Source: Clostridia bacterium
GTDB lineage: Bacteria; Bacillota; Clostridia; Oscillospirales; CAG-272
Length of the DNA stretch: 57,284 nucleotides
Assembly: GCA_017935225.1 (NCBI GenBank)
Contig: JAGBIA010000015.1
Location: 1 to 57,284, forward strand
Reading direction: 5' to 3'
Below are positions 1 to 57,284 of the stretch, one piece after another; positions within the stretch are counted from its first letter, which is position 1, and every line of letters begins with the position of its first letter. The position numbers and the translations under genes were made by a program. The notes beneath the pieces are model-generated. The model was not told the origin of the DNA. It saw nothing but the letters and a program-made list of their open reading frames with translations, and ran no database searches.

Positions 1-636
<636 letters not shown>

Positions 637-674
637 TTAATATTTTAGTTTAGTGTTTTTTCTTTTTTATTTTA

Positions 675-1283
675 TCAGTTAGCGACCTTTACCATGGAGT
701 GTCTGAGGACCTTATCTCCTCTCTTATATCCCTTCATAAAGACCTCAACTACGACGTTCTCGCCAACGCTTTCATCGTCGACGTGCATTACTGCGTTGTG
801 GAAGTTCGGATCGAACTCCTTGCCGAGAGCCTCTATTTCATAGACCCCCATCTTGTTCATAGTTTCAACAAAGCTCTTGAGTGTGAGCTCAAGTCCTTTT
901 GCCATAGCCGATTCAGCATCCTCAGTCGAGAACTGTGCCGCGCGCTCGAGTGTATCGAGGATCGGAAGTATCTGTACGAGTGCGTCGCAATACGCATCGG
1001 CGTAAACGCCCTCGCGCTCTTTAGCACTTCTCTTGCGGAAGTTATCGTATTCAGCATAAAGCCTCATATACTTTTCTTGCTCCTCGCTAAGTTCCGCGGT
1101 GAGCTTTTCTATCTCAGCTTCAGCTTTCTTCAGCTTTTTCTTTTCCTTACCCGATATCTTCTCTTCAGTCTCGGGCTCTGCAGTCTCTTCATTTATCGTT
1201 TCTTCAATGTCAACCTTTTCTTCGACCGTCTCCGATGCCTGCTCCTCGCACACATCGGCAGGATTATTTTTAGTTTCCTCCAT
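675..1283 (-). CDS. grpE: Nucleotide exchange factor GrpE
   Basis: 202-aa ORF with an acidic, coiled N-terminus, then YDNFRKRSAKE and a C-terminal GYKRGDKVLRHSMVKV typical of GrpE. Sits between hrcA and dnaK. Confidence 0.95.
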   Translation of the reverse strand: MEETKNNPADVCEEQASETVEEKVDIEETINEETAEPETEEKISGKEKKKLKKAEAEIEKLTAELSEEQEKYMRLYAEYDNFRKRSAKEREGVYADAYCDALVQILPILDTLERAAQFSTEDAESAMAKGLELTLKSFVETMNKMGVYEIEALGKEFDPNFHNAVMHVDDESVGENVVVEVFMKGYKRGDKVLRHSMVKVAN

Positions 1284-2355
1284 TATTATCTCCTTCCTTT
1301 GTATTTCCGTGAGGCAACTGCTTATCCTCGTCCATCATAAGCGAAATGCTTCCGCCGATGTCTCCGAGTGTCTGCAACACCTGCTTATAGTTCATTCGTC
1401 TCGGTCCGAGAACGCCTATAACACCGACCGTGTGGCCGTTCTTCTTTATAGGTGTAAAGACGAGCGAAGAGTTATTCATGACCTTTACAGAGCTTTCCGA
1501 GCCAATCAGGACGTTGATATCGTCGCTCTCGCTCGTGGAGACAAGCTCAAGTATCTCTTCCTTGCTCTCAAGTGTGCCGAGCAGCTCGCCGAGCTCCTCG
1601 GTATCCGCATACTCGGGATATTTGAGCAGATGATTGATGCCCGCGAGCTTCATCTCTCCGCCGTCTATCTCGTTCATTACCTCGTAAACGCATTTTACCG
1701 CGGGATTTACGAGGAATGCGCCGTCGCCCATCTCAGCTTCAAGTCTCATAATGATGGGAAGCGTGATCATATCCGCGCCGAGTCCGCAAATCTCTGAGTT
1801 AAAGAGCGCCGAGAGCTTCTCGAGCGCACCCGTGGGGATCGCGTCGTGAGTTTTTACCTTCTTGGTCTTGACCGAGCCGCCCGAGCTTATCATCACCATC
1901 GCAAAGTTGTTTTGATCAAGCGGAATGATCTCGAACTTTGACATCGTGACCGAGTTGGATCGTGGCTTTATCGCGATGCCCGTGTAGTTGGTCATCGTAG
2001 ACGCAAGTCTTGACGCGGTGTCAAGAAGCTGGTCAAGCTCGTTCATTTTTGCTCTGAGGAGCTGATTGATCTGCACGACCTCGTGCGTTGTTCTCGCATA
2101 CTGCTCGACGAGAGCGTCGACGTAAAATCGGTATCCTGCCTCGCTTGGCACTCTGCCAGCCGAAGTGTGAGGCTGGACGAGATAACCCATAGCTTCAAGC
2201 TCCGCCATTTCGTTTCGTATGGTTGCAGAGGAGCAGGAAAGCAGATTGTTCTGCATTATATATTTAGATCCGACGGGCTCTCCGCCCTCAATGTGAGCCT
2301 CAACGATCGCCTTGAGAATCAGCTTTTTTCGCTCGCTGAGATTTTCGTGTCCCAT
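1270..2355 (-). CDS. hrcA: Heat-inducible transcription repressor HrcA
   Basis: 361-aa ORF. The N-terminal LSERKKLILKAIVEAHIEGGEPVGSKY winged-helix region is typical of HrcA. A CIRCE element lies just upstream, and the gene is first in hrcA-grpE-dnaK. Confidence 0.95.
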   Translation of the reverse strand: MGHENLSERKKLILKAIVEAHIEGGEPVGSKYIMQNNLLSCSSATIRNEMAELEAMGYLVQPHTSAGRVPSEAGYRFYVDALVEQYARTTHEVVQINQLLRAKMNELDQLLDTASRLASTMTNYTGIAIKPRSNSVTMSKFEIIPLDQNNFAMVMISSGGSVKTKKVKTHDAIPTGALEKLSALFNSEICGLGADMITLPIIMRLEAEMGDGAFLVNPAVKCVYEVMNEIDGGEMKLAGINHLLKYPEYADTEELGELLGTLESKEEILELVSTSESDDINVLIGSESSVKVMNNSSLVFTPIKKNGHTVGVIGVLGPRRMNYKQVLQTLGDIGGSISLMMDEDKQLPHGNTKEGDNNGGN

Positions 2356-2387
2356 TTGCCCCTCCTTGTTTTTGTAATCTTATGATT

Positions 2388-2414
2388 TTAGCACTCGAAC
2401 AGGTTAAGTGCTAA
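2388..2414. promoter_or_regulatory. CIRCE operator (HrcA binding site)
   Basis: TTAGCACTC-GAACAGGTT-AAGTGCTAA, versus consensus TTAGCACTC-N9-GAGTGCTAA (one mismatch). Located between the predicted hrcA promoter and the hrcA start. Confidence 0.9.
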
Positions 2415-2425
2415 TCACTGTAACA

Positions 2426-2454
2426 AATTTACCACTTTTCGATCGGTTTGTCAA
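2426..2454 (-). promoter_or_regulatory. Sigma-A type promoter of hrcA operon
   Basis: Minus strand reads TTGACA, 17 nt, TAAATT, with TG two nt upstream of the -10. CIRCE lies immediately downstream. Confidence 0.7.
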
Positions 2455-2535
2455 GGGTTTTTCAAAAGTTTTTTGTTAATTATTTATGAACAGTGCTAAA
2501 TTTTGCCCGATTTTTCCCACTTTCAGTCATTACTG

Positions 2536-2586
2536 ACACAAAAGAGTGCCGAAATACGTCAAAAAACGTAAAATCGGCACTCTTTT
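2536..2586 (-). terminator. Rho-independent terminator ending the dlt-like operon
   Basis: Arms AAAGAGTGCCGA (2541-2552) and TCGGCACTCTTT (2574-2585). On the minus strand the hairpin is followed by TTTTGTGT, just downstream of the 2607 stop. Confidence 0.6.
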
Positions 2587-2606
2587 ATGGAAATTGCTAT
2601 ACTTCG

Positions 2607-3116
2607 TTATCTTATTCTTCTGTAATTTACCGCGCTGACACTACCGTTCTTTACCGTGAACTCAAGCTCGAGATCGCCGCTCTTATATGTGAGCTTTCCG
2701 TTCTCTTCGGACGAGGGTGTACCGTAAGCATCGCGAACCTCCTGTTCGGAAGATCCTATGGAAATGCCCTTGGGAGTCAAAACGAGATCGTTGAGAAATC
2801 CGATCTTATGAATGACCTCGCCGTCCTTCTCCTTGAGAGTGTTGACGGTAATATCATCGTATGTGTACTTCATCTGCACACCGATTCCTCCGCAGTCGCC
2901 GAGGTTATCGCTGTATTTGGGCTCGCCGAGCTTCTCAAGAATGCTCTCAGCCTTCTTATCAAGCTCAATCTTTGTATCCTTATAATTCACGTAGAACGGA
3001 TTGCTCGCGCCACCCTCGTTCTCCTCTCCGTCTCCGTTACACGAAACGAGAGCGGATGCAAGCATAACAGCACACAAGAGTGCCAGCATCAAGCACAAAA
3101 TTCTTCTGATCTTCAT
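2607..3116 (-). CDS. Predicted lipoprotein, unknown function
   Basis: 169-aa ORF with a signal peptide and lipobox (LASALVSC). Overlaps the upstream gene by 4 nt, so it looks like the last gene of the operon. Confidence 0.6.
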   Translation of the reverse strand: MKIRRILCLMLALLCAVMLASALVSCNGDGEENEGGASNPFYVNYKDTKIELDKKAESILEKLGEPKYSDNLGDCGGIGVQMKYTYDDITVNTLKEKDGEVIHKIGFLNDLVLTPKGISIGSSEQEVRDAYGTPSSEENGKLTYKSGDLELEFTVKNGSVSAVNYRRIR

Positions 3117-4144
3117 TCTTTTTCCTCCATCTCTTTCTTTATCTTTCGGTATTCCTCAAGGTACGCATCCCACTTTGCCGCGGTATCGCTCTCGCTCTTG
3201 CGCGATTCAAGTCCGTATCTCTCTGCGAGTATGCTACCAAAATATTTCGTAAACTTCTCTGCTCCGTTTGCGTTGAGGTGCAGTCCCTCGTCATACGTGT
3301 CGGTCTGCCAATCTATACCTATCTTCTCAGCATCCGAAATGAAATTGTAGTAATCAAGCTGATTTTTCTCTGCGTACTCGATCATCTGACTCTCCCACTC
3401 GTCGTACCACCAATAGCCTCTTGAGTTGGTCGGTGCTTTGATAAGCACGAGCTTCGCTCCGTTTTTATCGCAGAGCTCCTTCATCTTATCAAGGTACTCC
3501 ATCGAGCTCTCAGGAAGCATTTCCTCGGGCGGCTCGGTGATCGGATCAAATGGCTTCATCGGGCGCACACCCGTCTTGATCAGATATCCGTTATCCGACG
3601 CGTCCTCGGGATCGCTAAAAAGGTATCTGAAGTCCTCTCTCTCAAGCTCGGTTATTCTTGAATGGTATCGCAATAGCGGGAAGATATAGTCGACGATACT
3701 TTCATCCTCGGTCATCGAATCAAGTATTCCGCGCAGTTTCGATGACGACCACTTCATCGTATCAAAGGTCATTCTGTTGTAAGCCTCGCTCTGCGGCTCA
3801 CCGTACTTGAGTGCGTAGACATTGAATACCACGACCTTTGGAGTTTCATACTTGAAAGTCTCCTCAAGCAGATAGTATGAATGCCACGCGAGTTGCTGTG
3901 CGCCGCCGCGGACGTATGACGTGATGCCGTATTCCTCCCAGAGCACCGACGGAACGAAGCCCTCGTAGACCTCGCAGTCTCCGATGAGCAGAACGTCGTG
4001 ATCTCCTGCGTCCTCGTAATATCCGCCCGTAAGCAGACCTTCGGCGTTCGAGACGTATTTCGGTCTTACGAGCGCGCCGAGAGTGCTAAGCAGAAGAACG
4101 AGAATAAGCACGGCGGCAACGCCGATAATAATTTTCTTCTTCAT
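3113..4144 (-). CDS. Membrane-anchored SGNH/DltD-like acyl-esterase or transferase
   Basis: 343 aa with an N-terminal TM helix. Block-I-like VLLIGDCEVY and block-V-like DEGLHLNANGAEKF resemble SGNH hydrolases. Sits directly after the MBOAT gene, as dltD does in dlt operons. Confidence 0.55.
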   Translation of the reverse strand: MKKKIIIGVAAVLILVLLLSTLGALVRPKYVSNAEGLLTGGYYEDAGDHDVLLIGDCEVYEGFVPSVLWEEYGITSYVRGGAQQLAWHSYYLLEETFKYETPKVVVFNVYALKYGEPQSEAYNRMTFDTMKWSSSKLRGILDSMTEDESIVDYIFPLLRYHSRITELEREDFRYLFSDPEDASDNGYLIKTGVRPMKPFDPITEPPEEMLPESSMEYLDKMKELCDKNGAKLVLIKAPTNSRGYWWYDEWESQMIEYAEKNQLDYYNFISDAEKIGIDWQTDTYDEGLHLNANGAEKFTKYFGSILAERYGLESRKSESDTAAKWDAYLEEYRKIKKEMEEKE

Positions 4145-4163
4145 CTGTATCCTTTAAATTTAA

Positions 4164-5753
4164 TCAATATACCGTATAAATGAACTGTGAAGCATCGTAG
4201 CCGATGCTGTAAGCTCCAAAGAGCAATATTGCAACGAGTATTGCGCCGCTGAGTGTCCAGGAGAGCGCAGTTTTGCCGTAGAGCCATTCGCGCAGATCCT
4301 TCTTTTGCGAGAGCTTTGCGACTATCGCCACGACCGTGACAGCCACGGCGAGAATAATATAATCCTTGAGCTCAAGTCCGAGCTCGAATATTTCGCCGCC
4401 AAAGCAGGAAGCGAAGTTGAACTTGGTGAACATACTTCCCCACATTCTGAACGTGAGTCCTACGTTCGCGTAGCAATCAAGCGAGCGGATAAGCCCCATC
4501 AGCAAGAAAGTTCTCGTTGCTTCAAAGCAGTGATACGCGCCCGACGCGGTAAGCTTCGGGAATTTCTCCCTGAACTTGCGGTAGAGCGGTTCAAGCTCCT
4601 GAGAAACGAGAATAACGAGGCAGTTAAGAAGTCCCCAAACGATGAAGTTCCACGCCGCGCCGTGCCACAGACCCGTCAAGAACCAAGTAACAATAGTTGC
4701 GAGATACACGGGGAGTCGCTTGCCAACTGCGTTACCGAGGTGTGCTCTGCTCCACTTTGAGAGCTTCATCATCGGCTTTGTGACAGACATCGGATAGAAA
4801 ACGTAGTCGGTAAACCAGCTTCCCATCGTGATATGCCATCTGTTCCAATATTCCTTGGTAGAGCGCGATGAGAAAGGATGGTTGAAATTCTCTTTCAGAC
4901 GAATTCCCATCATCTCGGCGATACCGATCGTGATATCGATGCCACCCGTGAAGTCCGCGTAGATCTCTACCGAGTAAAGCAGGATCAAGAGAAGCACGTA
5001 AACACCGTTATACGTCGCTGTGTCGCCAAGCATCGCCTTAATGACTATAAGTATGCGGTCGGCGATGACGAGCTTTTTGAAATATCCCCAAAGGACTCTC
5101 TGCAGACCGAACTTGAGCGACTTAGCCGAGAACGGATGAGGCACATAAAGCTCTGCGGCAAGGTCGGAGTGTCGCGAGATAGGACCTTGTGCAAGCTGTG
5201 GGAAGAAAGAGACGAAAAGCGCGAGCTTTGCGATATTCTTCTCTGCAAAGGTCTTTCCGCGGTAGACGTCGATAAGATACCCTGTGCTCTGAAATACAAA
5301 AAAGGATATTCCGAGCGGCAATATCAGATCGGGCACTCCTATCTTTTGTGCGCCGAAGAGCGTAATTATCGAATTGAGATTTCTTATTGCAAATCCCGTG
5401 TATTTAAGGACCGCGAGCATTCCGAAGTTGAGGAAGAGACCGAGCAACAAAAGATTAAATCTCTTTTTCTTCTCTCGTGCTCTGTATGCCTTTCTTGCCT
5501 CCTTGTCCATACTCTCTTTGTTCTGCGCCACGTACTCGTCTTCCTTCTCGCGCATACGCTCGATAGCGCGCGCCACGAAGAAGCAGGTCAGCGTGGTAAA
5601 GAGAATGAACGCGAAGTTCTCAAGTCCCGAGAAAGCGTAAAAGAAGTAGCTCGCGACGAGCAGAAGCGTCCATTGATATCTCTTTGGGAAGATATAATAG
5701 ACGCCTATGAGTATCGCCACGAACAGAATAAATCCGTAAGACGTAAAAAGCAT
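4164..5753 (-). CDS. MBOAT family O-acyltransferase (DltB/AlgI-like)
   Basis: 529-aa polytopic membrane protein with the MBOAT His region WNRWHITMGSWFTDYVFYP and a basic cytoplasmic insert as in AlgI-like members. Confidence 0.9.
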   Translation of the reverse strand: MLFTSYGFILFVAILIGVYYIFPKRYQWTLLLVASYFFYAFSGLENFAFILFTTLTCFFVARAIERMREKEDEYVAQNKESMDKEARKAYRAREKKKRFNLLLLGLFLNFGMLAVLKYTGFAIRNLNSIITLFGAQKIGVPDLILPLGISFFVFQSTGYLIDVYRGKTFAEKNIAKLALFVSFFPQLAQGPISRHSDLAAELYVPHPFSAKSLKFGLQRVLWGYFKKLVIADRILIVIKAMLGDTATYNGVYVLLLILLYSVEIYADFTGGIDITIGIAEMMGIRLKENFNHPFSSRSTKEYWNRWHITMGSWFTDYVFYPMSVTKPMMKLSKWSRAHLGNAVGKRLPVYLATIVTWFLTGLWHGAAWNFIVWGLLNCLVILVSQELEPLYRKFREKFPKLTASGAYHCFEATRTFLLMGLIRSLDCYANVGLTFRMWGSMFTKFNFASCFGGEIFELGLELKDYIILAVAVTVVAIVAKLSQKKDLREWLYGKTALSWTLSGAILVAILLFGAYSIGYDASQFIYTVY

Positions 5754-5761
5754 TTAGTTTA

Positions 5762-5989
5762 TTATTCCTCGTCGAGTCTTGTGATAAGCTCCATAAGAGC
5801 TTCGGCGGAATTGAAGTTCTCGGGAACTATCTCCTCTGCGGGAATAGTTACATCAAACTCGGCATTGATCTCGGTGACGAGAGTGACTATATCGAGTGAA
5901 TCAAGTATTCCGTCATCGATAAGCGAATCGTTATTCTCAAAATCCACCTCGGGATGCAGAGATGTGAGTATCTCTATAAGCTTTTCCAT
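5762..5989 (-). CDS. Acyl/D-alanyl carrier protein (DltC-like)
   Basis: 75 aa, acidic, with the phosphopantetheine attachment motif GILDSLDIV. Lies between the adenylating enzyme and the MBOAT. Confidence 0.85.
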   Translation of the reverse strand: MEKLIEILTSLHPEVDFENNDSLIDDGILDSLDIVTLVTEINAEFDVTIPAEEIVPENFNSAEALMELITRLDEE

Positions 5990-6004
5990 ATCGTTCTCCT
6001 AAAA

Positions 6005-7510
6005 TTATAACTTCTCGGCAATATCGCGCAGACCCTTGCGGTCTATCTTTCCGTTAGCCGTGAACGGAAGAACGTCGAGCTTCTCGACATGCGCTGGGAT
6101 CATATATCTTGGCAGATAGGTCTGGAGCTCGCGAATGAGCTGATCTGTCGCCGCGTCTCCAACAACAAACAGAACTATGCGTTTAGCTTCGTTATCGTAA
6201 ACACAGCACGCAGAGCGAACTCCCTCGCACTTATTTGCCGCGCTCTCGATCTCTCCAAGCTCGATGCGGTGTCCCATATGCTTGATCTGCGAGTCCTTGC
6301 GGCAAAGAAAGACGAGCTCGCCTCGCTCGTTTATTCTGCCGATATCGCCCGTTCTGTAGACAAGCTCGGGATATGCAGAATTGAGCGGATTTTGCACAAA
6401 TGCGGCGGACGTCTTCTCAGGATCGTTATAATATCCCATCGTCACACAAGTGCCGCGGATGCAGATCTCGCCCTCCTCTGCTCTCTTGCCCTCCTCATCA
6501 ATGAGAAGGATATCGGTGTTATCAAACGGTCTTCCTATCGGGATAGGCTCGTTCAGAGCGAGGTCGCGATCGGCTTTCCAATAGCAAGACATTCCTGTCG
6601 CCTCGGTAGGTCCGTAGAGGTTGTAGAAGGTCGCCATGGGCAGAGCCGCGCGCCACAGATCGTACTGCTTGCGCGGAAAGAGCTCACTTCCGAACGCGAC
6701 GGTAGTAAGGTACTTCGGCACGTGGCTTTCAAGTGCGCCGAGCGAGGATATCTGCACGAGTGCGGAAACTACCCAACAGATCGTGTTGATCTTGTAGGTG
6801 TCAAGATACTCGATGAGCTTGACGGGAAAGAGGAAATTTCCTCTCGGGATGAAATAGGTGGTCGCTCCAAGCTTGAGCGTGGGCATTATCTCCTTGAGCG
6901 GTGCGTCAAAATAGAGCGGCGTCTGGTTGCCGAACACGGTCTCGTCACTAAACTCAAGTGCCTCGCAAAGAGCTTCCGTGTAATCTATTACCGATCTGTG
7001 ACACGCAACGACACCTTTGGGAGTTCCAGTCGAGCCCGAGGTGAACGCTACGTAGATAGGGTCGGTGTCGCACTGCTGCGCGCGAACTCGATCAAGGCTA
7101 TGCTCGTTGATCACGCAGTCGCAGATGTCGTCGTAGATAAGCACGTTCTCAACACCGAGCGCGCTTGCGATCTTTGCGTTTTTCTTATCACAGATCAGAG
7201 CTCTCGGAGAGAGCTTTTCGATTATAGCAAGCATTCTCGACTCGGGCATCTTCTCGTCGATGCACGCGTAAAAGCAGCCTGCGTAGTTGACTCCGAGGAA
7301 TGCGGAGAGCACCTTTGGGTGCTTATCCATAATTATCGCGATCGGCTCGCGGAAATATCCGTTATCCGAGAGGTAGCTTCCTATTGCACGCGCCTTGGTG
7401 TAAAGTTCTGCGAAGGAAAGATCTTCCTTGCCGTTCGAGAAAGCGGTCTTACTCGGATAACGCTTGACGGTAGCTTCGAGATATTCAAGAATATTTTTCT
7501 GTCGCATCAT
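6005..7510 (-). CDS. AMP-forming adenylation enzyme, DltA-like (amino acid--carrier protein ligase)
   Basis: 501 aa with ANL-superfamily motifs FTSGSTGTPKGV, YGPTE, YRTGD, GRKDSQIKHMGHRIELGEIE and NGKIDRK. Its size and context match DltA. Confidence 0.9.
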   Translation of the reverse strand: MMRQKNILEYLEATVKRYPSKTAFSNGKEDLSFAELYTKARAIGSYLSDNGYFREPIAIIMDKHPKVLSAFLGVNYAGCFYACIDEKMPESRMLAIIEKLSPRALICDKKNAKIASALGVENVLIYDDICDCVINEHSLDRVRAQQCDTDPIYVAFTSGSTGTPKGVVACHRSVIDYTEALCEALEFSDETVFGNQTPLYFDAPLKEIMPTLKLGATTYFIPRGNFLFPVKLIEYLDTYKINTICWVVSALVQISSLGALESHVPKYLTTVAFGSELFPRKQYDLWRAALPMATFYNLYGPTEATGMSCYWKADRDLALNEPIPIGRPFDNTDILLIDEEGKRAEEGEICIRGTCVTMGYYNDPEKTSAAFVQNPLNSAYPELVYRTGDIGRINERGELVFLCRKDSQIKHMGHRIELGEIESAANKCEGVRSACCVYDNEAKRIVLFVVGDAATDQLIRELQTYLPRYMIPAHVEKLDVLPFTANGKIDRKGLRDIAEKL

Positions 7511-8514
7511 TCAAGCTCCTCGGTAGCAATAGGCGGAAAGCCCGGTGCTTTGGTCATTTTGTAGAAATAATCTCCACCCTTTGATGTTCTATGGCTCTTA
7601 AGCTTAGCCTCGGTGATAAGGCAGGCGTTGTTGTCGGACTTGTCGCCGTTGAAATATCCGCTAAGTCGGGTAGCGTCGTAATAATACCACTTATCCGTGC
7701 CGCCGCTGCCAACGTTGACGATAGACCAGAAATGCGTTCCGTCGTCCTCAGCACCCTCGTAGTTCTCTGCTCTCTTGATGCCCATATTCTCGATACCGAA
7801 GTACTCAAAGAATGCCTTTGAGAGAGAGTAGTAAGTGTAGCAGTCACCCTCGTGTGTTTCCATTCCGCGAACTGCCTCCTCGAGCCAATCACTCTCCCAC
7901 TTGCTTCGATCAATATTTGGGATATTAGACTCATCCGTAAAATAGATAGTCGACCTTGAGTTCACGTACGCGTATATTTTGCGCACCTGCTCGACCTTGC
8001 TCATATTCTTTGTAATTCCAAGATCTTCAGCGAGGAGTGCAATCTGCTCCATAAGAGTTTTATAGGAATACTCCTGCTTCTTGACCACGTACTTGAGCGT
8101 AAGATATGAAGCGTTGCCCGACGCGTCCTCGGCGACGTACTTGACGGTATAAGTTCCCTCTTTGTTGATATCCTCGTTATGCTCAAGGACAGAGATGGTG
8201 GGTGCCTCATCGGTATCGTCGGTGACGCTGACAAACTTCTTGAATGCGGGAGTATCACCGATATATCCGATAACTCCGCCGTTGAATGCTTCAAAGCCGT
8301 CGAGGTTGAAATTCTGGGTGATCTTGGGCGGAGTATCGTCGCCCGAGGGCTTTTTTGTGCCCCAACCGAACGCGAAGCTGAGCCCGAGTGTGAGGCAGAA
8401 AATGAGAAGCATAGCCGCAAATGCTATAAAGGTGATCTTAATGAGCGAAAAAACACTGTTTCTGTAGGACTGCGCGTCCTTTTGCATTCTTTCCTTATCG
8501 GAATTATATGACAT
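7507..8514 (-). CDS. Membrane-anchored transglutaminase-like (Cys-His-Asp core) protein with Ig-like domain
   Basis: Start chosen at MSYNSDKE (ATG at 8514, GGAGG 6 nt upstream). One TM helix; an Ig-like segment KEGTYTVKYVAEDASGNAS; GDCYTYY ... GTHFWSIV ... YYYD, as in transglutaminase-like cysteine protease folds. Its stop overlaps the dltA-like start (ATGA). Confidence 0.65.
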   Translation of the reverse strand: MSYNSDKERMQKDAQSYRNSVFSLIKITFIAFAAMLLIFCLTLGLSFAFGWGTKKPSGDDTPPKITQNFNLDGFEAFNGGVIGYIGDTPAFKKFVSVTDDTDEAPTISVLEHNEDINKEGTYTVKYVAEDASGNASYLTLKYVVKKQEYSYKTLMEQIALLAEDLGITKNMSKVEQVRKIYAYVNSRSTIYFTDESNIPNIDRSKWESDWLEEAVRGMETHEGDCYTYYSLSKAFFEYFGIENMGIKRAENYEGAEDDGTHFWSIVNVGSGGTDKWYYYDATRLSGYFNGDKSDNNACLITEAKLKSHRTSKGGDYFYKMTKAPGFPPIATEELE

Positions 8515-8551
8515 CGGAATCCTCCGTAAATTCAAAAATATACATAATTAT

Positions 8552-8580
8552 ATTATACAACTTTATTCTCTCTTTGTCAA
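8552..8580 (-). promoter_or_regulatory. Sigma-A type promoter of the dlt-like operon
   Basis: Minus strand reads TTGACA, 17 nt, TATAAT, about 35 nt upstream of the 8514 start. Confidence 0.6.
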
Positions 8581-8614
8581 CGGCAAATATGCCATCAAAA
8601 GCATTATTTTTTGA

Positions 8615-9508
8615 TTATTTTACACAACATCTTGTGTATCGCTCGCCAATCGGGCGCGCTACGTCGGCAAAGTATCCGAGCGCGCGTATCTCCTCCGCCG
8701 TTTTCGATGCGATCTGCTCATCTTCAAAGACTCCGAATACCGACGGACCGCTTCCGCTCATCATCGCACATATAGCTCCGCGACTCTGCATAATGCTCTT
8801 GATCTCTGCCGCGATCGGTCGTTCTCTCAGCACGGGAGCTTCGAAGATATTGAAGATATGCTCCGCAAATGCGTACTTATCTCCGCTCTCAATTGCCATT
8901 CTGAGAGCTTTTGTATCTTTAGGTATGTACCCGACAAATCGATCAAACGTCTCGTCAAGCAGACGGTAGCCCCAAGGTGTTGAAACCCCCTCGCCGCCGC
9001 AAGCAACTACGAATATCAGGCTATCGTCAAGCTTTGGAAAACTATGAAGCATATCTCCCCTGCCGTCCGAAAAATGCGTGCCGCAAGCAACGCAGAAAGG
9101 CACGTCCGCGCCGAGTTTTGCGCCGAGCTCACATAGTTTATCTCTGCCGAGTCGTTCTCCAAATAGCGAGTCGAGCGCGACAAGCGTTGCCGCCGCATCC
9201 GCACTGCCGCCCGCAAGACCTGCCGCCATTGGAATATGCTTATCTATCACGATATGCGCGCCGCCATCTGCACCGACAGTCTCGAAATAGAGCTTTGCCG
9301 CGCGAACGGCGATATTCTTCTCGTCGGTGGGCACTCCATCTACGTTGCATTCCGCATCGAACACGGGCTCGCGCACGAGCGAGACGCTGACCTCATCGCA
9401 CAGCGAGAGACTCTGCATTACCGTGTTTACAGAGTGGTAGCCGTCCTCCATTATCCCCGTTATATCAAGGTGGAGATTGATCTTTGCATATCCAAGTGCG
9501 GTCTTCAT
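8615..9508 (-). CDS. ispE: 4-diphosphocytidyl-2-C-methyl-D-erythritol kinase IspE
   Basis: GHMP-kinase motif PMAAGLAGGSADAAA and an N-terminal MKTALGYAKINLHLDI typical of IspE. Start moved to the internal ATG at 9508, which has a purine-rich RBS. Confidence 0.9.
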   Translation of the reverse strand: MKTALGYAKINLHLDITGIMEDGYHSVNTVMQSLSLCDEVSVSLVREPVFDAECNVDGVPTDEKNIAVRAAKLYFETVGADGGAHIVIDKHIPMAAGLAGGSADAAATLVALDSLFGERLGRDKLCELGAKLGADVPFCVACGTHFSDGRGDMLHSFPKLDDSLIFVVACGGEGVSTPWGYRLLDETFDRFVGYIPKDTKALRMAIESGDKYAFAEHIFNIFEAPVLRERPIAAEIKSIMQSRGAICAMMSGSGPSVFGVFEDEQIASKTAEEIRALGYFADVARPIGERYTRCCVK

Positions 9509-9630
9509 TTTCCTCGTCCTTCCAAAATTTTTTACCATAAAAATTATAACAAAAATTTTAACTTTTTTCAATAGTTATCCTATATATTTATTGTGCGAAT
9601 GTAAATTTTTCTCTTTTTGAGCTTTTCCTC

Positions 9631-9664
9631 TTGACTTGACGGACAAATAAGGATAAAATATATA
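9631..9664 (+). promoter_or_regulatory. Candidate promoter for htpG
   Basis: Two readings: TTGACT-17-TAAAAT, or the overlapping TTGACG-17-TATATA. Lies 50-80 nt upstream of the htpG ATG. No CIRCE is visible here. Confidence 0.45.
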
Positions 9665-9714
9665 GGATATAATTTAATTTATGAAAAGAAGCTTGGCTTC
9701 GGAAAGGAAATAAT

Positions 9715-11550
9715 ATGGCAGAAGAAAACAAGAATATAAGAACGGGCGGTATCTCGGTCGATACCGAGCATATCTTCCCGATAATCAAAAAATGGCTCTA
9801 CTCTGAAAAGGATATTTTCCTTCGCGAGATAGTTTCAAACGCATCAGATGCGGTCACAAAGCTTCGCAGACTTGAGTCTCTCGGCATACGCGAGTCAGGC
9901 GATGAGAAGTATTCTATCACCGTGCGCCTTGACGCAGACGCAGGAACGCTGACGGTCAGCGACAACGGTATCGGTATGAGCGAAGAAGAAGTAGACAAGT
10001 ATATCTGCAGCATCGCTCTCTCGGGCGCGGTCGATTTTATACAGAAGTATGAAAGCGAGAGCACCGAGGGCTCGAAGAACGGAATTATCGGTCACTTCGG
10101 TCTCGGATTTTACTCATCCTTTATGGTAAGTGACTCGGTCGAGATAGAGACAAAGTCCTACACCGACGCACCTGCGGTACACTGGGTATGCAGCGAGAGC
10201 GGCGAGTACGAGCTCTCTGTCGGCAGCCGCACAGAGCACGGCACCGACATCATTATGCACATCAGCGAGAGCGAGTCCGAGTATCTCGTTAAGTCGAAGA
10301 TACGCAAGATACTTGAGAAATACTGCTTGTTTATGCCGGTCGACATCTACTTTGAAGATGCTGACGACGAAAAGAAGGACGAAGAGCCTACTCCCATCAA
10401 CGAGACCTCACCTCTGTGGCAGAAGAATGCATCAGACTGCACCGACGAGGAGTACAAGCAGTTTTACAGCAAGGTGTTCAACGACTACCGCGAGCCGCTC
10501 TTCCACATTCACATCAACGCTGATTACCCCCTCAATTTCAAGGGTATTCTCTATTTCCCCAAGCTCGCAAACGAGTACGAGACCATCGAAGGTCAGGTAA
10601 AGCTTTACTACAATCAGGTGTTCGTTGCCGACAATATAAAAGAGGTTATTCCCGAGTACCTGCTTATGCTCAAGGGCGTGCTTGACTGCCCCGAGCTTCC
10701 TCTTAACGTATCGCGCAGTTATCTGCAGACCAACACCTACGTTTCCAAGCTCTCTGCTCACATCGTCAAGAAGGTTGCGGACAAGCTATGCTCGCTTTGT
10801 AACAACGAGCGCGAATCCTATGAGAGCATCTGGCAGGACATCGCTCCCTTTATCGAATACGCATCAATGCGTGACAGAAAGTTCTACGACAGAGTCAAGG
10901 GCGCGCTTCTTGTGACTCTCACCGACGGCTCTAAAATGACCTTTGAGGAGTATCTTGAATCAGCTAAGGAGCTTCACGAAAACAAGGTCTACTACTGCAC
11001 CGACAAGGCACTTCAGGCGCAGTATATTGCTATGTTTGAGTCCGAGGGCATTAAGGTAGTTACCTTCGAGCGTCCGATCGACGTTCAGTTTGCATCGGTT
11101 GCCGAGCAGTATATGGAGGGCGTTAAGTTCTGCAGAGTCGACGCTGACGTTGCAGATATGCTCAAGTCGGATGACGATGCTACCGAGCTTGATTCTCTCA
11201 AGTCGCTCTATAGCGAGATCCTCGGTGAGAACGCGAGCATAGAGTTCTCTTCTCTCAAGGACGAGAGTGTTCCCGCTATCCTTACGGTCAGCGAGGAGTC
11301 GAGACGAATGGAAGAGATGATGCGTATGTACAACGCGGGAGCAGAATATCCGATCGAATACAAGCTCACGCTCAACACAGCTTCTCCTCTCGTCAAGAAG
11401 CTTGACGGTATGATAGAGAGCGATCACGATAAGGCAAAGCGCGTAGCTTCCTATGTATACAAGCTTGCACTTCTCTCGCAAAAGAAGTTCAGCGCGGAAG
11501 AGATGCAGGAATTTATGCGTGAGGGCGTTGCGCTCATGCTCGAGCTTTGA
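9715..11550 (+). CDS. htpG: Molecular chaperone HtpG (Hsp90)
   Basis: 611 aa with a GHKL ATPase N-terminus (YSEKDIFLREIVSNASDA, DNGIGM, GHFGLGFYS) and typical HtpG length. Confidence 0.97.
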   Translation: MAEENKNIRTGGISVDTEHIFPIIKKWLYSEKDIFLREIVSNASDAVTKLRRLESLGIRESGDEKYSITVRLDADAGTLTVSDNGIGMSEEEVDKYICSIALSGAVDFIQKYESESTEGSKNGIIGHFGLGFYSSFMVSDSVEIETKSYTDAPAVHWVCSESGEYELSVGSRTEHGTDIIMHISESESEYLVKSKIRKILEKYCLFMPVDIYFEDADDEKKDEEPTPINETSPLWQKNASDCTDEEYKQFYSKVFNDYREPLFHIHINADYPLNFKGILYFPKLANEYETIEGQVKLYYNQVFVADNIKEVIPEYLLMLKGVLDCPELPLNVSRSYLQTNTYVSKLSAHIVKKVADKLCSLCNNERESYESIWQDIAPFIEYASMRDRKFYDRVKGALLVTLTDGSKMTFEEYLESAKELHENKVYYCTDKALQAQYIAMFESEGIKVVTFERPIDVQFASVAEQYMEGVKFCRVDADVADMLKSDDDATELDSLKSLYSEILGENASIEFSSLKDESVPAILTVSEESRRMEEMMRMYNAGAEYPIEYKLTLNTASPLVKKLDGMIESDHDKAKRVASYVYKLALLSQKKFSAEEMQEFMREGVALMLEL

Positions 11551-11552
11551 GT

Positions 11553-12428
11553 ATGCACTCGAATGATAAGCTCGCGATCCTGCTTGACAATCTCAAGATC
11601 TGCGACGGGCGTACAGCACGCGACTTTGAGCAACAGAATATCTGTCTGTACGAGATCGCTACACAGCTCTGCGAGAGCTCGGACAGCATTGAGCCTGCCG
11701 AGCTCGTCACGCGCTTTTTTGAGCTGACGGGAGCGCAATCACTCGCAGATGCTATTTTGATCTGCTCCGCGCTTATCTCGCATCCGTCCTTTATTGAGCC
11801 TATACGGCACGCAGTCTCGGTCGGTCACGACGAGCAGACGCCTGCGGGATCTCACTCGAGGATCGCATACACAAAAAACAAATACAACGACCTTGCGTTC
11901 GAAAGCTTTTCCGAGAAGATAAACGGTGCTCGAGCACACTATACCGCCTCGCTCGCGGACGCTTGCGAGGCGGTCAACGACGGCGAGTGCGAATTTTGCA
12001 TCCTCCCCGTGCGCAACAGCATCGACGGAAGGCTCTGGGGCTTTTACTCAATGCTCGACCGCTACGGGCTCAAGATCTGCTCGATATGCAGCGTTGAGTC
12101 GCTCGACGGTATCAGTTCGACAGATTACGCGCTGATCGGCAAGTTCTGTCCCGAGCCGACCAAGAGAGTACAGAATGTCTCTCGGTACATATTTGAATTC
12201 TCCGTGCTGTCGGAAAACGGAGATTTTATATCCGAGCTTCTGCATGCCGCAAATCTTTGCGGAGCCACACCGCTGTTTATAGACTCGCGCCCCGTTGAGT
12301 ACGATGTGCAGCTTTGCAGATATATCTTCAGTTTCTATACGGAAGCTAAAGACTCTCTTCTGCTTCGCTTGTTGCTTGTAACTCACTACGATTCCTATTC
12401 ACCGATAGGACTTTATCAAAAGAATTAG
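11553..12428 (+). CDS. Prephenate-dehydratase/ACT-like protein, apparently degenerate
   Basis: Residues about 105-190 resemble the PDT domain (RIAYTKNKYNDLAFE ... CILPVRNSIDGRLWGFYSMLDRYGLKI). The C-terminus resembles the PheA ACT domain (FIDSRPVEYD...YIFSF, compare IESRP). No TRF motif is seen. The ORF track starts at TTG 11547, overlapping the htpG stop; the first ATG is at 11553. Confidence 0.45.
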   Translation: MHSNDKLAILLDNLKICDGRTARDFEQQNICLYEIATQLCESSDSIEPAELVTRFFELTGAQSLADAILICSALISHPSFIEPIRHAVSVGHDEQTPAGSHSRIAYTKNKYNDLAFESFSEKINGARAHYTASLADACEAVNDGECEFCILPVRNSIDGRLWGFYSMLDRYGLKICSICSVESLDGISSTDYALIGKFCPEPTKRVQNVSRYIFEFSVLSENGDFISELLHAANLCGATPLFIDSRPVEYDVQLCRYIFSFYTEAKDSLLLRLLLVTHYDSYSPIGLYQKN

Positions 12429-12455
12429 AATTATTTATACATCAAGGAGAAATTT

Positions 12456-12710
12456 ATGGATAAGATCACTTATAAGACCTCCGGCGTTTGCTCTCGCAGC
12501 ATCGACATCGAGATCGAGGACGGCATCGTCGTCAGCGCAAAGTACACAGGCGGTTGCCACGGAAACACTCAGGGAATTTCGGCTCTCGTCGCAGGAATGA
12601 GCGTTGACGAGGCTATCAAGCGTCTTTCGGGAATTCGTTGCGGTTTCAAGGAGACATCCTGCCCCGATCAGCTTGCTACGGCTCTTAAACAGTACAACGC
12701 AAGCAAGTAA
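12456..12710 (+). CDS. TSCPD-domain small protein (TIGR03905-like)
   Basis: 84 aa with GGCHGNTQG and the ETSCPDQL motif characteristic of stand-alone TSCPD proteins. Confidence 0.8.
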   Translation: MDKITYKTSGVCSRSIDIEIEDGIVVSAKYTGGCHGNTQGISALVAGMSVDEAIKRLSGIRCGFKETSCPDQLATALKQYNASK

Positions 12711-12715
12711 TGTGA

Positions 12716-12753
12716 CAAAAGCAGCCGAAAAATTCGGTTGCTTTTGCTTTTTT
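12716..12753 (+). terminator. Rho-independent terminator
   Basis: 14-bp stem CAAAAGCAGCCGAA / TTCGGTTGCTTTTG (one G-U pair) followed by CTTTTTT. Confidence 0.75.
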
Positions 12754-12817
12754 AAGAAAAAATATACAAAAACATATAAACTTTTTGTGAAATTTTCATA
12801 TTTTTTTGCTTTTTGCC

Positions 12818-12845
12818 TTGACAAATTCTTTTTTTATGGTATAAT
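12818..12845 (+). promoter_or_regulatory. Sigma-A type promoter upstream of a long leader
   Basis: TTGACA, 16 nt, TATAAT, with TG two nt upstream of the -10 (TGGTATAAT). Confidence 0.7.
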
Positions 12846-12959
12846 AGCTATATCAATCGATGTAAAAACATCGAAATTTACTATTTTGGGAGAAAAACCG
12901 CTGTGGATAACTGCGATAGTGACGGTAACTGTCGAAGTACATATATAAAACGTTCGGAT

Positions 12960-13027
12960 GCATAACCTGCGTATTTTTGGCAAATTTCGTCGCCAAAGGG
13001 CTCAGGCTATGCTTTTTTGCGTTTTTA
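12960..13027 (+). terminator. Leader attenuator: branched hairpin plus U-tract inside the 5' UTR of the CNNM/CorC gene
   Basis: GCATAACCTG (12960-12969) pairs with CAGGCTATGC (13003-13012) at 9 of 10 positions. It encloses an inner stem TTTGGC/GCCAAA and is followed by TTTTTTGCGTTTTT, 73 nt before the ATG. Confidence 0.5.
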
Positions 13028-13100
13028 TAGACTTTAGTACAGTGAGTTTCACACCGGCTCTGCCCAGCAGCTCTCAAACAATATTTTTAAGGAGTAAAAT

Positions 13101-14471
13101 ATGCCTGACGGGAGTACCCTGAAAATCGTTATCATGATCGTTCTTATCGCATTCTCTGCTTTCTTCTCTGCAAGTGAGACTGCGTACACCTCTTTCAACC
13201 GCGCTAAGATGAAAAATCTTGCGTCCGAGGGAAACAAGCGCGCCGCAAGGACGCTCAAGCTTGCTGATAATTACGATAAGCTTCTTTCCACCATACTCGT
13301 TGGAAACAATATCGTAAATATCTCGCTTTCCTCGATCGCTACTATATTCTTCGTTGAGTGCCTTGCAGAAACGACTCTTGCTTCTGCGGCAGCAGGTATT
13401 TCGACCGCAGTAATCACCGTAGCCGTTCTGATCTTCGGTGAGATCTCGCCGAAGAGTCTTGCTAAGGATCACGCCGAGGGACTTGCGATGGCTATCGTAG
13501 GAATCCTTCGCTTCTTCTCCATTATCCTCATGCCCATCAACTGCATCTTTATGCTCTGGAAGAAGATCCTCACAAAGATCTTCAAGGCAAAAACTGTTGA
13601 TACTGTCACCGAGGGCGAGCTTCTCACGCTTGTAGACGAGGCTCACGAGGACGGAAGCATTGATGAATACAACAAAGAGCTTATTGAGAACATTTTCGAT
13701 TTCGACGACCTCTCGGCAGGAGAGATAGCTACGCACAGAACCGAGCTCACACTTCTCGACAGCTCCGACGATATGGACGAGTGGGATCGCACTATCATCA
13801 ACAGCAGATATTCCAGATACCCCATCTGCGGTGAGAGCATTGACGATATCATCGGTATACTTGATGCGCGCAACTACCTCAGACTTGAGGACAAGAGCCG
13901 CGAGAACGTTATGGCGACCGTAGTAACACCTGCTTACTTCGTTCCCGAGGCTGTCAAGGCTGACGTTCTCTTCAAGAATATGCGTGAGCATAAGGAATCG
14001 CTTGCTGTCGTACTTGACGAGTACGGCGGACTTTACGGTATCGTTACGATGACCGACCTTGTCGAGTGTCTTGTCGGAGAGTTTACTCAGCCCGATGACG
14101 ACGAGGAAGAAATCGAGAGCATCGAGGTGCTTGAGGACGGCTCTTGGAGAATTGCGGGAAGCGCGTCTATTTCCGAGGTCGAGGAAGCCATCGGCGTTAA
14201 GTTTGAGGATAGCGACTCGGATACATTCAGCGGCTTTGTGCTCGGTCTTTACGGCTCGGTACCCGAGGATGGCGCAAGCTTTGAGCTCTCTACCGACGTG
14301 CTCGACATTCATATTGAGGACATCAAGGATCATAAGATAAACCGCGCAGTCATTACTCTGCACGCTCCCGAATCCGAGGAAGAAAAAGACGCCAAGGATG
14401 ATAAGGAGAAAAAAGATAAGGATAAAGATAAAGATAAAGATAAGGACAAGGATGGCGAAAACGCTGAATAA
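13101..14471 (+). CDS. CNNM/HlyC-CorC family transporter (DUF21-CBS pair-CorC_HlyC)
   Basis: 456 aa. N-terminal four-TM DUF21 region, CBS-pair region (RYPICGESIDDIIGIL ...), and a CorC_HlyC C-terminus (GSWRIAGSASISEVEEAIG, SGFVLGLYGSVPEDG). Ends in a (KD)n tail. Confidence 0.9.
   Translation: MPDGSTLKIVIMIVLIAFSAFFSASETAYTSFNRAKMKNLASEGNKRAARTLKLADNYDKLLSTILVGNNIVNISLSSIATIFFVECLAETTLASAAAGISTAVITVAVLIFGEISPKSLAKDHAEGLAMAIVGILRFFSIILMPINCIFMLWKKILTKIFKAKTVDTVTEGELLTLVDEAHEDGSIDEYNKELIENIFDFDDLSAGEIATHRTELTLLDSSDDMDEWDRTIINSRYSRYPICGESIDDIIGILDARNYLRLEDKSRENVMATVVTPAYFVPEAVKADVLFKNMREHKESLAVVLDEYGGLYGIVTMTDLVECLVGEFTQPDDDEEEIESIEVLEDGSWRIAGSASISEVEEAIGVKFEDSDSDTFSGFVLGLYGSVPEDGASFELSTDVLDIHIEDIKDHKINRAVITLHAPESEEEKDAKDDKEKKDKDKDKDKDKDKDGENAE
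14415..14453 (+). repeat. In-frame hexanucleotide tandem repeat (GATAAR)x6.5 encoding KDKDKD...
   Basis: GATAAG GATAAA GATAAA GATAAA GATAAG GACAAG GAT, read directly; it encodes the C-terminal tail of the CNNM protein. Confidence 0.9.
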
Positions 14472-14502
14472 GCTATCCTCTGTATCCGCGTAGGAAGGTC
14501 AA

Positions 14503-15897
14503 ATGAAAAAAAATCCAAAATTATTCAAGAAGGGTGATCATCACTATTTGAAGATGATGGGCGTGATCTTCGCGTCAATTCTCTTCTTCGTGGTAATCTC
14601 CAATCTCGGTGTCGTGCTGGGAGCCTTTGAAAAGCTTACAGACGTTTTTATGCCGCTTACTCTCGGTCTTGCGATAGCTTTTATCGTAAATATGCCTCTA
14701 AAATTCTTTGAGAACAAGGTTTTCGGCAAGCTTACGCGCAAAAACGGTAAGATATGGCACAAGATAAAACGCCCGATATGCCTCATTCTCAGCTTTGCTA
14801 TCATTTTCTCTGTCATCATACTGTTACTCTCTTTCGTAATTCCTGAGTTTATCAAGACATGCGAGAAATTCTTCAAAGCACTTCCCGCTGCGATGGCAAA
14901 TATCAGCGCAACAGTCAGCGGTTGGCTCGAGGCACTTCACCTTTCATCAGGGCTCGGACCGATCAATATCGACTGGACCTCGATAAGTAACTGGGCACTA
15001 GATCTTATATCAAAAAATCAAGAACAGATCACAAACGGTGCGCTCGGATTTGTCACAGGCCTCTTCACATCTCTTCTTAATATCATTCTCGCCGTAGTTT
15101 TCTCTATATACATTCTTGCATCCAAGGAATCACTCGGTAGACTTATGAAGAGCTTTATCTATTCGATTATGAAGCGCGAGCGAGCTAAAAAGCTTATCTC
15201 TCTCGTGGTCCTCTCGAGTAAGGCATTCTCGGGATTTATCTCGGGACAGTGCATTGAGGTCGTTCTTATAGGTGTTCTCTGCTTTATCGGTATGCTGATA
15301 TTCAAGATGCCATACGCTATTATGGTTTCCTGCATTATCGCGTTTACCGCTTTCATCCCGGTCTTCGGTCCGTTTATCGGTACGGCGATCGGCGCCTTCC
15401 TCATTCTTATCGAAAGTCCTATCAAAGCACTTTGGTTTATAATATTCATCATAATCCTTCAACAGCTTGAGTCCAACATCATCTATCCGAAGATCATGGG
15501 CAAGCACGTAGGTCTCCCGGGTATTTGGGTGCTTATCTCTGTCACCATCGGCGGCGGACTGTTCGGCATTCTCGGCATTATCACCAGCGTTCCGATCTGC
15601 AGCGTGCTCTATACCCTGTTTGACAGATGGATCAAGCGCAGACTTGAGGAGAGAAACATCTGTCACCGCACGATGTCACACGACTCGAGCGAACCGAAAT
15701 CTATCATTGACGAGATGAGTTTCTATGAATTTCAAGCCGAATACGAGGATGATTACGTTGATGACGACGACGTATATACCGACGACGGCGAGGTTCGCAA
15801 GATCTATGATACGCCCGATGATGACACCCCGAACGTCGAATCAGACTCAAACGAGGATATCACGGTCGAGGATCAAAGCTCGGACGGTGAAAATTAA
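14503..15897 (+). CDS. AI-2E family transporter (PerM/UPF0118) with acidic C-terminal tail
   Basis: 464-aa polytopic membrane protein with the conserved ...IPVFGPFIGTAIGAFLIL... and LQQLESNIIYPKIMGKHVGLP segments typical of the family. Has an acidic tail of about 70 aa. Confidence 0.88.
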   Translation: MKKNPKLFKKGDHHYLKMMGVIFASILFFVVISNLGVVLGAFEKLTDVFMPLTLGLAIAFIVNMPLKFFENKVFGKLTRKNGKIWHKIKRPICLILSFAIIFSVIILLLSFVIPEFIKTCEKFFKALPAAMANISATVSGWLEALHLSSGLGPINIDWTSISNWALDLISKNQEQITNGALGFVTGLFTSLLNIILAVVFSIYILASKESLGRLMKSFIYSIMKRERAKKLISLVVLSSKAFSGFISGQCIEVVLIGVLCFIGMLIFKMPYAIMVSCIIAFTAFIPVFGPFIGTAIGAFLILIESPIKALWFIIFIIILQQLESNIIYPKIMGKHVGLPGIWVLISVTIGGGLFGILGIITSVPICSVLYTLFDRWIKRRLEERNICHRTMSHDSSEPKSIIDEMSFYEFQAEYEDDYVDDDDVYTDDGEVRKIYDTPDDDTPNVESDSNEDITVEDQSSDGEN

Positions 15898-15903
15898 AAT
15901 ACA

Positions 15904-15934
15904 AGCGGAGGCGCAAACGTCTCCGCTTTATTTT
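15904..15934 (+). terminator. Rho-independent terminator
   Basis: AGCGGAG / CTCCGCT stem with a GCGCAAACGT loop, followed by TTATTTT. Confidence 0.6.
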
Positions 15935-15954
15935 GAAAAATTTACATATTGTAC

Positions 15955-15983
15955 TTGAAAAAATCACGCATTTGTGTTATATT
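15955..15983 (+). promoter_or_regulatory. Candidate sigma-A promoter
   Basis: TTGAAA, 17 nt, TATATT, with an extended -10 TG. Lies 34 nt upstream of the 16017 ATG. Confidence 0.55.
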
Positions 15984-16016
15984 GTTTGGGCAGACTATGA
16001 AAGGATAACTTGAATT

Positions 16017-16445
16017 ATGGATATAAAAAAGCTGATCAAAAGGGCGATATGCGCCGCTTGCGTTTATTTTACGGTCATATGTGCGGTGTATATGCTCTGT
16101 ATGTTGATAATAACTCCAGGTGAGGACTCGCCGGCGGTCGAAGCCGAGAGAGTTCTGCTCTTCTTTATGTTCTCTCTTTTGTGGGCAGGTGCTGATGCGC
16201 TCAGATCGGTAAAGGCGATAAATGCGGTGCTCGGCAGAGTGCTTCATTTCGTGATCTGCTGCTTCGCGTTCTACTCCTGCTTTATGCTCCCCGTCGGAAT
16301 GGGCGGCGCGAGAGTTCTTGTCGGAATAGTGATATTCTCGATCGTCTATTGGGTAACCGTCGGGCTCAAGAGCTTCTTTAGCTCCAGACTCAGACGAAAC
16401 CGAGAGCAGAGCGAGGAGTACGTCGGTCAGTTCAAAAAGAAATAA
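16017..16445 (+). CDS. Small integral membrane protein, unknown function
   Basis: 142 aa with four predicted hydrophobic helices and a basic C-terminus. Has its own promoter and terminator. Confidence 0.55.
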   Translation: MDIKKLIKRAICAACVYFTVICAVYMLCMLIITPGEDSPAVEAERVLLFFMFSLLWAGADALRSVKAINAVLGRVLHFVICCFAFYSCFMLPVGMGGARVLVGIVIFSIVYWVTVGLKSFFSSRLRRNREQSEEYVGQFKKK

Positions 16446-16450
16446 AATTT

Positions 16451-16495
16451 CCTCCGTGATCCAAGCTATCAAAAACTTGAATCACGGAGGTTTTT
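16451..16495 (+). terminator. Terminator hairpin whose 3' arm contains the next gene's Shine-Dalgarno
   Basis: CCTCCGTGAT (16451-16460) pairs with ATCACGGAGG (16481-16490), then TTTTT, then ATG at 16496. Confidence 0.6.
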
Positions 16496-17305
16496 ATGTT
16501 AAAACGGTTGCTTTTTTTCTCATTATTCATTCTAATAGCTTTTACGTTGATCACGTCCTGCTCTCAAAAAGAGCAGGACGCTGCCACAGACTCCGTATCG
16601 GAGGACGGGAGCGAGCTATTGGAAGAAAACACGGACGGTAAGCTCGGCGCTTTTCTTGAGGAGAGCACCGACGCGGGTGAAGAATATATAAATTCATTCA
16701 TTTTTTTAGGTGAGTCTACCACCTATCATCTCAAGAGTCGCGGCGTGCTTTCGGGTGGAAGTGATACCACGCAGGTATGGGCGCCCAAGAGCGGCACGCT
16801 GATGCTGTCTCCGTCTGTCTCAGAGTGCAGAATAGTTTATCCTGAGACAAATGAGGAGCTCGATCTCGGTGAGGCACTTACTCGCAAACAACCGAAATTT
16901 ATGCTGCTCACATTCGGTCTTAACGGCGCAGGTACGAACATTTCCAAAGGCGAGGACTACTTCAAGCGCATATATTCGAGACTGATCGATACTATAGCAG
17001 AACATTCTCCAAACACCACAGTGATACTTCAATCCTGCTTCCCTATCGGCAAAAATATGGACGTTTCTGCGTTTGATGTCGACGTGGCGACGCTAAACGG
17101 GTATATCGACAGACTCAACGAATGGACGGGCGAGCTTGCGGAGGAGCGAGGAGTTGCGTTTCTCAATTCAAGCTCAATATTCAAAGGGCAAGACGGATTT
17201 CTGCGCCCCGAGCTTCAGGTTGGTGACGGATATCACCTCAGCGCCGAGGCTTACAGAAAGATGCTCGCGTATATGCGCACGCACGCGTGTGAGGCAGATC
17301 AATGA
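16496..17305 (+). CDS. SGNH/GDSL-type lipoprotein hydrolase
   Basis: 269 aa with lipobox LITSC and SGNH blocks FLGESTTY, FGLNG and GDGYHLS. Confidence 0.8.
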   Translation: MLKRLLFFSLFILIAFTLITSCSQKEQDAATDSVSEDGSELLEENTDGKLGAFLEESTDAGEEYINSFIFLGESTTYHLKSRGVLSGGSDTTQVWAPKSGTLMLSPSVSECRIVYPETNEELDLGEALTRKQPKFMLLTFGLNGAGTNISKGEDYFKRIYSRLIDTIAEHSPNTTVILQSCFPIGKNMDVSAFDVDVATLNGYIDRLNEWTGELAEERGVAFLNSSSIFKGQDGFLRPELQVGDGYHLSAEAYRKMLAYMRTHACEADQ

Positions 17306-17784
17306 AGCGAGTTATTATTCTTTCACTTCTCTGCCTCGTTTTTTGCTCTTGCGCAGCGGGAGAATATTCTGACTCACTTGATAGCAGAGAGCTCGCAAAG
17401 CAGCTCACGGGCGAAATTTCGGAGTTTGGGGAATATGTTGAGTATGACGACGATGAGATAAACGATCTGCTCGGGCTTTCTGCGGATGGGTGTGATGTAA
17501 GTGTGATATATTCAAAGGATTCCGACGATCAAGGCGAAATAGGTATCATACGCGCCGCGAGTGAAGCTGATGCAAAAGAAGTTCTGTATGAGGCGCAAGA
17601 ATATCTTGAACAGATGAGAGTTGAGCGGCGCGCGTTCGTCGAGAGCTATCTACCGCGCGAGCTATCTAAGCTCAGCTCAGCAGAGGCACGAAGATTTGGC
17701 TCTTACGTGATATACACGATACTTGAGAGTGAAAAAGCAACGCTAGTTTTTGACAAGGTTGAAGAGGCTCTCAAAACCGCATAA
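17302..17784 (+). CDS. Lipoprotein, DUF4358-like
   Basis: 160 aa with a signal peptide and a Cys lipobox. The acidic mature protein resembles the DUF4358 proteins often paired with SGNH lipoproteins in Clostridia (from memory, not searched). Overlaps the upstream gene by 4 nt. Confidence 0.55.
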   Translation: MKRVIILSLLCLVFCSCAAGEYSDSLDSRELAKQLTGEISEFGEYVEYDDDEINDLLGLSADGCDVSVIYSKDSDDQGEIGIIRAASEADAKEVLYEAQEYLEQMRVERRAFVESYLPRELSKLSSAEARRFGSYVIYTILESEKATLVFDKVEEALKTA

Positions 17785-17788
17785 ACAC

Positions 17789-17818
17789 AAAAAAAACACC
17801 CGAAGGTGTCTTTTTTTG
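17789..17818. terminator. Bidirectional terminator between convergent genes
   Basis: An A-run, then the ACACC CGAA GGTGT hairpin, then a T-run. Serves the plus-strand operon and minus-strand rplS. Confidence 0.7.
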
Positions 17819-17834
17819 TGTAGTTTTAGAAAAG

Positions 17835-18179
17835 TTAGATCTTTTCCTTAACCTTGGAAGCTTTACCAACTCTGTCTCTCAAGTAGTAGAGCTTTGCTCT
17901 TCTAACCTTACCGGAACGAACAATGTCTACCTTAACAACGTTGGGAGAGTGGATCGGGAAGGTCTTCTCAACGCCACAGCCGTAAGATACGCGTCTTACG
18001 GTGAATGTCTCGGAGATTCCGCCGCCGTGCTTAGCGATTACGGTGCCCTCGAACATCTGGATTCTCTCGCGTGCGCCTTCCTTGATTCTGTTGTGGATAC
18101 GGACGGTATCACCAACGTTTACGACCGGGATCTCGGTCTTAAGCTGCTCGTTTGTAAAAGCCTGAAGTAAGTTGTTCAT
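17835..18179 (-). CDS. rplS: 50S ribosomal protein L19
   Basis: 114 aa; the sequence ...[37 protein letters not shown]...RRAKLYYLR is canonical bL19. Confidence 0.97.
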
Positions 18180-18268
18180 CTTTCAGTCCTCCTTAAAAAT
18201 CCGGGTATTCATGCAGAGCTTCGCAGCGGACTACCCTTTTATCTTGCGTTTTACGCACATTACATCAT

Positions 18269-18297
18269 ATTATACCACAGATCGATTTAAAATGCAA
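18269..18297 (-). promoter_or_regulatory. rplS promoter (followed by an ~85-nt leader with hairpins, possible L19-type leader)
   Basis: Minus strand reads TTGCAT, 17 nt, TATAAT with an extended TG. The leader contains UGCGU-AAA-ACGCA and GGGUA...UACCC stems. The leader class was not verified. Confidence 0.6.
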
Positions 18298-18305
18298 TAC
18301 CTTTT

Positions 18306-19733
18306 TTAAATATTTTTTGATTTTTTACCTAAAAATTTCTTGAGAATTCCTATCACCGTCGAAAAGATCTCCTTACCGTTATAAAGCGCAAAGATCGCGA
18401 CGATCACGAGCTGAATGATAACACGGTGAGTGAAATTCGGAAGATCGAGAAGCATCAGAACAGTCTGCGCGATTATCAGGACTGTATTTATAACAAGTCT
18501 CGGAATGCAGAGGCTGAATTTCAGATACTTCGAGGTATCTATCGCTCTTATGACGAACGCGGCCATATAGCTTATCGCGGTTGCGACCGCCGCACCCATC
18601 GCGCCAAAGCTTGGAATAAGTGCAAAATTGAGAACTATATTGGTCAGCGCACCGACGCTTGCTGTCACGAAGGATCGCATACTTCTCTTCTCGAGGAAAT
18701 ACACGCTTCCCATAAATGCCGAGAATGCCGAGAATATCATCGCGATGGCAAGCACGGGAACGTACTTCCAGGAAGAATAATAGGAGTCGGCGAGCAAAAG
18801 AGTGGTCAATATCTTCGAGCCCGCAATCAGCACCGAAGTGCCCATAAACATTATTCCCATATAGTTTCGGTAGACCGTGCCGAAGAATTTGGCTCTTTCC
18901 TCTGGTTCTGAGTCGCTGACAGAGGAAAACTGCCAAGCCTCTATAAAGACTCCTCCCGCGAGCGAGATCAGCGTAGGAAGCTTATATGCCGCCGCGTAAA
19001 GTCCGTTCTCTGCCGCGCCTGAGAATGCGGTAACGATAAATCGGTCGCTCGCCGAGGTTATCATCCACATCATCGTCGTGGGGATATAGGGTATGCTGAA
19101 TTTAAGCATACGTGTAAGCAAGCCTTTCTCTTTTCTCTTGAAGGAGATATCGCGGTAGAGCCTGCAGATAAAGAATATTGCCACGGTAATGAGCGTATCC
19201 GCGACAGCCACCGACAGCACGTATCCGAGCACTCCGAGATCGAGCACGACGAGAAAAAGGACATTGAGCAATATCGTAAGCACGGTATTTACAATTCCCT
19301 GCAGTGCGAACGCTTTGGTCTTATCGCAGGCGCGAAGGTAATTCGCGCACACGAGGTGGAGATTTGCCGCGCAGATATAGAAGAGTATCAGCCACACGTA
19401 GCCGTCGTAGATATCCACAAGTCGCAAAAGCTGAATGATAGCCGCGAGCGGCAGAATGCCGATCACCACTACCGAGAGTGCGGTCGTGAACACTTCCTTA
19501 CGGCTCTCGCCCTTAGTGTCAAGAGCGAAACGGAAAAGTCCGTCCGCAATACCGAGAGCGGCAAGCGGAATGAGAAGATTTGCGGTCTGTGTCAGTATGT
19601 CCGCCGTACCGAATTGCTCAGTCGAGAGCAGCAAGGTATAAAGCGGCATAAGTAGGAAAACAAGTACCTTTGAGATAAAGGTACCTGCTCCTAAAATTGC
19701 AGTATTCGAGAGTAACTTCGTATACTTGCTCAT
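18306..19733 (-). CDS. MOP-superfamily oligosaccharide/polysaccharide flippase (Wzx/SpoVB-like)
   Basis: 475 aa with about 14 TM helices. The N-terminal LLSNTAILGAGTFISKVLVFLLMPLYT is typical of polysaccharide biosynthesis (PST) family proteins. Confidence 0.8.
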   Translation of the reverse strand: MSKYTKLLSNTAILGAGTFISKVLVFLLMPLYTLLLSTEQFGTADILTQTANLLIPLAALGIADGLFRFALDTKGESRKEVFTTALSVVVIGILPLAAIIQLLRLVDIYDGYVWLILFYICAANLHLVCANYLRACDKTKAFALQGIVNTVLTILLNVLFLVVLDLGVLGYVLSVAVADTLITVAIFFICRLYRDISFKRKEKGLLTRMLKFSIPYIPTTMMWMITSASDRFIVTAFSGAAENGLYAAAYKLPTLISLAGGVFIEAWQFSSVSDSEPEERAKFFGTVYRNYMGIMFMGTSVLIAGSKILTTLLLADSYYSSWKYVPVLAIAMIFSAFSAFMGSVYFLEKRSMRSFVTASVGALTNIVLNFALIPSFGAMGAAVATAISYMAAFVIRAIDTSKYLKFSLCIPRLVINTVLIIAQTVLMLLDLPNFTHRVIIQLVIVAIFALYNGKEIFSTVIGILKKFLGKKSKNI

Positions 19734-19736
19734 AGA

Positions 19737-20468
19737 TCAATCACAGTTCTCCCAGTTGTGATAAACGTTCATTACGTCATCATCATCCTCGAGCTTTTCA
19801 ATAAGCAAGCCCATGAACTTGATATCATCCTCGGTCTCGAGCGTTACGTAGTTAGAGGGGATCTTATCCTTCTCTGCCGATGCGATGGTGTAGCCTGCAG
19901 CCTCGAGAGACTCCTTGACTGCGTAAAGATCGTCGGGCTCGGTGTAGATCTCAAATACCTCTCCCTCGGATGCGAAATCCTCAGCGCCTGCCTCGAGTGC
20001 GGTCTCCATAAGCTTATCCTCGTCGATATCCTCGTCCTCGTTGGAGATGATGATAACGCCCTTTTCGGTGAAGAGATAGGATACGCAACCTGTCTGGCCC
20101 ATATTTCCGTGGTACTTGGAGAAATATGCTCTTACGTTACCTGCGGTACGGTTACGGTTATCGGTAGTAGCCTCGACGATAACTGCGATACCTGCAGGAC
20201 CGTAGCCCTCGTAAACTACCTCCTCGTAGTTCTCACCTGTAGATCCGAGTGCCTTCTTGATGGTTCTTTCGATATTATCGTTAGGAACGTTGTTGGACTT
20301 TGCCTTGAGGATAAGGTCACGAAGCTTGGAGTTAGAAGCGGGATCTCCGCCGCCCTCCTTAACTGCGATAGTGATCTCCTTACCGATCTTTGTGAAGACC
20401 TTAGCTCTCTGCGCGTCGGTCTTTTCCTTCTTGTGCTTGATATTCGCCCATTTGCTGTGTCCGGACAT
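19737..20468 (-). CDS. YebC/PmpR family DNA-binding transcriptional regulator
   Basis: 243 aa; MSGHSKWANIKHKKEKTDAQRAKVFTK is the invariant family N-terminus. Confidence 0.95.
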   Translation of the reverse strand: MSGHSKWANIKHKKEKTDAQRAKVFTKIGKEITIAVKEGGGDPASNSKLRDLILKAKSNNVPNDNIERTIKKALGSTGENYEEVVYEGYGPAGIAVIVEATTDNRNRTAGNVRAYFSKYHGNMGQTGCVSYLFTEKGVIIISNEDEDIDEDKLMETALEAGAEDFASEGEVFEIYTEPDDLYAVKESLEAAGYTIASAEKDKIPSNYVTLETEDDIKFMGLLIEKLEDDDDVMNVYHNWENCD

Positions 20469-20493
20469 AATTTTACCTCTCTATATTAACTAA

Positions 20494-22209
20494 TTAAATT
20501 TTTTCTGTTTTAGCAAGGCAGATAAGACCAAATGCGTTACCTAGTACGGTCTGTGCTGCACGTGTGAGTGCAAGTCTGGTATTTCTTATCTGCTCGTTCT
20601 CTGCTCCGAGTATGGAGCAATTGTGGTAGAAGCGGTTGTAAGCGCCTGCAACGTCGAGGATGTATCTCGTAACGATCGAGGGCTCATAAGCCGCGATAGC
20701 CTCACGTACGACCTCTTCAAAGCGAGAGAGCGTCTTGAGAAGCGCGGTCTCATCCGCAGTCGTGACAGAGAGCTCTGCGCTCATATCGAGCTCGGGAGAT
20801 TTTGCAAGCACCGAGCAGGTACGCGCGTAGGTGTACTGAACGTAAGGTCCCGTGTTACCCTCGAAGCTGAGCGCATCCTCCATCATAAAGTTGATGTCGC
20901 GGATACGGTTGTTCGAGAGATAGTAGAATACTATCGCGCCAACGCCGACAGCCTCGGATACCTTATCCATATCGGGCAGGTCGGGGTTCTTTTCCTTCAT
21001 TATCGATTCGACCTTAGCGATCGACTCAGCGAAGAGATCGCGCAGAAGGATGACGTTACCCGTTCTCGTCGCGAGCTTCTCTCCGTTAATACTTACCGTG
21101 CCGTAAGGAACGTGGACCAGCTTATCGAACCACTCGTATCCCATCAGCTCAACGACCTTGAACCACTGTGCGAAGTGCAGGCTCTGACCTGCGCTCGTAA
21201 CGTAGATCATCTTATCGAAATCGTAGGTCTCCTTGCGGTATACAGCCGCCGCGATGTCTCTTGTCGGATAGAGCGTCGAGCCGTCGCGCTTGAGAATAAG
21301 GCAGGGTGTCATTCCGTAGGGTTCGAGATCTACGATAGATGCGCCGTCGTCGATCTTGAGAAGTCCCATATCGCGCAGTTTCTGAACCTGCGCAGGCATT
21401 TTATCGGTATAGAAAGACTCGCCCTTGTAGCTATCGAATTCGATGCCGAGCTGCTTATAGGTCTTCTGATACTCGGCAAGGCTGATATCGACGAACCAAC
21501 GCCAGAGCTTGATATTCTCCTCGTCGCCGTCCTCGAGCTTGCGGAACTCTGCTCTTGCCTCGTCGGCGAGTGCAGGATCATCGTTTATAGCGTTGTTGAT
21601 CTTAACGTAAAGCTCAACGAGCGCGTCAACTCCGCCTGCTTCGATCGCCTCTGCGTTGCCCCACTTATGATAAGCAACGATGAGCTTACCGAACTGAGTT
21701 CCCCAGTCGCCAAGGTAGTTGATACCAACGCATTTATATCCTGCGAACTCGTGGAGCTTCTTGAGCGAGTGTCCGATCATCGTCGTTCCGAGGTGACCGA
21801 TGTGGAAGGGCTTTGCCACGTTGGGCGAGGAATAGTCGAGAACTACCGTCTTGCCCTGCCCCATCTCCGTGGGCGCTCCGTACTTCTCGCCCTTTTCTGC
21901 TACCTCGCCGACGACCTTACCTGCAAGGTATGCGCCGCTAAGGTAGATGTTGAAATATCCGTTGAGAGCCTCCGCACGCTCCACACAGTCAGCCTCAAAT
22001 CTTTCTGCAATAGTAGCCGCGATCTTGACGGGTGCCATTCTGAGAAGCTTGCTGAGCTTGAAGCAAGGAAGTGCGAGGTCGCCCATCTTTTCGTCGGGCG
22101 GATACTCGAGCATTTCGCGGACGGTCTCTGCTTCGATAGCCGCATCCGCATTTATAGTCTTAAGGATCTCTGCGATCTTTGCAGAGATAGTCGATTTGAT
22201 CGTGATCAT
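20494..22209 (-). CDS. argS: Arginine--tRNA ligase
   Basis: 571 aa with the class I HIGH motif (SSPNVAKPFHIGHL) and C-terminal anticodon-binding domain features. Confidence 0.96.
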   Translation of the reverse strand: MITIKSTISAKIAEILKTINADAAIEAETVREMLEYPPDEKMGDLALPCFKLSKLLRMAPVKIAATIAERFEADCVERAEALNGYFNIYLSGAYLAGKVVGEVAEKGEKYGAPTEMGQGKTVVLDYSSPNVAKPFHIGHLGTTMIGHSLKKLHEFAGYKCVGINYLGDWGTQFGKLIVAYHKWGNAEAIEAGGVDALVELYVKINNAINDDPALADEARAEFRKLEDGDEENIKLWRWFVDISLAEYQKTYKQLGIEFDSYKGESFYTDKMPAQVQKLRDMGLLKIDDGASIVDLEPYGMTPCLILKRDGSTLYPTRDIAAAVYRKETYDFDKMIYVTSAGQSLHFAQWFKVVELMGYEWFDKLVHVPYGTVSINGEKLATRTGNVILLRDLFAESIAKVESIMKEKNPDLPDMDKVSEAVGVGAIVFYYLSNNRIRDINFMMEDALSFEGNTGPYVQYTYARTCSVLAKSPELDMSAELSVTTADETALLKTLSRFEEVVREAIAAYEPSIVTRYILDVAGAYNRFYHNCSILGAENEQIRNTRLALTRAAQTVLGNAFGLICLAKTEKI

Positions 22210-22246
22210 TAAAACAACTCCTGATTTATCTTTTTACAACTTTATA

Positions 22247-22275
22247 ATTATACTACAAGAAGGGATATTTTTCAA
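22247..22275 (-). promoter_or_regulatory. argS promoter
   Basis: Minus strand reads TTGAAA, 17 nt, TATAAT. The leader is only about 35 nt, so there is no room for a T-box. Confidence 0.6.
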
Positions 22276-22305
22276 GTCCTTATCCCGAATTTATCAAAAT
22301 TTAGG

Positions 22306-23976
22306 TCAATAATTTTCACCCTCGGCTATCATTTCTCTCGCCGCCGCGATCTGCGCGTCGGTTATTTCAATTCCGCCGAGAATTCTTGCGATCTCCTGCA
22401 CGCGCTCCTCGCGGTCAAGATATCTCACCGCGCTCTCGGTCCTGCCGTCCTTCTCGCTCTTCGAGACGAAGACGTGCGAGTTTGCCAAGGAAGCGATCTG
22501 CGCCGAGTGAGTCACGCAGATCACCTGCGCGTCTCTGCCGATCTCTTTGAGCTTGATACCGACCTTTCTCGAGGTCTTGCCCGAGATACCCGCATCGATC
22601 TCGTCGAAAATGACGGTCTCAATTCCGTCCGAGAGGTTGAGCACGTTTTTGAGCGAGAGCATTATTCTTGCAAGCTCGCCGCCCGAAGCGATCTTTGAGA
22701 GCGGCATAAGCTGATCTCCGACGTTGGTGCAGATGAGGAATTCGACCTCGTCACATCCGTGCGCGTTGAGCTGTGAGCCGCTTCCAAGTGAGATCTCAAA
22801 TGTGACCTTGGGCATATCGAGGAATGCGAGCGTCTCGGTGACGCTTGATCTGAGTCCGTGCGCGGCTTTTCTTCGCCTTGCCGAAAGTTCTCTTGCGAGT
22901 TCTCGTGCACGCACCCTGACCTTTTCGAGCTCGTCCTCAAGCTCTGCCTTTCGGTCGTCTGCGTTATCTATAAGCTCGAGCTTTCTGGCGGCATCCGCTC
23001 TGAATTCGAGCACCTCTGCCACGGTCGCGCCGTATTTGCGCTTGACTCGCTCGATCGCGGCAAGTCTACCCTCAGCTTTATCAAGCCTTGCGCTCGGGTC
23101 ACCGTCGCCAATATCCGAAAGTTCTGCGGCGCTTGCGGCGATATCCTCAAGCTCGTATTTCACTTCTGCAAGCCTTGCGGCAAGTTTCTCTGCCTCAGGT
23201 ATCGCATCAGAAATAGATTCAAGCGCGCCCGACGCTCTGTCGGTAAGGTAGATAGCGCCCATCCCCTTGCCGCCCTCAAGTGCCTTCTGAACGAGCAGGC
23301 AACATTTGTTTATGCGCTCAGCCGCACGAAGCTTTGCGACGAGCACCTCAAGTGCCTCCTCTTCGCCCTCGCGGAGCTTTACGGAATCGATATCCTCGAT
23401 CTGAAAAGCGAGCATCTCGCGAAGTCGGGTCTGCTCTCGCGCGTCCTTAGAGATAGAGTCTATCTCGTTCTCAATATGGAGCATCTGCCGATAGACCTCA
23501 GAGTATTTCCCGTGCAGCTCTCCGTTCTCTGCGTATGCATCGAGAATCTCTACGTGATAGAGCGGATCGAGCAGTCTGAGATTATCGTTCTGTCCGTGTA
23601 TACCGAAAAGCCTCGTTGCCGCCTCACGAAGCAGAGTGAGCGTGACGGGCTTGCCGTTGATACGCGCCGAGGATGAGCTTTGAGTTATGGCTCTCGAGAT
23701 CAGCAAACTGCGATCATCAAGTAAAAATCCCATTTCCTCAAGATCTCGGCAGATATCCTCGCTAAGCTCCGAGAAAAGTGCCGTGACCTCTGCTCTGCTC
23801 TCGCCGTTGCGTATCAGCTCCTTATCGGCTCTGCTGCCGAGCAATAGGTTGAGGCTATCGATTATTATTGATTTACCCGCTCCGGTCTCACCGGTAAGCG
23901 CGGTCAAGCCGTGGCAAAGCTCCAAGTCAAGCGTTTTGACGACGGCTACATTCTCAATATGAAGAGACTGAAGCAT
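22306..23976 (-). CDS. recN: DNA repair protein RecN
   Basis: 556 aa with Walker A GETGAGKS at the N-terminus, a long coiled-coil middle and a C-terminal ABC signature/Walker B (SGGELARIML...VIFDEIDAGISG). Confidence 0.95.
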   Translation of the reverse strand: MLQSLHIENVAVVKTLDLELCHGLTALTGETGAGKSIIIDSLNLLLGSRADKELIRNGESRAEVTALFSELSEDICRDLEEMGFLLDDRSLLISRAITQSSSSARINGKPVTLTLLREAATRLFGIHGQNDNLRLLDPLYHVEILDAYAENGELHGKYSEVYRQMLHIENEIDSISKDAREQTRLREMLAFQIEDIDSVKLREGEEEALEVLVAKLRAAERINKCCLLVQKALEGGKGMGAIYLTDRASGALESISDAIPEAEKLAARLAEVKYELEDIAASAAELSDIGDGDPSARLDKAEGRLAAIERVKRKYGATVAEVLEFRADAARKLELIDNADDRKAELEDELEKVRVRARELARELSARRRKAAHGLRSSVTETLAFLDMPKVTFEISLGSGSQLNAHGCDEVEFLICTNVGDQLMPLSKIASGGELARIMLSLKNVLNLSDGIETVIFDEIDAGISGKTSRKVGIKLKEIGRDAQVICVTHSAQIASLANSHVFVSKSEKDGRTESAVRYLDREERVQEIARILGGIEITDAQIAAAREMIAEGENY

Positions 23977-24007
23977 AGGCTCTCCTTTCTACAGCTTATA
24001 GGTGAGA

Positions 24008-24463
24008 TCAGAAGGTCTTCATCAGCTCAGTCAGCGTGCGGCTGAGCTCCGCCGAGCTTTCCTCATCTCTCGTTATGATTATTATGGTATCGTCTCCCGC
24101 GACGCAACCGAGAATGCTGTGCATATTGAGCGCGTCAACGCCCGATGCGACTGCGTTTGCAAGTCCGGGATAGGTCTTGATGACCACGTTATTGAGCGAA
24201 TAGTCGACCTGAATTATCGAATCTACCATCGCATTGTTGAGTTTAACACTTCCCGTGTGCTGCCTTGCGGTGTTTACAGCGTATCTGTAAGTTCCTCTCG
24301 CGGTAAGTGTTTTTGTGAGCTTAAGCTCCTTGAGGTCTCTTGACACCGTCGCCTGCGTGACCTTGAATCCATCCTCGAGCAGACGAGTCATCATATCCTC
24401 CTGAGTCTCTATTTCATATTTTGAAACAAGCTCAAGTATTCTTGCGTGTCTTTGTGATTTCAC
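24008..24463 (-). CDS. argR: Arginine repressor ArgR/AhrC
   Basis: 151 aa with an N-terminal winged helix (RHARILELV...QATVSRDLKEL) and a C-terminal GTIAGDDT-like motif (VAGDDTIII). Confidence 0.93.
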   Translation of the reverse strand: MKSQRHARILELVSKYEIETQEDMMTRLLEDGFKVTQATVSRDLKELKLTKTLTARGTYRYAVNTARQHTGSVKLNNAMVDSIIQVDYSLNNVVIKTYPGLANAVASGVDALNMHSILGCVAGDDTIIIITRDEESSAELSRTLTELMKTF

Positions 24464-24477
24464 TTGTTTTTACCTCG

Positions 24478-25356
24478 TTAAACAAATTTTTTCATTCGTA
24501 TTTTTGAATAAAAGTCATCGTTCTTTATTCGGAGCAGCTTTGCTTTGAGTGCCGATTTAGTGATTATTGCGGTATCTCCAAAGAAAAGATCGAATGTGGC
24601 TCTGCCGTCGACCGTAAGGTGAAGCACCTTTTCTCTTACACAGATATTCTTGACCTCAAGCACCGCGCTGTCCGGGAAGATCAGCGGACGTGCGATCAGT
24701 GAATGCGGACAGATCGGAGTTACGCAGAAGCAGGAAAGCTTCGGATCGATGATCGGGCCGCCTGCCGAGAGCGAATATGCGGTCGAGCCGGTGGGTGTGG
24801 CGATAACCAGACCGTCTGCGCGATACTCGCTGACGAGTCTTCCGTTGTCCGAGAGCTGAAGATCTATGATCCTTGCGGTCGATCCGTTTGCTACCACCGC
24901 TTCGTTGAGCGCGTATGCCGTAAATTTTGAACTGCCGTTATTCGATCTTATCTCAACCCTGAGCATTGCGCGCTCGTCGAGATAGTACTCTCCCTCGAAT
25001 ATTTTTGCTAGCAGATCGAGCTCTGTCATCTCAAGTTCGGTCATATATCCGACGCGTCCCATATTTATTCCGAGTATCGAAATTGATGCGGGAGTGGCAC
25101 GTCTTGCCGCCTCGAGCATTACGCCGTCGCCTCCGATGCCGATGACGAGATCCGAGGACTCGTACACCTCCTCAAGAGATATATAAACAAAGAACTTACG
25201 GTGCATATGCGCGCGCATTATTCTGTCTTTATATTGCAGAGGTATGTAGACCTTATCAACGAATTGCGATAGCTTATCCGCGACGGTTATAGCCGCCGTG
25301 AGCTTCTCTTGTATATTATAATTTGTGACTATTGAGATCTTTTTGATATCACTCAT
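24478..25356 (-). CDS. nadK: NAD+ kinase
   Basis: 292 aa with GGDGVML and the NE..V....TGSTAYSLSAGGPI motifs. Confidence 0.93.
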   Translation of the reverse strand: MSDIKKISIVTNYNIQEKLTAAITVADKLSQFVDKVYIPLQYKDRIMRAHMHRKFFVYISLEEVYESSDLVIGIGGDGVMLEAARRATPASISILGINMGRVGYMTELEMTELDLLAKIFEGEYYLDERAMLRVEIRSNNGSSKFTAYALNEAVVANGSTARIIDLQLSDNGRLVSEYRADGLVIATPTGSTAYSLSAGGPIIDPKLSCFCVTPICPHSLIARPLIFPDSAVLEVKNICVREKVLHLTVDGRATFDLFFGDTAIITKSALKAKLLRIKNDDFYSKIRMKKFV

Positions 25357-25367
25357 TATTAGCTCCC

Positions 25368-26150
25368 TTAAAGTGAGGTAATTCTCTTTATATATTTATC
25401 GTCGATCTTAGGCTCAACGCAACCTTTTTTGATAAAATACGCAAGGTACTCCTTGTTTCCGTCGCCGCCTTCAATAGGCGAGCGGATAAATCCTATGCAA
25501 TCAAATCCATTCTCGACCGCCGAAGTTATGACACGCTTTGCGGCGAGAAATCTGTATGCTGCGCTCGTTACTATTCCGTTTTTGCCAAGCGCCGCCCTGC
25601 CCGCCTCGAACTGAGGCTTGACCAAACTTACGAAAATTCCGCCGTCAACAAGCACACGGCTGACCGAGGGGATTATGTAGGTCTGCGAGATAAAGGAGAC
25701 GTCGGCGACCGCAATATCGCAGTATCCGTCGGTCGTAGCAAGATCCATCTCACGTGCGTTAAAATGCTCGATAGAGCGCACTCTGGGATCGTTCAAAAGA
25801 CTTTCGTGAAGCTGACCGATTCCCGAGTCTACAGCCACGACCTCGCGCGCGCCTCTTTTAAGCAGGCAGTCGGTAAAACCGCCCGTTGATGCGCCGACGT
25901 CGACGGCTTTTTTATGATTTACGTTGATCGCGAAGGCATCGAGTGCCGCCTCGAGCTTCATTCCTCCTCTGCTTACGTAGCGAAAGACCTGCTCGATCTT
26001 GACGTCGTGCTCGACCGTCTCGTTGATCGGTGCTGAGGATTTTTTGAGCTTTACGCCGTCGATAGTAACTGCGCCCGCATCGATAAGATCCTGCGCTTTT
26101 TTTCTGCTTTGGGTATAACCCGCGGCGTGAAGATAAACGTCTGCTCTCAT
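25368..26150 (-). CDS. tlyA: TlyA family rRNA (cytidine-2'-O)-methyltransferase
   Basis: 260 aa with an S4 domain N-terminus and the FtsJ-type SAM motif VDVGASTGGFTDCLL. Same position as yqxC in the B. subtilis ispA-recN region. Confidence 0.88.
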   Translation of the reverse strand: MRADVYLHAAGYTQSRKKAQDLIDAGAVTIDGVKLKKSSAPINETVEHDVKIEQVFRYVSRGGMKLEAALDAFAINVNHKKAVDVGASTGGFTDCLLKRGAREVVAVDSGIGQLHESLLNDPRVRSIEHFNAREMDLATTDGYCDIAVADVSFISQTYIIPSVSRVLVDGGIFVSLVKPQFEAGRAALGKNGIVTSAAYRFLAAKRVITSAVENGFDCIGFIRSPIEGGDGNKEYLAYFIKKGCVEPKIDDKYIKRITSL

Positions 26151-26620
26151 TACATTATAAAGAACATAGCCGCGGCTACCGCGATGCCGAGAAGGAATCC
26201 CATAAATACTTGGAAGGGCGTGTGACCGACAAGCTCCTTAAGACCAGTGTTGATGTCCTCAGCCTTGCCCGAAAACAGCTCTTTTGTTATTCTGTTGAGT
26301 ATTGTTGCCTGCTTTCCCGTCTCGTATCTTACACCAGATGCATCGATCATTACGATGACCGCCAGAACACCTGCGCACGCGAATGCCGCAGAACCGAACC
26401 CCTGAGAGAGTCCGACAGCGCAAGCAAGCGCAACTACTGCCGCCGCGTGTGAGCTGGGCATGCCTCCGGTGGAAAAAAGCAGAGTTGTCAGCGACATTTT
26501 TCTATTCTGAAAAACGCCGGTAAATATTTTTATTATCTGAGCCGAAAGCCAGGCGACTACCGCGCTCATCAGCATATAGTTCCCGAAAAAGTCTTTTACT
26601 GATTGCCAAAAAACGTCCAT
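26150..26620 (-). CDS. Divergent PAP2 / DUF212 (YuiD-like) membrane protein
   Basis: Start set at MDVFWQS (ATG at 26620, GGAGGG RBS). Has the GGMPSSHAA motif and four TM helices. Its stop overlaps the tlyA start by 1 nt. Confidence 0.85.
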   Translation of the reverse strand: MDVFWQSVKDFFGNYMLMSAVVAWLSAQIIKIFTGVFQNRKMSLTTLLFSTGGMPSSHAAAVVALACAVGLSQGFGSAAFACAGVLAVIVMIDASGVRYETGKQATILNRITKELFSGKAEDINTGLKELVGHTPFQVFMGFLLGIAVAAAMFFIM

Positions 26621-26633
26621 TTTCCCTCCGTGG

Positions 26634-27536
26634 TTATTTGTTTCTCTGCAGCAGATACCACGCAAGCTCGCGCAGGGTATCGCTGTTATCTATCGTTTCT
26701 ATCTCCGCTATTGCTTGCTCTGTCAGGCGTTTTGCGTAATCCCTTACAGCGTCTATATCAAAGAAGCTCAAAAAAGTCGTTTTATTGTTGTCCTTATCCG
26801 AAAGTGTCTTTCCTACCACACTCTCGTCCCCGATAACGTCAAGCAGGTCGTCCACCGCCTGAAATGCCACGCCGATGGCTCTTGCATACGCGCAAACGCG
26901 AAGCGTTACCTCGTCGTCGACCTTCTTTCCTGCCGCAAGACAGCCGAGAAGCGCTGAGACCTCGATCATTTTTCCTGTCTTGAGCGAATGGAGTGTGAGA
27001 AGCTCGTCGAAGCTAAGCTCTCTTCCCTCGCCCTCAAGGTCGGTGACCTGACCGCCTATCATTCCTTCGTCACCCGCGGCATTCGAGAGCGCGGCTACTG
27101 CCTCTGCGAGCACGCTTGATGGTACGTTTGCCACTGTAAGCGCCAAAAACGCGTTAGTGAGAAGCGCATCACCCGCAAGTAATGCGTATGCCTCGCCGTA
27201 TACCTTATGGTTCGACGGCTTACCGCGTCTGAAATCGTCATCGTCCATGCAAGGCAGATCGTCGTGGATGAGCGAGTATGCGTGTATCATCTCGACAGCC
27301 GCCGCAAAGGGCATTGACGCGCTAAGATCTGCGCCGAGCATCCTTGCGACCTCGTTGACGAGAAAGGCACGGATGCGCTTTCCGCCGCCGAGCAAGGAAT
27401 ACTTCTCCGCCTGCATTATTATACCGAGGCATCCGCTCTCGCTCTTGTTCTCAAAGAAGTCGGTAAGTGCATTCTCGGTCAGCTCGCAATTCTTTTTGAG
27501 TGCAAGCTCAAGTGAAGTAAATTCGGTCATATTCAT
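26634..27536 (-). CDS. ispA: Polyprenyl (farnesyl/geranylgeranyl) diphosphate synthase
   Basis: 300 aa with the first and second Asp-rich motifs (LIHDDLPCMDDDDFRRG; AFQAVDDLLD). Confidence 0.9.
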   Translation of the reverse strand: MNMTEFTSLELALKKNCELTENALTDFFENKSESGCLGIIMQAEKYSLLGGGKRIRAFLVNEVARMLGADLSASMPFAAAVEMIHAYSLIHDDLPCMDDDDFRRGKPSNHKVYGEAYALLAGDALLTNAFLALTVANVPSSVLAEAVAALSNAAGDEGMIGGQVTDLEGEGRELSFDELLTLHSLKTGKMIEVSALLGCLAAGKKVDDEVTLRVCAYARAIGVAFQAVDDLLDVIGDESVVGKTLSDKDNNKTTFLSFFDIDAVRDYAKRLTEQAIAEIETIDNSDTLRELAWYLLQRNK

Positions 27537-27772
27537 TAGTTATCCATAGGAGCGATATCACGCTCAACAAGCTCGCCGTCAGCAGATGTCGCGAGCATCT
27601 TTATCTTTCTTTCGGTAGCTTCGAGCTTGGAGTTGCACGCCGCCGTGAGCTTAACGCCCTCCTCGTAAAGAGCAAGCGCGCGCTCAAGCGTTACGCCCTC
27701 GCGCGAGAGCTCCTCGCAGATGGCATCAAGGCGCTTCATAGCCTCCTCAAAGCTTAATTCATTTTCCTTCAT
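27536..27772 (-). CDS. xseB: Exodeoxyribonuclease VII small subunit
   Basis: 78 aa; LSFEEAMKRLDAICEELS...LERALALYEEG is typical of XseB. Follows xseA. Confidence 0.9.
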   Translation of the reverse strand: MKENELSFEEAMKRLDAICEELSREGVTLERALALYEEGVKLTAACNSKLEATERKIKMLATSADGELVERDIAPMDN

Positions 27773-27784
27773 AATATCCCTCTA

Positions 27785-29017
27785 TCAGTTACTTTTTATA
27801 TCCGTGATTCTCGCTTTTGCCTCGCCGTCAGAGAGCACAATGCTTATTTCGCCGTCAAGTGTAAGCTCGTCCACAGAGCTTACTATCTTTCCTTCCCCGT
27901 TCTTTGTAACGCTGTATCCGCGACCAAGCACCGCCAAAGGATTGATAAGCGAGAGAGCCTGCGCCGTGGCAGAAAGTCTGTCTCGGCTGTTTTTGCAGAT
28001 ACCGCTGATCAGACTCTGTAAAAGCTCTGTCTTATAGGTCAGCGTTTGTCTGTCGCTTGCAAGTCTTGCGGCGGGCGAGCAGAGTTCAAGCCTCTTTGCG
28101 TTCATCAAAAGCAGATTTTTCTTCTCTGCGACGGTGCGCGCCACCCTGCCCGAGAGCCTATCGCTCGCATCCGCAACTCTTTGCAGATACTCAACTCTGT
28201 CGGGCACCGCGAGCTCAGCCGCCGCCGAGGGCGTAGGAGCGCGGCAATCGGCGACGAAGTCGCAGAGCGTGAAATCTGTCTCGTGACCAACCGCAGAAAT
28301 CGTCGGTATCGCAGATGCCGCAAGCGCGCGAATGACTCGCTCGTCGTTGAACGCCCACAGATCCTCGATAGATCCGCCGCCTCTGCCGATGATTATTACG
28401 TCGCAGGCAGAATAAGCATTGAGAAGCTCGATAGATCTGCACAGCGACTCGGGTGCGCCTTCACCCTGAACAAGCGAGGGGCAAAGCAATATCTTCGCCG
28501 CAGGCCATCTTCTGCCCGTGACGTTTATCATATCTCTTATCGCCGCTCCCGTGGGAGAGGTAATGATTCCTATACAATCGGGTATCTTAGGAAGAGCTCT
28601 CTTACGCTCGGGAGCAAAGAGTCCTTCTTCCATAAGCTTTTTCTTGAGTCTCTCGTACTCAAGCTGAAGCGCACCTATTCCGTCGTCGACCATAGCCGAG
28701 ACGTAGATCTGGCACTTTCCGCTCTTTTCGTACATAGAAATTCTTCCGTACGCGCGGACTCGCATACCGTTTCTCGCAGTAAAGCGCATAGTCGATGCGG
28801 TGGAGCGGAACATTACCGCCGACAGCTCTGCTTCCTCGTCCTTGAGCGTGAAGTAGAGGTGTCCGCTTGAATGGTATTTGAGGTTTGATATCTCACCGAT
28901 AACACAAACGCTTGAGAGGAGCGCGTCGTTATCCATCAGCATCTTTACGTAGCGGTTAACCTCTCCGACCGAGAGCGCATCGTCGCGCTGATCGAGTGTC
29001 ATAGCTCCGAAGTTCAT
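27785..29017 (-). CDS. xseA: Exodeoxyribonuclease VII large subunit
   Basis: 410 aa with an OB-fold N-terminus (VIGEISNLKYHSSGHLYFTLKD) and the catalytic region GRGGGSIEDLWAFNDE. Confidence 0.93.
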   Translation of the reverse strand: MNFGAMTLDQRDDALSVGEVNRYVKMLMDNDALLSSVCVIGEISNLKYHSSGHLYFTLKDEEAELSAVMFRSTASTMRFTARNGMRVRAYGRISMYEKSGKCQIYVSAMVDDGIGALQLEYERLKKKLMEEGLFAPERKRALPKIPDCIGIITSPTGAAIRDMINVTGRRWPAAKILLCPSLVQGEGAPESLCRSIELLNAYSACDVIIIGRGGGSIEDLWAFNDERVIRALAASAIPTISAVGHETDFTLCDFVADCRAPTPSAAAELAVPDRVEYLQRVADASDRLSGRVARTVAEKKNLLLMNAKRLELCSPAARLASDRQTLTYKTELLQSLISGICKNSRDRLSATAQALSLINPLAVLGRGYSVTKNGEGKIVSSVDELTLDGEISIVLSDGEAKARITDIKSN

Positions 29018-29985
29018 CTATCCACCTCCGCGATAGCGCGTAATCTTGCAAGCAAAGCCACTCCTGCCGCGTTATCTGCCGAGAACTCAGGCTCAGAGAA
29101 GAGCGCGTCGCGTCCTTTTGCTAAAGACGGGCGCATAAGTTTATTCGACATCACGCCACCTGCGTAAAGCACAGGCATATCTCCGTATTTTTCGAGTATC
29201 TGCGAGGTCATCTCGCACAGCGTTCTGCAGATAAAATCAAACACGAATGCCGCCACCGCCTGCTTGTCCTCGGTATCCTTATACATCTTTGCCGCAATAT
29301 TCTCAACTCCCGAGAGACTGCAACAGCCGTCACTTACGCACACGCGGCGCTTCTCGATCTTGCCCTCGTATGCCGCCGCCAAGCTTTCAAGCTCGCGTCC
29401 GCAAGGAAAATCGAGCCCTAACGCCACACCGACGCGGTCGATCGCCTGTCCTGCGTTGATATCCTTCGTCTCTCCGACAAGCTGAATATCAAAATCGCTC
29501 TTGTCTTCATTCGGAGTGACGAGGAGTGCCTCGGTAGTACCGCCAGAGACATGAAAAGCGAGAAATCTGCCGCCAAGCAGTCTGTCGCTCTCACCCGAGG
29601 AATATGCCGCAGCCATAACGTGTCCGTGCTGATGCGAGGTCTTGTAAACTCTGAGTGCGCGCGACGCCGCAAACGACTCTGCCGCCGCTATTCCGCAAAG
29701 GAAGCACGGCATATAAGAGCCCTCGGCTCTTCTCGGTGTCGAAGACACACCTACCGCGATCGGTTCGTAGCCATCAAGCACGCTCGAAAGTCTTTTACAA
29801 AGTTCGGGGAGATTTTTGGTATGTGCAAATACCGCATCCGACTGTCTCAGTCCTCGCTCGCCGCTCTTGACCGGCAAGGGAGCTTTGAGATTTGCTATCA
29901 CGCGTCCGTCGATATCGCAAAGTGCGATCGAGGTCGTGTAGTTGCTGGTATCGAACGCGACCACGCATTTTTTCTTATCAGTCAT
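29014..29985 (-). CDS. Kae1/TsaD-like (glycoprotease family, ASKHA fold) protein
   Basis: About 323 aa. FDTSNYTTSIAL at the N-terminus, an HQHGH motif resembling the TsaD/Kae1 HxxxH metal site, and YAGGVMSN near the C-terminus. Start chosen at MTDKKK; an alternative ATG is at 30009. Confidence 0.5.
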   Translation of the reverse strand: MTDKKKCVVAFDTSNYTTSIALCDIDGRVIANLKAPLPVKSGERGLRQSDAVFAHTKNLPELCKRLSSVLDGYEPIAVGVSSTPRRAEGSYMPCFLCGIAAAESFAASRALRVYKTSHQHGHVMAAAYSSGESDRLLGGRFLAFHVSGGTTEALLVTPNEDKSDFDIQLVGETKDINAGQAIDRVGVALGLDFPCGRELESLAAAYEGKIEKRRVCVSDGCCSLSGVENIAAKMYKDTEDKQAVAAFVFDFICRTLCEMTSQILEKYGDMPVLYAGGVMSNKLMRPSLAKGRDALFSEPEFSADNAAGVALLARLRAIAEVDR

Positions 29986-30409
29986 TTTTAGTCTTTCCCT
30001 CAGCCTCAAGCGCGCTCTTGATAGAGTTGAGAACTCCGTTCACGAATGCCTTTGCCTTGGGATCGTCAAATTTTTTGGTAAGCTCGATAGCCTCGTTGAT
30101 AGACACGCTGTACGGGATATCCTCACAGAAAAGCATCTCGTAGACTGCGAGTCTCATAACCGAACGCGAAAGGCGGGTAAGTCTGTGAGTCTTCCAGCCG
30201 TTAGAGTTCGCGCCGATAAGCTCGTCGATCTTCTCCCTGTTTTCGCATACGCCGAAGTAGGCAGCTTTTATATATTCATCCTCGGGGATCTCGCGATTCT
30301 CAGTAGAAATTGCGAAGATCTCGCTCGAATTTTCCTCAGTCTTGAATTCTGTTTCGAAGAGCAGACCGACAACGACCTCTCTTGCTTCTTTTCTTTTAAG
30401 TGCGCTCAT
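29978..30409 (-). CDS. nusB: Transcription antitermination factor NusB
   Basis: 143 aa; REVVVGLLFE...AVYEMLF...DIPYSVSINEAIELTKKF is typical of NusB. Confidence 0.93.
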   Translation of the reverse strand: MSALKRKEAREVVVGLLFETEFKTEENSSEIFAISTENREIPEDEYIKAAYFGVCENREKIDELIGANSNGWKTHRLTRLSRSVMRLAVYEMLFCEDIPYSVSINEAIELTKKFDDPKAKAFVNGVLNSIKSALEAEGKTKND

Positions 30410-30478
30410 TTTGTAATTTTCCTTTCATCTGACAGATATGTCAAAAAGCCATTGGGCACAAAAATCCATATTAATTAT

Positions 30479-30507
30479 ATTATAAAACTTATTTGTCAAA
30501 AAGTCAA
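30479..30507 (-). promoter_or_regulatory. nusB operon promoter
   Basis: Minus strand reads TTGACT, 17 nt, TATAAT, about 70 nt upstream of the nusB ATG. Confidence 0.6.
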
Positions 30508-30513
30508 GGTAAA

Positions 30514-30538
30514 ATGAATATTTTTCATAAATATTCAT
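30514..30538. repeat. Perfect 10-bp-arm inverted repeat
   Basis: ATGAATATTT-TTCAT-AAATATTCAT, read directly, immediately upstream of the nusB -35. Confidence 0.85.
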
Positions 30539-30565
30539 TCGTTTTTTGCATAAAAAAGCACCCGC

Positions 30566-30766
30566 CTTGGCGTACCTGCCGTAGAGCAGGTACGCCGGCT
30601 ATGATCGCCTGCGGCGAGTTTAGAGTTATGATTGCCTTCGGCAAGTTATGATACACCTTCGGTGCAGTTTGAAGCGACAAGGCGATCATATCATAACGAT
30701 TGCATTTTTGCGCAGCAAAATGCAAACTCATAACGGTGAGTGTGAGCGAGCCTCATCACTCATAAC
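30566..30766. repeat. Array of short hairpins separated by convergent GTTATGA / TCATAAC heptamers (candidate structured RNA or protein-binding array)
   Basis: A 10-bp hairpin GGCGTACCTG/CAGGTACGCC (30569-30596). Three units of (A)GTTATGAT plus a 4-5-bp hairpin: TCGCC-TGC-GGCGA, TTGCC-TTC-GGCAA, CACC-TTC-GGTG. Then three TCATAAC heptamers (30691, 30728, 30760) interleaved with hairpins TTGCATTTT/AAAATGCAA and GAGTGTGAG/CTCA(T)CACTC. ATGATCGCC (30601-30609) is complementary to GGCGATCAT (30681-30689). Confidence 0.6.
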
Positions 30767-30807
30767 TAAAAATAGCATTTGTATCTTCAAATGCGGTGCT
30801 TCTCAAG

Positions 30808-30848
30808 AAAAAAGGACGAGGAATTTTCGCAATTCTTCGTCCTTTTGT
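30808..30848. terminator. Bidirectional rho-independent terminator
   Basis: An A-run, then GGACGAGGAATT-TTCGC-AATTCTTCGTCC (one mismatch), then a T-run. Terminates the minus-strand gpsA-like gene and any plus-strand transcript of the hairpin array. Confidence 0.75.
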
Positions 30849-30919
30849 TGTCGGTAGGTGGTATTCCGGTTAATTCTGCTCTATCGCAGATATCCCTTCG
30901 CGAGTGCCAAATTTAACAT

Positions 30920-31960
30920 TCAGAACGTGAACTTTTCCCAAGGGAGTTCTGCGTTTGCCTTCTTGGTGAGGACGTCGTTGATGTGGAGCAGAAGCGGGAA
31001 ATCATTTTTATCTACCACGCCCTTCTCTGCGCTCACAAGAATTGCTCTTGCAACGCGCTCCGCAACTACGAGCGATTCGAGCGTTACGCCGTTGAGCTCT
31101 GCCTTTGCTTCGTCGATGTTAAGACCTCTTCCGAGAAGGATGCCGACGAGTCTTGTACGTCCACCGTAAACGGTAACGTAAAGGTCGCCGAGACCTACCT
31201 TGAGGTTTTTGAGCGTGAGCGCGCCCTGGAAATCGAGAAGCTTATACATCTCCTCAACCGCCTGACCGAAAACTGCAGCCTGAGAATTGAAGTGAAGCTC
31301 GCTGTCAATTCCGAATTCCTTCTGGTTAAGACCGATGGTGAGCGCGATGCCGAGTGCGTAGCCGTTCTTGAGTGCAACTGCGCTCTCAATTCCTACAACG
31401 TCTGTGGTGATGCTAATGTGATAGTACTCGGTCTGCATAATAGCCTTGAGCTTTGCGAGAGTCTCAATATCGTCACCGCAGAATGCTACCTCGGTCTGAT
31501 CGTGTGCGACAAGCTCGTAGCTTGTGCAAGGACCGCCGACTGCGTTGAGCGAGAGATTCTTGCCAAGCTTTTCTGCCTTTGCGCGCCAAAGATCAGGGTA
31601 AGTAAGAAGCTTGCCCTCGGGAGTATCCATAAGTCCCTTGGTTACGGTAAGAACGGGAATGCTTTCGGGAATGAGAGGAAGGATAACGTCGCCAAACCAC
31701 TCAACGCCGAAGCTCGAAACGCCGCCGATGATCATATCAGAGCCATCGATAGCCTTCTCTACGTCCTCTATCTGATAGAACTTGAGTCCTGCGGGAAAGT
31801 CCTTTGTGAACTTGGGATGTCTGTTTGTTGCGATAGAGGTATTGATTATCTCGCGGTCAAGATGAGTACCTACAAGTCTTACCTCGTGTCCGTTCTCTCT
31901 TGCAGGAAAAGCGAGAGCCGAGCCCATCATTCCTGCGCCGATTATTGTTACTACAGCCAT
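30920..31960 (-). CDS. gpsA: NAD(P)H-dependent glycerol-3-phosphate dehydrogenase-like
   Basis: 346 aa with a Rossmann N-terminus (VTIIGAGMMGSALAF). Overall resemblance to GpsA-family proteins; a somewhat divergent variant. Confidence 0.7.
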   Translation of the reverse strand: MAVVTIIGAGMMGSALAFPARENGHEVRLVGTHLDREIINTSIATNRHPKFTKDFPAGLKFYQIEDVEKAIDGSDMIIGGVSSFGVEWFGDVILPLIPESIPVLTVTKGLMDTPEGKLLTYPDLWRAKAEKLGKNLSLNAVGGPCTSYELVAHDQTEVAFCGDDIETLAKLKAIMQTEYYHISITTDVVGIESAVALKNGYALGIALTIGLNQKEFGIDSELHFNSQAAVFGQAVEEMYKLLDFQGALTLKNLKVGLGDLYVTVYGGRTRLVGILLGRGLNIDEAKAELNGVTLESLVVAERVARAILVSAEKGVVDKNDFPLLLHINDVLTKKANAELPWEKFTF

Positions 31961-31975
31961 TTTAACTCCTTTTAG

Positions 31976-32007
31976 AATAAAAACAAGGGAGAATTGATCT
32001 CCCCTGT
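31976..32007 (-). terminator. Terminator after tsf
   Basis: Minus strand reads CAGGGGAGA-TCAAT-TCTCCCTTG (one G-U pair) followed by TTTTTA. Confidence 0.6.
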
Positions 32008-32026
32008 TTTATATATTCAAGATCAA

Positions 32027-32959
32027 TTACTGATTGTTGGTGAGCTTTGCGATCTCTTCAGCAAAGTTCTCTTCTCTCTTCTGGATACCCTCGCCCTTCT
32101 CGAAACGGAAGAAGCCGGTGATCTTGATGTCGCCGCCAAGCTCCTTAGAGGTGTTAGCAACGTACTTGCCAACGGTTACGTCATCATCCTTGAAGTATTC
32201 CATATCGAGCAAGCAGTTGTTCTCGTAGAACTTGCCGAGCTTACCGATAACCATCTTCTCAAGAATGTTAGCAGGCTTGCCAGCGTTCTTGGGATCGTTT
32301 GCCATCTGAGCAAGGATAATAGCCTTCTCATCCTCAAGAACAGATGCGGGAACGGAGTCTCTGTCAAGGTAAGGAGTGGTGAATGCGCCGATCTGGAGAG
32401 CGATGTTCTTAGCGAATGCTGCGAACTCTTCCTTAGCTGCAACAGCCTCGTCAGCCTCAAAGCTAACTACAACGCCGATGCTGCCTGCACCGTGGATGTA
32501 GGTGCTGGTGATGCCCTCTGCGATTGCGAAACGGCGGATGCTGAGCTTCTCACCGATAACGAAGATCATCTCCTTGAGCTTAGCGTCAACGGTTACGTCG
32601 CCCTCTACGTAGTTAGAAGCGAGAAGCTCGTCAACGTTTGCGGGCTTGTTAGCGATGATGGTCTTGAGGATGTTCTTTACAAACTCCTGGAAGGAAGCGT
32701 TCTTAGCAACGAAGTCGGTCTCGGAGTTGACCTCAACGATCGCGGTTACACCGTTCTCGCTCATGATGTCAACGATACCGTCAGCTGCAATTCTGGTTGC
32801 GGCCTTTGCTTCTGCCTTGAGCTCGCCTCTCTTACGGAGGATCTTTATTGCTTCTTCTGCGTCGCCGTTAGCCTCTACGAGAGCCTTCTTGCACTCCATC
32901 ATACCGATACCGGTCTTAGCGCGGAGCTCGGCAACGTCTTTTGCTGTAATGTTTGCCAT
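32027..32959 (-). CDS. tsf: Translation elongation factor Ts
   Basis: 310 aa; ITAKDVAELRAKTGIGMMECKKALVEANGD is the canonical EF-Ts UBA-like N-terminus. Confidence 0.97.
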   Translation of the reverse strand: MANITAKDVAELRAKTGIGMMECKKALVEANGDAEEAIKILRKRGELKAEAKAATRIAADGIVDIMSENGVTAIVEVNSETDFVAKNASFQEFVKNILKTIIANKPANVDELLASNYVEGDVTVDAKLKEMIFVIGEKLSIRRFAIAEGITSTYIHGAGSIGVVVSFEADEAVAAKEEFAAFAKNIALQIGAFTTPYLDRDSVPASVLEDEKAIILAQMANDPKNAGKPANILEKMVIGKLGKFYENNCLLDMEYFKDDDVTVGKYVANTSKELGGDIKITGFFRFEKGEGIQKREENFAEEIAKLTNNQ

Positions 32960-33004
32960 AGTCTTATAATTCCTTTCGTATTATTTACTTGTTTGTGGTA
33001 AAAA

Positions 33005-33745
33005 TTACTCTGCGTCAGCCTCTGCTGACTCAGCTTCCTCTGCGGGAGCCTCGGTGAGCTGCTCGCCCTGCTTACCCTCGATAACTGCATCAGCAAGTAC
33101 GGAGGAGATGAGCTTGATAGCGCGGATAGCGTCGTCGTTACCGGGAATTACGTAATCAGCGTCGTCGGGGTCACAGTTGGTATCAACGATAGCAACTACC
33201 GGGATACCGAGCTTCTTAGCCTCGAGGACTGCGTTTCTTTCCTTCTTAGGATCTACGATGAAGATAGCTGCGGGAAGAGTATCCATAGTCTTGATACCGC
33301 CGTAGTTCTTCTCAAGGTCGAAGATCTCCTTCTGCTTTGCAGCAACTTCCTTCTTGGGAAGAAGATCAAATGTTCCATCCTCCTGCATCTTCTCAAGTGC
33401 GTTGAGTCTGCCGATGGATCTCTTAATGGTCTTGAAGTTGGTCATCATACCGCCGGGCCAACGAACGTTTACGTAGTACATACCGCAACGTGTAGCCTCT
33501 TCCTTGATCGCGTCTGCAGCCTGCTTCTTGGTACCAACGAAAAGAACGTTACCACCCTCTGCTGCGATGTCGCGAACGAAGTTGTATGCTTCGTCAAACT
33601 TCTTAACGGTCTTCTGAAGGTCAATGATGTGAATACCGTTTCTCTCAGTGAAGATGTACTCCTGCATCTTGGGGTTCCATCTTCTTGTGTGGTGTCCGAA
33701 ATGAACACCTGCTTCAAGCAACTGCTTAATAGTAATAACAGACAT
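33005..33745 (-). CDS. rpsB: 30S ribosomal protein S2
   Basis: Start set at [27 protein letters not shown] (ATG at 33745, GGAGG RBS). Has the acidic C-terminal tail. Confidence 0.97.
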
Positions 33746-33894
33746 TTTATGTCCTCCTTCGGTTTTTTCCACCACGTTTCCCTCGGCGATTTATCGCCCG
33801 TGCGCCTCACGGAGCGACACCGAACCGCCACACAGGAACGTGTGTGTATTATTATTTTTACGCTCGACATATGTCGACGCGCAAATTACAGTTG

Positions 33895-33923
33895 ATTATA
33901 TCACACTTATTTATGTTTTGCAA
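33895..33923 (-). promoter_or_regulatory. rpsB-tsf promoter
   Basis: Minus strand reads TTGCAA, 17 nt, TATAAT with TG two nt upstream. Leaves a leader of about 140 nt. Confidence 0.65.
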
Positions 33924-33956
33924 TAGCTGTGCGACAAATTAACAAATTGTTTACAA

Positions 33957-36710
33957 TTATTTTTTGGTTTTCTTCTCCGCGCCGTCTCTGTTTTTCTTTT
34001 TGGGAAAGGTCATAGCGAGATAACATATAAGAAAAGCTATTGCGGGGACGAGTGTGAGCAACGTATAAAGTATCGGGCTGCGTACGAGTCCGAAGAGTAT
34101 ACCGAACGGAGTGATGAGACTGAGGAGCAGGAATACGCCTATCGTGCAGAGCTCAATAACAAAAAGTTTTTTTGCAAAGAGCTTTTTCAGTGCCGCTCCA
34201 TCCATAATATCTCCGACGTACATACACACAAAGAGGCAAAGTTGTAGTAAAACGAGCGAGATAAAGGTATATTCCGCGGTATAGAAATACTTACCGAATG
34301 CGTCTATGAGTCCTGCGAGTTTTGGCAGAACGATACAAAGGAAAGCGCCGAGCAACGAAGATGCCACGAGGGCTTTATTGTTCTTCAGCGTACCGACAAA
34401 ATCAAGTCCGATAAGTCTGTTCTTTACCTCTCTTGTCAGCATTCCGCCACGTCGGTGGTCTGTAGCAAAGATGAAAAACGCGAAAAGGTCAAGCCCAAAA
34501 CCAAGCAGAAGCATATGTCTCGAGTCGGCTATCGTCTGCCCCATCCTCATCGGAAACGCGATGGCTATAACTCGCATCACTTGTGCGAAGAAGAGGTAGG
34601 TCAAAAAGTTATAGAGGTTTCTGTATGCCAAGCGACAGCACCCCACCGCTGTTGCAAGCGGTCCGAGTCCGCCCTTGGAGTTCTTCGGGCGCATAAGCAG
34701 AATGTCCGCCTCAGCCTTGACTGTCTGAGTGCAGGACGCGGAGCTTTGCTCACCGGGGACCTCAAGAGAACGTATCTCCTCGAAGAACCGCCCGAAAACA
34801 CCGGATCTGACGGGTGCGCAGGAGATAAAGAGATCGCACTGCGCTATAGCATCCGACGCGTAATCGGTAAATCCGCAGATAGCGACTCGCTTACCGCTAT
34901 TCTTGATATGCTCGACAAGCTTTGTTATATCCTTGGAATCAAATCCGCTGTATTCATCAAAGCTGCCAAACGAGGAAGTTATATCTTTTCCCTGCCTTGC
35001 AAGATCTGCTTTATACGCTCTGTTTCCTCGGCGCAGCAGATCGGGGATCTCTGCGGTGTGGAAACGATCGGGGCAATTTGAGAACGAGATTATCGACATT
35101 CCGCTCTTTCGAACGGCAGATACAGCCTTTGCGAGTGCGGGATCGGAGCCCTCGTGGAGCACGAGCATTCCGACAAAGCAACGCTCCCCGTCAGAGCCCA
35201 CCGAGAATGCTATAGGTCTTCTGCCCATCGCCACAAGGCTCTCAAAACCTCTTACAAGAGACTCGGTACCGCCTGCCGACAAAGGCTTCTTAGCGCCTGC
35301 GACCATAACGTATCTGCAATCTCTCAGCGCCGAGGAATTCATAGAAACGCTCATCTCGGTCTTGATGCCCTTATCGGTATAGCTGATGATCTCCTGCGCG
35401 TTTTTGTCGACACCGGGCAGATAAGAATGTATCTGACAGCGTATCTTCAAAGCCTCAACATCTACGGGTGAAAGCTTCATAAACTCTCGAATACCTATCT
35501 CAAGCTCGTTGTTCTGCACCGCACCTATAGATATAGCCGGAGCGGACGAGCGTGCGCTTGAATAGAGCGCAATAAGCTCGCAGAGTGCCCCCGAGGTCTG
35601 TCCGATATGCTTGAGATCTGCCGTCTCTCCGTCAGCCGTCACAAGTCGCTCGTAATGCAGAATTCCGTCGGTCGCGATGCTTCCGTCAAGCAACAGCAGA
35701 TAATCTATATCCGCAAGCTTATCAAACGCATCGAGCGAGCGCATTATGCAAGGATCCTGCGATGTAGCGGCTTTGCGGATAAATCTTGCATAGAAATGGC
35801 AAAAGAGGTTTTGTGCGCGTGTAAGCAAGGAGCACGAGCCTATCGCAAGCGCGAGGAGAAGCGCCTCCGAGAGCACCGTGCTACCGCCCTCGAAGTTACC
35901 GAAAAGCACCGAAAAGATACAGAAAGGAAGCGTTAGCAGAAGCAGAAGCATTCCGAGCTTGGAGCATTTCTTCTTGAGGGCAGCAAGTCCCTCGGGAAGC
36001 TCCTTTGATGGCAGTTCTGTAACACCGCCCGTCATAGCTCCGAGATAAGTATATTTTCCGAGTGCCGTAACTATCGCTCTTCCGCTGCCCTCGAGCACCG
36101 TTGAGCCTGCGTGGAGCATATTCGTCATATTTTCCGCATAAAGCTCGCCCTCGCGGACGGCGCCGTTTGCGTACTTTTCAAGAATCTTTTCGCTCTTTTT
36201 ATCAACACGCATACGTACTTTGAGGCGCTCAGAGTGTATAAGTCTTGCATCGCAACCGAGAATGTCTCCCTTTTCTACGAGTATCACGTCGCCGACGGCA
36301 AGATCGCGGTAGTCAACGATGTAAAGCTTTCCACCACGAATCACTCTCGCCGTAGGCGTAAAAAAGTAGGACATCGACTCGACCGCCGACCTATCACGGC
36401 GATAAATAAAGAAGGATATTCCTATATTTACCGCTATCAGCAAAAGTATTCCGATGCCGATGACCGCGTCTCCCTCAAAGAAGAGAGAAAGCAGTGCAAG
36501 CAGCGTAAGGAGTACCAAAAAGATATCCGAGAAAAGATCGAGCAAGATCTTATCTATCCTCTTTTTCTTTACGGTAAAAAACGGCTCATCCTTCTTATGA
36601 AGCTCTGCGCGCGAACGAGCCGCCGCGAGAGAAAGTCCCGAGGCGGCATTGGTTTTCAGTTTCTTTTCGATCTGCTCGACCGACATCAAAAACCACTTTT
36701 CGTTCATCAT
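33957..36710 (-). CDS. P-type ATPase homologue with degenerate catalytic motifs (probable pseudo-ATPase)
   Basis: 917 aa with a Cation_ATPase_N-like start (VEQIEKKLKTNAASGLSLAAARSRAEL) and about 10 TM helices. By-eye alignment gives LLLDGSIATDG in place of DKTGTLT, no TGES, ISFSN in place of (M)ITGD, and CGFTDYASDA in place of GDGVNDAP. Confidence 0.75.
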   Translation of the reverse strand: MMNEKWFLMSVEQIEKKLKTNAASGLSLAAARSRAELHKKDEPFFTVKKKRIDKILLDLFSDIFLVLLTLLALLSLFFEGDAVIGIGILLLIAVNIGISFFIYRRDRSAVESMSYFFTPTARVIRGGKLYIVDYRDLAVGDVILVEKGDILGCDARLIHSERLKVRMRVDKKSEKILEKYANGAVREGELYAENMTNMLHAGSTVLEGSGRAIVTALGKYTYLGAMTGGVTELPSKELPEGLAALKKKCSKLGMLLLLLTLPFCIFSVLFGNFEGGSTVLSEALLLALAIGSCSLLTRAQNLFCHFYARFIRKAATSQDPCIMRSLDAFDKLADIDYLLLLDGSIATDGILHYERLVTADGETADLKHIGQTSGALCELIALYSSARSSAPAISIGAVQNNELEIGIREFMKLSPVDVEALKIRCQIHSYLPGVDKNAQEIISYTDKGIKTEMSVSMNSSALRDCRYVMVAGAKKPLSAGGTESLVRGFESLVAMGRRPIAFSVGSDGERCFVGMLVLHEGSDPALAKAVSAVRKSGMSIISFSNCPDRFHTAEIPDLLRRGNRAYKADLARQGKDITSSFGSFDEYSGFDSKDITKLVEHIKNSGKRVAICGFTDYASDAIAQCDLFISCAPVRSGVFGRFFEEIRSLEVPGEQSSASCTQTVKAEADILLMRPKNSKGGLGPLATAVGCCRLAYRNLYNFLTYLFFAQVMRVIAIAFPMRMGQTIADSRHMLLLGFGLDLFAFFIFATDHRRGGMLTREVKNRLIGLDFVGTLKNNKALVASSLLGAFLCIVLPKLAGLIDAFGKYFYTAEYTFISLVLLQLCLFVCMYVGDIMDGAALKKLFAKKLFVIELCTIGVFLLLSLITPFGILFGLVRSPILYTLLTLVPAIAFLICYLAMTFPKKKNRDGAEKKTKK

Positions 36711-36713
36711 AAT

Positions 36714-39023
36714 TTAAATACACTCTACAGTCAGTTTATTTTCATCCTTGGAGTAAGCAAGGCTTGCTCCGCTTATTTTTCTGGAGTAATCCGAGATTAT
36801 CGCCTCTGCGAGCAGATCCTCGACGTTCGCGCGGATAAATCTGCGCATATTTCTCGCACCGAACTTGCGTGAGAAGGAGTTTTTCGCGATAAAACCGACA
36901 GCTTCATCCGAATATATGAATTTAATTCCCTTCTCACCGAGTGCCGTCTTGAGCTCGTCAAGCATAATACGCGCGATGCTCATAAAGTCTGTCTCGTCGA
37001 GCGAGCGGAAGGTGATTATCTCGTCAACGCGGTTGATAAATTCGGGACGGAGGAAGCCTGAGAGTGCCTTCATGGTCTTACTCTCGGACAGTGCGCCATC
37101 CTCAGAGAAAAATCCCACCGTTGCGCCCGAATTATCCGAGCCTGCGTTGGTCGTCATTACGATGACGGTGTTCTCAAAGTTTACTGTCTTTCCTCTCGCG
37201 TCGGTGATCCTTCCGTCGTCAAGTATCTGCAAAAGAATATTGAGTACGTCGGGGTGCGCCTTTTCGATCTCGTCAAACAGGACCACTGAATACGGTCTGC
37301 GGCGGATCTTCTCGGTGAGCTGTCCCGCCTCGTCGTATCCGACGTATCCGGGAGGCGCTCCTATAATTCTCGATACCGAATGCTTTTCCATAAACTCAGA
37401 CATATCGAGTCTTATAAGTGTTTCGGGGGAGTGGAAAAGATCTGCTGCAAGCGTTTTTACGAGCTCTGTTTTACCTACGCCCGTGGGTCCTGCGAATATA
37501 AACGATACCGGCTTGCGCTTGTAGGAAATACCCGCTCTGTTTCGCTTGATAGCTCTTGCTACCGCGTATACAGCTTCGTCCTGACCGACGATCTTTGTCT
37601 TGAGTCTGTCGGCGAGCTTATCTATCTGCTCAAATTCGTTCTCGCTGATGTCTGTCGCGGGAATTCCCGTCCAAATCTCGATTACCTCGGCGATATCCGC
37701 TTCACTCAGCACAACGGTCGCGATATCGGGTTCGATCTCGCGCAGGCGCTCGGAGAGCTTGATCTCCTTGGACTTGATCTGCGCAATATCCTCATAGCAT
37801 CTCTGTGCCGCCTTATCGTCAGAGGGGGTATCAGCCTCGAGTGCCTCTCTCTGCTCTCGGAGTGTCAGAAGCTCCTCGCGGATCTGCTGAGTTTCGTTGA
37901 GCACAGGGCTTGTGAGCGAGAGATGAGATGCCGCCTCATCAAGCAGATCGATCGCTTTATCGGGAAGATATCTGTCGGTTATATATCTCTCCGAGAGAGT
38001 TACAGCTCTTGCGACGACCTCGTCGGGTATTCTGATAGAGTGGAATTCCTCGTAGTAGTGCTTTATTCCCGCAAGCATCTCTACGCTCTCGGCAATAGAG
38101 GGCTCTGCTACCGTCACGGGCTGGAAACGGCGCTCGAGCGCGGTATCCTTTTCGATATACTTTCTGTACTCGTTGAGCGTGGTCGCGCCTATGATGCGCA
38201 CCTCTCCTCTCGAGAGAGCGGGCTTAAGGATATTAGCCGCATTAACGCTTCCCTCGGAGTCGCCGATGCCGACGATATTATGCACCTCGTCGATGACGAG
38301 TATTACGTTACCCGCCTCCTTGACTTCTTTGAGAAGTCCGATCATTCTCGACTCGAACTGACCGCGGAACTGCGTGCCTGCGACGAGCGCAGTCATATCG
38401 ACCAGATAGATCTGCTTTCCGCGAAGCTTATAAGGCACGTCGTTATCCGCGATCTTTTGCGCGAGTGCCTCTGCGATCGCCGTCTTACCGACACCCGGCT
38501 CACCTATAAGGCAGGGGTTGTTCTTCTGTCGTCTGCAGAGTATCTGTATAACTCTTCCCAGCTCCTTCTCTCTACCGATTATACGGTCGAGCTTGCCGTC
38601 CTGTGCTCTCTTGGTAAGATTGCGACAGTAGGTATCAAGGAACTTATATTTCTTAGGCTTCTCGCCCTTATCCTTTGCGCCGCGTTTCGCGCCACCCGAC
38701 ACGTTGGGTGCGTTTGCGGGAAGCTCGCCCTCTCCGAAGAGCTGGGGCATATCTATAGCGGGAGCGCCGCCCTCCTCGAGATCGTCGTTATCCGAGGGGA
38801 CCATTCCCTTTTCAACGAGCTCGCCGAACTCGTTTTCCATCGATTCCATCTGCTCGGGGGTAAGGCCGAGGTGGCTCATCACGTCGCCGAGCATATTATC
38901 TATCGGTACTCCGAGATCCTTTGCGCACTTCATGCAAAGTCCCTCGTTGACCTTATTGCCGTTCTCAAGCTTAGTCACGAAAACGACCGCGACTCGCTTG
39001 TGGCATCTTGAACACATTACCAT
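36714..39023 (-). CDS. clpE: ClpE-like Hsp100 AAA+ unfoldase (two AAA modules, N-terminal zinc ribbon)
   Basis: 769 aa with an N-terminal CSRC-x21-CMKC, Walker A GEPGVGKT and GPTGVGKT, a short middle domain, and a VGF tripeptide consistent with a ClpP-docking loop. No Clp_N repeats. An alternative start is at 39017. Confidence 0.85.
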   Translation of the reverse strand: MVMCSRCHKRVAVVFVTKLENGNKVNEGLCMKCAKDLGVPIDNMLGDVMSHLGLTPEQMESMENEFGELVEKGMVPSDNDDLEEGGAPAIDMPQLFGEGELPANAPNVSGGAKRGAKDKGEKPKKYKFLDTYCRNLTKRAQDGKLDRIIGREKELGRVIQILCRRQKNNPCLIGEPGVGKTAIAEALAQKIADNDVPYKLRGKQIYLVDMTALVAGTQFRGQFESRMIGLLKEVKEAGNVILVIDEVHNIVGIGDSEGSVNAANILKPALSRGEVRIIGATTLNEYRKYIEKDTALERRFQPVTVAEPSIAESVEMLAGIKHYYEEFHSIRIPDEVVARAVTLSERYITDRYLPDKAIDLLDEAASHLSLTSPVLNETQQIREELLTLREQREALEADTPSDDKAAQRCYEDIAQIKSKEIKLSERLREIEPDIATVVLSEADIAEVIEIWTGIPATDISENEFEQIDKLADRLKTKIVGQDEAVYAVARAIKRNRAGISYKRKPVSFIFAGPTGVGKTELVKTLAADLFHSPETLIRLDMSEFMEKHSVSRIIGAPPGYVGYDEAGQLTEKIRRRPYSVVLFDEIEKAHPDVLNILLQILDDGRITDARGKTVNFENTVIVMTTNAGSDNSGATVGFFSEDGALSESKTMKALSGFLRPEFINRVDEIITFRSLDETDFMSIARIMLDELKTALGEKGIKFIYSDEAVGFIAKNSFSRKFGARNMRRFIRANVEDLLAEAIISDYSRKISGASLAYSKDENKLTVECI

Positions 39024-39048
39024 ATTAAGACCAAACTATTCCTTTCGG

Positions 39049-39624
39049 TTATTTTATTACCTTTCTTATCGTACCGCGATCAACTTCCTCTTTCTTGAGC
39101 TTGGAGTAGTGCTTGACGTATCCTGCAAAAGCGACAAGAGCGAAGATAGCAACGACGGCAAACATAGCAAGCGCTACTATCGGGTTTTCAGCCAAGAATT
39201 TTCTGAAAACTATAGACACGAAAATAGCAAGATAGAAGAGGCAGACTGCAGTCTTACCGTACCACTTGCTGACCACGACTACGCTGCGGCGCTTGATAAC
39301 GAGAAGTCCCGTGATGAGCGTTGCGAGCTCCTTGGCAAAGAAAATGAGCGCAAACCATATCGGTACGAGGTGCTTTATGCAAAGGCAGACGAGAGCCGTG
39401 CACTGCATAAGCTTATCCGCGAGCGGATCGAGTATTTTTCCAAGATTGGTTATCCAATTAAATCTTCTCGCAAGATATCCGTCAACCACATCGGTTGCTC
39501 CTGCGGTCAGAAAGATGATAAGAGCCCATATGGGAGACTCAAGCGCGAAGAAGACTACAACGAAGACGAAGACGAGTATTATGCGTATTACAGATAAGAT
39601 ATTGGGGATATTCTTGAGTTTCAT
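39049..39624 (-). CDS. pgsA: CDP-diacylglycerol--glycerol-3-phosphate 3-phosphatidyltransferase
   Basis: 191 aa with the CDP-alcohol phosphotransferase motif DVVDGYLARRFNWITNLGKILDPLADK. Confidence 0.9.
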   Translation of the reverse strand: MKLKNIPNILSVIRIILVFVFVVVFFALESPIWALIIFLTAGATDVVDGYLARRFNWITNLGKILDPLADKLMQCTALVCLCIKHLVPIWFALIFFAKELATLITGLLVIKRRSVVVVSKWYGKTAVCLFYLAIFVSIVFRKFLAENPIVALAMFAVVAIFALVAFAGYVKHYSKLKKEEVDRGTIRKVIK

Positions 39625-39678
39625 TATATGTTTTCCATCCTTGATCGAATTTATCGGATTTATTATCCTATGTTTGCA

Positions 39679-41025
39679 CTACTGTTTTTTGCCAAACACG
39701 AGGTATTCTGCGCGCGCATCGCCGCAGACCATCGCGGTATCCTCGCTGTATATCAGCATCTTGCCTGCTTCACACGCAAGGAATTCGCTTTCTTTTCTCT
39801 TGAGATCGGTACGTATAACTCCCGTCGCGGTTCTCATAAACAGATGATCGCCCTCGATCGAGACAGCCGACACGTTTTCCGCAATAGAGCTATTATACAC
39901 GGGTTCTCCCTTTTTGTCAAACACAGTCACTCTCTTTTGCGACTGCGAGCCCGTGACTACCGCAAGTCCGTCTGCGCTTACCTCAAACGCACGGATGCTC
40001 TCGCCGTAGAAGGTAAATTCTTCTGTCTGCTTACAGCTCTTATTGTATATATGCACCGCAGTATTCGTCAGCAGCGCGATACGGTCGCCGTCGATAAACG
40101 AGCATCCTATCGGGAACTCACCGTCGATCTCTACCTCACCGAGCTTTGACGCGGTCTGCTTGCTTGCTATATCGTAAAGCGTGAGTGTCGCAAGTCCCTT
40201 GCCCGTTCCTGCCTGATATGACACCTTGCAGAAGCGGTCGCCGTCCGAGCTGAGCGACATATCCATAACATACTTACTGTCAGGGACGTTGCCGCGGTAT
40301 TTGAGATCCTTGCCGTAAAATCTTATGACAGCCTTGCCGTCGTCGTTCTTGGTAGCTATTGCGAACGATCCGTCGGGGGCAAAAGTCGCATCTGTGATCG
40401 GGCTGTCGAGCTGCTCAGTATATACCTGCGAAAATGAATTGTAGACCGAGAATGCCGAGCCCGCGCTGTCGTAAACGAGAACGTACTTATCACAGCATAC
40501 TATATTGGGTGAATAATATTCGTTATTGCTCTTGAGCGTTCTTCTGCCGCCTGCGGTGAAGACCGAGACCGCCGAGGGAGACGCGCTGACGAGACCGCCG
40601 CGATAGAGCGCGAAAGTCTGTCTGGAGTCCGAGTCGTAGGACAGCACCTGATACTGCGGTACCTCGCTATCTGCCGCGCTCGAGAAATCCTTCATAAGAT
40701 AGAAGAAGTTATCAAAGGTTATCTCCTTGTAGTTCGTCACCACTGAGAATACAAGAAATAGTGCGAGTATGAGCCACAATAGTCGCTCTCCGACCTTGTA
40801 GAATGCCGATACGGATGCGTAATAAACGTCGCCCGCCGCGTTGAAGTCCTCGTGGCGAAGCACTCGCTCCTTCTGCGGCTCGGGGTTGAAGTAATCTCCG
40901 ACCTTATCGAAGAACTTGTTCGTGCCCTCTCCGTCCTCTTTTTTCTTAAAGAAGGCGCGCTTGCCATCCGCATTCTTCTTGACGGGATTTATCCGCTCAA
41001 GCTTCTCTTTAATATTGAATTTCAA
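39679..41025 (-). CDS. Single-pass membrane protein with large extracytoplasmic beta-rich (propeller-like) domain; possibly DUF5711-like
   Basis: TTG start at 41025 preceded by AAAGGAGG with a 5-nt spacer (MKFNIKEK). The ATG-initiated ORF in the track would overlap truA by 59 nt. One TM helix (LWLILALFLVFSVV), then repetitive beta-strand-like segments. The family name is from memory only. Confidence 0.5.
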   Translation of the reverse strand: MKFNIKEKLERINPVKKNADGKRAFFKKKEDGEGTNKFFDKVGDYFNPEPQKERVLRHEDFNAAGDVYYASVSAFYKVGERLLWLILALFLVFSVVTNYKEITFDNFFYLMKDFSSAADSEVPQYQVLSYDSDSRQTFALYRGGLVSASPSAVSVFTAGGRRTLKSNNEYYSPNIVCCDKYVLVYDSAGSAFSVYNSFSQVYTEQLDSPITDATFAPDGSFAIATKNDDGKAVIRFYGKDLKYRGNVPDSKYVMDMSLSSDGDRFCKVSYQAGTGKGLATLTLYDIASKQTASKLGEVEIDGEFPIGCSFIDGDRIALLTNTAVHIYNKSCKQTEEFTFYGESIRAFEVSADGLAVVTGSQSQKRVTVFDKKGEPVYNSSIAENVSAVSIEGDHLFMRTATGVIRTDLKRKESEFLACEAGKMLIYSEDTAMVCGDARAEYLVFGKKQ

Positions 41026-41050
41026 ACTTTGCCTCCTTTCGCGTGTTCGG

Positions 41051-41809
41051 TCAGTAGCTGACCTTATTGAGATACAGCCCGTGCGGCGGCGCTGTGCTTC
41101 CTGCGGCACGTCTGTCTTTTTGTTCGATTATTTTGGGAATATCCTCGGGCTCGATCTTGCCGTAAGCAACGTCGACCAGCGTTCCGACAAATATTCTGAC
41201 CATATTATAGAGAAATCCGTCGGCTCTGACGCGGAAGGTGATAAGCTCGCCCTCGCGCTCGATCTCAGCTTCAAAGACCTCGCGCACGGTGTCCTCGACC
41301 TTGGAGTCAGCAGCCATAAAAGAGCAAAAGTCTTTCTTTCCGATATAGCACGCCGCCGCGCGCTTCATTCTCTCAAGACCCTCGTCATCTATTCTCTTTG
41401 GGCAGTGCCACGCTCTTCCCTGAGTGAAGGGATCGCGCACGGGGGAATTCCATATCTTATACACGTATTCCTTATACTTTACGTCGTATCGGGGGTGAAA
41501 GGCGTCCTCGACCTCTTCTGCCGCAAAAACGCAGATATCCTCGGGCAACCAATGTGTCATCGCCTGTGGTATCTTGTCGGTGGGAATATTCGTGTAAAGC
41601 GCATTTTCTTTTTTCTTAGTTACCGTCGCGCAGAATTCGTTTGCGTGAACTCCGCTATCGGTGCGGCTGCAGCCGACTATATCGCAATCATAGCCGAAGA
41701 GCTGTTTTGCCGCCTCGTTGAGCTTCTGCTGGATGGTAACGCCGTTTGGCTGTACCTGATAGCCGCAGTAATTCGTTCCGAGGTATGACAGATGCAAAAG
41801 TATCTTCAT
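41051..41809 (-). CDS. truA: tRNA pseudouridine(38-40) synthase TruA
   Basis: 252 aa; YLGTNYCGYQVQPNG ... GCSRTDSGVHA contains the catalytic Asp motif. Confidence 0.95.
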   Translation of the reverse strand: MKILLHLSYLGTNYCGYQVQPNGVTIQQKLNEAAKQLFGYDCDIVGCSRTDSGVHANEFCATVTKKKENALYTNIPTDKIPQAMTHWLPEDICVFAAEEVEDAFHPRYDVKYKEYVYKIWNSPVRDPFTQGRAWHCPKRIDDEGLERMKRAAACYIGKKDFCSFMAADSKVEDTVREVFEAEIEREGELITFRVRADGFLYNMVRIFVGTLVDVAYGKIEPEDIPKIIEQKDRRAAGSTAPPHGLYLNKVSY

Positions 41810-41817
41810 ATCTCACC

Positions 41818-42636
41818 TCAAAGCGTATATCCAATTGCAAGGATATTGAAGGCTATCAGCGTCGCGCCGAAAGCAACGATCAAAAAGAGCGGAATAACGT
41901 CGACAAATCTCATATGTCGCACGTTCATTCTCGTTCTTCCCTCTCCGCCGTGGTAGCATCTGCACTCCATCGCGGTCGCAAGGTCGCCTGCGCGGTTGAA
42001 CGCAGAGACGAACAGAGGTATCAGCACGGGGATGAGCGCCTTTGCTCTTGCGATAAGTCCGCCGCTTGAGAAATCCGCGCCGCGCGCCTTCTGTGCGGTC
42101 ATTATTCTGTCGGTCTCCTCGGTCAGCGTAGGGATAAAGCGAAGCGCTATCGTCATCATCATCGCGAAGGTATGGACAGGAACGTGAAGCTTTTTGAGCG
42201 GTGAGAGCAGATCCTCGATCGCGTTGGTAAGCGCGATAGGCGTCGTGGTATAGGTCATAAGCATACCCGTACCGATGATCAGCGCCGCTATTCTTATCAT
42301 TATGAATAGCGCGGAGTATATACCCTCGAGATATATTTTAATAAATTTCCACTCGAAGAGAAGCACCTCGCCCGACGTCCAGAAGACGTTGAGAAGTGCC
42401 GTAAATGCAAGCACGAAGAGCACGCCGCGAAGTCCGCGAAGGACTATCTTGAGCGGTATTCTGCCAAGCGCCACCAAAAGCAGCGCAGACAGAAGCAGAA
42501 GCGCGTACGAAAGCACGTTCTTGCACAAAAACGAGCAGACTATATAAAGCAGAGTCAGGATTATCTTTACGCGTGGATCGAGGCTGTGGAGCGGCGAGCG
42601 CGCGGGATAGTACTGACCGAATGAAATACCTTTCAT
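41818..42636 (-). CDS. ecfT: ECF transporter transmembrane component EcfT
   Basis: 272 aa; polytopic, with the conserved ARG motifs (QKARGADF). Follows two EcfA genes. Confidence 0.92.
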   Translation of the reverse strand: MKGISFGQYYPARSPLHSLDPRVKIILTLLYIVCSFLCKNVLSYALLLLSALLLVALGRIPLKIVLRGLRGVLFVLAFTALLNVFWTSGEVLLFEWKFIKIYLEGIYSALFIMIRIAALIIGTGMLMTYTTTPIALTNAIEDLLSPLKKLHVPVHTFAMMMTIALRFIPTLTEETDRIMTAQKARGADFSSGGLIARAKALIPVLIPLFVSAFNRAGDLATAMECRCYHGGEGRTRMNVRHMRFVDVIPLFLIVAFGATLIAFNILAIGYTL

Positions 42637-42652
42637 TTTTTACGATCGTTCC

Positions 42653-43501
42653 TTAACTGTAAAGTTTTATGATTTTCTCAAATGCCTCCTCGACGGTATA
42701 TACCGAAGAGTCAAGCTCAATTCCTCTCTCGCGAAGCTTCATAGTAAGCTTTGTGATCTGAGGAATGTCAAGTCCGACAGACTCAAGCAGATCTGCGTGC
42801 GAGAACACCTCGCGGCAGTTGCCCTCGAGCATTATCTTGCCGCCCGACATAACCACAAGTCTCTCGCAGTAGCGTGCCATATCCTCCATACTGTGACTTA
42901 CGATAAGCACCGTGCTTCCGCTCTTTTTCTGATACTCTGCGATGTTTTGGAATATAGAATCTCTTCCGCGAGGATCAAGTCCTGCGGCGGGCTCGTCGAG
43001 TATGAGAAGCTCAGGGCGCATCGCGATAATTCCCGCTATCGCCGCGCGTCTCTTCTGTCCGCCCGAGAGGTCAAAGGGCGACTTTTCAAGCAGATCAGGC
43101 TCAAGTCCTGCAAACTCTGCCGCCTCGCGCACTCTCTCGTCTATCTCATCGTCACTCAGTCCCATATTCTTCGGTCCGTACGCGATATCCTTATATATCG
43201 TCTCCTCAAAGAGCTGATACTCGGGATACTGCATAACGAGTCCGACACGAAATCTTATCTTGCGGATATCCTTCGGTCTCTTCCATATGTCCTCGCCGTC
43301 GAGAAGCACCTTGCCCTCGTGAGGACGGAGAATTCCGTTGAACATCTGCACGAGCGTGGATTTTCCCGAGCCCGTGTGACCGATAAGTCCCGTGATCATT
43401 CCCTTTTGTATTTTAAGATCTATTCCGTCGAGAGCCTTAATTTCATACGGCGTATCCTTGCCGTGAAAATAGCTCAATTTTTCAACCGTGATCTCTGACA
43501 T
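42653..43501 (-). CDS. ecfA2: ECF transporter ATPase EcfA2
   Basis: 282 aa with Walker A GHTGSGKST, signature LSGGQKRR and Walker B LILDEP. Confidence 0.92.
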   Translation of the reverse strand: MSEITVEKLSYFHGKDTPYEIKALDGIDLKIQKGMITGLIGHTGSGKSTLVQMFNGILRPHEGKVLLDGEDIWKRPKDIRKIRFRVGLVMQYPEYQLFEETIYKDIAYGPKNMGLSDDEIDERVREAAEFAGLEPDLLEKSPFDLSGGQKRRAAIAGIIAMRPELLILDEPAAGLDPRGRDSIFQNIAEYQKKSGSTVLIVSHSMEDMARYCERLVVMSGGKIMLEGNCREVFSHADLLESVGLDIPQITKLTMKLRERGIELDSSVYTVEEAFEKIIKLYS

Positions 43502-43502
43502 T

Positions 43503-44372
43503 TCAATTTCCTTTGTTTTCTAAAGATCTCTCAATAAGGTCTGCGCAGTCCTCAAGCGTTACGCACTCGCCCTCAAGCGAGATGCCTGCGCGGCGAAGCC
43601 TGTGGATAAGCTCTGTTCCCTGAGGTATCGCGAGTCCGCACTCGCGAAGGCGATCCTCTTGCTCGAACACGTAGGATGGTGTTCCGTCAAGGATCAGTCT
43701 GCCATCGTCAAGCACGACAATTCTGTCGGCTATAGCAGCTTCTTCCATATAGTGCGTTATCATTATCACCGTGATCCCCTGCTCGCGATTGAGCTTTTCT
43801 ATCGCGCTCATAACGTCGCGGCGGCCGAGAGGATCGAGCATAGCGGTCGACTCGTCGAATATTATACATTCTGGTAACATAGCCAGAACTCCCGCTATCG
43901 CAATTCTCTGCTTCTGTCCGCCCGAGAGTCTGTGAGGCTCGTGCTTTGCGTACTCAAGCATTCCGACGTCGCGGAGCACTTTGTCGACTCTCTCGCGTAT
44001 CTTCCTTGAAGGAACTCCGAGGTTCTCTGGTCCGAACGCAACGTCATCCTCAACGACTGTTGCGACAAGCTGATTGTCGGGGTTCTGAAATACCATACCC
44101 ACAGTCTTTCGAAGCTCAAGCAGCTCCTCGTCTCTCATATTCTCAATCGTGATATCCTTGCCCTTGACGAATATCTTTCCCGACGTGGGCAAAAGTATCA
44201 TATTGATCAGCTTAGCGAGCGTCGATTTGCCCGATCCGTTGTGTCCGAGCACCGCGACAAACTCGCCCTTTTCTATCCGGAGTGAAAGCTCCTTGAGCAC
44301 GGGAGATGCGTTCGCGTCCTCTTCCTCGTAAGTGTATGATAGATTTTCTATTTTGATAAAAGGCTCTGCCAT
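43503..44372 (-). CDS. ecfA1: ECF transporter ATPase EcfA1
   Basis: Start set at MAEPFIKIENLSYTY (ATG at 44372). Has Walker A GHNGSGKST, LSGGQKQR and IIFDEST. Confidence 0.92.
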   Translation of the reverse strand: MAEPFIKIENLSYTYEEEDANASPVLKELSLRIEKGEFVAVLGHNGSGKSTLAKLINMILLPTSGKIFVKGKDITIENMRDEELLELRKTVGMVFQNPDNQLVATVVEDDVAFGPENLGVPSRKIRERVDKVLRDVGMLEYAKHEPHRLSGGQKQRIAIAGVLAMLPECIIFDESTAMLDPLGRRDVMSAIEKLNREQGITVIMITHYMEEAAIADRIVVLDDGRLILDGTPSYVFEQEDRLRECGLAIPQGTELIHRLRRAGISLEGECVTLEDCADLIERSLENKGN

Positions 44373-44401
44373 AAGCGTCCCCCCGCCTTTTTCTGTCTTA
44401 C

Positions 44402-45265
44402 TTATTTTCTGTACCATCTTGCGCGTGCGCCGCAGGGTATCGCAAGTCCCGTCGCGCTGACGCGAAGTCCGAGCTCCTCCGACTCAAGTCTGCCGCCGTA
44501 TCTCGATACGACCTTCAAACCGAGAATGTACTGCATAGCCGCGGGAGAGAGTCCCGTGGTGTAGGAGTTCACGAGGAAGAAGAGCGGATCGTTTGAGAGG
44601 AGCTGTGAGGTAAGCGTTATCAGCTCGTCCACGCTGTCCTCTATCTTCCACACCTCGCCCGACGGTCCTCTACCGTAGGAGGGCGGGTCCATAATGACCG
44701 CGTCGTATTTGTTTCCTCTGCGTATCTCACGCTCGACGAACTTCTTGCAGTCGTCGACGATATAACGGATCGGAGCATCCGCAAGTCCCGAGAGAGCCGC
44801 GTTCTCCTTTGCCTGAGCCACCATTCCCTTTGCCGCATCAACGTGTACGACCGACGCACCTGCCTTTGCCGCCGCGACTGTTGCACCGCCCGTGTATGCA
44901 AAGAGGTTGAGCACCTTTATCGGTCTGTGGGCGTTTCTGATCAGCTCCGAGAACCAATCCCAGTTTGCTGCCTGCTCGGGAAAGAGTCCGGTGTGCTTAA
45001 ATCCCATAGGCTTGAGGCAGAATGTCAGCTCGCCGTAGCTTATGTTCCAGGTTGCAGGAAGAGTATTTTTCGACCAACCGCCGCCACCGCTCGAGGAGCG
45101 CTTGTAGGTCGCGTCCGCTTTATTCCAAGCCTTGTGAGTTGCCGAGTTTTTCCAAATTATCTGGGGATCGGGACGGCGAAGCACGTACTTACCCCATCTC
45201 TCAAGTCGCTCTCCGTCGGATGCGTCGAGCAATTCGTAATCTTCCCATTTATCTGCTATCCACAT
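44402..45265 (-). CDS. Class I SAM-dependent (rRNA-type) methyltransferase
   Basis: 287 aa with the SAM-binding LNLFAYTGGATVAAA and a DPPSYGRGP motif of the RlmI/RlmK-like family. Confidence 0.75.
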   Translation of the reverse strand: MWIADKWEDYELLDASDGERLERWGKYVLRRPDPQIIWKNSATHKAWNKADATYKRSSSGGGGWSKNTLPATWNISYGELTFCLKPMGFKHTGLFPEQAANWDWFSELIRNAHRPIKVLNLFAYTGGATVAAAKAGASVVHVDAAKGMVAQAKENAALSGLADAPIRYIVDDCKKFVEREIRRGNKYDAVIMDPPSYGRGPSGEVWKIEDSVDELITLTSQLLSNDPLFFLVNSYTTGLSPAAMQYILGLKVVSRYGGRLESEELGLRVSATGLAIPCGARARWYRK

Positions 45266-45285
45266 ATCAAAATCTCCGTGAAGTC

Positions 45286-45792
45286 TTAGTAGTTATTCTG
45301 GTTGTAGTATTTTGCAAGTCTCGAGCCGCCCGAATGCGCGTGGCATATTGCTATTGCGAGCGCATCTGCGGTATCATCGGGCTTCGGGGGCTTCGGGAGT
45401 CCCAAGAGCATTGTAACCATATTGATCACCTGCTTCTTCTCGGCGCGTCCGTAGCCAACGACCGCCTGCTTTACCTGAAGCGGCGTGTATTCGGATATCT
45501 TGACGCCCATCGCGTGTGCGCTCATAAGTATAACGCCTCTCGCCTCAGCAACACGGATACCCGTGGTGATGTTGGTATTGAAGAAAAGCTCCTCGATCGC
45601 CATCTCGTCGGGGTGGTAGCGTTCGATAAGCTCGCGCATTCCCTTGTGAATGAGCAAAAGTCTGTCCTCTGTCGGAGTATGCGCGGGAGTTTCTATGGCG
45701 CCGTAGCCAAGAGTCGTCAGCTTTGAGCCGTTACATTCTATAACGCCCCAACCGACTATAGCAAGTCCCGGGTCGATACCTAAAATTATCAT
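45286..45792 (-). CDS. ruvC: Crossover junction endodeoxyribonuclease RuvC
   Basis: Start set at MIILGIDPGLAIVGWG (ATG at 45792, GGAGG RBS). Catalytic acidic residues lie in the IDPG/EE/ADALA contexts. Confidence 0.95.
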   Translation of the reverse strand: MIILGIDPGLAIVGWGVIECNGSKLTTLGYGAIETPAHTPTEDRLLLIHKGMRELIERYHPDEMAIEELFFNTNITTGIRVAEARGVILMSAHAMGVKISEYTPLQVKQAVVGYGRAEKKQVINMVTMLLGLPKPPKPDDTADALAIAICHAHSGGSRLAKYYNQNNY

Positions 45793-45824
45793 AGCGCCCT
45801 CCATTCAATAAATATCCAAAGTAC

Positions 45825-45853
45825 ATTATACCACATTTTTTGGCACAAGTCAA
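45825..45853 (-). promoter_or_regulatory. ruvC promoter
   Basis: Minus strand reads TTGACT, 17 nt, TATAAT with an extended TG. Confidence 0.65.
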
Positions 45854-45865
45854 ACATAATTTACT

Positions 45866-45899
45866 AATTTGTAAAATTTATAATACTTATTTACAAATT
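45866..45899. repeat. Perfect 10-bp inverted repeat in the divergent ruvC / DUF951 promoter region (candidate operator)
   Basis: AATTTGTAAA-N14-TTTACAAATT. The spacer contains TATAAT, and the right arm overlaps a candidate -35 (TTTACA-17-TAAAAT, 45890-45918). Confidence 0.8.
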
Positions 45900-45957
45900 A
45901 TTGATAATATGATAAAATAATATTAAAGTATTATTTGCAGAAAAGTTGAGTTTTTAT

Positions 45958-46158
45958 ATGAACATCATAAAATACCGTGTAAACGACGTTATTGAACTGA
46001 AAAAAGAGCATCCCTGCGGCTCGAAGCAATTCAAGGTGCTTCGCGTGGGCAGTGTTATGAGGATAGTCTGCCTTGGTTGCTCGAGAGATATGGATATAGA
46101 CAGACTCAAGCTTGAAAAGGCTACGAAGAAAATAATTTTTACGGAGGAAGAAAAATGA
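45958..46158 (+). CDS. DUF951 family small protein
   Basis: MNIIKYRVNDVIELKKEHPCGSKQFKVLRVGSVMRIVCLGCSRD fits the DUF951 pattern (HPCGS ... C..C). The track ORF begins at TTG 45946. Confidence 0.75.
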   Translation: MNIIKYRVNDVIELKKEHPCGSKQFKVLRVGSVMRIVCLGCSRDMDIDRLKLEKATKKIIFTEEEK

Positions 46159-49070
46159 ACGATATAAATACCGCCACTCCCATAGTAAAAGAAAAGAAGC
46201 GCGGCTTTCACCCCAAGAGAGCCTTGAAGTTGCTTCAGCATGCTCTCTACACCTCCCCTGCTGGATATCTCGTGTTCTGCTTTCTCATTCCTATAGTGAT
46301 AAGCTTCTGCGTATATCTGACGCGTGCGCTTCACCCGTTCGGCGAGGGTACGCCGCTCGTGCTTGACCTCAACGCACAGTACGCGTATTTCTTTGAGGGA
46401 CTTCGTAATCTCGTATACGGCGATGCGACGAGCTTTCTCTATTCCTTCTCGCGCTCGCTCGGCGGCGAGTTTATGGGTATGTACGCATATTATCTTGCAA
46501 GCCCGCTCTCTTATGTAGTCGCTCTCTTCCCACAGGACAGAATGCAAGAGGCGATCCTCACCATCATCCTTATCAAGACAGGACTTACCGGTCTTACGTT
46601 TGGATACTATCTCCACAAGCACACTAAGGTACGCAACCGCGTGACGATAATCACCTTCTCGGTGATGTACGCGCTCTCGGCGTACGCGGTATGTCAGCAG
46701 AGCAACACGATGTGGATAGACGCGCTCGTATGGTTACCTCTTATGACGCTCGGAATTGAGCAGCTCATTCTCAACCGCCGCTACAAGCTCTACACCGTAT
46801 CTCTTGCGTTTATCCTTATCTCCAACTACTACATCGGCTATATGATGTGCATATTTGCCGTTCTCTATTTCCTCTACTACTATTTCTCAAAGCCCGCCAC
46901 CGAGATCAATCCGCGCGGCGAGAAGCTTCACTTTGTCCGTGCAGGTACGAGATTTGCGATATTCTCGATCCTTGCCGCCGCAATAGGCGCATTTATGCTC
47001 TACGCGGCATACTACTCGCTCGGATTTGGTAAAAGTGACTTCTCTACTCCGAGCTGGGCTCTCAGAGGCAACTTTGATATTCTTGACTTCCTCGTCAAGC
47101 TTCTCCCCGGCTCGCACGACACATACGAGCCCTCAGGTCTTCCGATAGTCTACTGCGGACTCTTGACGGTCATTCTTGTGCCGATATATTTCACTTCAAA
47201 GAAGATAAGTTCTCGTGAGAAGGTAGCGTCTGCCGCTATCCTTGCGGTATTTCTTATCTCTTTTATCGTAAATCCGATTGACCTTATCTGGCACGGATTC
47301 TCAACACCCAACTGGCTCAACGCGCGCTACAGCTTCCTTTTCTCATTTATGTTGCTCGTGATCGCCTACAAGGCGTTCGGAAATCTGCGCGAGGTCAGTG
47401 AGAAGGCTCTGCTTGGGATCTGCGCGTTTATCATCCTCTTTGTTGCTGTCGCACAAAAGCAGGAATTTGAGAGCTACATCAACTCGGACAGCAAGCTTCT
47501 CACCTTCGGCTGTATCTGGTTCTCGATCTTCTTTACTGTAGCACTTCTCGTGCTTCTCTGCCTGAACGTACGCGTCAAGCGTCCCAAGTCCAGAAATGCA
47601 GTCTCGCTCGTGCTTGCCGCTGTCGTCTGCCTTGAGATATTCTGCAACGGCGCAGTGTCTTTCTACACTATAAACGAGGACGTGCACTTCACGAGATATT
47701 CGAGCTATCAGGACTTTCTGCGCGATATTCGCCCCGTTGTCGAGGATCTGCGTGAGTACGACAAGGGATTCTACCGTGCGGAGAAGCTCCACCACAGACA
47801 GAAAAACGACAATTTTGCGCTCGCGCTCAGAGGTGTTTCGAACTCTACCTCGACGCTCAACGCTGAAGCGATCGAGCTTCTCAATCAGCTCGGATACACC
47901 GCACGCGCGCATCTCACTCAATATAACGGCGGAACTCCACTCACCGATTCCCTGCTCGGCATCAGGTACGTTATAGACAAGTCGAGCGCAACTAAGCTTA
48001 AGGGTATCTATCCTCCCGTCGAGGACATTGAGGACGAGCTTTACACGGTTTACAGAAATCCGCACGCGCTCTCGCTCGCTTACGGCGTTGAGGACACGCT
48101 CAAGGATTACGATATGACAAGCGAGTCCTACGTATTCCGACGCTACAACTCACTTATGGCGGCTATGCTCGGCGAAGAAGAGCCCATAAAGATCTTCCGT
48201 GCAGTCACCGAGAAGATGAGAACGGCTCCCGGAAACTGCAAGGAAACCAAGCTTACCACATCTCTCAAGTATAATTCCCCCGAGACCGCGTCGGGTAACT
48301 TCTCCTTCGTTTTCACTATCCCAAAGACCGGCTTGTATTATTTCTACCCCGATGCTATGAACTCTACCGACACCTGTCAGATAAGGATCAACAACGGCAC
48401 GAAGATATCCTATCTTGAAAAGGATACGGATAACGTTCTCACGCTCGGACATTTCGATGAGGGCGACGAGCTTCGCATAACCTTCTATATCTCCGAGGAC
48501 GACAGCATAACCTTTGACACGAGCGAGCCTTACCTCTGGTACTTCGACACCGAGGCTTACGAGAGCACGATGGCGAGAATGGAGGTTGCTCCTCAGTTTA
48601 TCATTGACGATGGGTCGACCGACGATAACATATTCGGCAGCATCAAGACCGCCAAGAGCGAGCAGATGATCCTTACGAGCATTCCCTACGACGAGGGCTG
48701 GAACGTCTATATCGACGGGGAGAAGGTCGAGATCTATAAAACTATGGGCGCACTTATGGCATTTGACATAGCAGATGCGGGCGAGCACACGCTTGAGCTT
48801 GAGTATATGCCGAAGCTCTATAAGCCTATGCTTTGCATCTCAATCGCCTCGATCATAATTTTCATTCTTATCTGCGCGATCGATCTTGTGCTGAAGAAAA
48901 CTCTTCTCAAGGCACGCAGAGTAGAAACCTATGACGATATCTGGGTGCTTGAAGACAACGATTACATCGTCAGCAAGCGACTTGACGAGCCCAAGCTCGA
49001 GCCTTTGAGCAAAGCTGCCGATGAGAATAGCACAGACGACCAAAACGATTCAACAACTACGGAGGAATAA
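46155..49070 (+). CDS. YfhO family membrane protein (GT-C fold glycosyltransferase-like)
   Basis: 971 aa with about 13 N-terminal TM helices, a large extracytoplasmic domain and a terminal TM helix. This is the architecture of YfhO proteins. Confidence 0.8.
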   Translation: MNDINTATPIVKEKKRGFHPKRALKLLQHALYTSPAGYLVFCFLIPIVISFCVYLTRALHPFGEGTPLVLDLNAQYAYFFEGLRNLVYGDATSFLYSFSRSLGGEFMGMYAYYLASPLSYVVALFPQDRMQEAILTIILIKTGLTGLTFGYYLHKHTKVRNRVTIITFSVMYALSAYAVCQQSNTMWIDALVWLPLMTLGIEQLILNRRYKLYTVSLAFILISNYYIGYMMCIFAVLYFLYYYFSKPATEINPRGEKLHFVRAGTRFAIFSILAAAIGAFMLYAAYYSLGFGKSDFSTPSWALRGNFDILDFLVKLLPGSHDTYEPSGLPIVYCGLLTVILVPIYFTSKKISSREKVASAAILAVFLISFIVNPIDLIWHGFSTPNWLNARYSFLFSFMLLVIAYKAFGNLREVSEKALLGICAFIILFVAVAQKQEFESYINSDSKLLTFGCIWFSIFFTVALLVLLCLNVRVKRPKSRNAVSLVLAAVVCLEIFCNGAVSFYTINEDVHFTRYSSYQDFLRDIRPVVEDLREYDKGFYRAEKLHHRQKNDNFALALRGVSNSTSTLNAEAIELLNQLGYTARAHLTQYNGGTPLTDSLLGIRYVIDKSSATKLKGIYPPVEDIEDELYTVYRNPHALSLAYGVEDTLKDYDMTSESYVFRRYNSLMAAMLGEEEPIKIFRAVTEKMRTAPGNCKETKLTTSLKYNSPETASGNFSFVFTIPKTGLYYFYPDAMNSTDTCQIRINNGTKISYLEKDTDNVLTLGHFDEGDELRITFYISEDDSITFDTSEPYLWYFDTEAYESTMARMEVAPQFIIDDGSTDDNIFGSIKTAKSEQMILTSIPYDEGWNVYIDGEKVEIYKTMGALMAFDIADAGEHTLELEYMPKLYKPMLCISIASIIIFILICAIDLVLKKTLLKARRVETYDDIWVLEDNDYIVSKRLDEPKLEPLSKAADENSTDDQNDSTTTEE

Positions 49071-49073
49071 ACA

Positions 49074-49703
49074 ATGTTTTACTATATAAACGGAAAGCTC
49101 GCGCATCTTGACCCCACCTTTGCGGTGCTTGACGTTGGCGGAGTTGGCTACAAGCTGACTATCTCGGGAAGCACACATTCCGCTATGCCGCCTCACCTGA
49201 GTGTAAGTGAAGCACCTACCGTCAAGCTCTTCACTTACCTTGCGGTACGAGAGGACGACATCGAGCTTTTCGGATTTGCAAGTGAGGAGGAACTCTCATC
49301 CTTCAAGATGCTTATCAGCGTATCGGGTGTAGGTCCTAAAGCGGCTCTCTCGATACTCACGCAGATGACACCGCAGAAGCTTGCTATCGCTATCTGCACC
49401 GACGACAAAAAGGCGATCGCCAAGGCAAACGGCATAGGTCCGAAGACCGCGGCGCGCATCATTCTTGAGTTCAAGGACAAGCTGCAGAAGGAAGCTATTG
49501 CAGAAGCCGATCTCTCCTCTTCCGCTGACGACGAGCTTGTGGCAGCTATCGGCGGATCGAGCAAGAAACGCGACGCAGAGGATGCGCTCGCGGTGCTTGG
49601 ATACTCGAGAAGCGAGGCTTCTGCCGCTCTGCGCAGCATTGACATCGACAATCTTGAGCTTGACGAGATAATCCGCCTCGCTCTCAAGAAGCTTATGAGA
49701 TAA
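49074..49703 (+). CDS. ruvA: Holliday junction DNA helicase RuvA
   Basis: 209 aa; MFYYINGKL...VGGVGYKL, HhH motifs (ISVSGVGPKAALSIL; ANGIGPKTAARI). Confidence 0.95.
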   Translation: MFYYINGKLAHLDPTFAVLDVGGVGYKLTISGSTHSAMPPHLSVSEAPTVKLFTYLAVREDDIELFGFASEEELSSFKMLISVSGVGPKAALSILTQMTPQKLAIAICTDDKKAIAKANGIGPKTAARIILEFKDKLQKEAIAEADLSSSADDELVAAIGGSSKKRDAEDALAVLGYSRSEASAALRSIDIDNLELDEIIRLALKKLMR

Positions 49704-49715
49704 GGAGAGTGTTCT

Positions 49716-50789
49716 ATGTTTGAAAACGAAGATTTCGATTTTGAAAACCGAATAGTCACCACCTCCTACACCCGTGAGGACAGCGACGTTGACACCTCCC
49801 TGCGCCCGAAGACACTTGACGATTACATCGGTCAGGAGAAGGCGAAGGAGAACCTCAAGATCTATATTGAGGCGGCGAAGATGCGTGGCGAGAGCCTTGA
49901 CCACGTTCTGCTCTACGGCCCTCCCGGACTCGGTAAGACCACTCTTTCGAATATCATCGCAACCGAGATGGGAGTCAACATCCGCGTCACATCCGGTCCT
50001 GCGATCGAAAAGCAGGGCGACCTCGCGGCACTTCTGACCAATCTTGCCGAGGGCGACGTGCTCTTTATCGACGAGATCCACCGTCTCTCGCGCTCGGTCG
50101 AGGAGATACTCTATCCCGCGATGGAGGACAACGCGCTCGACATCATCATCGGCAAAGGTCCGTCTGCAAGAAGCATCCGTATAGACCTGCCACACTTTAC
50201 GCTTATCGGTGCGACAACGCGCGCAGGTCAGCTCACGACTCCCTTGCGCGACCGATTTGGCGTTATGCTCAAACTCGAGCTTTACACCGCCGAGGAGCTT
50301 ACGACAATAGTTATGCGAAGCGCGGGAATTTTAGGCTTTGACATCACGCCCGACGGCGCGTACGAGATCGCCTCAAGATCGCGCGGAACGCCCCGTGTGG
50401 CTAACCGTCTGCTCAAGCGCGTGCGTGACTTCGCACAGGTCAGCGGCAAGAACGCGATAGATTCGCAGATCGCGAATTTCGCGCTCCAGAGACTTGAGAT
50501 CGACGCGCTCGGACTTGACAACACCGACAGAAAGATGATGGAGACCATCATAAAATTCTACGGCGGCGGTCCTGTTGGACTTGAGACGCTTGCGGCGACT
50601 GTCGGAGAGGAAGCTATCACACTTGAGGACGTTTACGAGCCGTATCTGTTGCAGATCGGATTCCTTTCGCGCACGCCTCGCGGAAGATGCGTAACGCGCC
50701 TCGCTTACGAGCACCTCGGACTTCCCTATCAAACCTTTGCGACCCCGAAGCCCTCGGAGCAGATCGACATTTTTGACGGCGATCAGTAA
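49716..50789 (+). CDS. ruvB: Holliday junction DNA helicase RuvB
   Basis: 357 aa; [14 protein letters not shown], Walker [10 protein letters not shown], Walker B FIDEIHRL. Confidence 0.97.
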
Positions 50790-50797
50790 GGAGAAAT

Positions 50798-51526
50798 ATG
50801 TACGGTCTTGGCACTCTCATAAATACAGCCGCCATAGTACTTGGCGGCATACTCGGTCTTCTCTTTGGCAAGCTCATCAAGCAAAGGCATCAGGACTCGC
50901 TGACGATGGCGTGCGGAATTTCTGTGCTCTTCATCGGCACGGCGGGCGCGCTTGAGGGCATTATGTCGCTCGGGGCTGACGGAAAGCTCACGTCGGGCAG
51001 ATCGATGCTTATCGTCGGATGTCTCGCGCTTGGCGCACTTGTCGGCGAGCTGATAAATATTGAAGGCTGGTTCGAACGCTTCGGCGCGTGGCTCAAAAAA
51101 AAGAGCGGAAGCTCGAACGACAACAAGTTCATTGACGGATTTGTGACAGCTTCATTCACCGTCTGTATCGGTGCTATGGCGATAGTCGGCGCGATAAACG
51201 ACGGCATTTACGGCGATATCTCAATACTCGTCACAAAATCAATACTCGACTTTATCATCATTATGGTGATGGCAGGAAGTATGGGCAAGGGCTGCATCTT
51301 CTCTGCTATTCCCGTGGCAATACTCCAGGGCGGTGTTACCGCGCTTTCCTGGGTCATCCGTCCGCTGATGACCGAAGCCGCGCTCGGCAACCTCTCGCTT
51401 ATAGGCTCTATACTTATCTTCTGCGTCGGACTCAATCTCGTCTGGGGCAAAAAAGTTAAGGTCGCCAACCTGCTCCCTGCGATAATCTTCGCAGTAGCCG
51501 CGGCATTTTTGCCGATTTCGCTCTAA
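50798..51526 (+). CDS. DUF554 family membrane protein
   Basis: 242 aa; the GTLINTAAIVLGGILG start and repeated glycine-rich TM helices are typical of DUF554 (YdfK-like). Confidence 0.8.
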   Translation: MYGLGTLINTAAIVLGGILGLLFGKLIKQRHQDSLTMACGISVLFIGTAGALEGIMSLGADGKLTSGRSMLIVGCLALGALVGELINIEGWFERFGAWLKKKSGSSNDNKFIDGFVTASFTVCIGAMAIVGAINDGIYGDISILVTKSILDFIIIMVMAGSMGKGCIFSAIPVAILQGGVTALSWVIRPLMTEAALGNLSLIGSILIFCVGLNLVWGKKVKVANLLPAIIFAVAAAFLPISL

Positions 51527-51565
51527 AAATTCTATTATCTCTGCATCGTAGGCAAAGAAACATCG

Positions 51566-51600
51566 AGCACCACCAATCCTCTTTGGTGGTGCTATTTTAT
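51566..51600 (+). terminator. Rho-independent terminator
   Basis: AGCACCACCAA-TCCTCT-TTGGTGGTGCT followed by ATTTTAT. Confidence 0.75.
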
Positions 51601-51651
51601 AAAGTCCGAAAATATAACACAAACCGATAATTTTTCTCTCAAAATGCGTTA

Positions 51652-51680
51652 TTGATTTTATAGTTCATTTGCTGTATAAT
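51652..51680 (+). promoter_or_regulatory. Promoter of the XRE-family regulator gene
   Basis: TTGATT, 17 nt, TATAAT. Confidence 0.65.
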
Positions 51681-51699
51681 ATAGATGTCGACAAACAGA

Positions 51700-51715
51700 T
51701 TGCTTTGCAAAGCAA
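51700..51715. promoter_or_regulatory. Perfect 16-bp palindrome in the regulator's leader (candidate auto-operator)
   Basis: TTGCTTTGCAAAGCAA, read directly. Lies 20 nt downstream of the -10 and 24 nt upstream of the ATG. Confidence 0.6.
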
Positions 51716-51738
51716 GTAATTTTGTACGGAGGAAAAAA

Positions 51739-52905
51739 ATGAAACTTGCAATTGGAGAAAATATCCGCAATTTCCGAAAGAAAAATGACTTGACGCAGGA
51801 GGCACTTGCCGATCGCTTGGGCGTAACATATCAATCGATCAGCCGCTGGGAGAACGGCACGACCTATCCCGATCTTGAACTGATCCCTGCAATTGCCGAG
51901 GTGCTTGCCGTGACTGTTGACGAGCTTCTCGGAATGCCGCAGATTGAAAAAGAAAAGCGTGCAATTGCAGCCTTTGACGAGCTTCGCCGCGAGTGTATAA
52001 AAACCGATTATGATGCCGACAAGATCGTAGATCTTCTTCGCGATGTACGAAGAAATTATCTTGATAGCGACTCTGCTTGGCGTCCGTGGTGCGAAGGAAA
52101 CGATTTGGCTTTCCGCGATCCCAAAATACTTCCCGAGGTGCGCTTGTTAGCGGAAGCGTATCTTGAGAGAAATCCCATGTTCACTCACACAATTAAAACG
52201 ATGGCTAACGTTGAAGATGAGGAGCATTTAGAGGATTTTTTGAAGAAATACTCGACAGCATTTGATTGTTCAGAACGCGCCTTAATGTATGAAAGATATT
52301 TGCGTCGCTATGATTCAGAACGGTTCGAACCGGAAAGAAGATATCAACTGTATCACGCATTTTACAAATTACTTTGTCCGCGTTATTTGCTAAAGTTGGA
52401 TGAAAGTGACTGTAATAATGAAGATGCAAATGATTTTATGGAAAGTATACTGTGCATTATTCGCAGTGCTGCTACTGATGACCGTCCGGATATATGGGTA
52501 GTTGACAGAATTGAGCTTGCACTGAAAGCGGCGATGAAGTTTACGTCTTGTGGCAAACTCGATGAAGCGCTCGCGCGAATAGCTTCTGCTGTTAAGCTAC
52601 TGGAAGAAACTATGAAAATCACAGAAAAGGTCACTTTGCCCACTTCCTGCCGTTTTCTTGACGGAATGGAGTGGACGGCAGCAGAACATTGGCACAGAGA
52701 AAACAACGATCCCGATGCTTTAGAAGAACGAATGATTTTTATTACTACAAAGATGAACGGCATTATGACGGGTTCCTGCTTGAACCCAAGTGAACAATTA
52801 TCCGCTTTGCAAAGAAAAGAATTTGATCCTCTTCGCGATCATCCCGAATTTGTAAAGCTTTGCGAACGCGTAAAAGCGTTAATTGTTACTAAGCAGGACT
52901 TGTGA
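51739..52905 (+). CDS. XRE-family HTH transcriptional regulator with ~320-aa helical (TPR-like) C-terminal domain
   Basis: Start set at MKLAIGENIRNFRKKNDLTQEALADRLGVTYQSISRWENG (GGAGG RBS). The C-terminal portion is helix-rich, an architecture like RNPP/Rgg-type sensors. Confidence 0.75.
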   Translation: MKLAIGENIRNFRKKNDLTQEALADRLGVTYQSISRWENGTTYPDLELIPAIAEVLAVTVDELLGMPQIEKEKRAIAAFDELRRECIKTDYDADKIVDLLRDVRRNYLDSDSAWRPWCEGNDLAFRDPKILPEVRLLAEAYLERNPMFTHTIKTMANVEDEEHLEDFLKKYSTAFDCSERALMYERYLRRYDSERFEPERRYQLYHAFYKLLCPRYLLKLDESDCNNEDANDFMESILCIIRSAATDDRPDIWVVDRIELALKAAMKFTSCGKLDEALARIASAVKLLEETMKITEKVTLPTSCRFLDGMEWTAAEHWHRENNDPDALEERMIFITTKMNGIMTGSCLNPSEQLSALQRKEFDPLRDHPEFVKLCERVKALIVTKQDL

Positions 52906-52974
52906 TCCTCATATTTTCTGAATATCAAAAGCCACCACGGTTTTACCGATAAATCTTTAAATAAAAAACAAACG

Positions 52975-53003
52975 AAAAGCCGACGAAAATCCGTCGGCTT
53001 TTT
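52975..53003. terminator. Bidirectional terminator between convergent genes
   Basis: AAAA-GCCGACG-AAAATC-CGTCGGC-TTTTT. Confidence 0.8.
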
Positions 53004-53015
53004 ATGTTATAAAGT

Positions 53016-53423
53016 TTAAAGTTCAAGAACGGGTATTTCTGCGATGATAGCATCTTTTACTTTGTTCAATGCTTCTATCGCTTCTTCTTGGTTATTGTAA
53101 TAGGCGATCTCTGTCCAACATTGTGTGCTCGTCTGAACCATCAAAGACTTGCCATCAACACGTAATCCCCCATAACAGATTAACATTTTGTTCTTATTTG
53201 GACTTAGCAATTTTAATCTTTGTTTCGGCTTCACAAGCGTTCCGTCCGACAGAACAAATTCAAACCTAGAAAGGCACTCAAGCAAAGCGTCTTCAATAGC
53301 ATCCTGTACGGAACAGCTGACAGTGCTTTCAATTTGATCAACAATCACATCCTCTACTATTTCATCAATGTGAGCATACAATTCTTCCATAAAGTTGTCA
53401 TCAAAGTTCTTGTTCTCTTCCAT
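53016..53423 (-). CDS. Hypothetical protein (135 aa), no recognisable motif
   Basis: ORF trimmed to MEENKNFDD (GAGGTG RBS). Acidic N-terminal half. Sits downstream of the RAYT-like gene in an AT-richer segment. Confidence 0.45.
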   Translation of the reverse strand: MEENKNFDDNFMEELYAHIDEIVEDVIVDQIESTVSCSVQDAIEDALLECLSRFEFVLSDGTLVKPKQRLKLLSPNKNKMLICYGGLRVDGKSLMVQTSTQCWTEIAYYNNQEEAIEALNKVKDAIIAEIPVLEL

Positions 53424-53470
53424 ATAGCACCTCAAATAAATATTCACTGTAAAAAAGTTTTTACAAAATT

Positions 53471-54001
53471 CTATTCTGCAATATAAAAGCAATCGTATTG
53501 CCAAGTTATAGGATTATTGTACATGTATTTTGAAATTTTCTCGTAATCATCACGTCCACGTATGATATGGTCGTGAAAAGATCTTTGCCAAACCGCAATT
53601 CCAATCTTTTTAGACACATCCCTCTTAAACTGCCCAACAACTGTTGAAATTGATTTTTTGTCTGTAGGGGAGGATATTATCCTCCCGTCCTGTGAAGTTA
53701 TAAATAATATCAGATGAACATGGTTTGGCATAATCACATATTGCAATAATTCAATATGTGAATAACATTTAGAAATAGCCACAATAGAATCATTAACGAT
53801 TTTACCATACAAAGATAGTCTTACACTATCTGACGGGAGGATAATATCCTCCCCTACAAAATCAGGTTGTTCCTTTGCCCAAAAAATATTTTTTCTATCT
53901 TTAGTGCATATCGTAACGAAATAAGCTCCGCAGGAACTATAATCATATTGATCTAAGCGGTTCTTCTTCCTTCTCGGAAAATCTTTTTGCTGTTCCATCA
54001 T
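53471..54001 (-). CDS. REP-associated tyrosine transposase-like (IS200/Y1 HUH superfamily, COG1943-type) protein
   Basis: N-terminal RLDQYDYSSCGAYFVTICTKDR, HUH motif in YVIMPNHVHLILF, and C-terminal WQRSFHDHIIR ... ISKYMYNNPITW with a candidate catalytic Tyr. Start at ATG 54001 or 53998 (AGAGGGA RBS). Confidence 0.8.
   Translation of the reverse strand: MMEQQKDFPRRKKNRLDQYDYSSCGAYFVTICTKDRKNIFWAKEQPDFVGEDIILPSDSVRLSLYGKIVNDSIVAISKCYSHIELLQYVIMPNHVHLILFITSQDGRIISSPTDKKSISTVVGQFKRDVSKKIGIAVWQRSFHDHIIRGRDDYEKISKYMYNNPITWQYDCFYIAE
53663..53689 (+). repeat. REP-like unit 1: (T)GTAG + 19-nt perfect palindrome, inside the RAYT-like CDS
   Basis: TGTAGGGGAGGATATTATCCTCCCGTC. GGGAGGATA-T-TATCCTCCC is self-complementary. 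Encodes QDGRIISSPT on the minus strand. Confidence 0.95.
53832..53858 (-). repeat. REP-like unit 2: exact reverse complement of unit 1, inside the same CDS
   Basis: GACGGGAGGATAATATCCTCCCCTACA is the reverse complement of 53663-53689 (27/27). Encodes VGEDIILPS. Confidence 0.95.
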
Positions 54002-54048
54002 AATCCCTCTTGCATAAATCAATACGAACAAAGATAGTCTTTTTTATT

Positions 54049-54705
54049 TTACTTCGTCATCTTCTCCTGCTTTACCTTATGGTCGATGACGTGGCGGGAG
54101 GCGAGCTCGTTTCTGATGTCGTCAAGCGAGATGCCCATTTCTATCATAAGCACCATAACGTGATAAACGAGGTCGGATATTTCGTATATCGTCTCTGCTT
54201 TATCGTCAGCCTTGCCTGCGATGATTACCTCGGTGCATTCCTCACCGACCTTTTTGAGAATTTTGTCAATTCCCTTTTCAAAAAGATAGGTGGTGTAAGA
54301 GCCTTCCTTCTTTTCAAGCTTTCTGCCCTCGATGACCTTCATGAGAGCTTCAAGTGAAAACTCGGCAGCCTCGCCCTCGTAAACGGGATAATTGAAGCAG
54401 GAATCAGTACCGAGATGGCAAGCGGGGCCGTCCTTGTTTACGACTACCGTGAGCGCATCCTTGTCGCAATCTGCGGTGATGCTTACGATATGCTGTTTAT
54501 TTCCCGAAGTTGCTCCCTTTCTCCAAAGCTCCTGACGTGAGCGCGACCAGAAGCAAGTAGTGCCTTCGTTCATGCTTATCTCAAGGCTCTCTCTGTTCAT
54601 ATATGCAACGGTCAGCACCTTTTTGCTGACTGCATCTACTACTACTGCGGGGATAAGTCCCTTTTCGTCAAATTTCAGTTCGTCTATTTTTATAAATTCT
54701 GCCAT
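54049..54705 (-). CDS. hisI: Bifunctional phosphoribosyl-AMP cyclohydrolase / phosphoribosyl-ATP diphosphatase HisIE
   Basis: 218 aa; LIPAVVVD...VLTVAYMN...[17 protein letters not shown]..., C-terminal MazG-like EECTEVIIA...EISDLVYH. Confidence 0.95.
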
Positions 54706-54717
54706 TGTTTACTCCTT

Positions 54718-55476
54718 TTAAATACGCACGTTTATATCCGCCGCTCTGAGCGTTTGCTTGAGGTGCGATATATCCACCTCTCCGAAGTGGAAGATAGATG
54801 CCGCAAGTCCTGCGTCAACCTTAGGTAACGACTTGAAGAGAGTGATAAAATCCTCTTCCTTGCCAGCACCGCCCGAAGCGATGACAGGCACGTTTACTAC
54901 GTTGCAGACCGCCTCAAGCATTTCAAGATCAAAGCCGCGCTTCACTACGTCGGTATCTATACTGTTTACAACTATCTCGCCCGCGCCGTTTGAAACGCAA
55001 CGCTTTATCCAGGAGATAGCCTCCATACCCGTATCCTCTCTGCCGCCTTTGGCAAAGACGCGGAATTCTCCGCCTACACGCTTTACGTCAACCGAGAGAA
55101 CTACGCACTGGTCGCCATACTTCTTTGCCGCCTCAAGCACGAGATCGGGATTTCTTATAGCGCCAGAATTGACGCTTACCTTATCAGCGCCGCATTTAAG
55201 CACACGGTCAAAATCCTCGACCGTGTTTATTCCACCGCCTACTGTGAGTGGAATAAAGACCTTTGAAGCCGCTTCGGTGAGGATGTCGGTAAATAATGCT
55301 CTGCCCTCGGCTGATGCCGTTATATCGTAAAATACGAGCTCGTCAGCGCCGCAGCTACTGTAAAACTGCGCGAGGCTGACGGGTGAGGACACGTCGGCAA
55401 GTCCTAAAAAATTAACTCCCTTTACCACGCGCCCATCCTTGACGTCGAGGCAAGGAATTATTCTTTTGGTTATCAC
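54718..55476 (-). CDS. hisF: Imidazole glycerol phosphate synthase cyclase subunit HisF
   Basis: GTG start at 55476 (GGAGG RBS 8 nt upstream) gives (M)ITKRIIPCLDVKDGRVVKG. The ATG-initiated track ORF would overlap hisA by 50 nt. Confidence 0.95.
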   Translation of the reverse strand: MITKRIIPCLDVKDGRVVKGVNFLGLADVSSPVSLAQFYSSCGADELVFYDITASAEGRALFTDILTEAASKVFIPLTVGGGINTVEDFDRVLKCGADKVSVNSGAIRNPDLVLEAAKKYGDQCVVLSVDVKRVGGEFRVFAKGGREDTGMEAISWIKRCVSNGAGEIVVNSIDTDVVKRGFDLEMLEAVCNVVNVPVIASGGAGKEEDFITLFKSLPKVDAGLAASIFHFGEVDISHLKQTLRAADINVRI

Positions 55477-55477
55477 G

Positions 55478-56218
55478 TCAGTTTCCTCCGTTTTGCGCTG
55501 AGATAAAATCGGCAAGCTTGATAGCATCCGAGAGATCTATCGCGCCCGTATATATCGCCTTACCGACGATCGCGCCGAAAAGTCCCATATTTGAAAGCAC
55601 GGTGATGTCCTCCATTGAGGAAACGCCGCCCGAGGCGATGATATTAAGCGAGAACTCGTCGTAAAGCTCCCGATAAAGCTCACGGTTAGTGCCCGACATC
55701 ATTCCGTCCTTGGAAATATCGGTGCAGATGATAGTTTTTACGCCGAGATCCTCGAGTTTCTTACAAAACTCCTTGCAGGAAAGAGCGGATACTTCAAGCC
55801 AACCCTTGATAGCCACAAAGCCGTCCTTAATGTCAACTCCGACCACTATCCTCTCGCCGTAAAGTCTTACTGCCTCAGAAAGAAATTCGGGGTCTGTAAC
55901 GGCGGCTGTGCCTATTATCACTCTGTCCACGCCTATGTCTATATATTGCTTTACTCTCTCAAGCGTGCGGATACCTCCGCCTACCTCTACCGAGAGCGAG
56001 GTTCTTTCTGTTATTTTCTTAATGGTTTCAAAATTTGCGGTAGTTCCGTCCTTTGCTCCGTCAAGGTCAACGACGTGCAGGTATTTAGCGCCTGCTCGTT
56101 CAAAGCTCTCGGCAACGGCGGCAGGATCGTCGCTGTAGACCGTGACCTTATTGTAGTCGCCCTTAAGAAGACGTACCGCCTTTCCGCCCAAAAGGTCTAT
56201 TGCGGGTATTATGTTCAT
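55478..56218 (-). CDS. hisA: 1-(5-phosphoribosyl)-5-[(5-phosphoribosylamino)methylideneamino]imidazole-4-carboxamide isomerase HisA
   Basis: 246 aa; MNIIPAIDLLGGKAVRLLKGDY ... GGGIRT ... ASGGVSS. Confidence 0.95.
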   Translation of the reverse strand: MNIIPAIDLLGGKAVRLLKGDYNKVTVYSDDPAAVAESFERAGAKYLHVVDLDGAKDGTTANFETIKKITERTSLSVEVGGGIRTLERVKQYIDIGVDRVIIGTAAVTDPEFLSEAVRLYGERIVVGVDIKDGFVAIKGWLEVSALSCKEFCKKLEDLGVKTIICTDISKDGMMSGTNRELYRELYDEFSLNIIASGGVSSMEDITVLSNMGLFGAIVGKAIYTGAIDLSDAIKLADFISAQNGGN

Positions 56219-56234
56219 TGCTCGATTTTCCTCG

Positions 56235-56852
56235 TTAGTTTATTTCGCAGAATGCCTTAAGTATCGCAAGTCCTACGCGCTCGCTCTTCTCGGGGTGAAA
56301 CTGAACGCCGCAGACGTTGCCGTTTATCACCGCCGCCGTAAGCTCGGCGCCGTATTCTGCCGTCGCTATTACCGATTCGTCGCAATCTGCGCCGTAGTAT
56401 GAATGAACGAAGTAAACGCAGTCACCTTCGCTCAGATACTTGAAGAGCTCGTCCTTTTTCTCTCCAAAATGCAAAGCGTTCCAGCCGATGTGGGGGATCT
56501 TCAGATCTTTGGGAATAACGTCGGAGATAGGTCTGATGCTTCCCTTGATGAGTCCGAGCCCCTCGTGCTCGCCGTATTCGTAGCTCCTCTCAAAGAGCAT
56601 CTGCATACCAAGGCAAATGCCAAGCAGAGCCTTTCCACCGCTTACCTCGCGCTTTATCACCTCGTCAAGTCCACTCTCGCGAAGCTTGCGCGCGGCGTCC
56701 TCAAATGCGCCTACGCCCGGAAGCACGATGCGGTCTGCCGCGGCGATGACCTCGGGATCTGAGGTAACGCAGATGTCCGCGCCTATGCTCTTAAACGAGC
56801 AAGTCAGCGAGAAAAGGTTGCCAACGCCGTAATCTATTATCGCTATCATCAA
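56235..56852 (-). CDS. hisH: Imidazole glycerol phosphate synthase glutamine amidotransferase subunit HisH
   Basis: 205 aa; IAIIDYGVGNLFS, the catalytic GICLGMQ, and a C-terminal FHPEKS. Confidence 0.95.
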   Translation of the reverse strand: MMIAIIDYGVGNLFSLTCSFKSIGADICVTSDPEVIAAADRIVLPGVGAFEDAARKLRESGLDEVIKREVSGGKALLGICLGMQMLFERSYEYGEHEGLGLIKGSIRPISDVIPKDLKIPHIGWNALHFGEKKDELFKYLSEGDCVYFVHSYYGADCDESVIATAEYGAELTAAVINGNVCGVQFHPEKSERVGLAILKAFCEIN

Positions 56853-57284
56853 AGAACTCCCTTGGTCGAGGGGACCTCGTCCTTTGCACTCTCGTCGATG
56901 GCTACTGCCTCTCTGAGCGCTCTCGCAAACGCCTTGAATGCCGCCTCGGCTATGTGGTGAGAGTTTCTTCCGTCAAGCTGCTTTAAGTGCAGAGTGATTC
57001 CGGCGTTTCTCGTGAGTGCAAGGAAAAACTCCTCAACAAGCTCACTGTCAAAGTCGCCGATCTTCTCTGTGGGGATGCTCAGACCGTAAGCAAGGTAAGA
57101 TCTTCCCGATACGTCAAGCGCACAAAGCACGAGAGCTTCGTCCATAGGAAGAAGCATATTGCCGTAGCGACGGATTCCCTTGCAATCGCCGAGCGCTTCC
57201 TTGAGCGCAAGTCCGAGGCAGATGCCCACGTCCTCAACGCTGTGGTGATAATCCACCTCTACGTCTCCCTTGCAAGATACCTCA
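56849..57284 (-). CDS. hisB: Imidazoleglycerol-phosphate dehydratase HisB, C-terminal part; gene starts beyond the right window edge
   Basis: The frame stays open to the window end (..EVSCKGDVEVDYHHSVEDVGICLG...NSHHIAEAAFKAFARAL). The Met listed in the ORF track is internal. Confidence 0.93.
   Translation of the reverse strand, partial: EVSCKGDVEVDYHHSVEDVGICLGLALKEALGDCKGIRRYGNMLLPMDEALVLCALDVSGRSYLAYGLSIPTEKIGDFDSELVEEFFLALTRNAGITLHLKQLDGRNSHHIAEAAFKAFARALREAVAIDESAKDEVPSTKGVL

Follow-up and report, generated by a model that had tools for sequence, protein, structure and literature searches.

Why should a gene of the transposase type carry, within its own reading frame, paired hairpins of the kind that usually lie outside such genes? 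The question is raised by a short gene near one end of the DNA analyzed here (57,284 nt in total, hereafter the window). A sequence-only reading had noticed an exact inverted repeat inside this gene, on either side of the segment encoding the HUH motif, and had suggested that the gene either carries its own recognition hairpins or that the repeats mediate inversion of the segment between them. The features on which our analysis builds are as follows.

The gene and the repeats within it

53471 to 54001, minus strand: RAYT/TnpA-REP-like HUH/Y1 gene, 176 aa, 531 bp, start ATG at 54001, stop codon 53471-53473 (ORF and translation)
53832 to 53858, minus strand: REP site 1 in gene order, GTAG on the coding strand (inverted-repeat and pattern search, translation)
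53835 to 53857, minus strand: core of REP site 1, GTAGGGGAGGATATTATCCTCCC(G), coding for V49-P56 (VGEDIILP) in the beta1-alphaA loop
53663 to 53689, plus strand: REP site 2 in gene order, GTAG on the non-coding strand (inverted-repeat and pattern search, translation)
53664 to 53686, plus strand: core of REP site 2, hairpin plus CTAC on the coding strand, coding for G106-T113 (GRIISSPT) in the loop between beta3 (HUH) and alphaC
53690 to 53831, minus strand: spacer of 142 nt, coding for alphaA, beta2 and beta3 with HUH; the segment missing from deletion alleles of relatives
53714 to 53722, minus strand: codons of the HUH motif, H94-V95-H96 (translation; spacer peptide YVIMPNHVHLILF)
53525 to 53527, minus strand: codon of Y159, the predicted catalytic Tyr, in the motif YMYNNP, the Y-x-x-x-N-P of class 2 TnpA-Y1 (alignment)
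53668 to 53686 and 53835 to 53853, no strand: the two 19-nt palindromes as direct repeats (repeat search)

An inverted-repeat search reproduced the two exact arms. They are 27 nt long (53663-53689, TGTAGGGGAGGATATTATCCTCCCGTC, and 53832-53858), 100% complementary and 142 nt apart, and each consists of GTAG directly followed by a 19-nt palindrome, GGGAGGATA-W-TATCCTCCC. In this type of REP element the GTAG foot precedes a 9-bp stem with a loop of 1 nt, and a G trails behind; the DNA hairpin folds with -7.7 kcal/mol at site 1 as well as at site 2. Translation of the minus-strand ORF confirmed that both arms are in frame, giving DFVGEDIILPSDS and SQDGRIISSPTDKK, and that they bracket the HUH motif. 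With three mismatches allowed, the arm pattern occurs exactly twice in the window (0.01 expected; none of 100 shuffles reaches two), in agreement with the earlier impression that the palindrome has no further copy there, and no other GTAG plus hairpin with a stem of at least 7 was found elsewhere in the whole 57 kb. Because each arm is itself palindromic, the two 19-mers are direct repeats too, identical at 18 of 19 positions and 167 nt apart from start to start, which is not a multiple of 3. This direct-repeat nature had been overlooked by the sequence-only reading, and it matters for possible rearrangements.

The encoded protein matches 4ER8, the E. coli TnpA-REP, at the level of profiles (E 1.4e-8), and 4er8_A, with its bound REP hairpin, is also the best Foldseek match of the AF2 model (E 6.5e-8, TM 0.57/0.60). 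NHVH (93-96) and Y159-MYN-N163-P164 show no variation in alignment A1 and are aligned with the corresponding motifs of 4ER8, in which the Tyr of DYIYINP pairs with Y159 in the profile alignment. We infer that this Tyr is the catalytic Y115 mutated by Corneloup et al. 2021 (PMC8266576). The curated profiles match below their thresholds since the loop insertions split the match: NCBIfam REP_Tyr_transpos (NF047646) reaches 64.8 bits (E 7.6e-18; cut-off 80) and Pfam Y1_Tnp (PF01797) 20.8 bits (gathering score 23). The mean pLDDT of the model is 75.6, with a confident core at about 90 and values below 50 at residues 51-57 and 106-115, largely coinciding with the REP-encoded V49-P56 and G106-T113.

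Subclass 2.4 of TnpA-Y1 is defined by the signature NH[IFV]H / WQ / YIxNNP and an extended beta3-alphaC region (Table 1, PMC6006769). The window gene displays NHVH, W138-Q139 and YMYNNP, with M replacing I, and it has extra sequence after beta3 compared with 4ER8. Placed by its motifs and REP type, the enzyme would be a REP-associated tyrosine transposase (RAYT / TnpA-REP) of the subclass-2.4 / group-4 kind. The gene is present in a single copy in the window and lies in an island of 33-35% GC in DNA of about 49% GC. Its neighbors encode YfhO, RuvA, RuvB, DUF554, an XRE-type regulator, an ORF of unknown function, HisIE, HisF, HisA and HisH, and its genomic context is not the same in any species.

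Conservation of the hairpins across homologues

The layout was followed in a set of 85 genes, comprising the window gene and 84 homologues of 33-49% identity from 80 species. Exactly one coding-strand GTAG REP before HUH and one opposite-strand REP after it are present in 50 of the 85, and the same bracket is seen in about 55 when extra copies are counted. The stems vary from gene to gene (e.g. GGGCGATTC, GGGACGATG, GGAACGCCG and GGCGGGGTG), and the distance between REP1 and REP2, taken over 12 nt, amounts to 0.63 within and 5.9 between genes. Many genes have two copies that differ by 1-5 nt, with each hairpin still intact. Perfect inverted repeats of at least 20 nt occur in 27 of the 85 genes. 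As a hairpin-anchored alignment would be circular and REP lengths vary by class, these arms were picked solely as inverted repeats; GTAG was present in 27/27, and 18 of the 27 had a perfect stem of at least 8, as compared to 0.17% of shuffled arms. The density of GTAG hairpins is 2.04 per kb inside the genes versus 0.116 per kb outside. The reading frame is likewise constrained, with GTAG in frame 0 in 56/58 site-1 REPs and CTAC in frame 1 in 55/64 site-2 REPs; the notion that site 2 is read in many frames is true only in part, the other 9/64 being in frame 0. In the 11 sampled loci clearly outside Bacillota, REPs are confined to site 2, to a position upstream of HUH (L036) or to the flanks, or are absent altogether.

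These alignments bear on the possibility, raised at the outset, that the repeat is a coincidence of constraints on two conserved peptides. VGEDIILP and GRIISSPT are indeed kept among close homologues, but in distant homologues the peptides vary freely with the stem sequence while the hairpin and its GTAG foot persist. Among close relatives (59-72% aa identity), 8 of 10 invariant-amino-acid columns within the REPs also have an invariant codon, versus 6 of 51 elsewhere (Fisher p = 3.7e-5), and the same-codon fraction is 0.91 in the REPs versus 0.54 elsewhere. Synonymous sites are frozen even between species in which the gene has no further REP in the 10 kb to its left or right. In L201 and L202 an identical loop change is found at both copies, and compensated stems are found at site 2 of L203 (GGGAAGAT..ATCTTCCC) and at site 1 of L207 (GGGAGGCT..AGCCTCCC); the same loop and stem variants also exist as extragenic REPs. 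The nucleotide alignment proposed in the earlier reading has thus revealed compensatory stem changes as well as suppressed synonymous variation. Judged by these comparisons, the hairpins are shown to be maintained as DNA and not as peptides. Family-wide covariation, frozen synonymous sites and the dispersal of an identical 23-mer in non-coding DNA together exclude the coding coincidence, the chance of which we regard as negligible. Caution is needed on one point: the strong conservation could stem from REP homogenization that brings no benefit to the gene.

The dispersed copies deserve consideration in their own right. The exact 19-mer is found in more than 120 metagenome contigs, and at least 85 copies of the 23-mer lie outside RAYT genes, each with the GTAG foot on exactly one side and a loop base that fits its orientation. 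Since the same 23-mer with its foot is dispersed outside such genes, it represents a true REP family. The extragenic copies have the same foot and tail as the in-gene sites, and some of them form REPIN-like pairs, about 75 nt apart (L137, L169). A wider search for GTAG-palindrome copies, as had been suggested, therefore yielded extragenic ones in metagenome contigs and none extra in the window. The 23-mer flanks the gene in L204 and L207, so that the association of enzyme and repeat holds for the clade; for the genome of the window, with no extragenic copy in these 57 kb, it is putative. In L204 both internal REPs are lost, the ORF is intact and intact REPs of the same family are found on both flanks; since the ORF is kept after the decay of the REPs, the protein can do without the internal REPs. 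Internal REPs and flanking ones stand in for one another: flanking REPs accompany 10 of 50 genes with an internal pair versus 12 of 18 without an internal REP (Fisher p = 7.5e-4; the genes compared are related and thus non-independent, and the MAG contigs offer limited flanks).

Two readings of this pattern have to be weighed in particular. In the first, which is essentially that of Quentin et al. 2018, the REPs are passive passengers that were mobilized by the enzyme or the host, landed in the only two loops that tolerate insertion, and have no role. Several observations agree with it: both peptides form disordered loops, the loop residues are absent from homologues without REPs in the full alignment, L204 dispenses with both sites, and internal REPs are costly, as seen in the deletion and IS-disrupted alleles described below. 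According to the published view, such insertions are located in a peripheral region and have little impact on activity (PMC6006769). We nevertheless consider passengers a rather unlikely explanation, since deeply diverged homologues agree in the position, orientation and frame of their REPs (the 56/58 and 55/64 given above), synonymous sites stay frozen in species that have no other REP nearby, internal and flanking REPs are complementary in their distribution, and random tolerated insertions are not expected to be always plus before HUH and minus after it. In the second reading, which we favor and consider probable on these comparative grounds, the gene is an internalized REPtron, in which the enzyme's own inverted REP pair lies within the reading frame and does not flank it. 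The earlier suggestion of a gene with recognition hairpins of its own gains support from the dispersed GTAG-REP family, the DNA-level conservation and the covariation of the hairpins between the two sites and with the protein across the 85 genes, all of them drawn from sequence comparison.

At most rayT loci an inverted REP pair flanks the gene, an arrangement known as the REPtron; in this Clostridia clade the pair lies inside the ORF, in two predicted disordered surface loops (beta1-alphaA and beta3-alphaC). As a result of its position in those two loops, the pair brackets the HUH-encoding core only. The internalized REPtron could work as follows. When the DNA is single-stranded, e.g. as lagging-strand template, one 5'-GTAG hairpin would be presented per strand. 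The enzyme would bind this hairpin, and nicking and rejoining could follow, in the way known for TnpA-REP on other REPs. Recognition sites would consequently always travel with the gene, also into new genomes, and purifying selection, conversion between copies, or both, might keep these sites matched to the specificity of the enzyme. In relatives a side effect is seen as well: as direct repeats 167 nt apart, the palindromes recombine or slip, whereby the catalytic core is deleted and one double-foot REP remains.

Rearranged alleles, inversion and transcripts

Alleles of this last type exist. In L212 and L213 the two REPs are fused as GTAG-hairpin-CTAC (double-foot), the HUH core is missing and the frame is shifted; the deletion type is represented by four contigs with two sequence variants. 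In L209-L211, REP1 is interrupted within its loop, and an rve-family transposase gene comes next, with a single junction seen; the hairpin loop appears to be the target of an rve-family IS. P0126, a candidate for an inversion, was rejected on the same basis, as its DNA consists of REP1 broken in the loop beside an rve-family transposase gene.

A phase-variable inverton, in which the 27-bp inverted repeats recombine, the HUH segment flips and the enzyme is turned off, would account for the perfection of the inverted repeats. The translation of the inverted state, done by hand in the earlier reading (VGEDIILPS-CEVINNIR-stop), proved correct, and the inverted frame thus meets a stop after 8 codons. 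The switch itself is not borne out by our results. The ON orientation is found in each of the 85 full-length homologues, no recombinase gene is present among the ORFs flanking the gene (window 46155-56852), and the rearrangements encountered consist of deletions and an apparent IS insertion. A collection of 5.8 billion proteins, searched with the predicted 65-aa product of the inverted state and then with P0136, yielded no clean inverted allele. P0136 is the sole inverted-looking match. Its N-terminal part is followed by the antisense of the spacer, 59/59 codons being compatible; its residues 39-97 are the codon-aligned antisense of residues 37-95 of P0138. It is a singleton on a 576-bp contig, and at its right end it continues into the antisense of the N-terminal flank (T-N-F being the antisense of K-I-C), not into the C-terminal flank (VGD...). 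With such a wild-type antisense junction it was rejected as an inversion allele and is best read as a fold-back or an assembly chimera. Moreover, inverted REP pairs are the normal organization of REPs, in REPINs as in REPtrons, and need no inversion. Taken together, these observations make an inverton highly improbable.

The repeats could also act in the mRNA, where local hairpins or a 27-bp long-range duplex around HUH would limit expression via RNase III or slowed translation. The minimum free energy RNA fold of 53650-53870 (minus strand) is indeed the long-range duplex (-84.6 kcal/mol, z = -10.9), and Di Nocera et al. 2013 (PMC3733652) proposed that RAYTs are weakly expressed and that REP hairpins have a down-regulating effect. 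Four observations speak against a role of this kind and lead us to regard it as doubtful: neither site has lost its GTAG foot, even though the foot of site 2 is on the non-transcribed strand, the extragenic copies share foot and tail, the differences of 1-5 nt between copies in many genes weaken the long duplex and spare each hairpin, and the REPs have no terminator-like signal. For the last reason a terminator or attenuator was rejected as well. An Rfam scan of 52500-55000 gave sub-threshold chance matches only, among them a plant miRNA-precursor model that picks up the long hairpin.

Comparison with known systems and implications

The sequence-only reading started from the premise that REPs normally flank rayT genes and are not located within them, which is outdated: in-frame REP insertions have been reported in tnpA-REP genes of subclass 2.4 (Quentin, Siguier, Chandler, Fichant 2018, BMC Genomics 19:475, PMC6006769), for which GTAGGGGCG-type REPs are given in Table S1 of that paper. 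The present genes resemble subclass 2.4 (RAYT group 4, PMC6006769) in their motif signature, GTAG-GGG..CCC REPs, double-foot forms, in-frame REPs in the beta3-alphaC loop, low copy number and patchy distribution. They differ from that report by a second fixed site in the beta1-alphaA loop, which is inverted so that the pair brackets the HUH core, and by the conservation of this bracket across Bacillota/Clostridia loci, usually without flanking REPs and under DNA-level purifying selection. In-gene REPs have thus been known since 2018, and the conserved two-site bracket in Clostridia appears to be undescribed.

With the E. coli REPtron (TnpA-REP, YafM, 4ER8) the locus shares the HUH/Y1 fold, the GTAG foot 5' of the hairpin, an inverted REP pair around a catalytic gene and a single-copy, chromosomal state. 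The REPtron differs in its extragenic REP/BIME, its bulged stem and its subclass 2.2 protein (DHLH, WE, YIHYNP), whereas here the REPs are translated, the stems are perfect and only part of the gene is bracketed. REPINs (Bertels and Rainey 2011, PMC3116915) likewise consist of an inverted REP pair, but they are non-coding, multi-copy and form one long hairpin, whereas the unit described here occurs once and its 142-nt spacer is unique, essential coding sequence. A REPIN-like mobile unit carrying the HUH segment was rejected, as the spacer was not found twice in any of the loci.

The bracket also recalls IS200/IS605 elements (IS608, ISDra2), with tetranucleotide-hairpin ... hairpin-tetranucleotide around an HUH/Y1 gene on either strand, a layout that resembles LE and RE with their 5' guide sequences and ssDNA-based chemistry. 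In those elements the ends lie outside tnpA and are not mutual reverse complements, the elements themselves are multi-copy, and TnpA has a Y-x-x-x-Q motif; the gene studied here has Y-x-x-x-N-P, hairpins within the ORF and one copy in the window. REP-targeting insertion sequences such as IS1397 and ISKpn1 are known. The broken in-gene REPs of L209-L211, with an rve-family transposase gene next to the loop, are similar to these and to ISPpu9/ISPpu10 (for the ISPpu9 case see PMC8450116), except that the target REP lies within coding sequence. Another parallel lies in the placement of repeats: intragenic invertons, reportedly described by Chanin and co-workers in 2024, also have inverted repeats inside an ORF around a coding segment. 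They differ from the present case, for which no alternate orientation is documented, no invertase is present and the repeats are REP hairpins that have extragenic copies as well.

A further-reaching proposal, which we put forward as speculative and rather improbable, is that the enzyme acts on the internal REP pair as on a functional element in cis, that the gene would be a self-contained, self-limiting REP-RAYT unit, and that the hairpins double as a fuse. If so, the gene would seed its own repeat family in any genome it enters; the window gene lies in its low-GC island with no other REP in the 57 kb. The fuse would be an enzyme-catalyzed or hairpin-stimulated excision of the HUH core that silences the gene and leaves one double-foot REP (cf. 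L212 and L213).

In conclusion, a large clade appears to have putative recognition hairpins fixed in the enzyme's own ORF. Selection on these hairpins is visible at the DNA level, and it is precisely there that the natural deletion and IS-disrupted alleles are broken. Because the hairpin-encoded loops split profile matches, genes of this kind fall below Pfam and NCBIfam cut-offs and are often unannotated. One 531-bp gene that combines an enzyme with two putative substrates may offer a compact and tractable system for cis-action, co-evolution of specificity and self-inactivation of HUH/Y1 enzymes. The finding bears on what keeps REP families and RAYT enzymes matched, on how they pass from genome to genome and are silenced in the end, and on the cellular role of RAYTs.

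REP doublet in a RAYT-like gene

The window contains a 27-nt inverted repeat with 100% complementarity and a spacing of 142 nt, as determined with a repeat finder, and both arms consist of GTAG (the foot) followed by the palindrome GGGAGGATA-W-TATCCTCCC. The arms are read in frame in a minus-strand ORF resembling the genes of REP-associated tyrosine transposases (RAYT), and translation of the spacer between them includes ..VIMPNHVHLILF..:

53471-54001, minus strand: RAYT-like gene, 176 aa
53832-53858: REP1 (site 1, beta1-alphaA loop), encoding VGEDIILP, residues 49-56
53663-53689: REP2 (site 2, beta3-alphaC loop), encoding GRIISSPT, residues 106-113

The sequence-only reading had described this exact, in-frame GTAG and palindrome doublet correctly, as the repeat finder and ORF translation demonstrate, and its translation of the inverted state held on retranslation. 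That the window holds no further copy of the palindrome was borne out in a search allowing up to three mismatches, which returned two sites only in 57,284 nt (chance expectation 0.01), and a scan of all 57,284 nt revealed no other GTAG hairpin with a stem of at least 7. The doublet is genuine and non-random. Each arm being a palindrome in its own right, the two 19-mers double as direct repeats, 167 nt apart. The repeat finder also reported an exact 14-nt direct repeat, ACAAAGATAGTCTT; one copy (53809-53822) lies in the spacer, 9 nt away from a REP, and the other (54028-54041) 27 nt upstream of the RAYT start codon.

The protein matched NCBIfam NF047646 (REP-associated tyrosine transposase) at E 7.6e-18 and 64.8 bits, under the cut-off of 80, and Pfam Y1_Tnp slightly under threshold; a profile built from 31 homologues matched the E. 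coli TnpA-REP structure 4ER8 at 1.4e-8. The same structure (4er8_A, E 6.5e-8) was the closest PDB match of the AlphaFold model (mean pLDDT 75.6, core near 90). The HUH histidines (H94, H96) and Y159 in YMYNNP are invariant among aligned homologues, and the motif set NHVH / WQ / Y-x-x-N-N-P agrees with subclass 2.4 of Quentin et al. 2018 (PMC6006769). Internally, the pLDDT of the model falls below 50 at residues 20-22, 51-57 and 106-115 only, the latter two segments largely overlapping the hairpin-encoded peptides. Compared with 4ER8, both are additional loop residues, one set following beta1 and the other following the HUH strand. At E <= 1e-10 the family comprises 6,669 clusters of 50% identity.

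The neighboring genes are housekeeping genes (ruvAB, hisIE, hisF, hisA, hisH). GC content is 33-35% in the RAYT gene island vs roughly 49% around it; the low-GC island at ~52800-54050 (33-40% vs a window mean of ~49%) contains the RAYT gene and an adjacent ORF, 53016-53504, with no Pfam match, and suggests recent horizontal acquisition. Directly beside this island, a related contig (L083, JAEIGA010149762.1) shows an indel and a sharp identity step: it lacks a 1.4-kb segment (window 51517-52930) holding an XRE/HTH_3 gene (51685-52905), and its left flank has only 78.5% identity to window 50508-51516, its right flank 97.5% to 52931-55528.

Conservation of the hairpins as DNA

Eight relatives with 59-72% amino-acid identity were codon-aligned with the window gene. 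GTA GGG GAG GAT ATY ATC CTC CCG at site 1 and GGG AGG ATR ATA TCC TCC CCT AC at site 2 were near-invariant, while adjoining codons varied freely. Columns with an invariant amino acid also had an invariant codon in 8/10 cases within the REPs vs 6/51 elsewhere (p = 3.7e-5), and the same-codon fraction was 0.91 vs 0.54. Two relatives (L201, L202) carry an identical loop change in REP1 and REP2, at the price of Ile-to-Met at site 2, and compensated stem variants occur at site 2 of L203 and site 1 of L207. The nucleotide alignment proposed in the sequence-only reading thus revealed both compensatory stem changes and suppressed synonymous variation. In L204 both hairpins are lost and the ORF is kept, and an intact REP of this family flanks the gene on either side; in L207 both in-gene variants recur just downstream of the gene. 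A role of the two arms at the mRNA level is possible insofar as they pair over 27 bp at long range in the minimum-free-energy fold (-84.6 kcal/mol), but it would leave the conserved foot on the non-transcribed strand unexplained.

The genomic context of the RAYT gene differs in every species compared. In 9/9 annotated loci (window and L201-L208) it directly follows a host gene or operon of the same orientation (among them hisIE, the ornithine carbamoyltransferase (OTCase) gene, obg and trkH), the gap being 1 to ~340 nt and 1-143 nt in 8/9. This position suggests read-through expression, or REP-like insertion at gene 3' ends.

Scanning one genome per species extended the comparison to more distant relatives (33-49% identity) at 80 loci, mostly Clostridia/Oscillospiraceae MAGs with a few Chloroflexi, Bacteroidota, Ignavibacteria, Cyanobacteria and others; all family-wide counts refer to MAG contigs with short flanks that are phylogenetically non-independent. 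An inverted-repeat search within each gene, which made no use of a hairpin criterion, found pairs that recur in the same two positions, their outer ends marked by GTAG.

REP layout in RAYT genes ('+', GTAG on the coding strand; '-', on the opposite strand)
One '+' REP before HUH, one '-' REP after: 50/85 genes, ~55 including those with extra copies
Internal REP absent, flanking REPs present: 12/85 genes, commonly '+' on the upstream and '-' on the downstream side as in the classical REPtron
No REP detected: 6/85 genes

Perfect inverted repeats of at least 20 nt occurred in 27 genes, with GTAG in all arms and a perfect stem of at least 8 in 18/27, a length reached by 0.17% of shuffled arms. GTAG hairpins were ~18 times as dense inside the genes as in the flanks. 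The site-1 GTAG stood in frame 0 in 56/58 cases, the site-2 CTAC in frame 1 in 55/64 and frame 0 in 9/64. Across these alignments the hairpins are seen to be conserved as DNA, at two fixed loop positions and in fixed relative orientation. Stem sequences vary widely from gene to gene, and REP1 and REP2 differ by 0.63 over 12 nt within a gene vs 5.9 between genes; with loops masked, protein identity is 61% for pairs with a common REP type vs ~45% otherwise. The two REPs covary with one another as well as with the protein. Flanking REPs accompany 10/50 genes with the internal pair vs 12/18 without an internal REP (p = 7.5e-4, a negative association), and in this set internal REPs tend to replace flanking ones. 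REP-free homologues also lack the corresponding loop residues. The two-site bracket was absent from all 11 loci clearly outside Bacillota; in these, REPs occupy site 2 alone, lie only upstream of HUH (L036), are confined to the flanks, or are missing altogether.

Several family members deserve separate mention. An Anaerolineaceae homologue (L079, gene nt 295-334) has a 40-nt perfect palindrome, GTTGTCGTAGGGGCGACGCATGCGTCGCCCCTACGACAAC, forming a double-foot REP (GTAG-hairpin-CTAC) in frame at site 2. In the widespread GTAGGGACAGGCGTCCTCGACTGTCC class (L018, L034, L037, L050, L062 and others), a G.A mismatch at position 7 of the stem is conserved, reminiscent of the bulge required by E. coli TnpA-REP. 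At one Synergistaceae locus (L048:2460-5500), at least 13 REPs, alternating between two or three types, form a BIME-like array ~5 kb from a RAYT gene without internal REP. Longer members of 210-280 aa (P0182, P0187, P0235, P0268, P0316 and others) match the query in 2-3 separate segments, broken at residues ~57-61 and ~105-117, the two REP loops, and these breaks suggest multiple REP insertions or loop expansion at both sites.

The bare 19-mer occurs on at least 120 metagenome contigs. Among the matches listed, 121 copies lie outside RAYT genes, mostly outside long open stretches and some as inverted pairs ~75 nt apart; 85/121 have a GTAG foot on exactly one side, and in these 85 the loop base agrees with the orientation, with G after the stem. 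The same contigs carry further GTAG hairpins at 0.19 per kb, including variants also found inside genes. Both arms belong to a GTAG-REP family. The further copies that the sequence-only reading proposed to seek are thus many and extragenic in metagenome contigs, with none elsewhere in the window. At 0.19 per kb ~11 would be expected there (Poisson ~2e-5, hand calculation), so REPs are scarce in this genome, or in this region at least. That the hairpins are passive passengers, a pair kept by the REP system without benefit to the gene, we consider rather unlikely.

Variant alleles and inversion

Variant alleles were found by searching with the hypothetical inverted product, a query that matched only short relatives; DNA was checked for part of the matches.

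Variant alleles recovered
L212, L213 (P0133): deletion allele, ..TTT-GTAGGGGAGGATGATATCCTCCCCTAC-AAG.., REPs fused to one double-foot REP, HUH core gone
L209-L211, three independent samples: disrupted allele, REP1 broken in the loop, then an rve-family transposase gene
L214 and the third paralogue in L025: in-frame core deletion starting at the REP1 foot
P0148, P0164, P0150: broken at REP1 or REP2 (protein sequence only)
P0136: singleton on a 576-bp ENA contig, spacer in antisense, 59/59 codons compatible

In L212 and L213 the C-terminal part is out of frame, and with P0171 the fused-REP allele is present on 4 contigs in 2 sequence variants. As 167 is not divisible by 3, loss of frame is the prediction for recombination or slippage between the palindromes as direct repeats. 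The insertion in L209-L211 (transposase gene region L209:469-1768; junction GGGAGGATATTA followed directly by TGTCAAG...) looks like a REP-targeting IS, judged from its left junction. Among the recovered alleles, the in-gene REPs mark the break points of deletions and of an apparent IS insertion. The L025 contig carries three RAYT paralogues within 5 kb (5621-10564), one of which lacks the whole HUH core in frame and keeps GTAGGGGCG at the junction.

Inversion of the HUH segment, which the sequence-only reading had raised as an off switch, is the least supported explanation: the variant alleles include no clean inversion, and no recombinase gene is found among the neighbors of the RAYT gene. 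In P0136, N-terminal flank and REP are followed by spacer, REP and N-terminal flank, these three in antisense; it was rejected as an inversion allele, being a singleton on a 576-bp contig whose right junction is the wild-type antisense one. We regard it as a fold-back or assembly chimera; an artefact of assembly at the inverted repeat, or else a real palindromic rearrangement, could underlie it.

Known and new features of the internal pair

That a RAYT gene may carry its own REPs, as the sequence-only reading proposed, is right and was already published for subclass 2.4 by Quentin et al. 2018 (PMC6006769), whose Table S1 gives GTAGGGGCG-type REPs for this subclass and whose Figure S10 may show individual bracket examples. 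The text of PMC6006769, Bertels et al. 2017, Di Nocera et al. 2013 (PMC3733652) and Corneloup et al. 2021 (PMC8266576), and full-text literature searches, yielded no description of the second fixed site in the beta1-alphaA loop, of a conserved inverted bracket around the HUH core and its prevalence in Clostridia, or of DNA-level selection on the bracket and its deletion alleles. The conserved two-site bracket in Clostridia, together with its population-level consequences, looks like a hitherto undescribed version of this published arrangement.

By analogy with TnpA-REP of E. coli and Marinomonas (PMC3479197, PMC8266576), the encoded enzyme would recognize the in-gene single-stranded hairpins via their 5' GTAG. 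With one footed hairpin per strand, a substrate would be available whichever strand is single-stranded, and the internal pair would keep enzyme and repeat linked during transfer.
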